A DNA stretch of 64,000 nt. It comes from a virus (Duplodnaviria > Caudoviricetes). The translations under genes and the position numbers were made by a program. Shown in pieces: positions 1 through 64,000 of this stretch. The DNA lies in IMG/VR virus record IMGVR_UViG_650627111_000001, positions 61,957 through 125,956 of that record. The stretch is one strand, 5' to 3'. Every line of letters begins with the position of its first letter. Position 1 is the first letter of the stretch. Below the pieces are notes generated by a model. That model saw nothing but the letters and a program-made list of their open reading frames with translations. It was not told where the DNA came from and ran no database searches.

Positions 1-495
1 AATTATATGCAGTATATCTATGGTGATGATGCTAATGGGGATGGTATGCGGTGCACACTTTTCGTGTCTGGTTGTGAGATGATGTGCAAAGGTTGCCACA
101 ATCCTGAATCTTGGAAACTTAATGCAGGTAAGCTATATACAAAAGAATTTGAGGATAATATTATCCAAGATTTGCAATCTCCTTGGATTAAAGGGCTGAG
201 CTTAAGTGGAGGTCACCCCTTACACATTACGAATTTTGACACTGTACTGAGCCTGTGTAAACGTGTTAAGAATGAATTACCAGATAAGGATATTTGGTTG
301 TGGACGGGACATACCTTAGAAGAGGTTCAAAATGATACGTCACGTAGTCAAATTCTTGATGTGGTTGATGTGTTAGTAGATGGTAAGTTTATTCTTGAAC
401 TGAAGGACACTAACCTCGAATGGAGAGGTAGTTCAAATCAGAGAATATTTATAAAAGGAGGTTGTAATGATAACATTAGATTATTTGAAGTCTAG
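1..495 (+). CDS. nrdG: Anaerobic ribonucleotide reductase activating protein (radical SAM); start probably just before the window
   Basis: NGDGMRCTLFVSGCxxxCxGCHN radical-SAM motif, GLSLSGGHPL, DVLVDGKF, WRGSSNQR; frame is open from base 1. Confidence 0.95.
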   Translation, partial: NYMQYIYGDDANGDGMRCTLFVSGCEMMCKGCHNPESWKLNAGKLYTKEFEDNIIQDLQSPWIKGLSLSGGHPLHITNFDTVLSLCKRVKNELPDKDIWLWTGHTLEEVQNDTSRSQILDVVDVLVDGKFILELKDTNLEWRGSSNQRIFIKGGCNDNIRLFEV

Positions 496-1247
496 AGTAG
501 AATTAACAGAGGAGAAAGATTTCGTATTCAGATGGTTAAAAATTGAAAACCCCTCTAAATACAGTTCTTTTAACAGTAGGTATGCAGGTAACCTTGCAGG
601 GTCTATGCGAGAAGATGGGTATATAATAGTAAATTTCGAAGGATGTGGTAGGTACTTCCTACATAAGCTAGCTTATGTATTACAACAATATACCCGATAT
701 TTCTTTAGTGCCAGACGTGATAGACCACATAGATTTAGATACTAGAAATAATCTTGCAGATAATTTACGTGATGGTACCGGAAAAGTTAAAAACCAAAGG
801 AATAGGAAAGGTATAGGTGCTTGTGGGTATAAAGGTGTTAGTTTCTCTGATAAGACTGGGAATTACAGAGCGAGAATTGTTGTAAACAATCGAGAAGTAA
901 ACCTTAAAACTAGTAAGTGCATACAACCTTGCATCGAATTTTATAAAGCCACTTGCGTACATCTTAACTACCCTGTACTGAAGGAGTATACTAACGTACC
1001 AGATATAAAACTACCTAAAAGGGTTATAAATCTTATAGATAAAGCTTTTTCATACACTGTCGTAGACAAACAATCTCAGTATGTTGGAGTTGGGTGGAAC
1101 AAGAAACAAGGTAAATGGAATGCTATTGTGGTAGTTTAGGGAGGTAATAAATGTGTTGGTAGTTTTGATTGTGATATGCAAGCAGCTCTGGCAAGAGATA
1201 AGTTTATAAAAGAAAATAACTTATCTGCACTATTATCCTTAAGTTAA
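467..1247 (+). pseudogene. Disrupted HNH-AP2 homing endonuclease
   Basis: ORF 467-745 (AGSMREDGY..HKLAY) shifts frame near 672 into ORF 675-1139 (IDHIDLDTRNNLADNLR HNH, AP2-like YKGVS). After TAG 1137-1139 the frame continues GGNKCVGSFDCDMQAALARDKF to TAA 1247. Confidence 0.8.
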
Positions 1248-1275
1248 AGAACGTGTTGTAAACAGTATGTAAACA

Positions 1276-1310
1276 AAAGCCCCAAAGGATTTCTCCTACG
1301 GGGTTTATTT
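1276..1310. terminator. Probable bidirectional intrinsic terminator
   Basis: AGCCCC..AGGA-TTTC-TCCT..GGGGTT hairpin with A/T-rich flanks between convergent genes. Confidence 0.6.
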
Positions 1311-1861
1311 TATTTACCACTACCTATTCTACACGATAAGAAACTCACATCATATATGCTAAAGTTTCCATCACCTGCACGAATACTCACTTCAAACCCA
1401 TTCTCTTTCAAATCCTCACCGACGAATATACTTCCGTTCACAGTAATGAACTGTTCGACACCCGCACCTTTAGTCAAATTAAAGGTCTGGGCGGTCACCG
1501 GATTGTATAAAAACGAAGGTGATGTCACTAGCAAATCCGCATAACCATTCTGTGCAGAGCATTTAGCTTTGAAGCGAATTTCTGTTAGGAATAAGTCACC
1601 TATTGTCTGCGGACGGAATAATTGATTGTCAAAATCGTAATTTATTTCCAATCCATTGGATTGAGAGAAAGTGATGTCCACAGGTTGGAATGTAATTTTA
1701 GCAGACATACCTTGGTTGACAACAAGAGGTTGTGCGGATGTGTAATTACCGAGTTGTAAGAATTGCCATTTACCTACCTCATTAAGTGTTGTAGAGGTGA
1801 CAATTTTATTGGTGCGAGGATCTACAATGAAGTAGGTTTCTATAGTGGGTAATGTAGCCAT
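1310..1861 (-). CDS. Hypothetical protein, beta-rich, possibly virion-associated
   Basis: 183-aa ORF with AAGGAG RBS. Confidence 0.6.
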   Translation of the reverse strand: MATLPTIETYFIVDPRTNKIVTSTTLNEVGKWQFLQLGNYTSAQPLVVNQGMSAKITFQPVDITFSQSNGLEINYDFDNQLFRPQTIGDLFLTEIRFKAKCSAQNGYADLLVTSPSFLYNPVTAQTFNLTKGAGVEQFITVNGSIFVGEDLKENGFEVSIRAGDGNFSIYDVSFLSCRIGSGK

Positions 1862-1871
1862 TTTTGTCTCC

Positions 1872-2627
1872 TTAACTATAAGAGATCATTCGGATGGGGA
1901 GTTCTTTACCTTTCCTTTTATCAACATCCCCATTGAATAGTGCATTAGATAATGTCGCTAATCTATACCCATATGTTGTTGGGTTGGTCGTCAACAACAC
2001 CCTTTGGTAATACGTAAGAGTAAAACTCCCTGTATTCTCTATTAATGTTGTTGGGTTTTTAGAGTGAATGATAGTTCTTTTATTAGTACCCCCACTCTAA
2101 TACACAATACTCTTTTTCATAAGCGCTGACCACAGGGTAATTAACCAAAACCATACTTCCACTCATTGTGTAATTTACAGATATCACACTAGTGTTTGGA
2201 TTAAATGTACTCAAATCTGAAACCCTAAACTGTACAGGGAGGTTTGTCATAAATCTACGACCTAGCGTTGAATTAAACCAAGGTATACTATTTGCTGAAG
2301 CAGGGTGCACACTATTAGACCACCCGCCATCACTAAATGCATCTGGTTCAGCAGGGTCACTTTGACTTACGCGAACTTGTGTCGTAGGTGTTGATGAGAA
2401 CACTATCTTAGGTTCGAATACTGCAGGGACTCCAATGATAATTGTACCTTCTTCATCTGGATGTAGATTTGCTTGAAAACCAAGAGGTAATGTTCCCAAC
2501 AGTATCTTCTTTATGTTTGTGGATAAGAGGGTTTCGTCAGTACCATCGGTGTTACCCACAGTGATACCCCACCACCCGAACTACCCTGACGCAATGGAAT
2601 ACCATTAGCACGTTGTCTTATTTCCAT
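1872..2627 (-). pseudogene. ~251-codon gene broken by two G-tract frameshifts
   Basis: ATG 2627 with AGGA RBS (MEIRQRANG..), shift at G4 2567-2570 into ORF 2083-2559, shift at G5 2089-2093 into a frame open to TAA 1872; total span 756 nt. Confidence 0.7.
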
Positions 2628-2813
2628 AAAATATTCCTATTGTTAATATAAGGTAATTATATCATAAACAGAAAGATTTTTCATTAACAAAGAAATGCAA
2701 TAAAAGTAGTTGACAGTTAAATTTATGTGTGATAAAGTTAATTCATATAAACAAGAAGGGGGATAAATTATGAATTTCAGTAAATCACAATACACAATGA
2801 CAGAGGAAATAAT

Positions 2814-3215
2814 ATGATCGACAAAGATATTATTGAGCAATTGAACAAAGCACGACAAAATCCCATCCGTACTGTAGAAGTTACACGAGAAATTATTTGG
2901 GATGAAAGTGTACAATTTGCAAAAGAAGGGAATGAACATTTCTTCGAGAAATTATCATTATGTCAAGAAGAGGGAAGGTATGCTGTTGTACAGTATGATG
3001 GTGGATTTCCTATGATGATTGATATGCGTAAGAATAATGAATCAGATAAGATGAAAGTTACCATTGTTGATAAGCACGTATATGACATTATCATGGATGC
3101 AATTGAAACATATCGACTATACACTCACTATTATGTGAATGCATACGAATTCGTGCTTGTATACTGCCTGACACGTCACATAGACTTAGTAGAGTACGGT
3201 ATTATAGATTTATAG
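2814..3215 (+). CDS. Hypothetical protein
   Basis: 133-aa ORF, GAGG RBS, TTGACA promoter at 2710. Confidence 0.7.
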   Translation: MIDKDIIEQLNKARQNPIRTVEVTREIIWDESVQFAKEGNEHFFEKLSLCQEEGRYAVVQYDGGFPMMIDMRKNNESDKMKVTIVDKHVYDIIMDAIETYRLYTHYYVNAYEFVLVYCLTRHIDLVEYGIIDL

Positions 3216-3221
3216 AAAGAT

Positions 3222-3248
3222 GCCCTCAGAGCGATTCTGAGGGCTTTT
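3222..3248. terminator. Intrinsic terminator
   Basis: GCCCTCAGA-GCGAT-TCTGAGGGC-TTTT between convergent genes. Confidence 0.8.
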
Positions 3249-3258
3249 AACATAGGTA

Positions 3259-3825
3259 TTATTTAGCAGCTAATGCTTCTTTGAATACAACAATCATATT
3301 CTCTAAAGTGTTTCGCTTATTTAGCTGAATATCGAATTCCTCAGCAGCGTACTGGTCAAGAGCTAGTTTATCTTCTTTCGTATTTGAAAGAGATTCAATC
3401 CACTTCCAATCAGGCTCTTTAGCAGCTACCACCTCAACTACTTTTTCTTCGGCGGCTTGATTTTCTTCTTGTTCTTGTAAGGCATTCAACACCTCTTCAT
3501 CTTCTTTTGGTGACAATGAAATTAAAGATTTTGCTTCAACAGTAGGTTTATCCTCGACTAGGGGGATGTCACCTTCATCTAATGCAATATTGAAATAATT
3601 GTTGCGGGAATCACGGCATTTGTGAGGGATGAAGTTTGTACCATAACGGTTGTTCATTTCTTGGAACAAGGTTTGCCAACTTCCGCAACGAACAACTTCA
3701 CCTTCAGCAGTTTTGAACCATGCACGCACCAATTGTGCGCTACCAAATTCATCAATCCCACCATTGGTTTTCTTGGCAAGATATTTCCACAGCTCACGGT
3801 ATCCACGAATAAAATGATATGACAT
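3259..3825 (-). CDS. Hypothetical protein (late-type promoter)
   Basis: 188-aa ORF, AAGGAG RBS, TGTTATAAT at 3860-3868. Confidence 0.75.
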   Translation of the reverse strand: MSYHFIRGYRELWKYLAKKTNGGIDEFGSAQLVRAWFKTAEGEVVRCGSWQTLFQEMNNRYGTNFIPHKCRDSRNNYFNIALDEGDIPLVEDKPTVEAKSLISLSPKEDEEVLNALQEQEENQAAEEKVVEVVAAKEPDWKWIESLSNTKEDKLALDQYAAEEFDIQLNKRNTLENMIVVFKEALAAK

Positions 3826-3957
3826 ATATTTCTCCTTTGATGGTTAAGTGTATAAGACAATTATAACAGAATGTAGATTATTTCTCAAATAAATCGTTGA
3901 CATCAGGTTTTATTGTGATAAAGTTTGAGGTTGGTTAGTTTGTTTTAAGGAGGAACA

Positions 3958-5196
3958 GTGGAGTTCGTAAACGAAGAGTTACTGACCGAAGGTCAGAAGA
4001 GTAAGATAGGGTTGCAATGGGAAACACCAAAAGGTGGTGTGTTGACTGTTATTGGTGTTGTTAGTGGAAAAACTTTAGATAAAACCATGTTTGCCTTAAC
4101 ATGTAGTATATGCAATAAAGATAGGGAGTTATTCCCACAACCTTTTGTAAGGAATACTGCTGTAATTTCCAACAAGAGGGTTTGCTGTAATTGTGTCCCT
4201 TCTTTTAGATTTACAGTCCAGCAATACGAAGTTCTAGCCAAAAGATATTGTGAAGCTCTAGGTGTAGAGAGTTTAGGGATGAGCGGAGAATTTAAAGGAG
4301 ATAGAACAATTTGGAAGATAAAGTATAAAGGTGTAGAAGATTTTACTTCAATAGAATCCTTATCTAATGGAAAATTATCTTATAAGTTAAGTTGCTTGAA
4401 AAGGGCGGGTAAGATCCCTTTGTGTAATTTCGAAAGCTTCTTAGATAAGGTATCTCCTTTGTTTCCAGAGGGTACTATATTTTCTTTATCGATGGATAAG
4501 ACGTGGGCAAACGCTAAAGGTACCTATTACATATATAAATGTCCTGTTTGTTCAGAAGACATGTACACCAAAGCAGGAGTTTGTACTGGAAGATTTATAT
4601 CCTACAGAGGATCTCTTTCGAAAGGTATAAAAGCTTGTCGATGTTCTAAAGGGTATCGTTGGAAGAAAGATGAGATTGAACTATATCTAAACCACGAACT
4701 GTCTAAAATAGGGTGGAAGTTTGGAGGTTGGTTAACTGACTATAAGAAAGCACTTTCCTTTTTCAATTTCACTTGTGATAGAGGTCATTACCACAAATTG
4801 ACCGTTAATGATTTCAAGTGCGGTACTAGGTGTGGTCAATGTGCTTTAGAAGATAGTTTGGTAGATGGAAGGGCTAACGGTTATTTTCCAGAAAGAGAGA
4901 ATGAACAAGACTACTTGTACCTTTTAGATTTTCAAGGTGAGTTTATAAAAATAGGTCGTTCATTTAATATAAAAGCTAGAATTAGTAAACTTCGTAGTGA
5001 AAGCTCAATCAAAGATGTCAATTTGATTTATTATTCCCAAGGTAATCACGGAGATGTATATAGGTACGAACAACAAATTCTTGATATACTAAGGATTAAG
5101 GGTTACACTTATACTGAGAGAAGTTTCAGCAAGGAAATTTTTAAAAACGAAGCACTATCAGAGGCTTTTGATTTAGTTAGTAAGTTTGGCAAATAA
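3958..5196 (+). CDS. Free-standing T5orf172/GIY-YIG-like homing endonuclease with Cys-rich DNA-binding repeats
   Basis: CxxC/CxC repeats; C-terminal YLYLL..FIKIGRSFNIKARI..YEQ motif; AGGAGG RBS; TTGACA promoter at 3897. Confidence 0.85.
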   Translation: MEFVNEELLTEGQKSKIGLQWETPKGGVLTVIGVVSGKTLDKTMFALTCSICNKDRELFPQPFVRNTAVISNKRVCCNCVPSFRFTVQQYEVLAKRYCEALGVESLGMSGEFKGDRTIWKIKYKGVEDFTSIESLSNGKLSYKLSCLKRAGKIPLCNFESFLDKVSPLFPEGTIFSLSMDKTWANAKGTYYIYKCPVCSEDMYTKAGVCTGRFISYRGSLSKGIKACRCSKGYRWKKDEIELYLNHELSKIGWKFGGWLTDYKKALSFFNFTCDRGHYHKLTVNDFKCGTRCGQCALEDSLVDGRANGYFPERENEQDYLYLLDFQGEFIKIGRSFNIKARISKLRSESSIKDVNLIYYSQGNHGDVYRYEQQILDILRIKGYTYTERSFSKEIFKNEALSEAFDLVSKFGK

Positions 5197-5199
5197 ATA

Positions 5200-5222
5200 A
5201 AGAGGACTCTTTCGAGTCCTCT
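5200..5222. terminator. Terminator between the HEG and the capsid operon
   Basis: AGAGGACTC-TTTC-GAGTCCTCT perfect hairpin. Confidence 0.75.
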
Positions 5223-5237
5223 AATATATTAGATATA

Positions 5238-6257
5238 TTATGCAACAGTAATGGTCAAGTCACAGATAAGTTCACTGCGAGTAACCATACAAGCATAAGA
5301 AACTTCTGATTCAATGACATCACGACGCCAATTCTCACCAGCATTCAAGAACAGGTAGCTGCCTTGGCTGATAGTGTTCACGTGATCTGTTGAATCTGCA
5401 GGTGCATAAACTGCTTGGAACATATCTTGTACACCCAGAGGGAACATATAAGCTGAACCATCTGTAAGTTTACCAGAGGTGTCTTCAACAAGAGTAACAC
5501 CTTTATGAGTGAACACTTGGAAGTCAACTGCATCACCAAGGCGGCGAGTCAGGTACTCAGCACCACCATCACGACCTTCGTAAGCAGCACGTACATCTGG
5601 GTGATCTACGATAGCGTTGAAGTCACGAGTGGTACACAGAACAACCATACTAGTGAAACCATTGTTCTCACCCATCGAATCGATGATTTCTTGACGTTTA
5701 GTAGCCAATACACTAAACGGGTTAACTGCGGTTGTAGTATTGATTGCACCCGTCTTACGTGAAACACCCCACAGGGTAGAGAAGTTCTTAGCTAGTGCCG
5801 TGATCTCGTTACCATCTTCATCTTCTGCAAGAATTTTGTCTTCTAGAAGTGCTGTATATTGACAGTCACGAATGTAAATACCGTGTGAACGTTGAATGTG
5901 TTCAATCTTACGTTGTACAAGAGCTTCAATAGAAGCTGTTTGACTTTCAGTACCATATTGACGGAAAGCTTCGACTTCAGAGGCTACAGTAACACCATCT
6001 AATGGTGCGAAAGGAACTTCGATAATCTCTTTACGAGCTTTCTCAGAACCGATATATTTACGAGAGCCACCACGAGCCATCGCATTCATTTTTGTTACAC
6101 CCTTCTCTTCACGCTCGAATTCAGCGTAACGAGAGTCGATGTAGCGAGTGTTAGACTCAGAGAAAACACCTAGAAGTTCTAGAAAGTTCTTCGAGCGAGG
6201 TGCCAGAGCCATCAATGAGGTATAGTCTACTACACCAAAATCACCCATACGTGCCAT
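5238..6257 (-). CDS. Major capsid protein (HK97 fold, lambda E-like)
   Basis: 339 aa; last gene of the portal-protease-scaffold-decoration run; resembles ICP1 capsid as I recall it. Confidence 0.9.
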   Translation of the reverse strand: MARMGDFGVVDYTSLMALAPRSKNFLELLGVFSESNTRYIDSRYAEFEREEKGVTKMNAMARGGSRKYIGSEKARKEIIEVPFAPLDGVTVASEVEAFRQYGTESQTASIEALVQRKIEHIQRSHGIYIRDCQYTALLEDKILAEDEDGNEITALAKNFSTLWGVSRKTGAINTTTAVNPFSVLATKRQEIIDSMGENNGFTSMVVLCTTRDFNAIVDHPDVRAAYEGRDGGAEYLTRRLGDAVDFQVFTHKGVTLVEDTSGKLTDGSAYMFPLGVQDMFQAVYAPADSTDHVNTISQGSYLFLNAGENWRRDVIESEVSYACMVTRSELICDLTITVA

Positions 6258-6282
6258 AATATATTATCTCCTTGGAATTAAA

Positions 6283-6666
6283 TTAAACTAGACGAGAGAA
6301 GTCAGTAACTGCTGATTGAATTAGCAGGTTCTTACCTTCAACTGCAGCCGCGAGTGCAGCAACTTCTGGTGCAGACAAACCATCTTGGTCATCTGAGTAA
6401 ACCAGTGCGTCTGAGTTTACAATAGCGTTACGTTTAACAACGTTAACAAGAGCAGTGGTACCAACAGCAGGTTTAAACTCACCGAATTGTTGATCATCAA
6501 TGAAACCTACAACGTTAGCTACATCAGCTTTAGCAGCTTCAGTGCCAGCGGCAACAAGTGCAGAACCGTGAGTCATAGTGGCGGTTACAGTCACTAGAAC
6601 AGATTCCATTGAAAGTTTAGGGTCTGCACAATGCAGGGTTACTTTTTTACGATATGAAATAGCCAT
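6283..6666 (-). CDS. Head decoration protein (putative)
   Basis: Small Ala/Val-rich protein between scaffold and capsid genes. Confidence 0.7.
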   Translation of the reverse strand: MAISYRKKVTLHCADPKLSMESVLVTVTATMTHGSALVAAGTEAAKADVANVVGFIDDQQFGEFKPAVGTTALVNVVKRNAIVNSDALVYSDDQDGLSAPEVAALAAAVEGKNLLIQSAVTDFSRLV

Positions 6667-6681
6667 TCTCAAATTCTCCGA

Positions 6682-7743
6682 TTATTTAGCTTGTTTCTTG
6701 GCGAGGGTTGCTGCTACTGCTTTCTCCAGTTCTGATTGACGTTCAGAGAGATTAGGAGAGGTTTTACCTTTCGGTTCACCACGAATAGCTGAAGGGTTAC
6801 CAAACTCTTCTTTTACTTTTACTACTTCTTCTTGAGCTTTAACAACTTCAGCTTCAAGAGCTTCAATCTTATCTTGTGCAGCAGACATAGCTTTGACCAG
6901 CTCAGCAGCCACAGTATCTTCAGCACCAATAAGAGCTTTAACTAATTCTTCAACACCAGACTCATCTACGAATGATAAACTCTTAACAAGTTCTGTGGTT
7001 TGTGCATCACGAGCTGCTTTCTGAAGCTCCGCTTCTTTTTCAGCTTCCCAAGCCTCACGTTGTGCTTTCATCAACTCTTGGAACACTGTTGATTTAAGCA
7101 ACTCTTCGGCTGATAGATTTTGTACATCGACTTTATCAGTCATATCGTTACCTTCTTCTAGTTTAACTGGGGTATCTTGAGAATCAGATTCCTGACCTTC
7201 CCCCTCGATTTCCCCAGAATCGTCAGAAGATTTCTCCTCTTCAGTTTTTGGGTTTTTCTCCTGCACCCAGAAAGAAGCTTTGATTAGCTCTTCACCGGTT
7301 TCAGAATCCACATATAACTCACGGTGAGAAGCTTCACGCAAATCTTCACCTAAAGTTACAATTCCATCTTCAGTTGCTGTATAATTCACTGCCCATAGAG
7401 TACCTTGGAAATGAAAAGCAACCATGTCATCATTAAAATCAACAACCTCTACCCAAATATATTCACCATTGGATGATATATTCTCACGAAGAAATTTCTC
7501 TAGAGTTTCCTCTAAACTACTCTTCATATTACGGTAGGTCATTTTAATTAATTCTTGTTCACTCACTACACCTTCCAAAGATTTAATAATTTCTTTAGTC
7601 GGTACAGGATTACCAGATTTGAATAACAAAGCCTCTGGACGTAGGTTAGCACTATAACCTTGACTCTTGTGGCAGATAGCCAGATGAGGATTTGGCTTAT
7701 CAAAATTCAAATCGGTAACTTCGGAATATTTATCTAAATCCAT
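6682..7743 (-). CDS. Capsid scaffolding protein (putative)
   Basis: Acidic linker and long coiled-coil C-terminal half; position in head operon. Confidence 0.7.
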   Translation of the reverse strand: MDLDKYSEVTDLNFDKPNPHLAICHKSQGYSANLRPEALLFKSGNPVPTKEIIKSLEGVVSEQELIKMTYRNMKSSLEETLEKFLRENISSNGEYIWVEVVDFNDDMVAFHFQGTLWAVNYTATEDGIVTLGEDLREASHRELYVDSETGEELIKASFWVQEKNPKTEEEKSSDDSGEIEGEGQESDSQDTPVKLEEGNDMTDKVDVQNLSAEELLKSTVFQELMKAQREAWEAEKEAELQKAARDAQTTELVKSLSFVDESGVEELVKALIGAEDTVAAELVKAMSAAQDKIEALEAEVVKAQEEVVKVKEEFGNPSAIRGEPKGKTSPNLSERQSELEKAVAATLAKKQAK

Positions 7744-7751
7744 TAAAGCAC

Positions 7752-8588
7752 CTATTTAAGTTTAAAGAATTCTTTAGCGCCTTTACCTTTCATCTCGCCC
7801 CGAGGCCATAACCACCGAGCAGACCAGTAAAGTGGAGAGAACTTATCGTCAATACCTTTTTGATTACCAAATCGAGCATAGAAGTTATCATTAGCTTCTT
7901 CGCTTTGATTATCTGGCATACTTGGATCACCAAACCGCACTACAGCAATCTTATCACCATCTTTAACTAGAACTTTACCTTGCTTATCTCCAGAATCTTT
8001 CATAGGCTTGTTATAACCTACAAACTTCTCTCCTCGGTAAACAAGATTTCCATTATCATCTTTAGTGACTTTAGCTTTTACTAATTCTCTTGGGTCATTG
8101 ACAACACCCCAGCCACGAATTGACAATCCAGCAATCTCTGTAGTACCATCCTCTAATGGTGTAGTACGTGCCTTCCATAAAGTAGAATCGTGGAATTTAA
8201 CTTCAGCACACCATGTACCAGCTTTAACTTTCTGACCATTAACTTCACAATCAAAAGGTACAATATAGTGTTTCAGTAGCTCGACGTATTTTTTATCTAC
8301 ATCATCAATCTGGTGAAAGAGGTTCATACTTAGACGACCTTCTTTCCATGCCTTATCAAAACTCTGATAACCTTTCTCAATGGTTGTATCTGAATAATAC
8401 ATACCGTGTGCATCAGGTGTAAAAGGTTCAGCGATTATTTCAACACTGATTTGATTTTTATAATCATGACTCTTCTTAATCTCTACATCTGATTTAACAG
8501 CATCAGCAGATTTCTGAATATCTTCGATTACTTTATCTTCATTTACTTTTCCAAAACATTTTAGAAAAGCTAAAAACTCTTTCTTCAC
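7752..8588 (-). CDS. Prohead protease (XkdF-like) with extra C-terminal domain
   Basis: PFTPDAHG, NLFHQ, VKAGTW, GLSIRG motifs; C-terminal VRFGDP..FYARF..FSPLYWS module. Confidence 0.7.
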   Translation of the reverse strand: MKKEFLAFLKCFGKVNEDKVIEDIQKSADAVKSDVEIKKSHDYKNQISVEIIAEPFTPDAHGMYYSDTTIEKGYQSFDKAWKEGRLSMNLFHQIDDVDKKYVELLKHYIVPFDCEVNGQKVKAGTWCAEVKFHDSTLWKARTTPLEDGTTEIAGLSIRGWGVVNDPRELVKAKVTKDDNGNLVYRGEKFVGYNKPMKDSGDKQGKVLVKDGDKIAVVRFGDPSMPDNQSEEANDNFYARFGNQKGIDDKFSPLYWSARWLWPRGEMKGKGAKEFFKLK

Positions 8589-8597
8589 AATAACTCC

Positions 8598-9155
8598 TTA
8601 TGACTGAGCTTGTTTCATTTGTTCAAGAAACTCAACCCATGTATTTGCCATACGAGCCTCTTCTTCAATATCTTCTTCTGTTAAGAAGTTGGGATTCTGT
8701 CCAGTAACCTTCTCATAGACATCATTGATTTCAAATGGAATATTGAATACAATGTCATTGATAGTGATTTTAGAAACTGGCTCTTTCGTAGTGACGCTAT
8801 TAGTTTCAGAATATTGACCAACAGTATCTTGTCCACGAACATAGGTAAGAATTGCACCTTTGTTATTAAAAGTGATTTTCTTATTTACAGAAGTGTCACG
8901 TAATGTGATAGCGCGAAGTTCTTTTGATTGAACATCAAATTCTGCCTCTAGCTCGTTCAAACTAAATGAACGTAAACATAATGAATTTAATCCATCGTAA
9001 GTATGTGCAAATATTCGATATTCGCTCACCTTAGTTGCAGCAGATTTGATAATTTCATCAGAAGATTCAACCCAACCTTTCTCATGAAGCTCAAGAGGTA
9101 TCGAAGGAATTGCATGTTTACCACGAATGGTGAAATGCTTAGTAAATGTTTGCAT
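8598..9155 (-). CDS. Hypothetical protein, first gene of the capsid operon
   Basis: 185-aa ORF after TGTTATAAT at 9183-9191. Confidence 0.7.
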   Translation of the reverse strand: MQTFTKHFTIRGKHAIPSIPLELHEKGWVESSDEIIKSAATKVSEYRIFAHTYDGLNSLCLRSFSLNELEAEFDVQSKELRAITLRDTSVNKKITFNNKGAILTYVRGQDTVGQYSETNSVTTKEPVSKITINDIVFNIPFEINDVYEKVTGQNPNFLTEEDIEEEARMANTWVEFLEQMKQAQS

Positions 9156-9259
9156 TCATTTAATTCCTTACCTTATGTGTTAATTATAACAGAAATAATA
9201 ATCGTTCGCAACAACAAATATTACAATTATTAATGCAAACGACATATTTATTTAAATTA

Positions 9260-10786
9260 TTATGCTTCAGCACCACCACTATCTAATTGGGTGTTGTCAC
9301 CAAAACCACTGCTTCCATTACTTTCACCAGAACGATCACGAGAATCGAACTCTGGCATAAGCTTAGAAAGTTCCTCGACATCCATATCTTCTTCAAAGTT
9401 GTGGTCAATAGAAAGCATTTCCATTACTTTATTTACAACAACAGGAATGCGTGGAATATAAAGTTTACCTTGCTGCAATCCTTTAAAGAATTCTTTTGAT
9501 GTGAGTGGTACGATTTCACCATGTTTCCACACGGGAATATCTTTCTGACTAACTTCACCAAACTTATCAACATTGAGTCGCAGAAGAAGTGGGATAACTT
9601 GCTTGTTAATCATCTCATCGAAATTACGACAATCTGCTTTAACATAATGGAATTGCAGGTTGGTCTGACCTTCTAAGCTATTGTACGATGCTGTACCTTG
9701 CTCAGAGGAGTTGAGGTTCAATGCACCAATAGCTTTGTGAATAGCCATATTCTTTTGTGTGATTAATTCATCAAGTGTGAAGTTTTTACCACCACCATCC
9801 ACACCCTTGAAACTGAGGTTGTACAGTTTAGCACCTTGACCTGTTTCACTGTGCGTATCTGATGGTAGGAACATATAAGCTTGATCACCAGCATGAAGAT
9901 TAGTCATCTGCTGCTTCATAAGTTCCATTGCAAGGTATTCATCACTACCTACAACTTTAGCTGCTTCCATGAAGGATAATGGTAATTCCATAACAGGCAT
10001 ACCTGCCATATCCTTCGCAACACCTTGTAGCAAGAATGAGTTGATTAGACGTTTTTCACACCAAGGATCATAAGCTGCATCAAAACAAGATGATGTGATT
10101 GGTGAATAAGGTGTACCACCATAACATACAACAGCTACTTTACGAGCATCAATATCTTGGATGCCAGATACACTTGATTGTAGAGATAATCCTGTCCCCG
10201 TGGTATCACGAAAAGCTGATTTATTCTGACGCCAGTTAACAATACGATTACCACCATCAGCAGTTTCATATGGACGTGAGCGATCTAGTGTAAGTGGATC
10301 AATATATGTCATGTTACGTAGTGTACGGTAACCAACATAATCGCCAGTACCTTCCCACGTCACAACTTCAAATGGAGCGAAAGAGTTGTACACACCATCT
10401 TCTGATTGCCCTGCGATAGAGCGCAAGGTTTGATATTCCATTGTGTTAATGCAATATTCAAGGTATTGTGCAATTTCAGAAGAGATTGGATTTGTTTTAT
10501 CATATTTGAATTTACCATTAGCGATAGCTTCTTGCATGAGAAACTTACGTATCTCCCAAGAACTCCATACCGCCGCATCAAGTAACATCATTTGGTAAGT
10601 GTGGTATCGCTGACCTTGCGATAATTCATGAGGACGGAGTGCATCCTTCATGCGGCGAATAGCTTCAATAGCAATAGTACCTTTTTGTACTCCGCTACCT
10701 CGCTGCTCGCGTGTGGTATTCTGAAGTGCTTTCGTCAACAGTTTCTTTTGTTGACGATTATTCCGAGCACGATTACGGTTTGTCAT
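9260..10786 (-). CDS. Portal protein
   Basis: 508 aa directly downstream of terL; size and position typical of portal. Confidence 0.85.
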   Translation of the reverse strand: MTNRNRARNNRQQKKLLTKALQNTTREQRGSGVQKGTIAIEAIRRMKDALRPHELSQGQRYHTYQMMLLDAAVWSSWEIRKFLMQEAIANGKFKYDKTNPISSEIAQYLEYCINTMEYQTLRSIAGQSEDGVYNSFAPFEVVTWEGTGDYVGYRTLRNMTYIDPLTLDRSRPYETADGGNRIVNWRQNKSAFRDTTGTGLSLQSSVSGIQDIDARKVAVVCYGGTPYSPITSSCFDAAYDPWCEKRLINSFLLQGVAKDMAGMPVMELPLSFMEAAKVVGSDEYLAMELMKQQMTNLHAGDQAYMFLPSDTHSETGQGAKLYNLSFKGVDGGGKNFTLDELITQKNMAIHKAIGALNLNSSEQGTASYNSLEGQTNLQFHYVKADCRNFDEMINKQVIPLLLRLNVDKFGEVSQKDIPVWKHGEIVPLTSKEFFKGLQQGKLYIPRIPVVVNKVMEMLSIDHNFEEDMDVEELSKLMPEFDSRDRSGESNGSSGFGDNTQLDSGGAEA

Positions 10787-11014
10787 ACTGTTGATAGCTC
10801 CTTGAAAAATATATAGACCTATTATAACAAGATAGATCTATTACTTACTAATCTTAACATAATATAGTATAAAACTCAATCGTATTTTCACTCACGACTT
10901 GAAATTGAATAACTGATAAACAAGATTATTTATATTCGAAGATGAGAAGAATCCCCTGTAAAGTCACAGGGGAAAGGGGAGGGGTGATGTGTCCCGTATG
11001 AACGGGATGAGGGA

Positions 11015-12442
11015 TTATCGAGATTTGAAGCGCGAGAGGGCTGTGGGCGCTGAGATTGGGGGTGGGGTGAAGTGTTTGTGGACACGTAATTTCTGTATGG
11101 CGCTGAAGGCACTAGAAAAACTGTCGACGAGGTCATCGTGATAACCATTATTTTTCATACCATCAAAATTCTCAAGCTCTTGTAACATATAATCCCAGAC
11201 AGTTTGAGAAAACGAACTACGTACAAAGTAAACGTATCCAACGTAACATGCGGATGCGAAAGGTTCAAATCTTAATCGTTTAGATTTATTTGGTGGTGAG
11301 GGGTCTGGTTTTACAATAAAACCGTGTTTGGTTAGTTTTTTAGCACTCTCCTGCATTTCAACCACACCACTTTGACCTGGGTCTTTTGGTAATATGATCA
11401 CACAATCAATACCATCGTGAAATGCTTGTCTTTCTATATGAGCATCCCTAGGACCCGGGGTTTCTCTTATCCTTGCAATCTGGTTGCCATCATTATCTTC
11501 TACATAATCGCCTAAGACATAGATATTTCCATCAGGACATCTTGCAAATTTGATAGATGCCGTGTAGTCAGGATCAAGCTGTTTCGAATCCCCACCTTCT
11601 TTAGATGGTTTACTGCTGGCTTTATCATAAGCTCTTAAATAAACCGCACCCATAGGTACTTTATCTGCATATTTGATTGTACCCCTATCCCACACACCAT
11701 TAGCAGCAGGTTTCCATAACCAGTTACCTTCCAACAACAATGCGGCGTTTTGTGGGTCGTTAGCCATCAAATCGTCAGCATAATCTTCATTGTTAGCCAA
11801 CATAGCTGGGTTATCTGCCAAACTACTTGGGATCATAGTATATTTACGAGGTTTTTTATTAGGGTATTTTTCTAATAACTCTTCTTCAGACCAAGAGGTA
11901 ATTGTCTCTCCTTTGTCTGTTACATAATAAGCAGTACGACCTGAATACTCTTTTATAGCAAAACCTGTCTTTTGATCGATAAATCTTGCTAGATATTTTA
12001 AACAGAAGTGATTTGGTTCTGGATTAAGTGTGCAGCGTATATATGATCGGTACTTACTTTTACTACGCATACGGGTTCGGATATAGTTGAATGCAAATTC
12101 ACTATGGTTACCAAACTCTTCAAAATATGCAGCTGTTAGCTGAGCGCCCTGCCAGTTCTTTTTAATTTCAGCTTCGTTATCAAGGAATGAAAACTCCACC
12201 TTAGCTCCACTTGGGAATATAATAACCTTAGCTTGTTCTTTTATCTGTGCCTTACCTATAAACTTCCCTTTGTTTTCCCCAGATTGGTACCTGATGAAAG
12301 GGTCATACATTTCTTTAGCTTCAGGCCACAATGTACGTTCAATTTGCTTTAGTGTATTTCTAAAAAATACAGCATAATAATTAGGGCAATCTACATACTT
12401 CAAAACATCGAAAAGTATAGCCCAGCTCTTACCACCGCCAGC
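11015..12442 (-). CDS. terL: Terminase large subunit, exon 2
   Basis: AGGGKS, AAYFEE Walker B, CTLNP coupling motif, RAYDKA and HDDLVDS nuclease motifs. Confidence 0.93.
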   Translation of the reverse strand, partial: AGGGKSWAILFDVLKYVDCPNYYAVFFRNTLKQIERTLWPEAKEMYDPFIRYQSGENKGKFIGKAQIKEQAKVIIFPSGAKVEFSFLDNEAEIKKNWQGAQLTAAYFEEFGNHSEFAFNYIRTRMRSKSKYRSYIRCTLNPEPNHFCLKYLARFIDQKTGFAIKEYSGRTAYYVTDKGETITSWSEEELLEKYPNKKPRKYTMIPSSLADNPAMLANNEDYADDLMANDPQNAALLLEGNWLWKPAANGVWDRGTIKYADKVPMGAVYLRAYDKASSKPSKEGGDSKQLDPDYTASIKFARCPDGNIYVLGDYVEDNDGNQIARIRETPGPRDAHIERQAFHDGIDCVIILPKDPGQSGVVEMQESAKKLTKHGFIVKPDPSPPNKSKRLRFEPFASACYVGYVYFVRSSFSQTVWDYMLQELENFDGMKNNGYHDDLVDSFSSAFSAIQKLRVHKHFTPPPISAPTALSRFKSR

Positions 12443-12704
12443 CAATGGTCAGTTATAGAGGCGTTCTTGTTATTCAAGTCTCCCTCTTTCCACCGTTTCC
12501 GGTGTTGTCGGATCATATCTTCTGTGATTTATCACAGCCCTACGTTTGGAGGTTCACTTGAACCCCTACTTGCCTACACTCATCAGCAATGATCTCTCCA
12601 CCCACGAATTTAATCGTTCGGCTCGATGTTACCGTATCCTATAATTAGAACTTAGGTTTCCTCGAATTAGCAGGGTTATTTAACGTGGTACCACTGGATT
12701 ATTT
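12443..12704 (-). mobile_element. Group I intron (262 nt, no ORF) in terL
   Basis: Excision restores FYGGA|AGGGKS. 5' exon ends in U, intron ends in G. P1 GUGGUGCU/GGUACCAC has a U-G pair at the splice site; P10 CCAGU/GCUGG; P7-like GAUCAU/AUGAUC within AAGAUAUGAUCC. Confidence 0.92.
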
Positions 12705-12800
12705 AGCACCACCATAGAAACACAAGGGCATATCATCCCACGTGTTGGCAAATTTTGTTTGCGGTCCCGCTTGAGGCCTTAGTAGAACATTGTCACTCAT
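12705..12800 (-). CDS. terL: Terminase large subunit, exon 1 (32 aa)
   Basis: MSDNVLLRPQAGPQTKFANTWDDMPLCFYGGA is a typical TerL N-terminus; ATG overlaps the upstream TGA (ATGA). Confidence 0.9.
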
Positions 12801-13987
12801 TTACACCTTACTCCGTTAAAATCTTCTATAATTTTAAATATATTATCCAAATCAGCTAGTGAGAAAGTTTCATCGAATCCGTCGGGGTATTCTGATTTAG
12901 ATAATACTTTTCTGTCGAGGTTCTTCTTTATAAAAGATTCTGCTGACTTGCAGTAAGAAACCTCATCAAACTCCCAGACACCTAAAACTTGAACATCGAA
13001 GACTGTTGCAGCACTTTGTTCTTTTAACCTACGATCCCAGAAATTTGCTATTCCAACTTTTAAAGCTATAGGAATACCATTATCGGACACTTCAAAGATA
13101 TAAGCTTGCCTTTGGGTTCTACCTACTTCATGTGGACAACCTTTCCTCTTATTTATGTGATTATCATAAGAAGATTCAAAAGTACCTTTACAATCATTAC
13201 AATAGATAGTGCTAGGGGTTCGGGAGCATATATAATCGTATTTTGAATAATCAAATTTATTTCCGAATATTTTCCTACCCTCTACTTCAATCCTACTTGC
13301 ATGATGTCTCAGGCCATCCCCTCTCTTCTCCTCTGCACAATGAGGGCAACCGTGTCCGTTCATGAAATTATTTATAGCTACATCATAATGTTTATGGTTT
13401 TTACATTTAATAACCATCCTAGTAGTATTCTTATTTTCATATTCACCAAGCCAACCGAGAAATTTCAAACCCCTTTCAACACAAGCTTCTCTTATTTGGA
13501 ACTCTCTCAGTTGTTTCGTCCAACGTTGAAATTTGTGAGGATTACAACGACAAGTCTTTCGATCGGAAGTTACATGGTCTAGTCTATGCTTATAAGGTGT
13601 GTTACATTCACTGCAATACCACAACCACTGTTCCTTTTTACTTTTTGTGCGCGAGATAAGTTCGAGATTAGGGTGCTTACTGTTAACAATCAATATCTCA
13701 TCTTCAAGAGGTTTCTCTCTGTCCTTACCCGCCTTAATGAAAGAACATTCAGTACAGGAGGTACTTCCTCTATTCAATTGATTAGTAGACTTAGCTTGTA
13801 TGTTACCACAACCGCACTTACAGAACCACCATGTATGTGGTGCAGACCTTTCTTTCATTTTCAGAACTTCAAACTGACCGAACACTTGACCAGTTAAATC
13901 TTTAAATTTTTTATTGTCTGTTTTAAACTCACAATTATGAAGCTCTACATCCTCTGGTGTATAGTATCTTGTCCTCTTATGTTTCAC
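12797..13987 (-). CDS. Free-standing homing endonuclease (Cys-rich repeats plus T5orf172-like domain)
   Basis: KDLTGQVFG..WFCKCGCGN, GCPHC repeats, C-terminal AYIF..LKVGIAN..RRLKEQ..E; likely GTG start at 13987 after GGAG and promoter 14024-14032. Confidence 0.8.
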   Translation of the reverse strand: MKHKRTRYYTPEDVELHNCEFKTDNKKFKDLTGQVFGQFEVLKMKERSAPHTWWFCKCGCGNIQAKSTNQLNRGSTSCTECSFIKAGKDREKPLEDEILIVNSKHPNLELISRTKSKKEQWLWYCSECNTPYKHRLDHVTSDRKTCRCNPHKFQRWTKQLREFQIREACVERGLKFLGWLGEYENKNTTRMVIKCKNHKHYDVAINNFMNGHGCPHCAEEKRGDGLRHHASRIEVEGRKIFGNKFDYSKYDYICSRTPSTIYCNDCKGTFESSYDNHINKRKGCPHEVGRTQRQAYIFEVSDNGIPIALKVGIANFWDRRLKEQSAATVFDVQVLGVWEFDEVSYCKSAESFIKKNLDRKVLSKSEYPDGFDETFSLADLDNIFKIIEDFNGVRCK

Positions 13988-14053
13988 GCATATCTCCATA
14001 TTATTTGGTATAATATAATATACATTATAACACATTCCTGTTGTATTCTCTAC

Positions 14054-14083
14054 AAAAACCAATACCCCACATTCGCGGGGTAT
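14054..14083 (-). terminator. Intrinsic terminator
   Basis: ATACCCCGC-GAAT-GTGGGGTAT followed by TGGTTTTT on the minus strand. Confidence 0.65.
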
Positions 14084-14105
14084 CACTCTTTCTATATCAA
14101 AAACA

Positions 14106-14498
14106 TCACAAAATCACCGTACGCGAGTACACATCAGCTTTAGATCGTGTTCGTGTCATCATATACATAATAAACTCTGACGAAGATACATTACTTACCT
14201 TAACAAAATCCCCACCTTCATACTTACCGAAGCAATTCGTATCAATGATAACCGTTGTTAATTGTGCACCTGCATAATCATAATGTGGGTGATCTCTATC
14301 TAAACTTGCAACCTTCAATCGTCCACCATTCTTGAAACGTACAAGATGTTTCTGTGTATTTACTGCACAATCGTAATTACCATAGATAGTCTCTAGTAAT
14401 GATGACTTATCCTCTGGGTGAACAAATACCACGCCATAATAATCAACATCATTCCAACGTAGTGATTCAAACTCTAATTCTGCAATTATCTTTTCCAT
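14106..14498 (-). CDS. Small protein resembling part of the TerL ATPase domain
   Basis: VRFKNGGRLKVASLD..YAGAQLTTVIID..YMMTRTRSK aligns by eye to TerL IIFPSGAKVEFSFLD..WQGAQLTAAYFE..YIRTRMRSK; AGGAGG RBS before ATG 14498. Confidence 0.7.
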   Translation of the reverse strand: MEKIIAELEFESLRWNDVDYYGVVFVHPEDKSSLLETIYGNYDCAVNTQKHLVRFKNGGRLKVASLDRDHPHYDYAGAQLTTVIIDTNCFGKYEGGDFVKVSNVSSSEFIMYMMTRTRSKADVYSRTVIL

Positions 14499-14512
14499 AT
14501 TTCCTCCTATCA

Positions 14513-14788
14513 TCACCGCCCCTTCCGCGCACCAGAGCCCCATTGTCTCCGATAATGCTCTCCATCCCTCGTGACGAACTCCTCTGTGCACTTTAACTCC
14601 AGTGCACGAAAGTAATTACCCTCGTTCACAACACGCTTCCTCTCTGTCACGAGGCGGTATTCCTCTAGCTTAAGATTCTCTCGTGCGATAAGGGTTTCTC
14701 TTTCGTGGTGAAGGTTAATCCCATAGAAGCCTAATGTTGTCATCGCTGTAAGTGATAGTACAATCACTAGTGTTGTTTCGCATTTCAT
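14513..14788 (-). CDS. Small membrane-anchored protein
   Basis: N-terminal hydrophobic helix; AAGGAG RBS; TTGACG promoter near 14845. Confidence 0.6.
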   Translation of the reverse strand: MKCETTLVIVLSLTAMTTLGFYGINLHHERETLIARENLKLEEYRLVTERKRVVNEGNYFRALELKCTEEFVTRDGEHYRRQWGSGARKGR

Positions 14789-14936
14789 AATCAATCTCCT
14801 TTAGTGTTTCAGTGAACTATAATCAACATTCATATCCCCGTCAACAACTATTTTAAAATTCTTTCGATAAAATTTATTGTTGACATAGAGTTTGTTCGTG
14901 TTATGATTGCTGTATGTTCAACGAAGGGGGTAATAA

Positions 14937-15832
14937 GTGAATCTAGAACACATTAAACCATCAACACTAACAGATGAAGAACGCATCACATACATCAACT
15001 GGTTGTTGGTTGAGCTGAATAACCACACAGATCCATTTTCATCAGTGATGAATCGTATCCGTAAAATGAGTGAAGATTTCGACACACTCCACAGGGACGC
15101 TTATCATCTATTAGAATGTGTAGATTCTGGTGAGGTTAAACTTTCTGCAAGTGAGCGTATCAAATTATTCAATAAGATGGTGAATAACGAAGGTGATCGT
15201 CGTAAGAACAAGGAATTGCTTGAACGTGGAGAAGCGTTGGAAACTTTGCTTCGTGAGAAGCCAGTACCAATTTACCGCACGACAGTGCAGAATGATATAA
15301 GTCAGCTTGGTAACAAGCACAAAGGTATTCGTGATAAAGCGAAAGATCGTGGGATTTTGTTGAAGGAGAAATTGTTATGATTTTAAAGAATGCATTAATG
15401 GATATATTTGGTTTCGAATGTGAGTGTATCAAACCACCACATGAAAGACGTTGGTATTACCCTACAACAGATTATACACCCTTATTACTTTTGGTTAATA
15501 TTAAACCATTTGATGGTGAAGAGTATTTTATAGAAGGTTATAAATCTTATAAGTTCAAAAGTACTGAGTTTGACTTGGACTTTAGTGACCTTGAATCTTA
15601 TGCCTTAGAAAGCTATGGTACAGAGTCTTATTCTGAGAATCATGAAGAGTTAACGTTATCTGCACTAAAAACTTGTACCTCATTAATTGAAAAGTTTAAC
15701 GAAGATAATAAAGGTCGAGATATTATATATGCCCAAAATTTATACGAAAGTGACAAAGGATTATCGGAAGGTTGGAAATTGATTAATTTCACCGGTAAAT
15801 GGAAACTTTGTGTTAATTACCGTTTGATATAA
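14937..15832 (+). CDS. Two coupled hypothetical proteins (14937-15380, 15377-15832)
   Basis: ATGA overlap; TTGACA..TATGAT promoter at 14879. Confidence 0.7.
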
Positions 15833-15835
15833 ACA

Positions 15836-15868
15836 ACAAAACCCAGCCATTTGGCTGGGTTCTTCTTT
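15836..15868. terminator. Bidirectional intrinsic terminator
   Basis: AACCCAGCCA-TT-TGGCTGGGTT with A- and T-rich flanks. Confidence 0.8.
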
Positions 15869-15875
15869 ATTTATA

Positions 15876-16250
15876 TCAAGCTTCTTTCGGCACTAAGCTA
15901 ATTAAAGAGGATACACTGGATACAGTATCTTTCTTTTTCGCAATTTCTTCACTTGCACCTTCACCAACGACACTTTCGTAATAATCATCAAGAAGTGCTT
16001 CCGCACGATCAATAAACCTTTCAATCAAACGGATTTGTTCTTTATTGACAGATTTCATATTGCCTAGTGCAACTTCCATTAGGATTTTCTCGAATTGTTC
16101 AAGGTTGTTGGCAATCTCTACATCACTGATGTTTTTGCTTGCTTGGATGCGATCAATCACTGATTCCAAATCACCCACAACTGCTGCTGCTGGACGTCCT
16201 CGTCCTCGCTTACGTTGACTATTCTTAGCTCGAACTTTAATATTCGCCAT
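15876..16250 (-). CDS. Possible terminase small subunit or DNA-binding protein
   Basis: Basic N-terminus with KRGRGRP, helical body, upstream of the terL cluster; assignment is positional. Confidence 0.4.
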   Translation of the reverse strand: MANIKVRAKNSQRKRGRGRPAAAVVGDLESVIDRIQASKNISDVEIANNLEQFEKILMEVALGNMKSVNKEQIRLIERFIDRAEALLDDYYESVVGEGASEEIAKKKDTVSSVSSLISLVPKEA

Positions 16251-16370
16251 TCAATACCCCTTAATCATGTAATAATTTTCATAAATGTAATATAAAAGAA
16301 AAATAACTGTAGTTGGGATCATTTCATCACCTATTCGTTGTACTTATTTAGAATGTAATATCTCGTTGTA

Positions 16371-16543
16371 AAAAGAAAACCCTGCCTCCACAGATGAAAG
16401 CAGGGTAGAGTGTAACGGTACAAGGAGGGAATACACGTACACAAATGGCAGTGATGTCGAAGTTCCCTTGTTCTGATTCTTATATGGGAATGTGAGGGAT
16501 ATGAAGTCTACCTAAGAGGAGGAGGAACTTGGTAAACTCCATA
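16371..16543 (-). ncRNA. Candidate small RNA with anti-SD loops
   Basis: TGTTATAGT at 16549-16557; 12-bp hairpin with UCCUCCUCCU loop; second UCCCUCCUU; terminator ACCCUGCUUU..GGAGGCAGGGU-UUUCUUUUU; no ORF. Confidence 0.6.
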
Positions 16544-16583
16544 CAATAACTATAACACAGTTGAGAATTATTATCAACAATAA

Positions 16584-16766
16584 TTAATAGCTATTAACTT
16601 CATCTTCACTATACAAGCCACTATCATCATTAATATGTGCATGAACATAATCATCACGAGATGTGTAACTTTTTGGGTTTGAAGCATTGATACACGCTGG
16701 GCAAATATCTAAACTTTCATCAGTATATACTGCTGGTGTATAAAATCGTCCGCAAATACATTGCAT
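16584..16766 (-). CDS. Small zinc-ribbon protein
   Basis: CICG..CPAC; AAGGAG RBS. Confidence 0.6.
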   Translation of the reverse strand: MQCICGRFYTPAVYTDESLDICPACINASNPKSYTSRDDYVHAHINDDSGLYSEDEVNSY

Positions 16767-16767
16767 A

Positions 16768-17316
16768 TTATTTCTCCTTAATGTTAATCTTCTTAATCAA
16801 CTCTTGTGCAATAGTATCTTTATCTTTACTACCTTTGGTAGAGCCAAAAAAGAATTGAATAATAGACGAGATCAGAGTACCCATAATAAAACCTGTGACA
16901 GTTTGCACTGTTGAGATATTATCTGCTGGTATAGTTACAAAGGTAATACACAGTAAGTAGATTGCGGCAAATGCGCTCCACCCTGTTGCAAAGTAGTACA
17001 AGAATCTCTTACTAAACAAATCTTCTTGTTCTAAAGCTTTTTCCTGCATCTCACGTGCGTCACGTACATCTTGTAAGTAAATTTCGTCTAATCTGTACTT
17101 ATCGTTCATGACTGCTTTCTGGAATTCAAGTGCAGTTTGTGGGTCAGCCATAATGGCTTCTAATGCTTTGTTCTTATCAGAGATGCCTGTAATATTTGTT
17201 GCAATATTAAGTACCTCTGTTGTCATCTTCTCAGCTTTATCACCACCAAACCATTTAGCAAAATCGGGCAGAAGATTGATTAAGGTTGGGATGGCTGTTG
17301 CTAGCAATGGTGCCAT
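16768..17316 (-). CDS. teaA: Holin (probably ICP1 gp137/TeaA)
   Basis: Two C-terminal TM helices, DVRDAR..QFFFGS..GSKDKD holin-like motif; name from gene counting. Confidence 0.65.
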   Translation of the reverse strand: MAPLLATAIPTLINLLPDFAKWFGGDKAEKMTTEVLNIATNITGISDKNKALEAIMADPQTALEFQKAVMNDKYRLDEIYLQDVRDAREMQEKALEQEDLFSKRFLYYFATGWSAFAAIYLLCITFVTIPADNISTVQTVTGFIMGTLISSIIQFFFGSTKGSKDKDTIAQELIKKINIKEK

Positions 17317-17326
17317 AATGATATCC

Positions 17327-17782
17327 TCATAATAAAACGTATTCCATAACCAACATCATCGTACATAATGTGGCAAGATATTCATCATTACCACCTATTA
17401 TATCTCCATTCCTGAAATTGAACACTCCGAAAAGTATTAACTCTCGTATAACTTGATTAGAGTTATTACTGTATAGAGGAAAGTTTTGTACGATGTACGG
17501 GTCATTTGTTATTAGTGACCAAAAGTTTATGAACACTAATATTATAACTAAACTGAAACAAACCTGTGTAGTTTTCGTTGTTGCATAAAGTAAACTTAAC
17601 GTCATTGCCGATAAGAATATCCCCATCCCAACATACAATGAATACTCTGCAGGAACGTAGCTTTGGAATATAACAGAGAATGCATACCCGTACAGGATTG
17701 TACGAGATATATACCTAGTTGTCATATCCTTGCTGAATTCACCATACAGCCAAAGTATTAATGGTAGGAGGAATGGGATCAT
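17327..17782 (-). CDS. arrA: Multi-pass membrane protein, probable antiholin (ICP1 gp138/ArrA)
   Basis: Several hydrophobic segments, adjacent to holin; name from position and recollection. Confidence 0.5.
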   Translation of the reverse strand: MIPFLLPLILWLYGEFSKDMTTRYISRTILYGYAFSVIFQSYVPAEYSLYVGMGIFLSAMTLSLLYATTKTTQVCFSLVIILVFINFWSLITNDPYIVQNFPLYSNNSNQVIRELILFGVFNFRNGDIIGGNDEYLATLCTMMLVMEYVLL

Positions 17783-17795
17783 AACTTACCTTACA

Positions 17796-18140
17796 TTATT
17801 GCTTCGAACGTTCTTCTAATCTCGCAGCATTGACAGCAGTTTGAGTTGCAAGTTTTGATGTTGTCTCTACAATCAAATCGAGTTTACGATGCATATCTTT
17901 CCGTTCTTCACGATCTTCTGACATGGTTTTGTCAAGAGCATCCATCCTATGCAAGATAGTTTGTTGAGACTCTTCTAGTTCATCAATTCGTAGAAGAACT
18001 GCATCACGCTCTTTCTTTTTTGCTGCTAAAAATACACGAACTTTGTTACCAATCCACCCAACTAACGCTGCAAAAGCAATGTAAAACTTTAAAGCTTGGT
18101 CACTAATCAGAGAACCAAAGTGATTCAAGAAATCAATCAT
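17796..18140 (-). CDS. Membrane-anchored coiled-coil protein of the lysis cassette
   Basis: One TM helix then coiled coil; likely start ATG 18140 downstream of promoter 18190-18198. Confidence 0.65.
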   Translation of the reverse strand: MIDFLNHFGSLISDQALKFYIAFAALVGWIGNKVRVFLAAKKKERDAVLLRIDELEESQQTILHRMDALDKTMSEDREERKDMHRKLDLIVETTSKLATQTAVNAARLEERSKQ

Positions 18141-18256
18141 CGCAAATCCTGTTATAATTATTCTAAAGTATGAAAAAGGGTGTATAGAAATTATAACATA
18201 ATTTATCATTAATGAGAATCATTTTTATTGAAATGTCAAGAAGATTTTATACAGGT

Positions 18257-18287
18257 AAAAGAAAACCCCGCACAATGGCGAGGTTTT
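18257..18287 (-). terminator. Intrinsic terminator of the large ncRNA
   Basis: AAAACCUCGC-CAUUGU-GCGGGGUUUU-CUUUU. Confidence 0.8.
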
Positions 18288-19142
18288 ATATTATTCGGGA
18301 CGTCTCCCTAGATATTCACAGTGTCTTACTTCTGGCTCCGAAGAGTCTTAACTTACCTTTCGGTATGTTTCTTACCTTGCCTTGCGGCTACCAGCTCCAT
18401 AGGGTTCACGTAATTACACTACGCTTAGGATGCTATTGCTGTCCGAACTTGCTATGATTTACGCTGATTATAGTTGTCACTCAGGTGCATTGCTTATTTG
18501 CTTTACCATCGGGTAGCTACTCTCTGCAAGTGTAGACATCTATAACACAGATAAGAACTGTGGGATGAAGTTTCTACAACTTTATCGTGACAACACCTCT
18601 AATCCATTTTACTTGGTGACGAGGTCAGTTCCAAGGATTTTTAACAACTAGTTTACTCTAGGAACCGAGGTATTACCTCTCAATACTGCAATGCTTTTGC
18701 CATCCAAATATGTTAGGTAGGTTACAGTCATTGCTTTATGTAACAATCACCCTAAGACATTATCATCTCTGAAACATGGATGTGTTAGTGTAATCGTAAT
18801 ATCCATAGGTGACGTCGGCCTGTTCTAATCTAGAGGATTGCTAGATCTGTGTTTAAAGTTGTCACAGCAACACTACCATTCCATATCGTCTTCAGGTAGC
18901 TTATCCCGCCTACACAAAACCGAAGTTTCTCGATGTGTAGGGTACTCACTAGGTGAGATTATTTTATCCTGACCCTCGTCTCAGGTAAATGCTAATCGAG
19001 GTAGCAAAAGTTGCCGCACTATTCACGGCAGTCAAACTATTCATCTCCAGATTCCGGTAGCGAGTCATCCTCTGGTCATGTGCAAGTCGTCACTTTGCAT
19101 TTCGCCTTAACATAACGGTCGTAAGGTGAATTCTTTAATCTA
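18257..19142 (-). ncRNA. Large (~890 nt) structured non-coding RNA
   Basis: No credible ORF; promoter and terminator at its ends; UUCG and GNRA tetraloop hairpins; long-range complementary segments. Confidence 0.8.
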
Positions 19143-19148
19143 TAATCA

Positions 19149-19178
19149 ATCTTAACATGTAGATTGCGTTGCTGTCAA
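19149..19178 (-). promoter_or_regulatory. Sigma70-type promoter for the large ncRNA
   Basis: TTGACA-18-TAAGAT with extended TG, embedded in the 3' end of ORF 19152-19409. Confidence 0.75.
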
Positions 19179-20266
19179 GAGATTATTCGCAACTTTATTT
19201 CGTAACATTGCTAATGTTTCTTCGAGCAAATCAATCATATCTCCATCAGAGAATGTTTGCAAGATATTTCGCCCACTAAAGCAATCACCTTGATTAACAG
19301 TCACAGTTGTAACACCTTCTTCAGCGACATCAAAGTTAATATACCCAGATTCGCTTCCATTGTCAAACGAAAGTTCGACTTCATTTTCATAAATTGTAAT
19401 CATTACCAATTATCTCCTCTTATTCAAAAACTATTGATTTCGTCTAAAAGATTTTCAACCTCTTCTTCCAGAGCTTTAATACGCATTGCCATTGCAAGGA
19501 TATAATCCTCAAGATGAAAGCAATAGAAACTTCCGTTACGAAAAATCGCTTGCTCACCTTCGTTATATTCGTATGTGTATTTACCTAATTCAATTGTGAA
19601 ATTTTCCATTACTCGCCAACCTTATCATAAACTAAACCTTCCGAATCCACACCAAAGATCTCAAGATAACCATTTTGTGTGGCGATTAAATCTTTCACTT
19701 CCATATCAGATAAATCTACACCAATACAGGTTTCTACAACATCGTCAATATCATGTGGGTGACGGTCAACTCGATAAACATCATATAACATAGTTAGTCC
19801 TCCTCCACTTCCCACGCTACATCACCTAGTAATACTTTAATAAGTTCATACGCCTGTTGTGGTGAGTTTACTCGTGTTTTAAACTGATAGTCTTCAAAAC
19901 CCAATCCACTCCAAACACTAATCACACCATTATCCAGTACTTCGATTACACCGCCAAGGTCACCAACCTTACTATACAAACCTATGCCATTGCCATATGG
20001 GTATTCTCCGCAAGGTGTATTTTTCAAGAAGTAGTCAACTACTTCTTCATATGTATTAAAACTTTCCATAATCATTTCCTCCGTTTCGATTGTTCCCATC
20101 GAGTTTGAAATTTCAAATACTCTGACGGGTGATAATATAAAATTTGGTCTAACACTTTACGATCCCAGTTTACCTCATCTGTACCAGATGTCAATAAATT
20201 TTCTAGATAATCTATTGACCACTTACGTGTAGGTATCCAAGGTCGTGGTCTTTTCTTGTTTGCCAC
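19152..20266 (-). CDS. Cluster of five small hypothetical proteins
   Basis: Tightly packed ORFs 19152-19409, 19424-19609, 19609-19815, 19794-20099, 20072-20266 with RBSs. Confidence 0.6.
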
Positions 20267-20268
20267 GA

Positions 20269-20499
20269 TTAACCTCCTTGCACTAAGGAAACCTCTTTCT
20301 TTCTGTCACCAATACCCAAATCCATCATAATATCACAACAACTTTTGAATGCGTTGAATTGATCTTCTGGTAAATAAAATCCTTCACGATTCATATAGAA
20401 TTTAGTATTGTCATAATCAAATCCACTGAAAACACAATGTACTAAAAGTTTATAGCCATCCATTGTATTATTCGGGTTTACAAAGTTGATAATTTTCAT
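20269..20499 (-). CDS. Small protein; positionally ICP1 gp145 (reported anti-DarTG factor AdfB)
   Basis: 76-aa ORF two genes downstream of the helicase; identity rests on gene counting and memory only. Confidence 0.35.
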   Translation of the reverse strand: MKIINFVNPNNTMDGYKLLVHCVFSGFDYDNTKFYMNREGFYLPEDQFNAFKSCCDIMMDLGIGDRKKEVSLVQGG

Positions 20500-21035
20500 G
20501 ATATTTCCTCCACCATTTTCATAACATAATTATATACATCGTGTTGTGATTGTTCAATATCTTTTCCATCTTCAAAACGCATCTTGTATCCTTTAGGTAA
20601 TGTCATTGTGCAGGGAATATCCATGATAACCGAACATACACCTGCTGCAATATCTAAACCTGTTTGAGCTCCAGAATATAAATGGTCAATACCAATATGT
20701 TCATGGATCGGTGATAGTAAATGCAGCAACCATAGGTTCACTTTTTCTTGTATCCAACCATACTTCTGGCAAGTGTATATACTATTACCCACAATATTCA
20801 TTGTCTTACAACCATCACGCTTCATTCGTTGATACAACACTCTCGCACAAGGTAGTGGATCGCTGCGTAAATCAAAATGAATATATTTATCACCTGCAGC
20901 TTTCTTTGTAAGCTTCTCACCTGCCGTGTCGAAATCCAACGCAATTGCTACAGTTATATCTGCAACAGAAGCGTTGTGATATGTTCTAGGTGCGTAACTT
21001 GATGACTTGTGTTCTTGAATTATCAATTTACTCAT
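20496..21035 (-). CDS. SLOG-like / putative molybdenum-carrier family protein
   Basis: YAPRTYHNASVADITVA, NIVGN, SGAQTGLDIAA motifs. Confidence 0.6.
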   Translation of the reverse strand: MSKLIIQEHKSSSYAPRTYHNASVADITVAIALDFDTAGEKLTKKAAGDKYIHFDLRSDPLPCARVLYQRMKRDGCKTMNIVGNSIYTCQKYGWIQEKVNLWLLHLLSPIHEHIGIDHLYSGAQTGLDIAAGVCSVIMDIPCTMTLPKGYKMRFEDGKDIEQSQHDVYNYVMKMVEEIS

Positions 21036-22447
21036 ATAACACTCTTCTCCTTACATTCAAACCAGAAATTGATGCTATCTTCACAACACTTAATGTGCTG
21101 CGGTGAGATCGGTCTTGCTAGGATAAGATTATTAATATCTGTTCCACGACTTAACCCAAGATAGACAAAATTCTGACCAAAATCCTTCAACTTGTCCCAA
21201 GTATATAGGTATGAATCCTCTACGTCAAGCACATATTTCTCTTTGATAGTTAATCCTTGAGATTTCATTATGCTGACACACGAGCTTGGTAGTACTGGTA
21301 AACAAAGCATTGTACCTACCACACGTTCCTTCATTTCTTCCTTGATACTCCCATCCTCAGCGTAACTACTTTCGACATAATGTTCTTTATTCTCCCATTT
21401 ATGAACATTAACTCTTACTTGCTCACCTGAATGGTCAAATTTAATAATACAACCTTCTGTATCTGCGAGGGTGATCACTCCTGTGCTCCCGTTCTGGTAT
21501 GTACCTTCTGGACAGTTTACAATTGTCATCACACGCTGACCTACACATATAGTTACACCTTCTTCACGCACCAAAGTATCTTTGATATTAAAATCTTTCT
21601 TGATGATAGGTTTAAATGTAAACTTGCGGTTAGGATTTCTTGCAAGAACGGCGTTATTAATCTTATCTACAGTTTTGTTTGTTGCAGCTAAGATCATTGT
21701 ATCTTCTGGATAATCATATTCAACACGCTGATTCAACCACTTCAAGCAATTATCAAATCTTCCTTTTTGGTTGTAGCGTATAACATCCAAACAAGCTTTA
21801 TATACCTTATCTTCTTGTCGTTCAACTTTATCAAGTAGGTAGTATGTAAAATCAAACCTATCCCACACAGTAGATTTGAACATTAGATGATGGTTCCATC
21901 GAGAGTGAATCTCCCGTTTTACATCTTCATCAGACATAACGGTTACAGCCTGACAAGGGTCACCACACAATAATAATCGAATATTACGTTCTGGTCGGTT
22001 ACGATTCTTACGATTAAAGCGTTCAATACGACGCCAAATCAAATCTAAATTATCTGAGTTTAAGAGGTATGCTTCATCGATAACAATAACCTCGACCAAA
22101 GCTGAATTGAATAGTCCAGAAGTCTTTTGAGATACCTTGCGATAATTCAATTCCGTTGCAGGTTTAATACTCAATGATAAACCTGAGTGAGCAGTCCCCA
22201 TTCCAATACCATTTGGCATATTTTGTGAGCTAATACCACTTGACCCGAAGAATACAATCTTATCACCATAAAACATTTTCAAGCATGTTAGTAAGGTTGA
22301 TTTTCCAGCACCAGCAATACCTACAAGGCATCCATGTCCACTACTCTTGAAGATGAAATGTTCTAGGAAATCTCGTTGCTTTTCATTTAGGTTTACTGGT
22401 GCATTGTCATACAACCATTGTAATGTTTTTGTTGTTTCAATCTGCAC
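21032..22447 (-). CDS. SF1B (Pif1/RecD-like) accessory helicase
   Basis: GIAGAGKS, IVIDEA, GDPCQ, KVERQ, KSQGLT, YLGLSR. Confidence 0.9.
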   Translation of the reverse strand: MQIETTKTLQWLYDNAPVNLNEKQRDFLEHFIFKSSGHGCLVGIAGAGKSTLLTCLKMFYGDKIVFFGSSGISSQNMPNGIGMGTAHSGLSLSIKPATELNYRKVSQKTSGLFNSALVEVIVIDEAYLLNSDNLDLIWRRIERFNRKNRNRPERNIRLLLCGDPCQAVTVMSDEDVKREIHSRWNHHLMFKSTVWDRFDFTYYLLDKVERQEDKVYKACLDVIRYNQKGRFDNCLKWLNQRVEYDYPEDTMILAATNKTVDKINNAVLARNPNRKFTFKPIIKKDFNIKDTLVREEGVTICVGQRVMTIVNCPEGTYQNGSTGVITLADTEGCIIKFDHSGEQVRVNVHKWENKEHYVESSYAEDGSIKEEMKERVVGTMLCLPVLPSSCVSIMKSQGLTIKEKYVLDVEDSYLYTWDKLKDFGQNFVYLGLSRGTDINNLILARPISPQHIKCCEDSINFWFECKEKSVI

Positions 22448-22575
22448 ACTTTAACCCTCCTTACGTCCAAAATTATGTCTTTTGTTAATATACCAATCCT
22501 TATAAAACTCAAGCTTCTTATTGTCACGTCTTAGTTTTATCACATAACACCATGTTGCTGCAAGTGCAATGTAAA

Positions 22576-23984
22576 TCATAACACCTCCCAAAGTTTATAC
22601 TTCAACTCATAAAGTTCATCACACTCATCTTGTAAAGCTTGTCTCTGCTCCATAATCTTCTCTAAACGATTATCTGTACGTTTTAAGATAGACTTCAACC
22701 AACCTTTGATGTCACCATAACGTTTACGGTAGTCACCCGATACACATTCTGCAATCTTACTGTCGCCCAACCAATCTTGTTCATTAAACTTACCCACATA
22801 AAGAAAGTTTCGACCTTGCCAACTTACTACAGTAAACAAAATCTTATCGATAGGATTTCCTTCTGTATCTCGGTCGATGGAATTTTTAATCACCTCTTCA
22901 ATAACAAATTTACTCATAACCCCTCCAAATCCTCTCTAAATCAATCCACACTCATCGAAAATACCTTTACCCATACGAACGTATTTACACCATTTAAAAT
23001 TGATTATACACTCGTGTAGGAGGTTTATCACTCTTCTAACAAAACCGCTTCCCACTCACCCATACTCATGTGCTCAGTGAGATTACCAATAATATCGTAT
23101 GCCTGAGCAATGTCAACAAATTTCGTCGCATCGAATGGATTTTCTGTCACCGACAGAGTGTAATCACATGTTCCATCAGTGTGAATCATATCTGCGACGA
23201 TAACTGCATATTCGTGATATGCAGACTCTTGGTTGATGAGGATGTATTTGTTCATAATCACTCCCACTCCTTAATTTCATCTTCGATTTGTGATGGAATC
23301 CAAGTTGAATCAGATTCATCTGCAGCGAAGCGCCACAAACCTTTATCAACACGATAAAATACAAATTTATCTCCGTTGTAAAAACGGACTTTACATTCGT
23401 TAACTAGTAATGCCATTATTCTCCTCCAATAATTAATCCAGACACAAGGATATTACCTGCATCTGGATGTTGTGTCAACATTAGTTTTCTAGTTTGATAT
23501 TATCTTCCATAAAAACTATAGACTCTTGTAACGTAGTGAGTAAATCTTTAGACTTTTGTGAAGATTTGAGTCCGTACTTTGTGTGGAACATATCCGAAAC
23601 TAGACTACTTACTAAAGATTTAACTGTAGAATCTCCATGCTGATCACCTAAGTATTTTGTAAAATATTTAATATAATCATCTATATGTTTGTGTTTCTTT
23701 TTACTGTTGGGTAAATATTTCAATGGAAAACTAAAGCTTTGGTCATAAGTCGCCCACACTGTCACAGTTTCTGTTTTATAATCGATGACAACAGGTGGGA
23801 AGTGTGTATAAAACCAAGATTGCTGCTTATTATCAAAAGTATACTCCTCTTTACCGAGGTAAACAAGCCCTTTCTTATGATCAATAGAAAACACATCTCC
23901 ATCATATTTTTCTGACCAACCAGATTCCCCATACGTACCAAAAACATAACCCGTACTTGTTGTGTTAAGATAATCAATTTTCAT
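22576..23984 (-). CDS. Small hypothetical proteins (22576-22917, 23028-23267, 23481-23984 and shorter ORFs)
   Basis: ORFs with GGAG RBSs; TTGACA promoter at 23473-23478. Confidence 0.55.
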
Positions 23985-23998
23985 ATAATTTCTCCTTC

Positions 23999-24484
23999 TT
24001 ATTCAATTTCAACCAAATCAACTAGTGTTGGCAAGTGTGAAATGTGCAAGGTCGAGGCTTTCACAGTCACCATCATCCCACATTTCAAGTTTAAGTGCGT
24101 AAGTCATGTTATTTCTCCTCCTCTTTCAAAATCAATACCATTAGCTTTACACACCTTCTCCAACATGTCAACAATAATGTGTCTGTGGCAGAAATCACCA
24201 GCTTTACAATAGCAAGCAAGACAAACCTCATCCATCTTACACAACCCTAACAAGCTAACTTATTCTGTTGGTAGCTTTGTCTCATTAATGGGATAAACTT
24301 AGATGTGTACAGATCCTCACCGCCACCATTCTTGTATTCCATCAGAATTTACCATGTCGGTAGCGAAAGTTACCTCAGTGTCGTTAGTCTTCTTTTTATC
24401 TTTTACTGCAACAGTTGAGTTGCTAAGAAATTGTAATTTAATATTATAATCCCCAACTTCCTTCAAAATATCAGTTAAATTCAT
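23999..24484 (-). pseudogene. Scar of truncated genes including a DUF488-like remnant
   Basis: Fragments PTW*ILMEYKNG..LMRQSYQQN and MDEVCLACYCKAGDFCHRHII in different frames with stops. Confidence 0.55.
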
Positions 24485-26224
24485 CTACTTTCCCTCCACA
24501 ATATCTTCAATTTCAAACCAATCAATGAATCCGTATCTACCATCTTCTTCAAGAAGTTGTTTCAAATATGTAACAATATCGCCACCATAATACTTTTGCA
24601 ATGTCTCATCATCGATAAAATCTCGTTTGTCATATGACACTCGCAACAAAAGGTAATCTTTGTTTTCGTTCATTTCATCATCCTCCCAATAAATTCATCA
24701 ACAGTATCAGTAATCTCTTCATCAGACATAATCTCTGGCATAGAAGATTCATATCCTGACATGTACATCCCTGCTTCCATCCATACCTTCTCATCGAGAA
24801 GATATTCACCTTTGTAATGCGGAAGCGTATCATCTTCGTAAAGGTTTGTGTGGATGGATGAGATCCATTTTGATTTACGTTTAGTCACGATGGTAATCCT
24901 CCCATGCAACATTTAACTCGACAACGTCAAGTAGTTGGTCAAATGGGTCTACTAGTTTCTTGGTGGAGTAAGCTACCTCATAAGAATCAAATTCCTCAGC
25001 ATATTTCAGTCTCTCCCAACCAATATCTGGAGGGTTCAAAACAACACCTGTATATTCACACCGATAAATGACATATTCAAGAAAGCTGTACTTATCCTTC
25101 TTATCCCAATCCTTACCACGGAGAATGTATGTTGCCATAATCAAATTCCTCCTTCCAATTCATATTTAATCCAATCAATCTGGTATTGCTCCTCATCAGA
25201 TAAGCGCATAGGAATCGCTACAAAGCCTGCTACGAGGTGATAAGGTTCAAAGGTGTACTTACCCTCACCATCAGAGATAAACGTCCCTACGGTGCGTTGA
25301 GAGCGTGAATTTACATCTACAACATCGAATGTACATTCGATGACACCCTCTTGAATTTTCAATAGTGGTTTCATAAACCCTCCTCTAGTAGCTATCACCG
25401 ATGTCATATTTAAAATAAATCTTCAATACTTCAGGTCGAGCACGAAAAGTGTAAATATCATCGTATTTGTTAGTCTGTTTGACGTATTGTTGACCTTTCT
25501 TAATTTTCCAACCATCTGCTTCGGCTTGTGCTAGTACAACAACTTCCTCTTCAGTGAAGTCGTCTGGGTAAACCATACCTTGCAGTAATTGTTCACAAGC
25601 ATCACAACGATAATCTTTTCGTGCTGTTGGATACTCTTCTCGTAAAACTGTAACTCCCATAATTTCCTCCTTATTAATGTACACGTTCACTATAATGCGA
25701 GTAAAAGTTAGCAGCAATTAAATTGCAGTCCAATTCAAACTTCAACTCTTCGAGCATAGTATCAATGTTAATATCACCTGTCAACACTTTATCAAGGTTG
25801 ATATCAATCTCGATAGGGTTATCCAACATTTCGGTGTAGATAGCAATTGACAAGAATGTATGCTCACCTTCATTATCAAATGCATCTCCATAGCGAATTT
25901 CTACAGAGAATGCTCGAAGCTCACGTTTGATTTTCTCTAAGATTTGTACTGTTTCTTTCATAGGATCTTATCCTCCCTCATAACTCGTTTAATGATTGCA
26001 CGGTAGTATTGTGCACGACCTTCTTCTGTTTCAAATTCATCACGGATTCCACCAGAATCAGAGATAACCACTCTACCACTATATTTAGCCATCTCAGTAG
26101 CTTTTTGTTTGAACATTTCAATCTCTTTCATCTCTTCTCGTGATAATATCAATCTCAGAAACCACTTCATCATAAACTTTCTCCTCTTCAAATTAAGCAA
26201 TCTGCCGAACACATGGTGAATCAT
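24485..26224 (-). CDS. Cluster of seven small early-type hypothetical proteins
   Basis: Overlapping start/stop ORFs downstream of TTGACA..TATGAT promoter near 26246. Confidence 0.6.
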
Positions 26225-26320
26225 AACACGGAAGATTCCTGTGTCAAGAGGGCGAGTTATGAAAATTAAAATTATTTGTGTGAGAAAGGTGTTGACATGA
26301 AGAAGAGGTGTGTTAGTATT
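26219..26320. promoter_or_regulatory. Divergent sigma70 promoter pair at the strand switch
   Basis: Minus TTGACA..TGTTATGAT near 26246-26220; plus TTGACA..TGTTAGTAT near 26292-26319. Confidence 0.7.
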
Positions 26321-26366
26321 TGTTGTATTGCTGGTACATGGTTATGTTTATTTATAGGAGATTAGT

Positions 26367-26913
26367 ATGACAACAATGGTTATAGACCTAGAAGAGGGGA
26401 TTATCATGGCAGATAGTCGTGGTACAGAAACTTTGGAAGTATCTAACTGGAAGATCTTACCTTACCCCAAGAAAAATTACGAATGTAGAGAATAAGTTTT
26501 CCAAAGTACAGAAAATTTTCTCAGTTTACGGTTATGTAGTTTCAGGGAGTGGGAGTTTATTCATCCTAGAATACTTTCGTGGCCTGTTGGGTAAAGGTGA
26601 GTATAACTTTAAAAGTAGATATATTGTAAAATCTGATTTTGATTTTAGTGACACCAATGTGTATATTACAAAGAAATCCTGCGGTAAGAACCACTGTATG
26701 GAGTTTAAGGTTAAATCAGAATGGCTACCTTTCAATTATAGACTTTTGAAAATAACCAAATCTGTTATAAGAAAGCGTATGGTTGTATCTGGCTCTGGTG
26801 CAGCCTTTGCTTCTGGAGCAATAGAGGCTGGTGCAACTATGGATGAGGCGATTAATATTGCATCTAAGTTGGATAAATTTACAGATGACAGATTACAGTG
26901 TGTAATCTTATAA
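26367..26913 (+). pseudogene. HslV/proteasome-beta-like Ntn peptidase, frameshifted
   Basis: AGGAG-ATG 26367 gives MTTMVID..IMADSRGT; the other frame carries KIF..SGSG and GSGAAFASGAIEAGA..EAINIASKLD. Confidence 0.7.
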
Positions 26914-27110
26914 GTGTACGGATTTGACATGTGTACATTTATTTTGAACATTGAAATTATTTGAACAGGAGGATGTTATGAATCAACAACAAGCGGTTAA
27001 GTTTTGGAATGAAATTGTAAAAGGTGAAGTGATTTGAAAAATATTTTATTGACAAGAGATTTTCACATGCTCATATGTGACTTATGAGTTGATGGTTTTG
27101 GAAGACGGTT

Positions 27111-28421
27111 ATGAGACTAACAAAAAGACAACAAGAATTTATCGGTAGTACGTTCCCCACCCCAGAAGGTGGCATCTTAACGGTAACCGGTGTTGTGGGT
27201 AAATCGAGTAGTAATAATGCAATATTCGGTTTGGAGTGTTCTATTTGTAGCAGGGATTTGGAACTCTGGCCTAAGGGTAGTATCAGTAGTACCAAAGGTA
27301 GTTTGATGAGGGGTTATACTCCTTGTGGTTGTGCTAAAAATCCTAATTGGACAGAGGGGCAGAACTTGATCCGTGTTAAACGTGAATGCAGTAAAAGGGG
27401 TTACAAATTTCATGGTTGGTGGGGTAAGTATAAAGGTATAGAGACTAAACTGAATCTAGAAAACCCTATTACAACTAACTGCTGGCAAAGTACAAATATG
27501 AATAGTTTCTTTAATGGTAGCGGTGACCCCGTAATTGGCAGGAAGAAAACAGTACAAGCTGTATTAATCTCAGACAAACAACACATTGAGGATTTTATCA
27601 AAGCTGGGTTTACAGAAGGTTATAAGTTTTGGCGAAGTGAAAGGTTAAGCAAAGAAGGGTATAAACGTTATTGGAATTATACATGCAGTACTTGCTCTAG
27701 TGATGAATACGTTGAAGCCGGTCTTTGTTCTGGAGTATTTGAATCCCCGATAAGTGGACTGAAAGTGGGTCAAAAATCTTGCCGATGCAGTGAAACTTTC
27801 CGATGGAAACAAGAGCATCGAGAGTACCAAATTAAGAAAGTTTGTAAAGAGGAGGGGTTAATTTTTACTGGTTGGGATCGTGAATATAAAAATGCATTCT
27901 CTAAATTTAATTGGGTGTGCGCTGAAGGACATACTTGTGCAACCACTATTGGTAATTTCCTAACTAAGAGTAGTCGTTGTCCTGTTTGCAATAATATTAA
28001 ACAAAAAGCTAATGGAATTGGTTACGGATATTACCCACACCGCACAGAAGAAAGGGATCACTTGTATGTCATACGTTTCAAGAAAGATAATGTTATCAAA
28101 GTTGGTCGCGCTTTTGATGTTAATGAAAGGTTACAAATGCAAAGTACTTCGCTACTTAAAATCTCAAACCATAGTATTAATGATATTGAAATTCTAGATA
28201 TCCTTACAGGTACTCACCAAGAAGTGTATGACCTCGAACAAACATTACATGGAGAGTTAACAGAAGCAGGTTTCCATATGCCATTAGATTGGACACAGGA
28301 AGCATTTAGAGAAGATTGTGAGGGATTACTATTCTTATTACTTAAGCGTACTGGTATTGGTTCTGATAGGGATTGTAACATTATGAAAACCACATTGAAT
28401 GATATCGCTAATGGTAGGTAA
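27111..28421 (+). CDS. T5orf172-like homing endonuclease with Cys-rich repeats
   Basis: TPEGGILTVTGVV, CSICSRDLELWP..PCGC, HLYVIRF..IKVGRAFDVNERL..EQ. Confidence 0.85.
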   Translation: MRLTKRQQEFIGSTFPTPEGGILTVTGVVGKSSSNNAIFGLECSICSRDLELWPKGSISSTKGSLMRGYTPCGCAKNPNWTEGQNLIRVKRECSKRGYKFHGWWGKYKGIETKLNLENPITTNCWQSTNMNSFFNGSGDPVIGRKKTVQAVLISDKQHIEDFIKAGFTEGYKFWRSERLSKEGYKRYWNYTCSTCSSDEYVEAGLCSGVFESPISGLKVGQKSCRCSETFRWKQEHREYQIKKVCKEEGLIFTGWDREYKNAFSKFNWVCAEGHTCATTIGNFLTKSSRCPVCNNIKQKANGIGYGYYPHRTEERDHLYVIRFKKDNVIKVGRAFDVNERLQMQSTSLLKISNHSINDIEILDILTGTHQEVYDLEQTLHGELTEAGFHMPLDWTQEAFREDCEGLLFLLLKRTGIGSDRDCNIMKTTLNDIANGR

Positions 28422-28507
28422 CATTAGGTTTTATTGGATAATAAGGATTAACCGTTACCTGTGTAGGCCTGATAATTAACACACAAGGTGTACGAAAAAG
28501 GGGAGTT

Positions 28508-29770
28508 ATGATCTCACAAAAATATATAGACCGTGAAAAACTTATCTGGAAGCTGATGTGCACAAATGATGAAGGTGATGATAATTCTCACAAAGTTATA
28601 TCCTATTTCGTGAAGAAATCCCATGGGCAAACTATTGACATCACCGGAAAAGTATATCAACCTAAGAAGGTAGAGTTTGTGAAGCTAGTGAATTCTGCTT
28701 GGGCGTTAGCTCAATGGGATGATGTCATTCACACAAAGAAAGGTGATATTCGAAAGAAATATGTTGACAAGGTGTTGTCGATGAGTGATACTTACCTTGC
28801 GTTAGGGCACTACCTTGAGCAAGTGAGATGTGAAGGAACGAAGAATGCGTTATTATCATGGCAAGAGTTTTATTTATTGAAAGGAGAATGAGTGATATGA
28901 ACAAACTAATCTTAACAAAAGTAGATAATTTGCTTTGGGATGGGCAACTTTATGTTGACAATATCCTTTTGCGAAGTTATGATAACCTCACAGCATTCGA
29001 GATTCACCAGCGTGTATCAGAGGTTGTTGGGGTGAATAAATATCAGACAGTGCGAATTGATTTAGAAGGGGAGGAGTGATGAATCCAGAAGACTTTATCC
29101 GCATGATGCATGGTGGTAGTGGGAATAATAATGTGTTGAAGCGTAACCCAACCACAACTGAGTTGGATGAGTTTATCAATCGTGCGATGCAAAAGCGGGA
29201 TATGAATCCGCAAATGCTATACTTAGATTTGCAAAATAAACTTGAACCACAACGTGGTGTGAGTATGTTAAGCTTTGAAGAAGCAGAAATTTATCCGATG
29301 GTTATGAATCGTTTGGTTGAGAGATTTAGTAAATAAGGAGATGAGTAATGTTAGTATTTAAAAAGAATTGGATCTACCGTTATAACGAATGGTGTCATGG
29401 TAATATGTTTACCATTGGTAATGTTAACGATTCTAAAAGTATTTGTTCTTACTTTTGGAAGACAATGTGGAACCTAGTTCCTGTGAATTTAATGTATTCT
29501 ATGATAGCACATACACCAGCAGTTGCAGGTTTGTGGTTGAAAAAGTTTGAGTACTTTGATAAGCTGACAGGTTTGCCTGCGTTGTATACCTTCTTAGTAG
29601 CAGGTTACCTTTCACTTGCAGCTTTTGGTCTTATCTTAGTTGGTTTAGCAATAATTCAAAGTAAGTTTGAAAATCGTAAACAAAATTCAGATAAGTCACC
29701 AAACCTTGTGATTGAATATATCAAGACTAAGAAGAGTAAGATTTGTCCAATGATTGAGTGGGAGGATTAA
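28508..29770 (+). CDS. Four hypothetical proteins, the last a membrane protein
   Basis: Coupled ORFs with RBSs; TM segments in 29348-29770. Confidence 0.6.
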
Positions 29771-30480
29771 TGATGAACAAGAAAGCGATCTTTATCTCAG
29801 CTCAACAACCCCGATCAGGTAAGGATTTATCTGCAAAATATCTGCAATCATTTTTCACAGATTTAGGATACAATTGTGAGATTCACGCTTTCAAGGATAA
29901 GTTGATTCAAGTTGCATGTGATATTTTAAATATCAGTGTTGATGAATTTTTAGACGGTTATGATGAAACCTCTGAGGATTATCTATCACGATTCACGAAA
30001 CAAGAACAATTGACACGTTTTGATATCGTCACATTGCTGAATTCCGTACAGAATAAATGGTGGAAGGATGTTCGACTCTACAATGTAAACGGGAGGTTTT
30101 ACTCAAAACGTGAGTGGATTATTCACGTTAGTGAGAATATCTTCAAACCACATTGTGGCAAGGATTATTTCGGCCAAGCTGCTGCAAACCATATTGACAA
30201 CCAAGATATCATCCTGTACAGTGACTCAGGTTTCGCACACGAAGCTTTCCCTGTGATTGAAAAAGTGGGGAAAGATAATTGCTTAGTTGTGCAATTGATT
30301 CGTGAAGGTTATAATAGTGGTATTAAGGATAGTCGTAAGCTACTTGAGCCGGAAGATTTCCCTGAACATTTACGGCCACAGTTTGTGCAAGTGAGTAATC
30401 CTAATTGCCCAGAATGGCAAGAAGTTTTGGAACGTAAGTTACGTCTGAAAGTTGCAAATAAGGTTTTGGAGGGTATGTGA
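29770..30480 (+). CDS. dNMP kinase-like P-loop protein
   Basis: PRSGKD P-loop, AFKDKL, SDSGFAHE. Confidence 0.7.
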   Translation: MMNKKAIFISAQQPRSGKDLSAKYLQSFFTDLGYNCEIHAFKDKLIQVACDILNISVDEFLDGYDETSEDYLSRFTKQEQLTRFDIVTLLNSVQNKWWKDVRLYNVNGRFYSKREWIIHVSENIFKPHCGKDYFGQAAANHIDNQDIILYSDSGFAHEAFPVIEKVGKDNCLVVQLIREGYNSGIKDSRKLLEPEDFPEHLRPQFVQVSNPNCPEWQEVLERKLRLKVANKVLEGM

Positions 30481-31088
30481 AAAAGAAGATTGCTATCGAT
30501 ATCGATCTAGTTTGTACGAAAGACCTTGGAATTGATTGGTACGAATATTTAGTATCTAATCACGGAGATTATTTTTATGATGAAAGTTATGAACGTTTCT
30601 GTAAGGATGTAGAGAATAATCAAGTTGATTACAATATTGCAAAATACTTCGACCTACCTTGGTGGGTATATTCAATGGCATTCTGGAAGCAAGAGGATTT
30701 ATACGACAAAGAAGTTCTTGCGGAAAGCTGTTATGATGTTGTGAAGAATTTATGGCAAGCGGGATTTGAGATTTATTTCTTATCCCATACAACATTTGAA
30801 CATATTCACAGTAAATACCGATTCTTGCAACGTAATTTTGACTTTCTGTATGAAAGTGGTGATTTACATTTTGTTGCAAGCAAAAGTAAGTGCTGTATGG
30901 GTGGGAGCGCCGCCATTATTATCGATGACCGTATCAGCAATCTAAATATGTTCAAACATGTTGACACACTGAGAATTTTATACGATACTCCTTATAGGCA
31001 AGATGTTGTAAGCACAGAGGAATATGTTGTTGCAAAATCTTGGGTTGATATTGAAGATATTATTTGTAAATGGATGGAGGAAGAATAA
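30477..31088 (+). CDS. HAD-family 5'(3')-deoxyribonucleotidase-like protein
   Basis: IAIDIDLV, IYFLS, IIIDD motifs. Confidence 0.75.
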   Translation: MKKKIAIDIDLVCTKDLGIDWYEYLVSNHGDYFYDESYERFCKDVENNQVDYNIAKYFDLPWWVYSMAFWKQEDLYDKEVLAESCYDVVKNLWQAGFEIYFLSHTTFEHIHSKYRFLQRNFDFLYESGDLHFVASKSKCCMGGSAAIIIDDRISNLNMFKHVDTLRILYDTPYRQDVVSTEEYVVAKSWVDIEDIICKWMEEE

Positions 31089-31799
31089 TTGAATAAGAAA
31101 GAATTTACGATTGAAGATGTACTCTACATGTATGACACTGTGGAGAAGTGGAACATTTATTGTGGTAACTTGACATCAGATAAAAGTTTGATTCCAATGT
31201 ATCACGGATTATCTAAAGCTGAATTTTACGGGAAAGGTGAATTTCTTGAAGGTTATAACTCTGGTGATTTAGTAATGCAGCTTGACGGATTGGGTGATTT
31301 ATCTTATACAGTGTTTGAGTGGGATATGTTGCAACTAGGTAAGATGTATACACCTCGTAAAATTAACAAGATACCTTTTTACATTTTGGATGGTTGGACT
31401 AAGGATTTATTTAAGTTAGTTAAGCGATTAGACCATTCGATCAATCTAGAGTACAGTGAATATGCTGCTGCAGATTTAATCTCTTTATTGACATGTTACT
31501 CAGATGTTGCAGATATTCGTGGAGTTTTCGATGCGGTCACTGCCTCTAATTATTCGAAAATACCTCTGGTGAGTGAAGTCGTGGATGAAAGTCATACTCT
31601 TGATAATGAAGTTAAACGTATCGAAGCACAAGGTCGTTATGTGCAAGTTGATTATAAACTTCTTGACAGTGATGATGGTCAACGTGTAATATTCACAGCG
31701 ATGGAAGATTTGCAAGATGGTGTGGTATTTAGTAAACCAAAGATCATCAAGAGTCGTGCTTTCAAGGAAGTTTGTGATTTGAGTCAATTTATTTATTAA
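31089..31799 (+). CDS. MazG-like NTP pyrophosphohydrolase
   Basis: LDGLGDLSY, VTASNYSK, KIIKS motifs. Confidence 0.65.
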   Translation: MNKKEFTIEDVLYMYDTVEKWNIYCGNLTSDKSLIPMYHGLSKAEFYGKGEFLEGYNSGDLVMQLDGLGDLSYTVFEWDMLQLGKMYTPRKINKIPFYILDGWTKDLFKLVKRLDHSINLEYSEYAAADLISLLTCYSDVADIRGVFDAVTASNYSKIPLVSEVVDESHTLDNEVKRIEAQGRYVQVDYKLLDSDDGQRVIFTAMEDLQDGVVFSKPKIIKSRAFKEVCDLSQFIY

Positions 31800-31880
31800 A
31801 CGTAAAATAATCGTTGACATCACCTATCAACATGGTAATATGAATTATGCACAATGTCGTGCAGGATAAAGGAGAAATAA

Positions 31881-32738
31881 ATGAAAGCTGTATCACTATA
31901 TAAACTAACTAACACCCAACAAACACTAGCATCTATCACAGAAGAAGCTATCTCTCAGTTTAGCTTTAAACCTTGTGGTAGTACGGATACACACCGAATC
32001 GGTTTCTCCGAAACAGAGATTGATTCCCTGTTTGTGACACAACTCCCGAATAAGATTGTTCTTTCTGTGACAGAGCAATATAAGAAGCCGAAGAAATATT
32101 CTGTGCAGACATTGGTTGAGCAACAGAAGATTATCTTTGAAGCAGATAGTGGTGTTCCTGCAAATAAGAAATTGATTAAACAATGGACACTCGAAGCTAC
32201 AGAATCGTTACTTCCTACAACAGAACCTGACGAACCGAAAACTTATACAGTTGTTATCCGCAATGACGGTCTTGTGATGGTAGAAGCTTCGTATAAGAAA
32301 GCAGAAGATATTCTTTCGCTTCTACGTAAAACAATCGGTTCATTACCAGTAGTTCCTGTTGAGACTGAAATTCCTGTTGGTGATTTCCTTGATTCATTAG
32401 TGACAGCAAAATCCTCTGATAAGATTACTCTTGGTAACAAAGGTGTATTCTTGACCTCAGAAGGTTTATCACATACACTTGCCAAAGGTAGTCTCTATGA
32501 TTCATCAGCAAAAGAGTTGGTTGAAGATGAGGGTGCAATGACATCACTACTATCGGTGAATTATGATGGTGTAGTTGATTTCACCATCAAAGATGATTTA
32601 AGTTTGAGTGGTATCAAATTCGACAAAGAGGTATTCATTGAAGTTGAGAAAGACGATGTCGCAAGTACAACTATCTTGAAGTTGAATGAAATTGATAAGA
32701 TTGTCGATGATATTCTTGGTCGTGTGAAGGTTAAGTAG
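31881..32738 (+). CDS. rdgC: RdgC-like recombination-associated protein
   Basis: FKPCGS..IGF, ASYKKAEDILSLLRKTIGSLPVVP. Confidence 0.85.
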   Translation: MKAVSLYKLTNTQQTLASITEEAISQFSFKPCGSTDTHRIGFSETEIDSLFVTQLPNKIVLSVTEQYKKPKKYSVQTLVEQQKIIFEADSGVPANKKLIKQWTLEATESLLPTTEPDEPKTYTVVIRNDGLVMVEASYKKAEDILSLLRKTIGSLPVVPVETEIPVGDFLDSLVTAKSSDKITLGNKGVFLTSEGLSHTLAKGSLYDSSAKELVEDEGAMTSLLSVNYDGVVDFTIKDDLSLSGIKFDKEVFIEVEKDDVASTTILKLNEIDKIVDDILGRVKVK

Positions 32739-32779
32739 AAAATCTTACTCCCTTTAAGTAGATTCTTACTGGGAGTAAG

Positions 32780-34048
32780 GTGTCAGGGTATAATATGATT
32801 CCAGAGAATGAATGGACGAAAGGAATGCGTCAATTTGTTGGGGAAACCTTTAAAACGCCGAAAGAAGGTGTTCTAAAGGTGACGGGTGTTGTTGGTAGGT
32901 GTGGTTATAACGCAATATTCAGCTTAGAGTGCAGTGTGTGCTCTTTAGATAAAGAGTTGTTTACTGATGGGTTTACTAGTCTTAAAAGTGATCTTGTGAG
33001 AGGCCAAGTACCTTGTGGTTGTTCTAAAAATCCTAAATGGTCGCCACAACAAGATTTGATTCTAACAAATAGATTACTTTCTGAAAAGATACCACACCTC
33101 AAAGCTGTTGATTCGATAAAAGAGAAAGGTAAACCACGTGAGTTTATTCTAGAGTGTGAAATCTGTTCTAAAGATAAAGAGTTGTGGCCTTATGGTAGTA
33201 TTACAGGTGTGAAGGGTAATCTTGTAAAAGATTCTGTTCCTTGTGGCTGCACCAAGTCCCCTAAGTGGACACAATCCCAATATGAATTATTAATCAAACG
33301 TAAATGTGAAGAAAAGGGTTATGTCTTTCGAGGGTTTATTGGTAATTGGAAGGGTACCGATACATACCTACGTCTGCATAACCCCCAAAATGGTAATGTT
33401 TGGGAATCTTCTACTATTAGCAATTTCCTTAATAATGGGCATGGTTGCCCATTAGAAGCAAAGGTAAAGCGTTGGACTGCACAAGAGCGTGAAGAGCAAA
33501 TCAAAGATGTGTTTGCTGTAGAAGGTGGTGAGTTCATCGGTTGGAAGGAGGTCTATAAAAACAGTGATTCAAAATTCCAATGGTTGTGTGGTGAAAATCA
33601 TCTGTGCGAAACTGGCGTAGTTCACTTTCTGAGTCTTGGTACCCGTTGTGGTACTTGTGCCAGAATAAAACAACGTGAGGATGGTGTGTTTTATGGGTAC
33701 TACCCTAAGCGTTCAGATGAACAAGATTACCTATATATCATCCACTTCAGAAAGGGTAACTATATTAAAGTGGGACGTAGTTTTGATGTTGAGAAACGAT
33801 TGAAAGGTAGTAATGGTTTACTCAAAACTTCAAACCATAAACGTAACGAGGTTGAAGTGTTAGCGGTGTATACTGGTATTCACCAAGATGTTTATGATAC
33901 AGAACAATGGATTCATGAAGAGTTAACCGAAAGAGGCTTCTATCATAACGAAAGTGATTGGTCTGTAGAGACGTTTTATCCTGATTGTAAGGATTTAATA
34001 TTCTATCTGTTAAATAATTCAAATTTAGTTAAAGAGGAGGAGAGATAA
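32780..34048 (+). CDS. T5orf172-like homing endonuclease with duplicated Cys-rich module
   Basis: Two CxxCSxDKEL..VPCGCxKxPKW units; [22 protein letters not shown]. Confidence 0.85.
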
Positions 34049-34214
34049 ATGTTACAGAATGAAGACTTCTTCTCAGAAGCGTGTTTGCTTCTGAAGGAGA
34101 TTCATACCTTCGAAAGTATTAAGCACTATTGCACGGAATCTAGTGTTTGGTGTAATGAGCAAATTAAGCTTCGAAGAGATTTATTGCAACAATTGGTGAA
34201 TGAGGTGAAAGATA

Positions 34215-35774
34215 GTGAATATTGATTATAGTAATGCTTTCAGCAAAAAGCTTGTAACCACGGAGAATGAGAATAAGCATGATGTTGGTGAAAAGCGTGA
34301 AAACGTCTTTATCCGAGATGAAAGTGATAACCCTTTATTTCGTGAAATTCAGGTTGATGACATTTCAAAACTAATCCGACCAGAAACAGTATTTTACGCA
34401 GATTTTGATATGCCAGTGTACCAAATTGCCTCTAACCTAGAAGAGAAGCGTATTAAAGCTACATGTAAATCAGACCCAAGTATTGTTATTGATTGCAAAG
34501 GTGTACGTGAATTTAAAGGTTTGGGAAAGAAAATCGCAGACAGTAGTGAATTGGGAGTTTTGAATTTAAAACGTTCTGTCGAAGGGCTACAACCACTATC
34601 TGCAGATGACTTTGATATTATCCAGTATCAAAATCTGAATATGAATGAAGATAAAGCTTTTGAAACAGCTAAGATTCAAGTTTATAAGAAATTGAAAGAA
34701 TACCGTCTACAGTATAACATCCCAAAAGTTATCCCTGTTCTTGGTGAGGGTGAATCATTCCGAGAGAGTTATCCAACTTGCCGTCGTTACAAAGGTAATA
34801 GACAAGAAACATTACGTCCGTTGCTTTTGAAAAAACTTCGTCAGTGGGTTATAAACGATCTTGGTGGGATCATGACTACTGACACTCACAATGGTAAGCT
34901 TGTAGAGTGTGACGATAAGGTTGAGATGTTTGCTGCACAAGGATATCAACATTACCGTAAACATGGTTGGTTCAATATTGGGATTATCAGTGGGGACAAG
35001 GACTCTTTGAATTCTCCTAAGCTGATTATCAACGCCGACCGATACCATGGTAGTGATAAAAGTAAACAAGGGAAATTACGTTTCCCGAAACCCATGTTGA
35101 TTGAAGCAACAGACCGTTGTTGTGGTGATTTAGAGTTAATTTCTAAGACTGATTCTAAAAGTAACACCTCTCAAGAGGTTAAGGGTTATGGATTTAAATT
35201 CTTGATGTTCCAAGCCTTCCTAGGTCTTGATTCTGCTGATAACTATGATGCATTAAGTCATCTAGGGAAAGATATTGGTTTCGGTGTAAGTAGTGCATAT
35301 AAGGTATTGAAACCATGTGAGACAGCACAAGAATGTTTACAGGCATGTATTGATGTATTTGCCGAGAAACTTCCTTATGGTGTTCAATACACAGACCACA
35401 TGGGCGTAGATCACGATATAGATACTGCTACGTATATGGATATTTACTTTAAGGTTGCCTACATGCTACGTAGTGTGAATGACACGATGGATTTCTATAA
35501 ACTTTGTGAAGCATTCAAAGTGGACACAAGCAAAATCATCGACAACAACAAACTTTCTCCGCCACAACGCACATTCGCACCAAAAGAAGAAACTTTGCTT
35601 GAGATTAAATCTCTTATTGAAACTATCGTTTCAGAAGATATGAAAGGTTTCAAGCAACTTAAATCTACTGAGAAGAATGATGTGTTTGATGTAATCAAGG
35701 GTAAACTAGAAGGGATTGATTGGGAAAGTTTCTATGAGATGCAGCAATCTGAGAAAGGAGATTTAAATGGCTAA
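34215..35774 (+). CDS. 5'-3' exonuclease (T7 gp6/T5 D15-like)
   Basis: ADFD, YKGNR..RP, ECDD, SGDKD, DSADNY. Confidence 0.8.
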   Translation: MNIDYSNAFSKKLVTTENENKHDVGEKRENVFIRDESDNPLFREIQVDDISKLIRPETVFYADFDMPVYQIASNLEEKRIKATCKSDPSIVIDCKGVREFKGLGKKIADSSELGVLNLKRSVEGLQPLSADDFDIIQYQNLNMNEDKAFETAKIQVYKKLKEYRLQYNIPKVIPVLGEGESFRESYPTCRRYKGNRQETLRPLLLKKLRQWVINDLGGIMTTDTHNGKLVECDDKVEMFAAQGYQHYRKHGWFNIGIISGDKDSLNSPKLIINADRYHGSDKSKQGKLRFPKPMLIEATDRCCGDLELISKTDSKSNTSQEVKGYGFKFLMFQAFLGLDSADNYDALSHLGKDIGFGVSSAYKVLKPCETAQECLQACIDVFAEKLPYGVQYTDHMGVDHDIDTATYMDIYFKVAYMLRSVNDTMDFYKLCEAFKVDTSKIIDNNKLSPPQRTFAPKEETLLEIKSLIETIVSEDMKGFKQLKSTEKNDVFDVIKGKLEGIDWESFYEMQQSEKGDLNG

Positions 35775-36535
35775 GAAACTAAATCAAATAAAACACAGAC
35801 CTTATCTTAATAAACTATCTACCTTTATGGAATGTTCACCATACGTGAGGTTGAAAGATTTCCCCTATGAGGAATTATCTGGTGACGAAATACTCTTGTG
35901 CAGTGAGTCACGAGGTAACAGGTTTGTATCACATAAAGTATTGACACGTTACGTAAAACCAGAATATGTGTTAAATGGGGAATACCTCATGACCATTATT
36001 TGCATATCTGATACTGAATGGTATAAGATTGACGTTAAGAAATTACATAAATTACTGGTGGAGTCACAACCATTGAACAAAATCAAACTATATTGCGCAA
36101 ATGGATTATTCTTTTGGGAAGAAGGTGATAATCTTAAAGTAAGAACAATCTCTGATGTGAAGGATGAATCGAACCTGTATGACACTCTTATCCCGAAAGA
36201 TACAACTTTGGATGTAGACTTCTGTGACCAGAGTTTGTATGGCACATTTATGGTTGTGTGTTATGATGGGAAATCCTTTTGGATTAAACCTAAGTATGTG
36301 GAGGTTTTATGTTAAGTGACCTAGAAGATTTTCTACTCTTACGGAGTAAGGAAGAGTATGATTACAAATGGGCGATTGAGTTTGAAAGCTGGGATCGTGG
36401 GGACTGTTCATATCACCACCTGTTGACTGTAGTCTTGATGCGTGAGTTTGAATTGAGTAATAGTGGTATTTTTGGTACACGAGATGATGTTAAAGATTCG
36501 ATTCGTCAGTTACAAGAATTTGTGGAGACGGTGAA

Positions 36536-37201
36536 ATGAAACGTAGCGGCTTCCGAAAGAGTAACAAACCTAAACGTGACCGTACAGCACCACATAATAT
36601 TGCTGACCAGTTTGAACGTGAGAAGCATCAGAAAGAGTTGGAGAAATTTCTAAAGCAACTTAACCCTGACGGTACACCAAAAAAGCTTCTAACAAAATCT
36701 GCTTTGATGTCTATTATTCGTGGTGCCATCCGTGAGAAGTGTTGGATGTATGCCCCTAATAAACTTGCATTTGAAAACATGAGCACTATACCTGACGAAG
36801 ATGTTGATAGTCGTCGCAGATGGAAACGTCAATGTGAAGATTGTGGTCAGTGGTTCAATAAGAGTGAAGTCCAGACGGATCATCGGAAAGGTGAACATAG
36901 TCTGAAAGATTTTGATGAGATTTGGGATTTTTACTTATCAATCAACAATGTTGGATTCGATGGAATGAGTAGTCTATGTGAGGAATGTCACTCAATCAAA
37001 ACCATGATGGAGCGATACAACTACACCCGCGAGGAAGCTTTAATCTTGAAGAAGGTGACAGCTTGGGAGAAGGAATATAAAACTGCTGGAAAGCAGAAAG
37101 ATTGGTTGTTGAAGAAAGGTTTCTCTGAAGAGGAGGTATCTAACCCTGAGAAGAGACGTCAATCTATTTGGAAATACTTTCAATCACAGGAGAATAAATA
37201 A
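36536..37201 (+). CDS. HNH endonuclease
   Basis: CEDC..VQTDH..LCEECHSIKT. Confidence 0.75.
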   Translation: MKRSGFRKSNKPKRDRTAPHNIADQFEREKHQKELEKFLKQLNPDGTPKKLLTKSALMSIIRGAIREKCWMYAPNKLAFENMSTIPDEDVDSRRRWKRQCEDCGQWFNKSEVQTDHRKGEHSLKDFDEIWDFYLSINNVGFDGMSSLCEECHSIKTMMERYNYTREEALILKKVTAWEKEYKTAGKQKDWLLKKGFSEEEVSNPEKRRQSIWKYFQSQENK

Positions 37202-39894
37202 TGAACCGCAATATCGCAATTAAACTCTTGTCTGCACAAGAAGTATATGATACACTCTGTCGAAGTGGTAATCTCTACGATGAGGAGAATGATCGCTATT
37301 ATACAATCTATGACATCCTTCATGCTTTAGACGTGCATGAGAATGAAATTGATTATGTGCAAAAGTTTAGTTTTGATGAGTTGAAATAAACCTTGACATA
37401 ACACAAGGATGTGTTATGATTGAGTTATATTTTGAGGAGGAAACCTTATGAATAAACTTAAACGTCTTTGGAAGCGATTACTTTGCAAGCACGAAAATTA
37501 TGTGCATTCGCATAATGATCATTTCCACATTATGACCTGCCCTGATTGTGGTCATGTCCATCTCGAAAGGAAGGTACGATAGGAGGTTTTATGTTATTGT
37601 CAGAATTACCATACTGTAATTATGGTGTCACTTTCTACAAACGAAGAGATAGTAAGTCAGAAAGTGGAGCAAACGTACCATTTATTAAACCATCGGAAAT
37701 CAAGGATCATTTCTTGGTTGGCGTGTTATCTCGCACATACCAGAATTACACACCAGATATTGCATTAGATAGTTATTGTTATTGGTCGGATGTAAAATCG
37801 TGCAAAGTTAAATTATCATACCCTGAAGGTGGTTCAGCCAATATCCTTATCATGGATACAGATGTCGGTGTAAATTTTACAGCTAGGCTCATTCAAAGTT
37901 GTACTATTGGAGACTTATGTCAATGGGAAAGTTTTGAAATTGACACAAACTATACCGGAGATATTAATGTTATCATAGGTGAGTGAGGTGCGATAATGTC
38001 TGAGAATAATCTACGCAAACGTGATAAATTCAAACTTAAAGATAGTGAAACATTTTGTACATCGTGTGGTACACTAACACCTAAAGTTTTATATTCACAC
38101 CACGAAGAGTGTTGTAACCATAAGTCTAAAGTAGATTGTGATGATCAAGAAGCTTATAAGTTAAAATGTTTAGGTACAGAAGAGTAGCGGTCTAAAAGAA
38201 TGAGTATCAAACTTGAAAATGGTCAGTTGAAAATCTCTATAGGGTTAGGTATCTTAGCACATGCTGTGCAATACGGAGATTCTTGGCCTGAAGAAGTAAA
38301 AATTTCAGATTTGTATGAATTTGGTTCCGACATGGTTAGTATCATTGGTAATGATGATAACACCTCTTCAAATATTTACCATATGTTAGATATGGCAGCT
38401 TTAGAAGCTGTTGAACGGGGTAGTTTAGGATTTGATTTAGGAGAATAATTTATGGGTTGGGGATATGGTGTATTAGGTAATGGTAAAGAAATTGGTTATT
38501 GTGTTGAAGCTGTATGTGAGCACGAAGGTTGCGGTAAGAAAATTGACCGTGGATTAAGTTATGCATGTGGGGGTATGCACGGTCAAGATGAATACTCTTG
38601 TGAAGGATATTTCTGCGAAGAACATTGTCAAAACTACCTCTTAACTTTTGAAGGTAACTTTATTAAGGTTTGTGATAAATGTAAAGATATTCTTCTTGAA
38701 GATGGGGAGATGTTTTACGATGAGAACGAGGATTGTCTATTTCACAAAGATGACTTAGGAGAAAGTTAATGTCACAACGGGAGAATAAATATTGGCTTGG
38801 TGAAAACCAGAAAGTCTTTCGTGGATACCCAATTGTGTGCTATTGTAAGCATTGTGCAAGTGAAGCTATCGAGATTCGTGAATACGAATCAGGAAGTTAC
38901 AATTACGACACAAATTACTATTGCACATGCGAATCTTCACAAAAGGTGGACACTCTTCGCAAGGAAGTATATACTCTCGAACATAAATTAGCTTCTATCA
39001 AGAAATCATTCGATGATGCAATCATGGTAGAAGCTGATCAATATGTTCTTGAGCGACAAGAACGTGAACTGAGTGAAGTGTGTAAGCGAAATGGAATTGC
39101 TATTAGCAAAGAGCAGCTTCGTAAGATTTTTAATTTAGGAGAGGAGTGAATATTGAAAACAAATAAACAAATCGCAGAAGAGAAATTCTCTGTCACAGAA
39201 CGTAACCCTGTTGACGGATGTGTTCGAATCATTGATAATGATACAGGCAAGTATGTTGGAATTAAGGGTAAAATCTTCAAGGCGAAAAGTTTAACCAAAG
39301 TTGCAGAAGTGTTATTTCGTTTGCGATATGGTTATGAAATGCAATTGAATCTGGCGAAGAAAGAAGAGTAATATGAAAGCTATTTATGAATTTTATTGGG
39401 ATTGCCGTCGTCAAGGTAGCGTGCAAGGGTTGTTTATTGCAGAAAAATCTGAGGTGGAGAAAGCTATTGGCTCTAATGTTTATTTTGGGGAAATCCTAGG
39501 TAAACATAGTGAAGTTTACGGGACTTTAGATGAAGACGATTTGACCATCAAAACAGAAGACCAAGATTTTATTCAGAAGTTTGAAGAGTTGATAGGTATT
39601 ACAGATACAATTTCAGGTTATAACCCTTTACATTATATTGAAGAGTTGGATGAGGAATAAATGTACGAAGATGTTCCACATGTTGAATTTAAAGGTTATC
39701 GTATTTACCACCCAGAAGGAAAATTAGCACTATTGAAAACTGAGGAATACTGGACACCGAGTAAAATTCAACGTACATTGAAATGTGGTTATGCACCAGC
39801 AATGCTTCTTATTGAATACGCACAATCTTTAGGTGTGTTGGACTTGGAAGAAGATAGTTACGGTAGATTTAAAGTTTTGGTTGAAGGAGAATAA
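37201..39894 (+). CDS. Cluster of small hypothetical proteins, several Cys-rich
   Basis: About ten tightly packed ORFs with RBSs; promoter at 37393. Confidence 0.55.
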
Positions 39895-39896
39895 TT

Positions 39897-40910
39897 TTGG
39901 GTCATAAACGTTTACCAGAAGATAAAGTGATTGCAATCTTAAAAGGATTGTTTGTAGAAAACAAAGGTTGCACACAACTAGCACTGGAAGTGCTGGGACG
40001 TAAATCTCGTGAGAGTAGTATTCGCCATATTAAGAATGTGTATGAGAAGCACGGTAATTATTTTGGTGTGAGTTTGGATGGTGTTGATGTTAAAATTAAG
40101 CCAAAGCAAAAATGTAAGTATCCGCACCCGAAAGTGTTACTAATTGACCTAGAGACAGCTCCATGCAAAATGTATGGTTGGAGTTTATGGAACCAGAACT
40201 TCGGTTTGAATCAGATTGAAAGTGAATGGTTTATTCTAAGCTATTGTGCTAAATGGCTTGGTAGCGACGACGTAATTTACAATGATTTGAAAGGTAAGGT
40301 TGACACAGAAGATGATTATCAGTTACTATCTGAGTTGTGGGAACTCATGAATCAAGCAGATATTGTTGTAGGACAAAATCACCGTCGCTTTGATATTAAG
40401 AGGCTGAACGCACGTTTGATAATGAATGGTTTCCGACCCTATTCACCAGTCAAAACAGAAGATACTCTTGATATCGCAAAACGTAAGTTTGGGTTCACAT
40501 CTAACAAGCTTGAGTGGATGACAGATAAACTTTGTGTTGAGTTTAAGAAACAAAAGCATGGTCAATTTGCAGGTTTCGAACTTTGGAAACAATGCTTACT
40601 TGAAAATGAAGATGCTTGGAACGAGATGAAAATCTACAATATTTTTGATGTGCTTTCCCTTGAAGAGTTGTGGCTGAAACTACGAGCTTGGGATGATCGA
40701 AGTGTTAACTATGCTCTTTACTTGGATGACACCAATATTCGATGCACATGTGGTTCGACACACTTAGTTAAGGATGGTTTTGCTTATACAAGCTTAAGTA
40801 AGTTCCAGCAATACCGTTGTGAAGATTGTAATAGTTTCATTCGTGGACGAGTAAACCTATTCTCTAAAGAGAAGCGTACAAGCCTATTAATGAATGTTAC
40901 CAACCGATAA
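39897..40910 (+). CDS. DEDD 3'-5' exonuclease (RNase H-like) with C-terminal zinc ribbon
   Basis: IDLET, NHRRFD, DTL, YNIFDV, CTCG..CEDC. Confidence 0.8.
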   Translation: MGHKRLPEDKVIAILKGLFVENKGCTQLALEVLGRKSRESSIRHIKNVYEKHGNYFGVSLDGVDVKIKPKQKCKYPHPKVLLIDLETAPCKMYGWSLWNQNFGLNQIESEWFILSYCAKWLGSDDVIYNDLKGKVDTEDDYQLLSELWELMNQADIVVGQNHRRFDIKRLNARLIMNGFRPYSPVKTEDTLDIAKRKFGFTSNKLEWMTDKLCVEFKKQKHGQFAGFELWKQCLLENEDAWNEMKIYNIFDVLSLEELWLKLRAWDDRSVNYALYLDDTNIRCTCGSTHLVKDGFAYTSLSKFQQYRCEDCNSFIRGRVNLFSKEKRTSLLMNVTNR

Positions 40911-41854
40911 GGACAACATAATGAATAAAGAAACAAAAGAGTACCTACTTTCACTATTCGTGAAGCATTGCAATGGACGTGTCCCCACGTCAGGAGAATC
41001 CTTCTGGCAAACTGATGAGTTCTTGTTGCAAAATGGTGTAATCTTGGATGAGCTATGCCAAGCTTTGAATTTGTATGAAGAGGAGGAATAATCATGTTAC
41101 ACTTGTAGTTTATAAAAATGGTAATCGTTCTGAGAAAGAGAAACTTTATGGGGTAGAAGGTGTCCACTATATTAACACTTCTCATCAAGAGGTTTACGAA
41201 GCTCTCGGAATGTATTATACTAACATTATCGTAGAGGATGGTGTTAGTGAAGAAGAGAAGGACTTCTGTATGAAACGTTTAGTTTCAAAGTAAGATTTAG
41301 TCAACAGCAGCAACTTCACAGGTAAAGTAGAAGACCTGTGGTTTTACAAATTAAATAATAAAGGAGATACAAATATGAGCACATTTACAAACTTTACAAA
41401 TATTAAATTCGACACATCTTGGATGAGTAAGCGTGGTAGCAGCAGTCGTGACTTAGGTTATACAGGTGTTAGTGTTGTCCCAGTCGAACCTATTGGTGAT
41501 TCTGTACGTTGCTCTGATACCAAAGGTTTCATGGAAATCCCGATTTCCCAAGTTAAAGATATTCAGGAATTGGCAAAAGGTTTCTTACTAGGCGCACTAT
41601 TCCAGCAAGGGTTGAAGATTGATGATGTTGTATTCTATCCTTGTCCAACTATTGAACTCGCTAATCAGAAAGGTGAACCTGTTTATATTCATGTAACAGA
41701 AAATACATTCCAACTTGAAACTTGGTTCCAAAAGAAGGATGTGTATTTTGAGAAGTTAGAACAATTTGGAAAAGTAGATCAATAATTAAATGAATATTTC
41801 ACCTCCATCAATTTCGGTGGAGGTATTTTGGGTAAAATATAATAAGGAGAAAAT

Positions 41855-42820
41855 ATGTATAAGGTTATTAAGAATGGTAAGGGTAATATTGTAGCTAAGA
41901 TTGTGGCAGATTCTATTAATACTGGTGGTAACCGTATCACAACCTTTGAATTAGAATATCCCCGCTTCATTCACAGTGAGTTGATGACACATCGCCTATT
42001 CTCACGTAATGCTATGAGTAGTCGTGCAGTTCCGGTTAGTAAAATGATTGAACAAGTTCGCAATAATCCAGCTACACCGATTCATTGGGGTAAAAATCAA
42101 TCAGGTATGCAAGCTAAAACTGAACACACAGAGGATGTGTTAGATAATACAGGAGAAGCTTTTTCTGTACAAGATTGGTGGTATTTATCTGCGGAAGAAG
42201 CAGCTAGTTCGGCAGAGGCTATGGAAGAAGCGGGGTATCATAAGCAAATTGTGAATCGATTACTAGAACCATTCCAAATGATGAAGACAGTTTTAACAGC
42301 AACAGAATTTTCTAATTTCTTTTGGTTGCGTCTAGATGAAGACGCACAACCTGAGATTCACGAACTTGCATTGTGTATGAAATCTGCTTACGATGAGTCT
42401 TACCCAGAAGAGTTAGTATCTGGTGAGTGGCACACCCCTTATATAGAGCATTACCGATATGAAGATGGTCTGAAATATGGCGTAGAAGATTCTGAAGGGT
42501 ACACACGATTCATAACTGCAGAAGAAGCTATTGCAATTTCATCATCTTGTTGTGCGCAAGTCTCATACCGAAATATTGATAATAGTTTTGAGAAAGCTAT
42601 GAAAGTGTATGAACGTCTTGGTGTCGGTGGTAGTAAGATACACGCTTCCCCCTTCGAGCATGTGGCAAAACCAATGAAAGAATGTGTATTTGATTATAAC
42701 AATCCTGACCTTAAACCAGAGGAAGGTATTACTCATGTAGATACAGACCAAAACTATTGGTCAGGTAACTTTAAAGGTTGGATTCAACATCGCCAGCTCC
42801 TAGAAAATCATTGCAATTGA
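41855..42820 (+). CDS. thyX: Flavin-dependent thymidylate synthase
   Basis: RFIHSELMTHRLFSRNAMSSR, HASPFEH. Confidence 0.85.
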   Translation: MYKVIKNGKGNIVAKIVADSINTGGNRITTFELEYPRFIHSELMTHRLFSRNAMSSRAVPVSKMIEQVRNNPATPIHWGKNQSGMQAKTEHTEDVLDNTGEAFSVQDWWYLSAEEAASSAEAMEEAGYHKQIVNRLLEPFQMMKTVLTATEFSNFFWLRLDEDAQPEIHELALCMKSAYDESYPEELVSGEWHTPYIEHYRYEDGLKYGVEDSEGYTRFITAEEAIAISSSCCAQVSYRNIDNSFEKAMKVYERLGVGGSKIHASPFEHVAKPMKECVFDYNNPDLKPEEGITHVDTDQNYWSGNFKGWIQHRQLLENHCN

Positions 42821-43309
42821 TACAACTGTAAGTATTTGGAGTAAGATATAGTGTATAAGTATGAATGTAGTTATTGTGGAGACCCTCTTTGCCCTGAACT
42901 CTGCCCAGAGGCTAAAGCTGCACACAAACGGTGGGTAGAATCAGATGAATTCAAATCTTTAATCGAAAATAGATGTACGAATCATCACACATTGGTAGAT
43001 AGAACTGGTAAGGAAATAACTGTTGGTTGTGAAATTATACATACAAGTTTTCCCCGTCAAAAAGTTAAGGTGTATGAAAAAGATGATGAGTTGTATGCAG
43101 GTTTTGTAAAAGTAAATAGTTACCACAGTTCGGTGTTGGAGGTAGTCGATGAGCATTAAAGAATTATATGAAACATACGATCTTGATTTTGAGGTGAAGT
43201 TGTCTGTTTATGCCTGCGGACAAACTTTTGAAGTATCTTTAAGGGATCTGGGAACTCCGAAAATCAACTATGTTGAGAAGAAACTTGTATTCGATGCGGA
43301 GTATAATTA

Positions 43310-44146
43310 ATGACAATACGTAGCAGCATCTATCTACAGGGATCGAAGTTCAAGCTCTATCCACAAATCAAACCTTACTTGCAAGATGGTAAACGTAAAG
43401 TATTAGTGGATTTGTTCGGTGGTTCGGGAACTATGACACTCAATTGTGTCAAGGATGATATGTTCGAGAAGTATATCTACAATGACAAATCATCATGGCT
43501 TTATGATATGCAATCATACCTCAAAGATTATGATAATGTTGTTGAAACGTTAACCCGAATCAATGAAGAGTATCCTAAGACACGAGAAGGTTATCTGATG
43601 TTACGAGAAGATTATAACCTGAGACCATCTATGGCGAGGTTATATATTCTCATGTGTCGTAGCTTCTCGAATCAGGTGAGATTTAACCCAACATCAGGGT
43701 TTGATATGCCATATGGAGATAGAAAACCATTCTTCCCAGAACGCATTCGTAAGCATCAACAATTGTTGAAAGATGTTGAATTATACAATCATGATTTTGG
43801 TGATATGGTGGAGATTTTGTTGGAGGGTGGTGATTTATCTGGAACAACTGTGTATATTGATCCACCATATCAATTCACGACAGCTACCTATAACGAAAAT
43901 GGAGGTTGGACGCAGAACGATAATACTTCGTTGCTAGAATATCTCCTTGAACTCCGTTCAAAAGGTGCATTAGTTGTAATGAGTAATGTCTTTGAGAATC
44001 GTGGATGTATTCATCAAGAGTTGATTGATTTTTGTGAGCAGCACAAAGATAAATTTGATGCCCATCAAATGAATATCTCGTACAACAACAGTAGTTTCCG
44101 CAAAGGAAGTGGTGTAACACGGGAAGTGTTGATTGTTAGTAAATAG
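43310..44146 (+). CDS. dam: Dam-like DNA adenine methyltransferase
   Basis: GSKFKL, DLFGGSG, YIDPPY, SN, REVLI. Confidence 0.9.
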   Translation: MTIRSSIYLQGSKFKLYPQIKPYLQDGKRKVLVDLFGGSGTMTLNCVKDDMFEKYIYNDKSSWLYDMQSYLKDYDNVVETLTRINEEYPKTREGYLMLREDYNLRPSMARLYILMCRSFSNQVRFNPTSGFDMPYGDRKPFFPERIRKHQQLLKDVELYNHDFGDMVEILLEGGDLSGTTVYIDPPYQFTTATYNENGGWTQNDNTSLLEYLLELRSKGALVVMSNVFENRGCIHQELIDFCEQHKDKFDAHQMNISYNNSSFRKGSGVTREVLIVSK

Positions 44147-46027
44147 AGGGTGTGTATGCTAAGTGATGCAGAAATTGATAAGATTATAAAAGATATTGAT
44201 TGTGTTTTAGGTTACGGAAGTAGTTGGGATGCTCTACACTACCTAAAAGAACTTAAATCTAAGTTGCAGGAGAAAGTTCACGCAACACAAAAGGAGAATA
44301 CATGCAAGAGTTAACCTTGGAAGAACAGTATATCAAAATAGTTGAAGATGGTGTTATCGCTAATCAAATGTCGATGGCTACTGTTCTTGGTTTTGATGAT
44401 ATTGCTATATATGAGTTAAGTAAACTAATTCGAGATAACCAACTCTCGAAGGAAGTGTACACTAACACACTCAAACTTTGGTTGACGAAAGAAGAAATCA
44501 CAGAAGTTATGAGTTTGGTTGTTGGGTATCAAAACCTAAGCTATCAAATCGAACAAGGTATTGCTAATAATCTTAATATTTTAGTGTTCGAGGAATTAAC
44601 CCAACAACGTTTTAACACCTTAGATAAGCTAGGTGAGGTTGTTGGTAAGTACAGTAAAGTTTTTCAAGATAAAACTGAGCAAATAGTTTCCAACTTTTAT
44701 GATTACTATAAGCATGAAATTGTTCGTATGACTGAAGAAAGTGAGCAACGCAGAGGAGAATCTTTATGAGTTATATGGATTGTGGGGGTTGGAATAATGG
44801 TCTGATTGTACGTAATGACCGTGGAGATGTTATACGGGAAATTAACCACTGTTCTTGGACAATAGACTACAACACTGTGTATGAATGTCTTAATATGGAT
44901 GCAACAAAAGTTCTATGGTGTTATGTTCTTCGCCAAGGAGATCAAGTAGAAGCTATCTTACCAAAACACAACAAAGAGGAAGTATAATGGCTGGTTTATC
45001 AAATTACACAGCAGAAGTGATTACCCAAACAATGGCTTCTGTGACAGAACATCTTGTTCATGAAATTGCACATTCAGAACCAAATAAATTTATCGACGAA
45101 AATGGTTGCATCTTGTTGTGGGAAGTGTTACATTATCTTGGCTTTCACGTAGGTAAGGTTGAGAAAGATATTACACGAAGTGACCGTACTACACTTCCAG
45201 ATGGATATTTTATGACAAAGAATGTTATCTTTGAACCACAGCAGATTGTACGGGATTTGAATAATCCACACATGACATACAAATGTGGTGTATACAAAGG
45301 TAAACTTCGTCAAATACCAACTGGACGTGTGAGTGGTAAACGTAAAATCACTACTCCACACAAGATGCAAGGTTTGTACGATAAGTACGGTACTTTGCAA
45401 GCTAAAGATATTTACAAATATGTACCTAAATATACAATGGTTAATATTTTAGAAGTTGGTAATGATTATGACTTGAAAAGTAGTAAGGAGTGTGATTAAT
45501 GTTTGATCATTGGGATACAACACCTGTTAAAAAGAAGATACCTTACCAAGCTGAAGATTATACTGCAGAAGAATGGAAAATTAGGAAGTATTTCGAGAAT
45601 CAATTCACCGATCAAACAGATGGTATTGATATGGATGCTTGGGAAGAACGGTATGGTAAATAGGAGAAGGTTTATGGCGACTAATATAAAATATTTAGAA
45701 GGTACACCGTTATACGATAAACTTTTTAAATTAGATATTGTAAGTTGTACTAATGTGGTTGATGATGGTTTACTTTGTGGAATGTTGGATGTAATTATTA
45801 ACCAAAAAGATGAGATTGAATTGTTAAAGAAAGAAATTAAATCTCTCAAAAGTCATGTTGGTATTAGTGATGTTTAACCATACCCTGTGTGAGAGTTTTA
45901 CCTTCTAAACAAAGTTTAAAATCAGGAGATTATAGCTTGCGAGTAGGAGAACTTTCATGCGATAATAATTTTCCACAGTGATGGTACTGTGAGTGATAAT
46001 GTGATTATTGATGTAGGAGAAATGTAG

Positions 46028-49000
46028 TTGAGTATTAAAACAGTAATTAAGTCTAATGGTCAAGAAGTACCTTTTGATGCCAGTAAACTAAATAGAATGG
46101 CTGAGTGGGCAGACAATTTAGGTGTTGGTTGGTCGAGTTTGGTCTTAAATGCTATCAAGAAAGTATCTGACAAATGTTCAACCTTAGACATTCAAAATGC
46201 GTTAATTGATTCTTGCGCAGAGAAGGCTGATAAAGCACACCTTGCAATGGCTGCTAGACTTTTTCTAGGGACGATGTATAAAAATGCACATGGAGGTTTT
46301 GAAGAAAGACCACACCTGTATGATTTTTATAACAATATGTTAATTTTAGGTTTGTGGAAAGAGATGTCTTATGATGCAACAGAACTTGAATACCTCAATG
46401 AGCATCTAGACCATGATAAAGATTTGAACTATGAATATTCGGTTTTGAAACAACTAGATAGCAAATATTGTAAAAAACTTAATGATATTTCTATGGAAAC
46501 TCCACAATACCTTTTTATGGGTGTTGCTATGGATATTATGGAAAATCAACCAGAAGATACTCGATTAGATGATGTAGTAAAATATTACACATATTTGAGT
46601 GATTTGAAGATTAATTTACCAACACCATTCTTGTCAGGTTTGAGATCTAAAACAAAAGGTTTGGCTTCTTGTGCCGTACTTAAGGGAGATGATACTGCAG
46701 ATAGTTTAGAAGCTGCTATCCACAACGCTTATAAGCAAACAGTATCTAATGCTGGGATTGGTATATCTTTAAATTGTCGTAGTATAAAAGACCCTGTACG
46801 AAATGGTGCAATAAAACACACTGGTAAATTACCATACTATCGCTACATCCAAGGATCTGTCGGAGCAACGAAACAAGAGGTTCGTGGAGGTAGTGCGACC
46901 GTACAGTTTACAGCTCTAGACCCTGAGATTGAAGATCTGTTACGCTTAAAGCATGTAACTACGGTGAGCGAGAAACAGATCAGAGGGTTAGATTATAGTT
47001 TTGGTGCCTGTCGGCTATTGGCTGAGAAATCTTCCAAAGGTGAAGATTGGTACTTAATGTCACAACTACACGCCCCAGAGGTTTATAAGGCGTACCATGA
47101 AAATTATGATTCACTGAAACAAACTTTAAACGACTATATCTTATCTGGCAAACCTTATAAGACTATCAAAGCCGTAGAAGTTTTAAAGTTATACTTAAAA
47201 CAAAGACAAGATACTGGGCGTATGTATAGTACGTGGCTTGATGAAGCGAACTATCATACACCTTTTAAAGAGCCGATCTATTCAAGTAACTTGTGTGTAG
47301 CTCCAGAGACAAAGATTCTTACACGAAATGGTTACACCGCGATTGCCGAACTTGACGGTGAGAACGTAGACATTTGGAACGGGGAAGATTGGTCTGAAGT
47401 TACCGTAGTTAAAACAGGTGAAAACCAGAAACTATTAAAAGTAAAAACTTCATCTGGTTATACTCTAGATTGTACACCTTATCATAAATTCTACGTATTT
47501 AATGGGTACGGTAAACCTTATAAAGTAAAACGTACACATGAACTCGTAGAAGGTGATAAGCTTGCTAAGTTTGATTTACCTGTTATTCAAGGTGTGAAAT
47601 CTCTAGATAAGGCATATCTTAACGGATTCTATTCTGGGGATGGGTGTCATTTTAAAGGGAAAAATATTGTATACCTTTATGGTGAGAAGCGAAAACTTTC
47701 TGAAGAGTTTAAAAAATACCCACATACTTATTATATCTGCCAAGAAGACCAAGATCGTGAAGTATTTCATATGCAAGATTTAAAAGAGAAATACTTTGTA
47801 CCATCTGAGGATTATTCGGTAGAAGCTAGATTGGCTTGGTTGGCTGGGTACCTTGACGCAGACGGATGTATTTACCGAAACGGGGTTAACGAGGCTATAA
47901 CTTGTGCATCTATAGATTATGAATTTCTTAAAGATATTCAAATGATGTTACAAACGTTAGGTGTGTCATCTAAGATAACACCAGCACTAGAAGAAGGTTA
48001 CAGAATGATGCCAGCTAATGACGGCTCTGGTGAACTGAAAGCGTTCTATTGTAACGAGAGCTGGAGATTACTAATAAGTAGTTATGATTCATACCGACTT
48101 CTAGAACTTGGTTTAGAATTTAAACGTCTCCGGATCAAAAAACGTAGACCACAAAGGGGTGCAAAAAGATTTGTAGAAGTATCTGTTGTTTTAGATGAAG
48201 GTCGTGTAGATGACACATACTGTTTTACGGAAAAGAAACGTGGGATGGGTATGTTTAATGGTATCCTTACTGGTCAGTGCCAAGAGATATTCCTACCAAC
48301 AAAAGGTTTCAAAGATACAGGAGAAATGTACACAAACGATGTTGAAAATGTTCAGGGTGAGATTGCGTTATGTTTCTTGTCATGTATCGTAGCTGGCCGT
48401 GTTTCTGAAGAAGAGTACGAAGATGTTGCATACTACACGTTACTTGGTGTTGACAATGTTATCTCTTTGATGGATTATGCTTTCCCTAACCTAAGTTATT
48501 CAGCACAAAACCGTCGGAGTGTAGGTATAGGAATTACAAACTTGGCACACGCATTAGCTAGTAAAGGGTTAAGTTATAAGACCTTAGAAGGTAAAAATTA
48601 CATGCATAGGTTGGCAGAGATGCACAGTTACTACCTTCACAAAGCTAGTCTGCGGTTGGCAAAAGAGAAAGGGGTTGCTGGTTGGATTGGTAAGACAAAA
48701 TATCCTGAAGGTTGGTTGCCTATCGACACTTACAATAAAAACGTAGATAGGGTTCATACTCAGAAATTAAGATTTGATTGGGAAAGTCTACGTAAAGATA
48801 TTATAAGTGCTGGAGGAATTCGTAACAGTGTATTGGAGGCAACGCCACCTGCTGAGAGTAGCAGTTTAGTAAGCTCTACAACAAACTCACTATACCCTAT
48901 AAGACAAGATTATGTAATTAAGAAATCTGGTACCACTAAGGTAGTTTTTGCGGCACCAGATATTGAAAATCTAAAAGGTAAGTATGAGTATGCTTATGAA

Positions 49001-49258
49001 ATACCTACAAAAGATATGATCGATTGTTACGCTATCTTCCAAAAGTTTCATGGGCAAGGTATTAGTGCGGATTTGTGGAAAGATTATAGTAAATATGAAA
49101 ATGAAAAAATCCCTATGTCTGAACTGCTTAATGATTTCTATTACGCAACTAAGATGGGTATGAAGTCATGGTATTATCAGAACAGTAAATCTGGTATAAA
49201 ACAAGAAGGTAGTACAATTGAACCTGATGAGTCATCATGTGAAAGTTGTAAAATGTAA
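46028..49258 (+). CDS. nrdA: Class Ia ribonucleotide reductase alpha subunit with intein
   Basis: ATP-cone, ETPQ, PTP, ASC, SNL|CQEI, PPAESSS, KSWYY, CESCKM. Confidence 0.95.
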   Translation: MSIKTVIKSNGQEVPFDASKLNRMAEWADNLGVGWSSLVLNAIKKVSDKCSTLDIQNALIDSCAEKADKAHLAMAARLFLGTMYKNAHGGFEERPHLYDFYNNMLILGLWKEMSYDATELEYLNEHLDHDKDLNYEYSVLKQLDSKYCKKLNDISMETPQYLFMGVAMDIMENQPEDTRLDDVVKYYTYLSDLKINLPTPFLSGLRSKTKGLASCAVLKGDDTADSLEAAIHNAYKQTVSNAGIGISLNCRSIKDPVRNGAIKHTGKLPYYRYIQGSVGATKQEVRGGSATVQFTALDPEIEDLLRLKHVTTVSEKQIRGLDYSFGACRLLAEKSSKGEDWYLMSQLHAPEVYKAYHENYDSLKQTLNDYILSGKPYKTIKAVEVLKLYLKQRQDTGRMYSTWLDEANYHTPFKEPIYSSNLCVAPETKILTRNGYTAIAELDGENVDIWNGEDWSEVTVVKTGENQKLLKVKTSSGYTLDCTPYHKFYVFNGYGKPYKVKRTHELVEGDKLAKFDLPVIQGVKSLDKAYLNGFYSGDGCHFKGKNIVYLYGEKRKLSEEFKKYPHTYYICQEDQDREVFHMQDLKEKYFVPSEDYSVEARLAWLAGYLDADGCIYRNGVNEAITCASIDYEFLKDIQMMLQTLGVSSKITPALEEGYRMMPANDGSGELKAFYCNESWRLLISSYDSYRLLELGLEFKRLRIKKRRPQRGAKRFVEVSVVLDEGRVDDTYCFTEKKRGMGMFNGILTGQCQEIFLPTKGFKDTGEMYTNDVENVQGEIALCFLSCIVAGRVSEEEYEDVAYYTLLGVDNVISLMDYAFPNLSYSAQNRRSVGIGITNLAHALASKGLSYKTLEGKNYMHRLAEMHSYYLHKASLRLAKEKGVAGWIGKTKYPEGWLPIDTYNKNVDRVHTQKLRFDWESLRKDIISAGGIRNSVLEATPPAESSSLVSSTTNSLYPIRQDYVIKKSGTTKVVFAAPDIENLKGKYEYAYEIPTKDMIDCYAIFQKFHGQGISADLWKDYSKYENEKIPMSELLNDFYYATKMGMKSWYYQNSKSGIKQEGSTIEPDESSCESCKM
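47294..48277 (+). mobile_element. LAGLIDADG intein (328 aa) in NrdA
   Basis: Starts CVAPETKILT; CTPYHKF block B; NGFYSGDG and LAGYLDADG; ends FNGILTGQ|C. Confidence 0.92.
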
Positions 49259-49269
49259 GGAGGTTTCGT

Positions 49270-50622
49270 TTGACTATTGATAATGTGTTAAATTTAAAAA
49301 ATGATGGTTGGAAAACGGGTGCTTACCCGTTATTCCTAGGGCAAGATTTAGGTCTTCATGATACAATGAATCGTCCTTACCCAGAACTGTTTAAACTTTT
49401 TAAGCTTATGAAATCTTTAGATTGGTCGGAGGATGAAATCCGACTACATCAGGATCGTATGGATTTCGAAAGTGTAGATCAATCAACTTACGATGTGATG
49501 ATTAAAACTCTTAGTTGGCAGTATGAAGCAGATAGCTTAGCGTCTCGTAGTATTGTAACGTTATTTGCACCATTTATTACCAATAGTGATCTCTCGCAGA
49601 TGATGTTGCGATGGAGTGATAATGAGGCACTGCATAGCACAACATACTCAGAGATTATTCGACAATGTTTAAAAAATCCAGACGATATCTTTGAGGAAAT
49701 AACCTCTAATAAAGATGTAACTGAACGATCTTACAAGATTGCTGAAGCGTTCTCTAAACTAAAAACTCTTGGTGCTAGATACACCTTGTCTAAAGAGTCT
49801 GTAAGTGAAAAAGAGATTCGTGAAGTAATCCTTAAGACAATTGTAAGTCTTTATTGTCTAGAGCAGATGGAGTTTATGGCTTCCTTTGCTTGTACATTTG
49901 CACTTGCGGAGAGAGAGATTTTCTTAGGGGTGGCGAGTCTTGTACAAAAAATTATGATAGATGAGACAATTCACACCCGCATGGATGAGGCTATTATAAA
50001 TATCCTACTTGGTGATGAGGTTTGGCTTAAGACGTTTGAAGATATTAAACCTGATATTAAAGAGATTGTAGATAGCGTTTACAAACAAGAACTATCTTGG
50101 AGTGAATATATCTTCTCAGAAGGAAGAAGTATTGTCGGGTTGAATACTTCATTGTTGAAAGAGTGGGTTCAGTATAAATCTCAAGTGGTTTACAAAAAAC
50201 TAGGTATTGAACAACCTTTTGAGGATGTAATTAATAACCCACTACCTTGGATGGAGAATTGGTTGGATATAGATTCCTACCAAGTTGCTAACCAAGAAGC
50301 TGATAATAATAACTACAGACTGAACTCTATATCAGATGATGTACCAGATGAGTATGTATTTGACTTCGGGGTACAACGTTGTGGTGTATTAGGTAAATTA
50401 ACACAATACACTGTTTACTCTAAAGACGGGTGTCCGTTCTGTGTTAAGCTTAAGAAGTTTTTAGATGATAACGGTATCACCTATAATGAAATACGTGTAG
50501 ATGTGCAACACGAGTATAAGGATTGGTTGATGGCTAAAGGCTTACGTACTGTACCTCAAATTTTTGACCAAGAGGGTAACTATCACGGAGATTGTACCAG
50601 TTTCATTCAGAAACACTCTTGA
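49270..50622 (+). CDS. nrdB: Ribonucleotide reductase beta subunit fused to glutaredoxin
   Basis: WSEDEI, EALH, DETIH di-iron ligands; C-terminal YSKDGCPFC..RTVPQIF. Confidence 0.92.
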   Translation: MTIDNVLNLKNDGWKTGAYPLFLGQDLGLHDTMNRPYPELFKLFKLMKSLDWSEDEIRLHQDRMDFESVDQSTYDVMIKTLSWQYEADSLASRSIVTLFAPFITNSDLSQMMLRWSDNEALHSTTYSEIIRQCLKNPDDIFEEITSNKDVTERSYKIAEAFSKLKTLGARYTLSKESVSEKEIREVILKTIVSLYCLEQMEFMASFACTFALAEREIFLGVASLVQKIMIDETIHTRMDEAIINILLGDEVWLKTFEDIKPDIKEIVDSVYKQELSWSEYIFSEGRSIVGLNTSLLKEWVQYKSQVVYKKLGIEQPFEDVINNPLPWMENWLDIDSYQVANQEADNNNYRLNSISDDVPDEYVFDFGVQRCGVLGKLTQYTVYSKDGCPFCVKLKKFLDDNGITYNEIRVDVQHEYKDWLMAKGLRTVPQIFDQEGNYHGDCTSFIQKHS

Positions 50623-51621
50623 CAACAACCTGCAGCTATCGTATTCTTACCTTAGTTGCAGGGTTTCACCTTAGGTGATGTGGAAAATCATCCTACAACA
50701 ATGTTAAATTTTAATCAGGAGGAAATTATGTGTACGCATATTATTACTATTAGTGGTGAGAAGTTGGATGAATTAGGTAAGTTAATCGACCATAAACACA
50801 ATATCAACTTTTCAACAAAGTTTAGTATTTACGAAAAAGTACCATCCACAGGTGCTGACATCTCTGAATCTAACGATTCAAAAGATAAGATTCGTCAGCA
50901 AGCTAAAGATATTCTCGATAAGATTCAATCTCATCAAGAGGAAGAGGAATCAACCCCAGAATGGATGGAAGGTTTTGAGGATTTGATTCGTTCAGATTAT
51001 GTTTTACGTAAAGGAGATTATCTCTTACTGGAAGATTTATCTTTAGAACAAAAAGTTTTCCTCCAAAACTCTCTAGAGACAACAACCGAATTCACTTTCT
51101 TAGAGGAAGATTACAATTATGCCTATTTTAATAATGATGGGAGTTTTGTAGGTTTAATCTATGGTGATCCATTCGTAGTTAAAAAGATAACCTTCAACGA
51201 CTTATTCATCCCAAAACAATGAAACTTCGTTTCAACAAAGGCGATACTGTCGTAGCAACAAAATTATCTACACGAGAGCAGGTTGTATTCTCTTGTCCTT
51301 CGGACAATATGTGTCAGCATCTTTTGAAGAGATACCTTATTCTCGTGCTAGGTAAATTTTCTAGCGAAGATAAGATTATATTCACAAAGCAATAGAGGTG
51401 TAAAATTTGACAAATATTTCATTCACAACAAATGATGGATACTCTGTCAACAAGAGTGGTACAAATATCACTATCAATTGTACGTTAGGTGGTTATCGTA
51501 GCACCGAAGAAGGTTATTTCTTCTTCATGCCTGATATCGGTGCGGAAGAGAGAACTCTTATTGAATCTCGGATTCGTGAGTTGTTACGATTGGTTGAGAA
51601 ATTTGAGTTAGAGGTAAATGT

Positions 51622-52338
51622 ATGATTTTAAAACGTGGAAGTTCTGGCGCAGATGTGAAGAATATGCAAGAGTATTTGACAGCTCTTGGATATGATACTA
51701 AAGGGGTTGAAGGTACTTTTGAAGGTGGTACTGAATCTGCTGTGAAAGCTTTTCAGAAGGATATGAGTTTTACAGTTGTAGATGGTATTATTGGTAATCA
51801 AACTGCAAAGCACTTGGTTGACATGTACTACGGGAAAGTGGTTCCTTTTGGGTATGTTACAAATACACCTTGGGTATCTGAAGCGATTGAAGATTATTTT
51901 GTATCTGAGATTAAAGGAGAGAAACACAACCCTCGTGTCGTTCAATACTTTAAGGATGCACACAGTTCTTGGTTTACCGACGATGAAACACCATGGTGCG
52001 CCGCTGCAGTTAGTTCTTGGTTGGAACGTGCAGGTATCCGTTCAGTACGTTCAGCTCGTGCCCGTGACCATATTAACTTCGGCACTAAACTGCTAGAACC
52101 ACGTTTCGGAGCTATTGTTGTACTAGAACGAGGGGCTAATTCTGGTCATGTAGGTTTCGTAAATGGTGTTACTGCAGATGGTAAACAAATTAAAGTTTTA
52201 GGAGGTAATCAAAGCGACTCAGTTAATGAACGTATGTTCCAAGTTACTCGTGTATTAGGTTATCGCCAACCAGAGGGATTTGTATTACCACCTTGTCCTA
52301 TTGTTGGTAAAGGTGAACTTAGTAAAAGCGAAGCTTAA
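51622..52338 (+). CDS. Modular endolysin (PG-binding plus CHAP/NlpC-like)
   Basis: LKRGSSG..VKAFQ..VDGIIG..T; DETPWCAAAV, GHVGFV, LGGNQ. Confidence 0.88.
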   Translation: MILKRGSSGADVKNMQEYLTALGYDTKGVEGTFEGGTESAVKAFQKDMSFTVVDGIIGNQTAKHLVDMYYGKVVPFGYVTNTPWVSEAIEDYFVSEIKGEKHNPRVVQYFKDAHSSWFTDDETPWCAAAVSSWLERAGIRSVRSARARDHINFGTKLLEPRFGAIVVLERGANSGHVGFVNGVTADGKQIKVLGGNQSDSVNERMFQVTRVLGYRQPEGFVLPPCPIVGKGELSKSEA

Positions 52339-52368
52339 AATTATCATATAACACAGAGAGGTGTACCT

Positions 52369-53181
52369 ATGCCAAAACATCGTCACGCAAACCGTAATGC
52401 ACAACAAGACCGTTCAGGGTTTGGTAAAGTAAAGGGACGTAATGAAAATAAAGTTATGCAAGGTCAGCGACAAATTGCAGAAGAGTATGTAACTGATAAT
52501 CAAGATTATCGATTAGATTGGTTTCAGCCAACAGAAGAGCAGAAAGATATTATCTACTCTATGTGTGTTAATGATTTAACATCAGTACAAGCTCCATCTG
52601 GTTGTGGTAAATCAACAACTGTAATTTGGCAAGGACTTAACGATTTGAAACGTGGTGTTTATAAGACTATTATTTTTGTTAAAGCGCCAGATGAGAGCGG
52701 GGACGATCAGATCGGGTACCTCAAAGGTGAGGCTGAATCTAAACTAGAGCCGCACTTTGAAAGTATGCGTGGCATTTTTCATCAGTTTATGAGTCCTGAG
52801 AAATTACGTATGGAAGAACGTCGAGGTCGTATTCAGTTTAAGATTCCAAACTTCTTAAAAGGTGCTACACTTGATAATGCTTTAATTATTTTTGATGAAT
52901 CACAATCTAACACACCACCTACGATTAAACTTGTAACAGAACGCGCAGGTTTAGATTCTAAGGTAGTATTGTTGGGTGACAAGTCTCAACGTTATTCCGT
53001 CAAGAAGCGAGCAGATGGTTTTACACACTTTAATAAGATGATTACTTACGTAGATGACGAGGGCAATCGTGTGAGTAAAGAACCTACAATGGGTTACATT
53101 GAGCTTTCAACCAGTGGTAATATGCGTAGTGACTTATCTAGACGTATTACAGAGTTATATGAAGAGAATCAGGACTGGTAG
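52369..53181 (+). CDS. phoH: PhoH-like ATPase
   Basis: APSGCGKS, IGYLKG, KGATL, DESQ, GDKSQ, RS. Confidence 0.88.
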   Translation: MPKHRHANRNAQQDRSGFGKVKGRNENKVMQGQRQIAEEYVTDNQDYRLDWFQPTEEQKDIIYSMCVNDLTSVQAPSGCGKSTTVIWQGLNDLKRGVYKTIIFVKAPDESGDDQIGYLKGEAESKLEPHFESMRGIFHQFMSPEKLRMEERRGRIQFKIPNFLKGATLDNALIIFDESQSNTPPTIKLVTERAGLDSKVVLLGDKSQRYSVKKRADGFTHFNKMITYVDDEGNRVSKEPTMGYIELSTSGNMRSDLSRRITELYEENQDW

Positions 53182-53192
53182 TATGAGACACG

Positions 53193-53825
53193 ATGCAACA
53201 GTTAAACCACTTGCACCTTTTCACAACGGACATTATAAACGTATATACTACAGGTGGTAAGACTAAGTTTTATAGAGAATACTCCTACTGGCGCAATATG
53301 AACACTAGGTGTAATAATCCAAATTATTCTGAAAAATACCCGACCTACATTGATGTTTGTATTTCAGAAGAATTTTCAGATTATGATTTCTTTGTTGGAT
53401 GGTGTAGAAGTCTTGAAGTTTTTAAAAATGATCATTGGGTTCTTGACAAAGATATTATACTTAAAGGAAACAAGTGTTATCATCCAGATTTATGCACTTT
53501 TGTTCCTTCTGAGGTAAATGGTTTCTTCGTAATGAGAACTTCAAAAAGAGATAAAGATTTACCTGTTGGTGTTAGCTGGTGTGAGTCTGAAGGTAAATAT
53601 AAAACCTACTGTAGTCAACTTAATGGTAAAAATAAGACAGTTGGTAGATTCTTAAATGTCGATGATGCAGCGATAGCTTATGTAACCTTTAAGAATAATT
53701 TAGCTAAAGAGTTGTCTTCTCGATGGAAAGGTATAGTTGATGAAAGGGTTATAAAAACTTTAGATAAATATGATGTAAGAGACTATATTACTGACGAAGT
53801 AACAAATTATAGATACTTTAAATAA
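53193..53825 (+). CDS. Putative HNH-like homing endonuclease with AP2-like C-terminus
   Basis: WRNMNTRC..Y..LDKDII..GN..Y..CTFVP..VN; LPVGVSW..GRF. Confidence 0.7.
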   Translation: MQQLNHLHLFTTDIINVYTTGGKTKFYREYSYWRNMNTRCNNPNYSEKYPTYIDVCISEEFSDYDFFVGWCRSLEVFKNDHWVLDKDIILKGNKCYHPDLCTFVPSEVNGFFVMRTSKRDKDLPVGVSWCESEGKYKTYCSQLNGKNKTVGRFLNVDDAAIAYVTFKNNLAKELSSRWKGIVDERVIKTLDKYDVRDYITDEVTNYRYFK

Positions 53826-54086
53826 CCATTTGACAACCTGATTGAAACCTATTACTCTCTTTCAGGTTGTCACTTTACAAAGGAAGAGGACATCATGACG
53901 GAATATATAACTCGTGTTGGTGAAGATACCTATCATCCTTGGAAGCAATACTCTCGTGCAAGTTTAGAATACTCTGCAAAAGAGATGAACCTTACTGATG
54001 AGTTTGTATCTCAGCTCTCAGACGAAGAGTTGTTCAATGTTGTGTTGAAAGTTTCATGTAGTAAATCTGTCGAATAAGGAGAAATT

Positions 54087-55067
54087 ATGGAAGTCAATTA
54101 TATTCGTACACAAGTTGAACCTATTGCGCATAAATATACAATTCGTTTAGACCGTGATTTAAGTGAGCCATCAGATTTCCAAGAAGAGCTTGCGACTATG
54201 CGTATGGCTACCGAGAATGATATTGTTCATATTATCATTAACTCTGGTGGTGGTCGTGATGATACAATGAAAGCTTTCTTGAATACAATGAATCAAAGCC
54301 CAGCTCATATTATCACTGAGATTGAATCTGATTGCTGCTCCGCAGTTACTATGATTTTTCTCAACGGGGATGAATTCCGTGTAAGTGATGATGCTGAGTT
54401 TATGATTCATACTGGAGCTTATGGTACTCGTGGTAAGGAGAATAATGTACGCCAGCAAGTAGAGTTCTTTGCAAAAAGTAATGCTCGCTTGATGTACAAG
54501 TATTACAAACATTTCCTGACACCAGAAGAGATTGAAGCGGCTATTGAAGGTAAAGATTTCTGGATGAACTCTGATGAAATCATTGAACGACTTGAACAAC
54601 GTCAGAAATTATTCGAAGAGGAAGAATCTAAATCTTTACAGGAGATTGCAGATTTTGAGGATGAGCAACTTCCTCGTGAGAAATTAGAATCGCTTGATAA
54701 AGAAACTTTGATTCGGCTCATCACTGGTGAAATGGATGATGAAGAGTTTGATGAATTGTTTGGTGATGATGTTCCGAAAGATGTTATGGGTGATATCCCA
54801 GACTTCTCACCATACAAACGTTTTGATAATGGTAGTAATTGGGTAGTAGTCCACGCAGATGGTCAGGTAGGAACAGAGACTTTAGATTGTTTGTTTGACA
54901 TTAGGAATAAATATGACACAATCAAAGGACGCCTAGGTAGTGCAGCTTATGCTAAAATCGTCGCCTCTTGTTTGGGGATTGATTATAACAAGAATGCCAA
55001 CCTAGATTCTATGACTAAACTCATCATTGAGTGTGTTCAGGAAATTGTCCGTGATTTGAATAAATAA
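54087..55067 (+). CDS. ClpP-like serine protease with acidic C-terminal extension
   Basis: IINSGGG, CCSA, FMIH, DFWM motifs. Confidence 0.75.
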   Translation: MEVNYIRTQVEPIAHKYTIRLDRDLSEPSDFQEELATMRMATENDIVHIIINSGGGRDDTMKAFLNTMNQSPAHIITEIESDCCSAVTMIFLNGDEFRVSDDAEFMIHTGAYGTRGKENNVRQQVEFFAKSNARLMYKYYKHFLTPEEIEAAIEGKDFWMNSDEIIERLEQRQKLFEEEESKSLQEIADFEDEQLPREKLESLDKETLIRLITGEMDDEEFDELFGDDVPKDVMGDIPDFSPYKRFDNGSNWVVVHADGQVGTETLDCLFDIRNKYDTIKGRLGSAAYAKIVASCLGIDYNKNANLDSMTKLIIECVQEIVRDLNK

Positions 55068-55857
55068 TTTCATAATAATTAAAATTAACCCTTGACACTA
55101 ACCGTGTCATAAGACATACTACCCATGACAGCAATGTTGTGGGTTTTATTTATATCTATAGGAGGATTGATGGTGGAAGTGGTAGATTTTATCGCACACG
55201 CATTTTGTATCGTAGGCTTGTGTAAGTGGTATAAAGGTGATACACTTGCGGTGAAAGGTACTTGGTGTGATGTTAAGTTACATTGCCGAGAAACAGGTAA
55301 TATCTTTCAATGGGCGAAGCATACGGAGAAAACTCCACGGGTGTGGTTTCGTCTTGAGAAAATTTGGCGTCGTTAAGGAGGAGAAATCATGATTAACTCA
55401 AAACTAGTCGGTAAAACATTACCAGAAATTATACACATGATTGTGTTTGAGGAGATTACAGAAGTTAATTACCACGATGGTGAGTATATGGAGAGTTTGT
55501 TGCAGGAATATATCTCGCAAGAAGAGTTAGAAGATGCGGTTGAAAGTAATTCAGAAGATAGTTACTATGAAGGTCTTTGCGATGGTAGTCGAGAAACCCA
55601 TCTGAAACTGAATCAACGTATTGCTGATTTGGAACAATTGTTGAAGGAGAATGGAATTGAATTTGATTGATTTTCATGTACTAGAGGTACTTGGTGAACC
55701 TGAACATTATAAATTCGAGTTTGGTGAATGTTGGATTGTCAAAGTTATCGCTACATCTTATGGACGCGAGTCTTATATGGAAGTTTATTGCAAATCAGAA
55801 GAGGAAGCTCTTTCTGTTAAAATTGGTTATGTGTTTCAATCTTGAGAGGAGAATAGT

Positions 55858-57210
55858 ATGAGTAAGACAGTTTACGAAATTTTAGAAGAGGTCGCTTCAA
55901 CATCAAGTAAAAATGAAAAAGAGATTATTCTTAAACAACATTCAGATAATAAGACTTTGAGAGAGTGTTTTAGATTAGCCTATTCCCCAACAATTAAGTT
56001 TTATAATAAGAAAGTGGTAACACCTACCACACATGAAATTTGTCTCACACTTGATAAAGCTCTTGATATATTGTTGGTGAACGTAGCTGGGCGTGTGGTT
56101 ACTGGTATAGAGGCGATCGGATATATCGGTGGCGTATTACAAAGTTTATCTTTTAAAGATGCGTCTGTCGCTAAACGTGTAATCTTACAAGACTTACGAT
56201 GTGGTGTACAATCTACAACCATCAATAAAGTGTGGAAAGGTTTGATTGTTAAACCTCCCCGAATGGGTGCTTCTTCTATGAACGAGAAGTCTCTGGCTAA
56301 ATTAAAAACTATTAAGAATCTCGCAATCGAGTTGAAAAGTGATGGAAGCTATGCGGCAAGTATTTGTGGTGAAGATTCAACCATGATGTCACGTAATGGT
56401 AATCCTCTTGAGATTGAATGTTTACAAGAACATCTCTCCTGTGGTGCATTTCATGGATTTGCGTTAGAGGGTGAATTGGTATATTCTCTAGACAAAGCTA
56501 CGAGAGAAGAAGGCAATGGTATTATAACCAAGATTGTTAAAGGTACAGCATCTGATGAAGAAAAGGAAGGTGTCATGTATCAGGTGTGGGATTGCATTGA
56601 CACCAAGTATTATGAAGCTAAAGGTACTTACCCTTTCACAAACCAAGACCGTAGAGTGTTGCTAGAAATTATGATGAAAGAGTACCACACTTGGTGTGAT
56701 TCAGTTGGTGTTAAAACTAAGTTAACCCTTATCCCACGACAAGAGAATGTCACCGTCGATGAAGCTTTTGAAATCTTCGAGAGTTATGTTCGTGCTGGAT
56801 ATGAAGGTGCTATTGCTAAAGATATGAATGGACACTGGTCTGATATTGCAAAACCTGCACATTGCATTAAGCTTAAACGTAAAGAACCATGCGACCTTCG
56901 TGTTGTTGGGTGGTATCCTGCTGAGGTAGGTAGTAAATATGAAGGTTTACTGGGTGGACTACATTGTGAATCTGAATGCGGTACAATCAAAGTTAATGTT
57001 GGTAGTGGTTTTAATGACCAACAGCGACAAGAGTTGGTACAAGATTTACCAAGTATCATTGAAGTTGAGTATGATTCTGTGACTGAGGATAAAAACACTG
57101 GTCAGAAGAGTTTATTCCTCCCGATTTACAAGGGTTCACGTTGGGATAAAGATGTTGCAGATACCTATCAAGAGATTCTTGATAAGCAGCGAATCAAATC
57201 TGAAAAATAA
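55858..57210 (+). CDS. lig: ATP-dependent DNA ligase
   Basis: ELKSDG, LEGELV, YEGAIAK, KLK, VGSGF, SLFLP. Confidence 0.92.
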   Translation: MSKTVYEILEEVASTSSKNEKEIILKQHSDNKTLRECFRLAYSPTIKFYNKKVVTPTTHEICLTLDKALDILLVNVAGRVVTGIEAIGYIGGVLQSLSFKDASVAKRVILQDLRCGVQSTTINKVWKGLIVKPPRMGASSMNEKSLAKLKTIKNLAIELKSDGSYAASICGEDSTMMSRNGNPLEIECLQEHLSCGAFHGFALEGELVYSLDKATREEGNGIITKIVKGTASDEEKEGVMYQVWDCIDTKYYEAKGTYPFTNQDRRVLLEIMMKEYHTWCDSVGVKTKLTLIPRQENVTVDEAFEIFESYVRAGYEGAIAKDMNGHWSDIAKPAHCIKLKRKEPCDLRVVGWYPAEVGSKYEGLLGGLHCESECGTIKVNVGSGFNDQQRQELVQDLPSIIEVEYDSVTEDKNTGQKSLFLPIYKGSRWDKDVADTYQEILDKQRIKSEK

Positions 57211-57213
57211 TCA

Positions 57214-59432
57214 TTGACATCTACTAAAGATCACCGTAAAGTGGTCTTTGTTGGGTTGAAATGCTTCACTAACAAGGGAGAAATAATTATAATGCAAAAT
57301 AATATTGATGTAGACACAAACGAACACCTAAACTCTCGTTATATCCAATCATTCTTGGATGAGTATGGCTTCTATGATAATGAGATTTTTGATGGTGAGA
57401 ATTTTTGTATTTGGATGGAGGAAATGTGATGAACAAAGTTGATGTCGGTAGCTATGAATTTGATATCTTAGTGCAATGTATTAATAAACGTCCCGAAGAG
57501 TATGCAGAAAAGATTCTTCAATTGGAAGCAAAGGTTGAAGAAATGAAACTACTAGAGTCTCGTTTTGACCACGTGATAAGTATCATCGATGAAATATATA
57601 ATTCTGGTGATTACTCATCACGTACAGAGTCTATGCTACAGAAGATTTTGTTGGAGGGTTGATATGGACACATGTAAAGGTTTAACTATCGTAGAACATG
57701 AAGATTTACTCAAAGCAGTTAACAATTGGGAAAAGTGTAAAGCACTCTACCATAAAATTGATGCTGATGCATTGAAATATGCGCAAGATGAATTTGGTAA
57801 GCTTCCAAAGATTAAGCAATTTTACCTGAAATATACAAAGTGTGATTGGATTCTTTTCATCCCTTGTGTGACAATCTACCGCCACGGAGAAGAATATCTT
57901 CTTAAGTATCTGCGAGAAGCTGAAGGTGGAGTTTATCCGAAGCTTGACAAACTAAACTCTTACTTTCATAATTACATCTCACAAGGTATGGTGGCAAAAG
58001 AGTGTAAAAACCATTCAATGTATAATGGTGTACACTATCTCAATGACCAGCAAGTTTTGTTTGTTAATAAGTTTAAAGGTTTGGAGGTGTAACATGAACA
58101 CATCAAAAGAAGTAGAATATTTAACAACAATCTCAAAACTAAGTGTACAAGTACGAACTCTTGAACAAGAGGTTGAACGTTTACGCAAAGAATTGCAACT
58201 TGAATATTTAACAGCTTTACAAATTCAAGATGTTGAAGAGTATTATGGTATTGATACGACAGATTTATCAAAGAATCTATTACGTAATTTGTATAAGAAA
58301 ATGGTTGAAGCTGGGGAGAAATCACAATGTCAGAACTAACCTCGTGCATGATAACATGCACAAAAGAAGCTTTCTACGATAAAGTTACACTCTTGGAGAA
58401 GAATGGTGTTACCTTCGTACGAGAATATACCTCTGACAAGAAAACTTGTCGCTATGTCACCATCAAGCACAAGTATGACCTTTGTTGTGGAAGAGTTGTC
58501 CTTGAACGCACGAAATATTTCGGCAACATAGGGTATTATTATGATAGTAATTATTTTGATTTGATTGAAGAGAAGGAGAGTGATTGATGTCACTTAGTTT
58601 AACATTCAAAGACTCTAAGGTGGATGGTTGGCCTCCCCATAAAAGTAAAATAAGTTATTATGTCTTAGATGATAACCCATACCTACACCAAGAACTTCAT
58701 CCACAATATGCTGAAATTACTTATGGGTGGTATAGTGAATGTCATGAAGTTTTCGAACATTATGACCCAATCAAAGAGTCAGGTTATAAACTTGGAGATA
58801 GTCGTCCAAGTACTTACTTTTCTGATGATGAAAATGAGTCTCATAGAACAGTATATCTGTCCATACAAATGGAAGAATATAGTTTTGATGAAAACCAAGC
58901 GCACATTGCATGGATGCACACTCATGATATGCAAAGGGAGATATCTAAACACCAATCCCGAAATTACTTTCCTTGCTTTGATATCAACAACCTGTTACGT
59001 GAAGGTGTTGTAACACCAGTTAGTTTTGAAAAGGTTGTTGTGGGTGAAGAAAGTAACCAATATTACCATGTCTATGGTGTGTTCAAATACATGGGAGAAA
59101 ATTACCTGTTGAAGATGTCTCAAGATTCTCAATGGTCTGAAGATTCTTGGGTAAAAGATGGTGAGTACGGGGATGTTTCTATATATCAATGGACTAAGCT
59201 TTAAATAGGAGAATGATTGATGACAGATATTAACAAACTTAAAATTGGTGGCTACTACCCTTTTGTAATGAAAAATGGTGAAGGTTACCACAAATGTGTT
59301 GGTTATGTCGGTAAAAGCTTCATATACGTAACTAACATGTTTGTTGCATATGATAAAGAGGACATTCTTTGGGTTGGTGATGAAATTGTAATTGACTTCC
59401 CACAAGAATATTGTGAACCTGAGTATCTATAA
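57214..59432 (+). CDS. Cluster of small hypothetical proteins
   Basis: Coupled ORFs downstream of TTGACA at 57214. Confidence 0.5.
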
Positions 59433-59444
59433 GGAGAATAAACT

Positions 59445-60021
59445 ATGAACGATTTAATTATGGAATACCAAAACAACAATGATATTATTACACACCAGCA
59501 AAAGGTTGCATTGGAAATCTTACACAAACTTGAATGTGCAGACCCTTATGCAATTCTTGCAGGTGGTGCTCCTCGTGATTGGTATTTTGATAAGCCAGCT
59601 AATGATTTAGATTTCTATGTATATCTACCACCTGCAACAGTTCGTTTCGAGATTCTTCGTTGGGAACGATTAGGATTAAAACTGAATCGCATTGATTGGA
59701 ACGATTCTCGTAGTGAAGAGTACAAATGTATGGAACACTTGTCTCGTATCTGGGAAGGTGAATGTGATGGTGTGAAATTTCAAGTTATGGTTATGCGTGA
59801 ACCAACATTTAAATCTGTTGTCCCTATGTTTGGTGCAAGTGTTTGTATGGCTTGGTGAGGCTGATACATTAGATGAAACATTACTAACCTTAGAGCAATA
59901 TTTTCTTGACAATGGTAATGTTGTTGGTTTAGTATGGGATTTACGTGATAGCAACATCATGCAAGATGTTTACACCGGTGATTTAGTTATTACAGACCCT
60001 TGGTCTGAGAGTCAATATTAA
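59445..60021 (+). pseudogene. Truncated nucleotidyltransferase joined to a kinase-like C-terminal remnant
   Basis: AGGAPRD..DLDFY head domain stops at 59858; another frame gives WDLRDSNIM..LVITDPW with no start. Confidence 0.55.
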
Positions 60022-60038
60022 TTAATAGGAGAAATATT

Positions 60039-61579
60039 ATGACGACGTACAATACATATGCAGAAGCGAAGATTGCAAATCCGGATAGTGAGATTTATGT
60101 ATCTGCTAGAGGGTTTTTTGCACCGTTGAATTTAAATATCCCAGCTTGTAATAGTAATGCATGGGTAGAATGCCATCCGAAAGACTACTGTATTACATTG
60201 GAAGAATTTTTGAAGAAAGGGTATAAACTTGTAGATAATGATATTTACCCAGAAGACGATGGAGATTTTTGTGTGGTTGGGGTTGATATTAAAACAAAAA
60301 CTGCGAATTCCTCTTGCGTAGATGATGAGTATAGATACATCCTCCGTGCCAAAGCTTTGGAAACACAACCTACAAAATCTGAAATTGATAATACACCACA
60401 ACAAGTGGAGAGCTTGTCGTCGGCAACTACAACCAATGCACCAGCTAAAGTTGTAACTAAAGTTGAGTATGAACAGGTTAAGGTTAAGTCATTCTTTGAA
60501 TTATCAGAGCCATTCCAACTAGGTGAGTTGTATTTCGATGCTGCTGGTGATTGTGAAAAGAAATCAAAAATCTTAACAGAGTTGCAACTATCACAGCTAT
60601 TCTTTCGCAATACGAAAATCTACCGTCGCATCGAGAAAGAACTAACTTGGCAAGAGTATGTAGAATCTATCTACTCATTCGTAGAGTTCTCAACAAAGAA
60701 TAAGCCTGTTCATATCAATACAAAACAAAGTATCGATGAAGATAGTTACTTAGAGATGTGCCGTGTCACTTTACGAGCAATTGGTGAGATTGAATAAGGA
60801 GTGGATTTATGTTTAATAAATTTAAATATTGGTTGAAGTGGAAGATTGCAGCGGATGAATTACATGAACTTTGGATATTAAAACAGAGGATTAAGGAGGT
60901 TGGTGTTTGGTGCTCACCAGATAAGAAGGCGATTGCAATTTCAAAATTCCTACTTGATACACATGATTACCCTAACCAATGTATAGGTACTTACGGCTCT
61001 ATAGATGACTTTCGTGAATATCTTAAAACTTTAGATTAAATAAGGAGAAGCTATGATGAATAAGATTCAAACTATCTTAAAACAGATTGAAGATTTACAA
61101 AAAGAATTAAAACTTGAACGTATGCAATGTAAACATACACGGGTTATCTACAATTACGGAAGTAATACCGGTAATTATGACCCAACATCAGATGTTTATT
61201 GGAATAACGTAACTTGTATTGATTGTGGGATACGTAAAACTTTTTACAGTAAGGAAGATTCTACAAACTATCGATTGGTAGGCGAAGTTGGTAGTGAGTT
61301 GAAGATGAAAGAAGAAGAGTATGAACACTTCTTGAATATTCAAGAACAATTAGGTAAGGTGTTGTAATAGAAACAATCAAAATTACATTGGATACATTCA
61401 AAGGTTTTAATAAGTATGAATGGTTAACATTCATCACATTCTTGATTAGCTCGATTGTAGCCCTGTTGGAAGGTGAATTTTATTATTCACTCATTATCTT
61501 ATTAGGTTGCGTATGGATTTTCACATCAGCAGGCTATCGTCAGGATGTGGATATTCTTTTGGAAAAGGGAGAGGAGTAG
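60039..61579 (+). CDS. Four hypothetical proteins
   Basis: ORFs 60039-60797, 60809-61039, 61053-61367, 61388-61579. Confidence 0.6.
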
Positions 61580-61584
61580 TAATT

Positions 61585-62427
61585 ATGTCTAATATTACTT
61601 TTGTTGATGAATCCGCAACAATAAAATGGATTACGTTTAGTGATAAAACCGAAACTTGTAAGATTGAACCTGTAAAGGTTTCAGGTAGTCATGGTGTTGG
61701 TTTTATGTCAATTGGAAACCACATTCAAATTAACATTGAGGATGCCACACGTGATTTAATTCGTTTAGGTTTAGTAAAAGATACCTTATCACGTATGGGA
61801 GTATCTGATGTAAAACTCACACTAGGTTATTTCCCACAAGCTCGTGCAGATCGTGTATTTGAAAAAGGCAATCCACTACCTGTGAAAGTATTTGCAGATA
61901 TCTTAAATAGTTTTGGTTTTAGTAAGGTCTATATTTTTGACCCACATAGTGATGTTACTCCTGCACTAATTAACAATGTTGAGGTTATCTCACAAACTAC
62001 TATGTTGAACAATCAATTAACCATCATTAAGCGATATATGAATGATTTCACATTATGTGCTCCAGATTTAGGAGCTACAAAGAAGATTTTTGATAGTGTG
62101 CAAGCTTTCGGACATATCGATTATATCCAAGCTGTTAAGATTCGTGATGTAAAAACAGGCGATATCGTAAAATGTGACTTGACAGTAGATAAGGTAGGGG
62201 GTAATATCCTCATTGTAGATGATATTTGTGATGGCGCAGCCTCCTTCAAATTCCTAGCACATAAACTTAAAGAGAAAGGTGCGGATAAGGTAGGTTTGTA
62301 TGTCACACACGGTATCTTCTCTAAAGGTTTGGATGTGTTAGGTGAGTATGTAGATTATGTATTCTGCCCTAATATTGTAGGTGGTTATATCAACCAACAA
62401 GATATCCAAAAATTTAACAGTAAATAA
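61585..62427 (+). CDS. Ribose-phosphate pyrophosphokinase-like protein (probable Adps of NARP1)
   Basis: YFPQARADR, FDPHS, APDLGA, IVDDICDGAASF, VTHGIFS; start 61585 after GAGGAG. Confidence 0.85.
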   Translation: MSNITFVDESATIKWITFSDKTETCKIEPVKVSGSHGVGFMSIGNHIQINIEDATRDLIRLGLVKDTLSRMGVSDVKLTLGYFPQARADRVFEKGNPLPVKVFADILNSFGFSKVYIFDPHSDVTPALINNVEVISQTTMLNNQLTIIKRYMNDFTLCAPDLGATKKIFDSVQAFGHIDYIQAVKIRDVKTGDIVKCDLTVDKVGGNILIVDDICDGAASFKFLAHKLKEKGADKVGLYVTHGIFSKGLDVLGEYVDYVFCPNIVGGYINQQDIQKFNSK

Positions 62428-62460
62428 GTTTTAGTGGACACAGAAAAAGGAGAAACACAT

Positions 62461-63927
62461 ATGAATAATATTAACGCAGCTCTAATGAAAGATACTTACA
62501 AAGCTTTCCACAAGTTTTCATACAACCCAGAAGTGACTCACGTATATAGTAACTTCACTAACCGACACGGTAAGTATTCTAATACAAAATCTGATGAGGT
62601 TGTCTTCGTGGGTCTTCAATATTTCATCAAAGAGGTTTTGATTAAACAGTGGAATGAAACATTCTTCTCTAAAACCAAAGAAGAGGCTGTTGGTGAATAC
62701 CGTCGTGTAATTGAAAGTATGTTAGGTAAACCTATTGACACCAAACACATGGAAGCTTTACATGATTTAGGTTATCTACCAATCTTAATCAAGGCGCTTC
62801 AGGAAGGTAGTGTTGTTGGTTACCAAATCCCAACACTAACAATCACTAACACCGTAAGTGGTTTCGGTTGGGTTACAAACATGTTAGAGACTGTATTATC
62901 GAGTGAACTATGGGGTATCTCTACATCAGCCACAACAGCTTATGCTTACCGTAAACGCTTTGAGAAGGAACAATCCCTAAAAGACTTAGGCATGATTCCT
63001 TTCCTTGGTCATGACTTCTCTTATCGTGGCATGTTTGGTACACAAGCTGCTGCACAAAGTGGTTTCGGACACTTATGTTCATTTGTAGGTAGCGATACAA
63101 TCCCAGCCGCATTGTTTGCAGAAGAATACTATGGTGCTAAGATTGATAAAGAGTTGGTATTTGCTAGTGTAGATGCAACAGAACATAGTGTAATGTGTTC
63201 TTATGGAACAGAAGGTGAACAAGCTTCACTAGAACACCTAATCACTAATGTAACACCATCAGGTATTATCTCTGTAGTATCTGATACGTGGGATTTCTGG
63301 AAGCTTGTAACAGAATATCTACCAAACCTAAAAGACAAGATTATGTCTCGTGAAGGAACTTTGGTTATTCGTCCAGATAGTGGTGACCCAGTTAAAATCC
63401 TTTGTGGTGATGAAGACTCTAAACTAGGTTCTGCAGAAAATAAAGGACTCATTGAATGTCTGTGGGATACCTTTGGTGGAACTATCCAAGAGTCGACAGG
63501 GTTGAAACTTCTAGATTCACATATTGGTGCAATCTACGGGGATTCTATCACACTAGAACGCCAAGATGAGATTATCAAGCGTCTTATTACTAAAGGTTTT
63601 GTTCCTAGTGTTGTATTAGGTATTGGTAGCTACACTTACCAATATGTCACTCGTGATACACACGGTTCTGCAGTTAAAGCAACATGTGTACAAAAAGGTG
63701 AAGGTAATTACGAACCAATCTTCAAAGACCCTAAGACAGATAAGAGTAAGAAATCTGCAAAGGGGTTATTGATGGTGACAAAAGAAGAAGGTAAGTTTGT
63801 ATTACATTCAGATGTTACACCAGAACAAGAACAACAGGGTGAACTTATCCCTGTATTCAAAGATGGTAAACTTCTTGTAGAGACGACTTTATCTAAGATT
63901 CGTGAACGTATCGATAGTACATTCTAA
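62461..63927 (+). CDS. Nicotinamide phosphoribosyltransferase-like protein (probable Namat of NARP1)
   Basis: DTYK..H, HDFSYRG, GSDT, ATEHSVM, VIRPDSGDP, IYGDSIT, TRDT, KKSAKG. Confidence 0.9.
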   Translation: MNNINAALMKDTYKAFHKFSYNPEVTHVYSNFTNRHGKYSNTKSDEVVFVGLQYFIKEVLIKQWNETFFSKTKEEAVGEYRRVIESMLGKPIDTKHMEALHDLGYLPILIKALQEGSVVGYQIPTLTITNTVSGFGWVTNMLETVLSSELWGISTSATTAYAYRKRFEKEQSLKDLGMIPFLGHDFSYRGMFGTQAAAQSGFGHLCSFVGSDTIPAALFAEEYYGAKIDKELVFASVDATEHSVMCSYGTEGEQASLEHLITNVTPSGIISVVSDTWDFWKLVTEYLPNLKDKIMSREGTLVIRPDSGDPVKILCGDEDSKLGSAENKGLIECLWDTFGGTIQESTGLKLLDSHIGAIYGDSITLERQDEIIKRLITKGFVPSVVLGIGSYTYQYVTRDTHGSAVKATCVQKGEGNYEPIFKDPKTDKSKKSAKGLLMVTKEEGKFVLHSDVTPEQEQQGELIPVFKDGKLLVETTLSKIRERIDSTF

Positions 63928-63961
63928 TAACACTAATACTAAGAGTTGTTTAGTTAATACC

Positions 63962-63986
63962 AAGACGTCCTCTGTGGCGTCTTTTT
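63962..63986 (+). terminator. Intrinsic terminator
   Basis: AAGACGTC..GGCGTCTT-TTT. Confidence 0.7.
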
Positions 63987-64000
63987 CATTCACATACTAT

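What the first reader, a model, noticed from the sequence alone, without database searches (positions are those of the whole stretch)
16371..16557. Candidate late sRNA presenting anti-Shine-Dalgarno loops
Seen on the minus strand: a late-type TGTTATAGT (16557-16549), then a 12-bp stem AUGGAGUUUACC/GGUAGACUUCAU whose loop carries UCCUCCUCCU, further C-rich patches (UCCCUC, UUCCC), a second UCCCUCCUU (16422-16430) and a strong terminator. The G-U pairs work only on the minus strand (they are A-C on plus), which fixes orientation. These motifs are complementary to the AGGAG/AGGAGG RBS of most genes here. Known: C-rich loop sRNAs such as S. aureus RNAIII block RBSs. Inference: a phage sRNA that silences early phage, host or satellite mRNAs by mimicking the 16S rRNA 3' end.
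Basis: partly seen in the sequence, partly recalled or inferred. Interest (0 to 1): 0.8.

Follow-up and report, generated by a model that had tools for sequence, protein, structure and literature searches.

The report
Phage small RNA with anti-Shine-Dalgarno loops
A cholera-phage-like virus and its marine relatives all carry a small non-coding RNA whose hairpin loops display the same short sequence that ribosomes use to recognise messenger RNAs, so it may let the phage interfere with which messages get translated.

Summary
On the minus strand, 16542-16371 folds into hairpins (-48.2 kcal/mol, z -3.64). The apical loops carry UUCCUCCUCCU and UCCCUCCUU. A late-class extended -10 promoter lies upstream and a 12-bp terminator downstream.

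Stranded reads show minus-strand transcription only. Depth equals that of the lysis genes upstream, so a discrete RNA is not shown. By gene order, this is the roughly 300-bp non-coding region between gp135 and gp136 that Barth et al. 2020 reported as transcribed at 12-16 min in ICP1.

New here: the same element is in all 15 related vibriophage records examined (11 distinct sequences).
- Stems, length and hairpin number differ, but CCUCCUU is invariant and sits unpaired in loops.
- Each copy has its own promoter or follows phage tRNA genes, and each ends in a terminator.
- Each lies beside a gp135-like gene, on either side of it.
- It matches no Rfam family and is not coding.

This makes it a real RNA gene, not just a lysis-operon 3' UTR.

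Best mechanism, inferred and untested: the loops pair with AAGGAGG-type ribosome-binding sites in trans. In this genome the inferred late genes mostly lack GGAGG (3 of 37, against 43 of 153 other genes). That contrast was not significant in a relative.

The parts
16572..16577 (-). -35-like hexamer TTGATA, within TTGTTGATAA
   Evidence: TTGATA-17-TATAGT, 10 of 12, TG present; the same TTGATAA context precedes TGTTATAAT upstream of two tail-cluster ORFs.
16549..16557 (-). Extended -10, TGTTATAGT (late-class promoter)
   Evidence: In one search the exact TGTTATAAT occurs 15 times in the genome. Of these, 11 are on the minus strand, and 8 of those lie 28-99 nt upstream of minus-strand ORFs in the portal, capsid, tail and lysis clusters.
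16371..16542 (-). Predicted non-coding RNA of 172 nt. The start is inferred as 7 nt after the -10; the end lies in the T tract.
   Evidence: Fold. Minus-strand transcription. The ends themselves are not shown by any data.
16501..16542 (-). Hairpin 1: 15 pairs with one bulge, closing the apical loop UUCCUCCUCCU at 16517-16527
   Evidence: P(unpaired) of the CUCC cores is 1.0.
16464..16499 (-). Weak central hairpin with the C-rich patches UCCCUC and UUCCC
   Evidence: The MFE and centroid structures differ here, and this part is not conserved in relatives.
16410..16442 (-). Hairpin 3, closing the apical loop UCCCUCCUU at 16422-16430. It is the counterpart of the last loop hairpin before the terminator in most relatives.
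   Evidence: P unpaired 0.92. CCTCCTT is the only invariant block in the alignment of five 3' modules (A1).
16369..16406 (-). Intrinsic terminator (stem-loop 16406-16379) plus the T tract TTTCTTTTTA
   Evidence: Read depth falls from about 13,000 to about 7,000-8,000 downstream.
16251..16322 (-). Unannotated 23-codon micro-ORF (MIPTTVIFLLYYIYENYYMIKGY). Its stop codon abuts the start codon of the next gene (TGAATG).
   Evidence: A hydrophobic 21-34-codon ORF occupies the same place in 10 of 10 records where the RNA precedes the gp135-like gene.
15876..16250 (-). gp135-like gene (124 aa, phrog_3330, function unknown), the constant neighbour of the RNA
16584..16766 (-). gp136-like 60-aa ORF, the last gene of the lysis cluster, upstream of the RNA

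Best explanation
This is a genuine non-coding RNA gene of about 170 nt, and a member of a previously undescribed family shared by ICP1-like vibriophages.

It is transcribed late, from an extended -10 promoter of the same type as the structural and lysis clusters. Read-through from the lysis genes also covers it. It ends at a leaky intrinsic terminator.

Its working parts are two to five single-stranded CCUCCUU motifs held out in hairpin loops. This is the same sequence as the core of the 3' tail of 16S rRNA (recalled textbook knowledge, Shine and Dalgarno).

The most likely mechanism is inferred and not shown. The loops pair in trans with AAGGAGG or GGAGG Shine-Dalgarno sequences and compete with 30S subunits. 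This would lower translation of strongly SD-dependent messages, which here are mainly small non-structural genes. It would spare late structural and lysis messages, which mostly use AAGGAG without the final G, or weak sites.

In logic this is an RNA counterpart of the C-rich-loop regulators of Gram-positive bacteria.
For: Shown:
- Structure and strand.
- Promoter and terminator.
- The element is present in 15 of 15 related records examined, as 11 distinct sequences. Stems are unrelated, but CCUCCUU is invariant.
- In 10 of these RNAs, 29 of 35 CUCC sites have P(unpaired) of 0.8 or more. CUCC is followed by UU in 22 cases and by UC in 9.
- The sense strand folds better than the antisense strand in 10 of 11.
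- Every copy has a strong sigma-70-like promoter, either directly upstream or upstream of adjoining tRNA genes, and every copy has a terminator.
- There is no conserved reading frame over the motif.
- No Rfam family matches.
- Barth et al. 2020 report this gap as transcribed at 12-16 min (passages read).

Bearing on the mechanism:
- Translation-initiation regions pair with the loops better than internal gene segments do. Mean duplex energy is -9.8 against -6.2 to -6.7 kcal/mol.
- GGAGG precedes 3 of 37 inferred late-cluster genes against 43 of 153 others (Fisher p 0.0099). It precedes 12 of 15 genes in the small-gene cluster at window 19794-26735 (p 8e-7 against late genes).
Against: - No discrete RNA is demonstrated. 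Depth over the element (12,847-13,083) is like that of the lysis genes (9,960-15,940). It is far below the neighbouring long non-coding RNA (53,000-356,000).
- The library used 150-nt paired reads, so a 172-nt RNA may well be under-sampled.
- No RNA-RNA interaction data were available. The text of the Hi-GRIL-seq preprint that I read does not mention this RNA, and its supplements were closed.
- The loop sequence would also pair with AAGGAG, which late genes use, so any selectivity is one of degree. Mean best-loop energy is -11.4 for late genes against -12.3 and -14.9 for the two other sets, and the late-versus-rest test gives p 0.086.
- 'Late' is my inference from strand and cluster, not from measured timing.
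- In phage eugene 12A10 the contrast has the same direction but is not significant: 4 of 25 against 58 of 203, p 0.24.
- A genome-wide duplex scan found no extended specific target.
- The constant pairing with the gp135-like gene is not explained by this model.
Confidence: 0.45

Rival explanations
1. The RNA is the RNA half of a ribonucleoprotein or a protein decoy. The CU-rich loops would bind a protein rather than mRNAs. Candidates are the product of the always-adjacent gp135-like gene, which has an arginine-rich N-terminus (KRGRGRP), or a host factor that binds pyrimidine-rich single strands, such as ribosomal protein S1.
For: The RNA lies next to a gp135-like gene in all 15 records, in either order. 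That pattern is typical of functional partners. gp135 has a conserved basic N-terminal motif and a helical body. Repeating one short motif in several loops also suits multivalent protein binding.
Against: No RNA-binding domain was found. Pfam gave nothing and PADLOC gave nothing. The model has pLDDT 67.8, and no structural match reached E 0.001 or better. That the motif equals the complement of the consensus ribosome-binding site would then be coincidence.
Confidence: 0.2
2. It is mainly a cis-acting element. It could be the 3' UTR and terminator of the upstream unit. It could also be a promoter-proximal terminated leader, in the manner of the lambda pR'-tR' 6S transcript. In that case its leaky terminator would set how much transcription enters the micro-ORF, the gp135-like gene and the packaging genes, and the short RNA would be a by-product.
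For: Depth is continuous from the lysis genes through the element, and about 55% continues past the terminator into gp135. In 13 of the 15 records the element lies directly upstream of the micro-ORF and the gp135-like gene. I saw no strong promoter between the terminator and gp135 in the window (by eye).
Against: In phages 1.084 and 1.101 the element lies downstream of the gp135-like gene, has its own TTGACA-17 promoter, and is followed by a separate promoter for the next genes. In six lineages it follows tRNA genes, not lysis genes. A by-product would not keep CCUCCUU invariant in loops while everything else diverges.
Confidence: 0.15
3. It mimics the 16S rRNA 3' end and acts as a decoy for something that attacks or binds that tail. 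The candidate would be a host ribonuclease or defence toxin, or a maturation or hibernation factor. It would protect ribosomes late in infection rather than block mRNAs.
For: Loops in several members read CCUCCUUA or CCUCCUUG, which matches the 16S terminus as I recall it. In six lineages the RNA sits at the end of phage tRNA clusters, among translation-related RNA genes.
Against: No candidate partner is known. The loops copy only 7-8 nt and none of the neighbouring rRNA structure.
Confidence: 0.08
4. It encodes a small peptide. A 20-codon ORF starts at the predicted first base (MEFTKFLLLLGRLHIPHIPI), which would make it a leaderless message.
For: An AUG sits at the predicted 5' end, and the frame stays open through loop 1.
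Against: Relatives read the motif in different frames or in no frame at all, giving FLLL, PPSS, SSS and others. No peptide is conserved.
Confidence: 0.02

Closest known systems
C-rich-loop regulatory RNAs of Staphylococcus aureus (RNAIII, RsaA-K with the UCCC motif; Geissmann et al. 2009, PMC2790875, seen only as a search listing and the start of the abstract) and RsaE/RoxS (recalled)
   Same: Several unpaired C-rich motifs are presented in hairpin loops. They are complementary to G-rich ribosome-binding sites. The RNA ends in a Rho-independent terminator. The expected outcome is a block of translation initiation.
   Different: This RNA is encoded by a lytic phage of Gram-negative hosts. The motif is the full anti-SD heptamer CCUCCUU, not UCCC. 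There is no sequence or Rfam relationship. No target has been demonstrated.
The uncharacterised ICP1 non-coding transcript between gp135 and gp136 (Barth et al. 2020, PMC7567579, passages read)
   Same: This is almost certainly the same locus. It is a 333-bp ORF-less gap between the fourth gene of the lysis cluster and a 124-aa gene, two genes below the TM-protein genes. The hyper-abundant long non-coding RNA lies upstream of the cluster.
   Different: The paper reports only that about 300 bp are transcribed at 12-16 min. The passages I read give no structure, motif, boundaries, relatives or function. Gene numbers here are assigned by counting, because records of the window's own lineage were hidden from the searches.
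ICP1 long non-coding RNA and the PLE small RNA SviR (Dunham et al. 2022 preprint)
   Same: Both are late, non-coding transcripts in the same infection system. SviR acts on 5' UTRs and lowers translation of phage targets.
   Different: They are different loci with no sequence similarity. This RNA is about 25-fold less covered than the long non-coding RNA in run X15. It is not mentioned in the text I read.
Phage T4 RegB endoribonuclease (recalled, not looked up)
   Same: The functional logic is shared: early messages are inactivated through their GGAG ribosome-binding sites, which helps the switch in gene expression.
   Different: RegB is a protein nuclease. Here an RNA would mask the site by pairing.
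Lambda 6S RNA (pR'-tR'), and the stable species 1 and 2 RNAs of the T4 tRNA cluster (recalled)
   Same: These are short terminated transcripts next to late genes, or small stable RNAs at the end of a phage tRNA cluster whose function is unknown.
   Different: Neither is known to me to carry repeated anti-SD loops. The order relative to the neighbouring gene is reversed in two members here.
Type III toxin-antitoxin loci (ToxI RNA repeats, then a terminator, then the toxN gene; recalled)
   Same: The layout is similar: a promoter, a repetitive RNA, a leaky terminator, and then a protein gene.
   Different: The RNA has no tandem repeats. gp135 matches no PADLOC model. The gene order is not fixed.

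Membership tests
Trans-acting small RNAs with C-rich loops that target ribosome-binding sites (RNAIII/Rsa type) | An independent transcription unit: its own promoter and a Rho-independent terminator giving a discrete small RNA | tested here: inconclusive
   Promoter and terminator motifs are present in the window and in every relative. Reads show only continuous minus-strand coverage, with no resolved ends.
Trans-acting small RNAs with C-rich loops that target ribosome-binding sites (RNAIII/Rsa type) | C-rich motifs unpaired in hairpin loops | tested here: met
   29 of 35 CUCC sites in 10 RNAs have P(unpaired) of 0.8 or more.
Trans-acting small RNAs with C-rich loops that target ribosome-binding sites (RNAIII/Rsa type) | Complementarity of the motif to the Shine-Dalgarno region of candidate targets | tested here: met
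   (prediction only). The top-ranked sites are GAGGAGG- and GGAGG-type initiation regions.
Trans-acting small RNAs with C-rich loops that target ribosome-binding sites (RNAIII/Rsa type) | Demonstrated pairing and repression of translation | not testable with these tools
   This needs interactome, toeprint or reporter data.
Any curated Rfam family | A score at or near the family's gathering threshold | tested here: not met
   nothing lies inside the RNA (16371-16542). The only hit in the gap is CRISPR-DR40 at 16275-16304, 22 bits against a threshold of 42, E 8.2; only tRNAs and two weak unrelated hits in 10 relatives' loci.
Promoter-proximal terminated leader of a late operon (lambda 6S type) | It always lies between a promoter and the operon it controls | tested here: not met
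   It lies upstream of the gp135-like gene in 13 records but downstream of it in 1.084 and 1.101.
Type III toxin-antitoxin antitoxin RNA | Tandem direct repeats followed by an endoribonuclease toxin gene | tested here: not met
   The RNA has no tandem repeat. The neighbouring proteins have no PADLOC match.
3' UTR-derived small RNA of the lysis operon | Physical continuity with the upstream coding transcript in all members | tested here: not met
   It is continuous in the window. In eugene-type phages, 424E50-1, 11895-B1, 1.193, F100 and 1.121, opposite-strand genes and/or tRNA genes separate it from the lysis genes.

The most novel reading that the evidence does not exclude
ICP1-like phages encode a dedicated mimic of the 16S rRNA tail. 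It would be a multivalent CCUCCUU-presenting RNA that titrates strong Shine-Dalgarno sites late in infection. Translation initiation would be re-weighted across the whole cell, away from GGAGG-type early and accessory messages (and any host or satellite messages of that type) and towards late structural and lysis messages that avoid GGAGG. This would be an RNA-only equivalent of T4 RegB and a new way for viruses to manipulate the SD/anti-SD interaction.
Probability: 0.3. Interest if true: 0.85.

Novelty: new variant of a known kind. Interest (0 to 1): 0.65.

Why it matters
ICP1 is the main predator of epidemic Vibrio cholerae, and how it controls its own gene expression is largely unknown (review PMC9040626, passages read). 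This region was noted as transcribed but then left aside.

A conserved RNA that shows several copies of the ribosome's own mRNA-recognition sequence points to translational control by mimicry, something not described for phages of Gram-negative bacteria in the papers I could search.

The family also offers a harmless experimental system, phage HNL01 on Aliivibrio fischeri. Its fixed association with a micro-ORF and the gp135-like gene marks a three-part module of unknown function next to the packaging genes. This matters because ICP1's small terminase was still unidentified in the 2024 preprint.

Tried and rejected
- **DNA search.** blastn of the region against 50,697 phage records found no match. 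The window's own lineage is hidden.
- **Locus searches.** The search for related loci with gp135 and with P0007 in viral and metagenome contigs found nothing.
- **Structure-aware alignment.** MAFFT plus RNAalifold on five 3' modules aligned only the motif and part of the terminator, not the stems. I therefore claim no column-wise covariation statistics. Evidence for conserved structure rests on separate folds of each sequence.
- **Specific targets.** A genome-wide duplex scan for extended targets gave only long interrupted duplexes that look like noise.
- **Neighbouring proteins.** Pfam found nothing at E 0.01 or better for the eight neighbouring proteins. In a rerun at E 10 on four of them, none reached its family's cut-off. 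TeaA/gp137 identity could not be confirmed that way, so gene numbering rests on layout.
- **gp135 as small terminase.** This is an idea from its position and basic N-terminus. The structure model is only moderate and no match is significant. A T4-like small terminase appears at rank 21 with E 6.6, which is no support.
- **pac site in this gap.** Rejected, because the literature places it between gp1 and gp2.
- **Type III toxin-antitoxin.** Rejected.
- **Peptide coding.** Rejected.
- **Runs without the phage.** Runs X8 and X18 held no phage reads, so they are no test. X1 is a contig spanning the whole stretch, so it shows presence only.
- **Stray chimera.** Two reads in X15 join 16518, inside loop 1, to 18815 in the long non-coding RNA (table 5c). 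This is too few to interpret.
- **Second genome.** The SD contrast in eugene 12A10 has the same direction but is not significant.
- **Gene length.** Gene length does not mark predicted targets. Longer genes pair slightly better (Spearman -0.18), which goes against my first impression from the top-30 list.
- **Literature.** Searches for a prior description of the loops or the family found none. Supplements and subscription journals could not be searched.

Full report
**1. What is there**

The window is the second half of a 125,956-bp virus record. Several features fit the published description of the Vibrio cholerae phage ICP1 (passages read):
- its size;
- the absence of tRNA genes in the window;
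- a minus-strand cluster of three membrane-protein-like ORFs;
- an ORF-less stretch upstream of that cluster producing an extremely abundant transcript.

Records of its own lineage are hidden from the similarity tools. The name and the gene numbers are therefore inferred from layout.

Counting down from the ORF next to the abundant RNA (gp139, 17796-18209), the ORFs are:
- gp138, 17327-17782;
- gp137, 16768-17316;
- gp136, 16584-16766;
- a 333-bp gap;
- gp135, 15876-16250.

Barth et al. [quoted passage not shown] The finding lies in that gap.

**2. The observation**

The 172-nt stretch 16542-16371 folds to -48.2 kcal/mol (z -3.64, 0 of 200 shuffles as good). The opposite strand gives z -1.69.

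In the minimum-energy fold there are two long hairpins. Their apical loops are UUCCUCCUCCU (16527-16517) and UCCCUCCUU (16430-16422). A 12-pair terminator and a T tract follow.

Stranded raw reads of one public run, X15, place transcription on the minus strand only: 12,847-13,083 against under 5.

Within the phage genome the motif cluster is unusual. It is one of two places on the minus strand, and none on the plus strand, with three CCTCC within 200 nt. It also holds 3 of the 5 CCTCC sites that sit in a reasonably stable hairpin loop, out of 147 sites in total.

**3. Promoter class**

TGTTATAGT is the extended -10 of TTGATA-17-TATAGT. The 9-mer family is not enriched by simple count, but its placement is telling.

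The exact TGTTATAAT occurs 15 times in the genome, 11 of them on the minus strand. Of those 11, 8 lie 28-99 nt upstream of minus-strand ORFs in the portal, capsid, tail and lysis clusters. Two of them share the TTGATAA context seen here. This supports 'late-type' and fits the reported 12-16 min timing.

**4. Is it a discrete RNA?**

This is not shown. In X15 the depth over the element equals that of the lysis genes upstream (9,960-15,940). It falls to 7,000-8,060 over gp135, so about 55% of transcription passes the terminator.

No start or end at the predicted boundaries is among the 10 rows displayed, and 6 rows were hidden. The neighbouring long non-coding RNA shows sharp ends at 19111/19116 and 18441/18463 and 25-fold higher depth. 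The 157-nt bins and the 150-nt paired reads cannot resolve, and may under-sample, a 172-nt species. I had only one such call.

**5. Relatives**

This is the main new result. Using the neighbouring proteins as handles, I examined 14 other phage records. They were chosen from the 107 records with a TeaA-like hit and the 16 with a gp136-like hit, plus one uncultivated viral contig. The remaining records were not looked at.

All 14 carry a counterpart, so with the window the count is 15 of 15. There are 11 distinct sequences:
- the window;
- HNL01 (Aliivibrio fischeri);
- the near-identical eugene type (355E48.1, eugene 12A10, K412, F100, 1.193);
- 1.084, 1.101 and 1.121 (Enterovibrio);
- 1.170, RYC, 424E50-1 and 11895-B1;
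- contig L024
.

Lengths run from about 90 to about 240 nt, with one to four loop hairpins. The stems share no sequence. In an alignment of five 3' modules the only invariant block is CCTCCTT.

Folding each RNA separately gave these figures:
- 29 of 35 CUCC sites in 10 RNAs are unpaired with probability 0.8 or more;
- CUCC is followed by UU in 22 cases and by UC, as overlapping repeats, in 9;
- in most members the last hairpin before the terminator carries a loop close to UUCCUCCUU(G/A); in 1.084 the motif lies unpaired just before the terminator instead;
- the sense strand folds better than the antisense strand in 10 of 11.

I could not obtain a structure-aware alignment, so I give no column-wise covariation numbers.

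No member matches an Rfam family. The motif is read in different frames, or in none, so it is not coding.

**6. Context in relatives**

Every copy ends in a terminator. Each is preceded by a strong sigma-70-like promoter, either directly or upstream of one to three tRNA genes that it follows.

In several lineages, opposite-strand genes and tRNA genes separate it from the lysis genes. So it is not merely the lysis operon's 3' UTR.

It is always next to a gp135-like gene (alignment A3). It lies upstream in 13 records. In 10 of the 10 of those records that I checked, a conserved hydrophobic micro-ORF of 21-34 codons lies in between. It lies downstream of the gp135-like gene in 1.084 and 1.101. 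That argues against a pure 5'-leader role and for a separate gene in a conserved module.

**7. Mechanism**

CCUCCUU is the exact complement of AAGGAGG and, as I recall it, the core of the 16S rRNA 3' tail. By a crude gene call, 190 of 245 ORFs have an upstream match of 4 nt or more to AAGGAGG. Initiation regions pair with the loops better than internal segments do.

There is a contrast between gene classes. I inferred the late set from the statement in Barth et al. that lysis, capsid and tail genes form minus-strand clusters.
- Late clusters use AAGGAG without the last G, or weak sites: GGAGG precedes 3 of 37.
- Elsewhere GGAGG precedes 43 of 153 (p 0.0099).
- In a block of small genes at window 19794-26735 it precedes 12 of 15.

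This would give a CCUCC-presenting RNA some selectivity. Three cautions apply. The energy difference is modest (late-versus-rest p 0.086). The classes are inferred, not measured. In eugene 12A10 the same comparison is not significant (4 of 25 against 58 of 203, p 0.24).

I therefore rate trans pairing with ribosome-binding sites as the most likely mechanism, at 0.45. The rivals are:
- a protein-binding role, perhaps with gp135;
- a cis terminator or leader role;
- a 16S-tail decoy.

**8. Comparison and novelty**

In working principle it most resembles the C-rich-loop regulators of Staphylococcus. It shares no sequence with them, sits in a lytic phage of Gram-negative hosts, and carries the full anti-SD heptamer several times.

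The transcript itself was already noted in print. I did not find its structure, the motif, the family, the tRNA and gp135 linkage, or the micro-ORF described in five literature searches. Supplements and non-open journals were not searchable. I class it as a new variant of a known kind.

Noticed in passing
window 16251-16322 (-), and the same place in L002, L004, L007, L010, L011, L017, L018, L020, L024: An unannotated micro-ORF of 21-34 codons, hydrophobic and rich in tyrosine and methionine. It lies between the RNA's terminator and the gp135-like gene. In the window its stop codon abuts the gp135 start codon (TGAATG), which suggests translational coupling. It is present in 10 of 10 records checked.
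   Followed up: partly
window 15876-16250 (-): The gp135-like protein family has a conserved basic N-terminal KRGRGRP-like motif, a helical body and a conserved C-terminal ISLVxKEA. It lies just upstream of the endonuclease-interrupted large terminase. I considered it as the unidentified small terminase (unidentified per the 2024 preprint), but the fold search gave no significant match.
   Followed up: partly
window 18441-19116 (-): In run X15 the long non-coding RNA shows sharp ends. The 5' ends are at 19111 and 19116, about 30 nt downstream of where the TTGACA-18-TAAGAT promoter (19178-19149) would start it. The 3' ends are at 18441 and 18463. There is a strong internal end at 18818. Depth is 53,000-356,000, against about 10,000 for the lysis genes.
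   Followed up: partly
genome-wide; in the window at 3860, 9183, 10821, 14024 and 18190 (-): TGTTATAAT, often with TTGATAA about 13 nt upstream, recurs 28-99 nt upstream of the portal, capsid, tail and lysis ORFs. It is a candidate late-promoter signature of this phage.
   Followed up: partly
window 19794-26735 (-): A block of small genes directly upstream of the long non-coding RNA uses GGAGG-type ribosome-binding sites in 12 of 15 cases. The inferred late clusters do so in 3 of 37. Read depth over 19739-20200 is 5-20 times lower than over the lysis genes in X15.
   Followed up: partly
window 11015-14591 (-): The large terminase is interrupted by a 429-aa HNH endonuclease ORF (12797-14086), between an upstream 161-aa ORF (14106-14591) and the ORF matching the terminase family (11015-12445). 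The ICP1 review mentions such an arrangement for a relative.
   Followed up: no
window 16801, 17949, 18762: There are three single-base differences (C>T, A>G, A>G) between the window and the phage in runs X1 and X15. None lies in the RNA element.
   Followed up: no
genome 25290-25488 (-), outside the window: This is the only other cluster of three CCTCC on one strand. It includes a stable hairpin with the loop AUACCUCCC (-15.7 kcal/mol). It appears to be antisense to plus-strand genes.
   Followed up: no

What the first reader, a model, noticed from the sequence alone, without database searches (positions are those of the whole stretch)
18257..19142. ~890-nt ornate non-coding RNA gene beside the lysis cassette
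Seen: the only long ORF-free gap in a tightly packed genome, bounded on the minus strand by TTGACA-18-TGnTAAGAT (19178-19149) and an intrinsic terminator (18287-18257). It has stable tetraloop hairpins (aacUUCGguu, cucUUCGgag, gccGCAAggc, uaccGAAAggua) and a 5' third made of local hairpins. A ~520-nt 3' domain is closed by a long interrupted helix (18796-18816 with 18299-18319: GACGUC/GACGUC, CCUA/UAGG, GAUAUU/AAUAUC). Other complementary pairs are 18413-21/18786-94, 18322-28/18753-59, 18473-80/18587-94, 18487-93/18688-94 and 18576-84/18854-62; several cross each other, implying pseudoknots or alternative folds. Known: GOLLD and ROOL are phage-associated large ornate RNAs of similar size, reported to form multimeric cages. 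I also recall ICP1 RNA-seq noting an abundant transcript from an ORF-less gap here (to verify). Inference: a GOLLD/ROOL-like or new class of giant phage RNA of unknown function.
Basis: partly seen in the sequence, partly recalled or inferred. Interest (0 to 1): 0.92.

Follow-up and report, generated by a model that had tools for sequence, protein, structure and literature searches.

The report
ICP1's known long RNA is modular
This gene-free stretch encodes the already published, very abundant long non-coding RNA of the cholera phage ICP1; it is not a GOLLD or ROOL relative but a chain of separately folding RNA modules that related marine vibrio phages carry, in other combinations, just downstream of their tRNA genes.

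Summary
The locus is real and is the longest ORF-free stretch of the window. It has a sigma-70-like promoter and an intrinsic terminator on the minus strand. It is already in print as the most abundant ICP1 transcript, about 800 nt, function unknown. Rfam gives no GOLLD, ROOL, OLE or intron match. The sequence is a mosaic of six segments (mod0, A, AB, B, C, D). Five of them recur, in different subsets, in 23 of 27 related vibriophages; 4 relatives hold none. Where both are present, the modules lie downstream of same-strand tRNA genes, and homologues of ICP1's downstream genes follow in 12 relatives. Covariation strongly supports modA (30 of 54 pairs compensatory) and modB (11 of 23) as autonomous folds on the minus strand. 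The closing helix also clashes with covarying modA pairs. Only 18473-80/18587-94 holds: it is modB's closing stem. A self-complementary element in modB stays palindromic while it varies, which hints at RNA self-association. The function remains unknown.

The parts
19149..19178 (-). sigma-70-like promoter, TTGACA-18-(TG)TAAGAT; predicted start near 19142
   Evidence: 10 of 12 matches, TG present. In RNA run X5 a contig of lower depth stops at 19141, where the very deep part begins (weak, contigs only).
19038..19135 (-). mod0: about 100-nt 5' leader module
   Evidence: nhmmer finds it in 11 of 27 relatives. It lies upstream of the tRNA genes in 5 of the 5 relatives that hold both. Its hairpin shows a double compensatory change, UGUGAG/CUCACA against UGCAAG/CUUGCA.
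19012..19030 (-). terminator-like hairpin between mod0 and modA
   Evidence: 7 pairs, 4 G-C, weak T run. Its function was not tested.
18794..19013 (-). modA: about 220-nt multi-helix module
   Evidence: Covariance model R2 hits the window and 4 relatives (eugene, R16F, henriette, PWH3a-P1) at E 1e-61 to 1e-74. Of 54 pairs, 30 show changes on both sides; 92.9% of cells are paired against 32-41% when partners are slid; 0 of 500 shuffles reach the observed values.
18656..18798 (-). modAB: segment without a detected homologue
   Evidence: nhmmer finds it in 0 of 27 relatives. It is not a detectable paralogue of modB.
18466..18636 (-). modB: about 170-nt module, closed by 18587-18594/18473-18480
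   Evidence: nhmmer finds it in 14 of 27 relatives, one of them partial. Covariance model R1 hits 13 relatives. Of 23 pairs, 11 show changes on both sides; 92.1% of cells are paired against 27-42% when slid.
18513..18520 (-). self-complementary GUAGCUAC inside modB
   Evidence: The aligned position stays palindromic while it varies among relatives.
18349..18465 (-). modC (two sub-parts, C1 and C2)
   Evidence: C1 is found in qdvp001 and CoeS_P1; C2 is found in henriette, where it lies before modA.
18321..18388 (-). three tandem units of a tetraloop hairpin (GCAA, GAAA, UUCG) followed by an AAGNUAAGA-like tail
   Evidence: Henriette has two such units.
18251..18343 (-). modD, including the intrinsic terminator 18287-18262
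   Evidence: Found in 1.084.O and 1.101.O, and in part in CoeS_P1. Terminator.
18190..18218 (-). separate promoter-like site for the downstream (lysis-cluster) genes
   Evidence: TTCTCA-17-(TG)TATAAT, 10 of 12 matches.

Best explanation
This is the published ICP1 long non-coding RNA. It is one host-polymerase transcription unit of about 0.82-0.89 kb on the minus strand. It is not one globular giant fold. It is a string of at least five autonomous structured segments: mod0, A, B, C and D, plus the lineage-specific AB. It is the tRNA-less counterpart of a tRNA/stable-RNA operon of related vibriophages. In those phages the same modules occur in other combinations, downstream of co-oriented tRNA genes and upstream of the same downstream genes, and homing-endonuclease genes are often wedged between them.

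Shown: the promoter and terminator, the absence of coding signal, module homology, covariation in modA and modB, the strand, synteny, and abundance (from the literature).

Inferred: the RNA accumulates because its compact folds resist decay, and it acts in trans as a high-copy structured RNA. Each module would then be a separate unit that binds a host or phage factor of RNA/tRNA metabolism or translation, or binds itself. I put about 35% on factor binding or titration, 20% on self-assembly and 15% on base-pairing sponge action.
For: The transcript and its abundance are in Barth 2020, Boyd 2021 and the Sprenger 2022 preprint. RNA-run contigs hold the locus, and X5 is very deep between about 19141 and 18325.

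Module table over 27 relatives: mod0 in 11, modA in 4, modB in 14, modC in 3, modD in 3, modAB in 0, none of them in 4. No relative holds all modules. R16F keeps the order 0-A-B. Henriette has C before A.

In R16F an annotated 264-nt CDS lies between A and B. In eugene a gene annotated as an HNH endonuclease in the RefSeq record lies between A and B.

Covariation. G.U cells outnumber A.C cells 29 to 5, which fixes the strand.

tRNAs: 18 genes in 14 of the 27 loci, all on the module strand. They lie upstream of modules A-D in 10 of the 10 relatives that hold both.

Homologues of the downstream proteins follow the ORF-free stretch in 12 of 27 relatives. There is one copy each of modA and modB in the whole phage record.
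Against: No experiment seen here shows separate module function or processing. The literature describes a single transcript of about 800 nt, and I could not see the Northern blot (Sprenger Fig. S3; supplements are closed). The order 0<A<B is kept wherever two of these modules co-occur, which also fits one RNA with optional domains. Four of the 27 relatives share none of ICP1's modules. modAB has no homologue, so about 140 nt are unexplained. The factor-binding step is inference only, and no partner is known. Hi-GRIL-seq chimeras point instead to base pairing with many transcripts.
Confidence: 0.6

Rival explanations
1. It is one large RNA that works like GOLLD or ROOL without being their relative. 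The full-length transcript, or modB within it, would self-associate through a symmetric kissing contact into RNA-only dimers or cages.
For: The size, the abundance, the phage origin and the tRNA neighbourhood in relatives match the GOLLD/ROOL lifestyle. Just 5' of the conserved YGAURG in modB, 9 of 13 sequences carry a Watson-Crick palindrome of 6 nt or more, against a 15% null for 15-nt windows. There are five distinct versions (GUAGCUAC, ACUAGCUAGU, UCUAGA, ACUAGU, CCUAGG), plus UCUAGG with G.U and CCGG in 3 sequences. Kretsch et al. 2025 (passages) used the same kind of palindrome switching (GGCC/GAUC/AGCU) to support symmetric kissing loops in OLE and GOLLD. Single-sequence folds give this element no consistent intramolecular partner.
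Against: The statistics are modest: by my own rough estimate p is about 0.01, given a shared 4-nt core. A first test that allowed G.U pairs in 28-nt windows was uninformative, with a null of 72-76%. The alignment of the CCGG group is uncertain. The loop context is not established. There is no Rfam similarity to GOLLD, ROOL or OLE. In relatives the modules are separated by protein genes.
Confidence: 0.2
2. It is a base-pairing sponge or regulator: it pairs with the satellite sRNA SviR and with many PLE and ICP1 transcripts, sequestering them or speeding their turnover.
For: The Sprenger et al. 2022 preprint reports lncRNA chimeras with PLE and ICP1 transcripts in Hi-GRIL-seq and proposes a sponge role (passages).
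Against: The authors themselves leave non-specific ligation open, and an extremely abundant RNA gives chimeras by mass action. The conserved parts are multi-helix folds with invariant loops shared with marine phages of other Vibrio and Enterovibrio hosts; that is not the usual pattern of linear seed regions. I did not test complementarity to SviR.
Confidence: 0.15
3. It is a long structured leader or cis-regulator of the lysis genes just downstream, with read-through of the terminator setting lysis timing.
For: An ORF-free RNA region upstream of the same downstream genes is kept in 12 of 27 relatives and is noted in Boyd 2021.
Against: A strong terminator and a separate promoter-like site lie between the RNA and the next gene. 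In X5 the depth drops about 100-fold before the gene (weak, contigs only). The RNA is expressed throughout infection, whereas lysis genes are late.
Confidence: 0.05
4. It is not an RNA gene but a DNA element (origin, packaging site) or a set of small protein genes.
For: Small ORFs of 30-81 aa exist on both strands. Some depositors annotate such ORFs over the homologous stretches.
Against: Compensatory changes keep helices, with 29 G.U cells against 5 A.C cells. The small ORFs have no family match. The transcript is abundant.
Confidence: 0.02

Closest known systems
GOLLD RNA (large phage/prophage RNA near tRNA islands)
   Same: It is about 800 nt, phage-encoded, abundant in lytic growth and of unknown function. 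Part is conserved and part is variable. It is associated with tRNA genes (in this case only in the relatives), and it may have a palindromic self-contact.
   Different: There is no match to the Rfam model even at E<=10. The helices and motifs are different. ICP1 itself has no tRNA. Multimer formation is untested.
ROOL RNA
   Same: It is a large, ornate, highly expressed phage RNA, often near tRNA islands, with no known protein partner.
   Different: There is no Rfam match. Here the conserved units are about 100-220-nt modules that shuffle between phages.
OLE RNA symmetric kissing loop L9.3
   Same: A loop tetranucleotide switches between palindromes while staying self-complementary (for OLE and GOLLD; here).
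   Different: There is no sequence or structure relation. OLE is bacterial and works with proteins.
Stable small RNAs of the phage T4 tRNA gene cluster (species 1 and 2 RNA); recalled from memory, no call
   Same: They are non-tRNA structured RNAs co-transcribed with phage tRNAs, of unknown function, in a region rich in homing endonuclease genes.
   Different: No homology was tested. ICP1 has lost the tRNAs and keeps only the other RNAs, as one long abundant transcript.

Membership tests
GOLLD | Match to the family covariance model (conserved 3' half) | tested here: not met
   Rfam 15 cmscan gave 0 matches at the gathering score in the window. GOLLD was not among the 13 matches at E<=10 in 18000-19400. 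The 18 relatives' loci gave only tRNA matches.
GOLLD | Phage or prophage location next to tRNA genes | tested here: inconclusive
   ICP1's window has no tRNA. Homologous modules lie downstream of tRNAs in 10 of the 10 relatives that hold both.
GOLLD | RNA-only multimeric nanocage | not testable with these tools
   The only lead is a palindrome that covaries in modB.
ROOL | Match to the family covariance model | tested here: not met
ROOL | High abundance of a non-coding transcript of about 0.6 kb or more from a phage | tested here: met
   The literature reports it. RNA-run contigs cover the locus, at very high summed depth in X5.
Group I / group II introns, OLE, HEARO, raiA, 6S, tmRNA, RNase P RNA | Match to any Rfam model | tested here: not met
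tRNA or tRNA-like remnant | Cloverleaf detectable by ARAGORN or the Rfam tRNA model | tested here: not met
   ARAGORN found 0 at default settings and at ps90. At ps80 it gave one weak hit, on the opposite strand.
Structured non-coding RNA (general) | Helices kept by compensatory changes, with strand-specific G.U pairs | tested here: met
   modA has 30 of 54 pairs compensatory and modB 11 of 23. For both, 0 of 500 shuffles reach the observed covariation score. G.U cells 29, A.C cells 5.
Base-pairing sponge RNA | Defined complementarity to target RNAs, with an effect on them | not tested
   I saw only the authors' chimera data, in passages.

The most novel reading that the evidence does not exclude
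The ICP1 RNA and its relatives would be a third, independent lineage of RNAs that are associated with phage tRNA islands and self-assemble. It would be built from shuffled cassettes. modB would dimerise or oligomerise through a symmetric contact whose sequence changes between phages (AGCU, CUAG and CCGG cores with covarying flanks) but always stays palindromic, as in OLE L9.3 and GOLLD L21a. The most abundant RNA of a cholera-phage infection would then be an RNA-only assembly.
Probability: 0.2. Interest if true: 0.8.

Novelty: already known. Interest (0 to 1): 0.5.

Why it matters
ICP1 is the dominant phage of epidemic Vibrio cholerae. This RNA is its most abundant transcript, and the authors who found it flag its role as an open question.

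In the library searches I found nothing on the following points. (1) The RNA has covariation-supported modules. (2) The modules are shared piecemeal with marine vibriophages, where they sit in tRNA operons; this removes the stated difference from GOLLD and ROOL ('not near tRNAs'). (3) The proposed long-range closure is not supported. (4) A palindromic element gives a concrete, cheap test for self-assembly.

Module boundaries also tell experimenters what to delete or express separately. Several harmless-host relatives, such as phages of Vibrio natriegens, offer the same modules.

Tried and rejected
- Rfam at the gathering score and at E<=10 gave nothing relevant. The best match was isrJ at 28.2 bits, below its cut-off of 37, over the terminator. 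Rfam on 18 relatives' loci gave only tRNAs.
- Whole-RNA MFE z-scores are similar on both strands and do not discriminate.
- Pattern scans of public collections found no true homologue. Two strict patterns gave 0 hits in IMG/VR. A modA pattern gave 0 hits in IMG/VR and 1 in GTDB genomes (Tepidanaerobacter), which model R2 did not confirm. All homologues therefore come from the 'phages' collection.
- modAB as a paralogue of modB: the covariance model with filters off gave no hit there.
- Tandem Repeats Finder found nothing in 18200-19200.
- tRNA remnants: none.
- The first palindrome test, with G.U allowed in 28-nt windows, had a null of 72-76% and mis-placed anchors, so I dropped it. I replaced it with the position-specific test.
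- RNA runs were available as contigs only. X1, X2 and X4 each cover 17800-19600 in one contig and say nothing about ends. For X5, the depth boundaries (about 19141 and about 18325) and the adapter-bearing ends at 18322/18324 are a weak hint from a single study that the abundant form ends before the terminator hairpin.
- Pfam and PHROGs gave no function for the five flanking proteins. The label 'lysis cluster' therefore rests on the papers.
- I made no formal pair count for mod0, because the window row is shifted by two columns in alignment A6.
- I considered a CsrA-type GGA sponge but did not compute it.

Full report
WHAT IS THERE. The window is bases 61957-125956 of a 125,956-bp virus record. 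On the minus strand, 18257-19142 is bounded by a sigma-70-like promoter at 19178-19149 (TTGACA, 18-nt spacer, TG, TAAGAT) and by a hairpin-plus-T-run terminator at 18287-18262. The longest stretch of the window with no ORF of 50 aa or more on either strand is 18458-19151, 694 nt; the next longest are 351 and 333 nt. The minus strand of the gap holds only ORFs of 32, 39 and 34 aa. None of the five small ORFs I tested matched a PHROG family. ARAGORN finds no tRNA in the window.

ALREADY IN PRINT. Barth et al. 2020 (PMC7567579; section 9 read) report that the most abundant ICP1 transcript lies in an ORF-less space of about 1 kb between gp139, the start of the lysis cluster, and gp140. They estimate it at about 800 nt and compare it by length with GOLLD and ROOL, with the remark that ICP1 has no tRNAs.
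- Boyd et al. 2021 (PMC9040626; passages) say it is expressed robustly throughout infection. [quoted passage not shown]
- The Sprenger et al. 2022 preprint (passages) reports a Northern blot, conservation in all 67 ICP1 isolates, and Hi-GRIL-seq chimeras with many transcripts, and it suggests a sponge role. I could not see its supplementary Northern blot, so I do not know the band size or sizes.
- Searches for later work and term look-ups in two 2026 papers found no structural or functional study.
- Public RNA runs agree that the locus is in infected-cell RNA. Three runs of one study cover 17800-19600 in single contigs. In a run of a second study, 1,107 contig pieces pile up between about 19141 and about 18325, with summed depth 124,000-580,000 against 2,100-33,000 beside it. 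This is contig depth, so it is only a weak indication. It fits the predicted start near 19142 and hints that the abundant form ends near 18323, before the terminator hairpin.

NOT GOLLD OR ROOL. Rfam 15 gives no match at the gathering score in the whole window. At E<=10 in 18000-19400 it gives no GOLLD, ROOL, OLE, intron or other large-RNA match.

HOMOLOGUES AND MOSAIC BUILD. blastn against 50,697 phage records found only partial, colinear matches in ORF-free stretches of large marine vibriophages: 12 records, none covering 80% of the query. I walked out from these matches and fetched 27 relatives. Iterated nhmmer then split the ICP1 RNA into segments:
- mod0 (19135-19038) in 11 of 27 relatives
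- modA (19009-18800) in 4
- modAB (18798-18656) in 0
- modB (18636-18470) in 14, one of them partial
- modC (18465-18349) in 3
- modD (18343-18251, including the terminator) in 3

Four relatives share none of these segments, and no relative has them all. R16F keeps the order 0-A-B. Henriette has part of C before A. In R16F and eugene, annotated protein genes lie between A and B; one of them is annotated as an HNH endonuclease in the RefSeq record. Covariance models find the same sets of hits and a single copy of modA and of modB in the whole phage record.

CONTEXT. ARAGORN finds 18 tRNA genes (Arg, Gly, Met) in 14 of the 27 loci, all on the module strand (Rfam agrees). In the 10 relatives that hold both tRNAs and modules A-D, the tRNAs come first. 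In the 5 relatives that hold both mod0 and tRNAs, mod0 comes first. Promoter-like hexamers precede mod0 in 11895-B1 and 1.101.O (alignment). Homologues of ICP1's second and third downstream proteins follow the ORF-free stretch in 12 of the 27 relatives. The ICP1 locus is therefore the counterpart of a tRNA/stable-RNA operon that has lost its tRNAs. HNH or T5orf172-type endonuclease genes are frequent in these stretches. I infer that homing-driven exchange explains the shuffling.

STRUCTURE.
- modA (5 sequences): 54 pairs in 10 helices, of which 30 show changes on both sides. 92.9% of cells are paired, against 32-41% when partners are slid. None of 500 shuffles reaches the observed values.
- modB (11 sequences): 23 pairs, 11 compensatory, 92.1% of cells paired against 27-42% when slid.
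- G.U cells outnumber A.C cells 29 to 5, so the selected molecule is RNA of the minus strand.
- mod0 has a hairpin with a double compensatory change.
- modC/D carry three tandem units of a tetraloop hairpin followed by an AAGNUAAGA-like tail.
- A GUGACAAC-UUUAAA-like motif recurs at three stem ends.

All six complementarities exist, but such matches are as frequent in shuffles. The 'closing' helix is matched or beaten by the best long-range duplex in 24 of 25 shuffles. Its 5' strand overlaps covarying modA pairs. Its two strands lie in modA and modD, which never co-occur in a relative. Only 18587-94/18473-80 is supported; it is modB's stem P1.

HOW IT MAY WORK. The parts that are shown are the strong constitutive promoter, the autonomous conserved folds with invariant loops, and the tRNA-operon ancestry. 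The rest is inferred.
- My leading view is a high-copy structured RNA whose modules act separately in trans on some factor of RNA or translation metabolism (about 35%).
- Self-assembly has about 20%. It rests on a self-complementary element just 5' of a conserved YGAURG in modB. That element is a Watson-Crick palindrome of 6 nt or more in 9 of 13 sequences, in five distinct versions, against a 15% null. Kretsch et al. 2025 used the same kind of signal for OLE and GOLLD kissing loops (passages). This support is suggestive, not strong.
- Sponge action has about 15%.
- A cis role on the lysis genes and non-RNA readings are unlikely.

VERDICT. The object is real and already published. The GOLLD/ROOL family claim and the single closed 3' domain are not supported. 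What is new is the modular, covariation-backed anatomy, the link to tRNA operons, and a testable self-association element.

Noticed in passing
L001 1885-2406; L003 510-1088; L010 1589-2146; L022 1898-2551; L015 1459-1998; L019 958-1500: Free-standing HNH or T5orf172-type endonuclease genes sit inside the tRNA/structured-RNA stretches of many relatives. They may drive the module shuffling by homing.
   Followed up: no
L007, L010, L013, L020, L195 (for example L195 2481-2732): Some deposited records annotate many hypothetical proteins of 30-60 aa, on both strands, over stretches that match the structured-RNA modules. These are probably over-annotation.
   Followed up: partly
window 19012-19030 (-): A second terminator-like hairpin with a weak T run lies between mod0 and modA. 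mod0 also stands alone in a 163-nt intergenic gap of phage P018-4, so mod0 may be a small RNA or leader of its own.
   Followed up: partly
window 19003-19012, 18852-18866, 18466-18480 (-): A motif like GUGACAAC-UUUAAA recurs three times, each time at the 3' side of a stem. It is conserved in the modA and modB homologues. Its meaning is unknown.
   Followed up: no
window 18321-18388 (-); L008 about 1650-1700: ICP1 has three tandem units, and henriette two, of a stable tetraloop hairpin followed by an AAG-N-UAAGA-like single-stranded tail. This looks like a repeated binding site.
   Followed up: partly
L010, L011, L013, L020, within modB: An extra hairpin with a GUAA or GAGA loop is inserted into modB in four relatives, and a variable insert of up to about 150 nt lies between modB's 5' sub-domain and its core.
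   Followed up: no
window 18762 and 17949: Contigs of three RNA runs of one study read G where the window has A on the + strand at these two places. This is most likely a difference between isolates.
   Followed up: no
window 12446-12796 and 16251-16583: These are the next-largest stretches without an ORF of 50 aa or more. Barth et al. mention a second non-coding transcript of about 300 nt between gp135 and gp136, which may be one of these.
   Followed up: no
window 18212-18457 (+): An 81-aa ORF lies antisense to modC/D and the terminator. It has no PHROG match and is probably spurious.
   Followed up: partly
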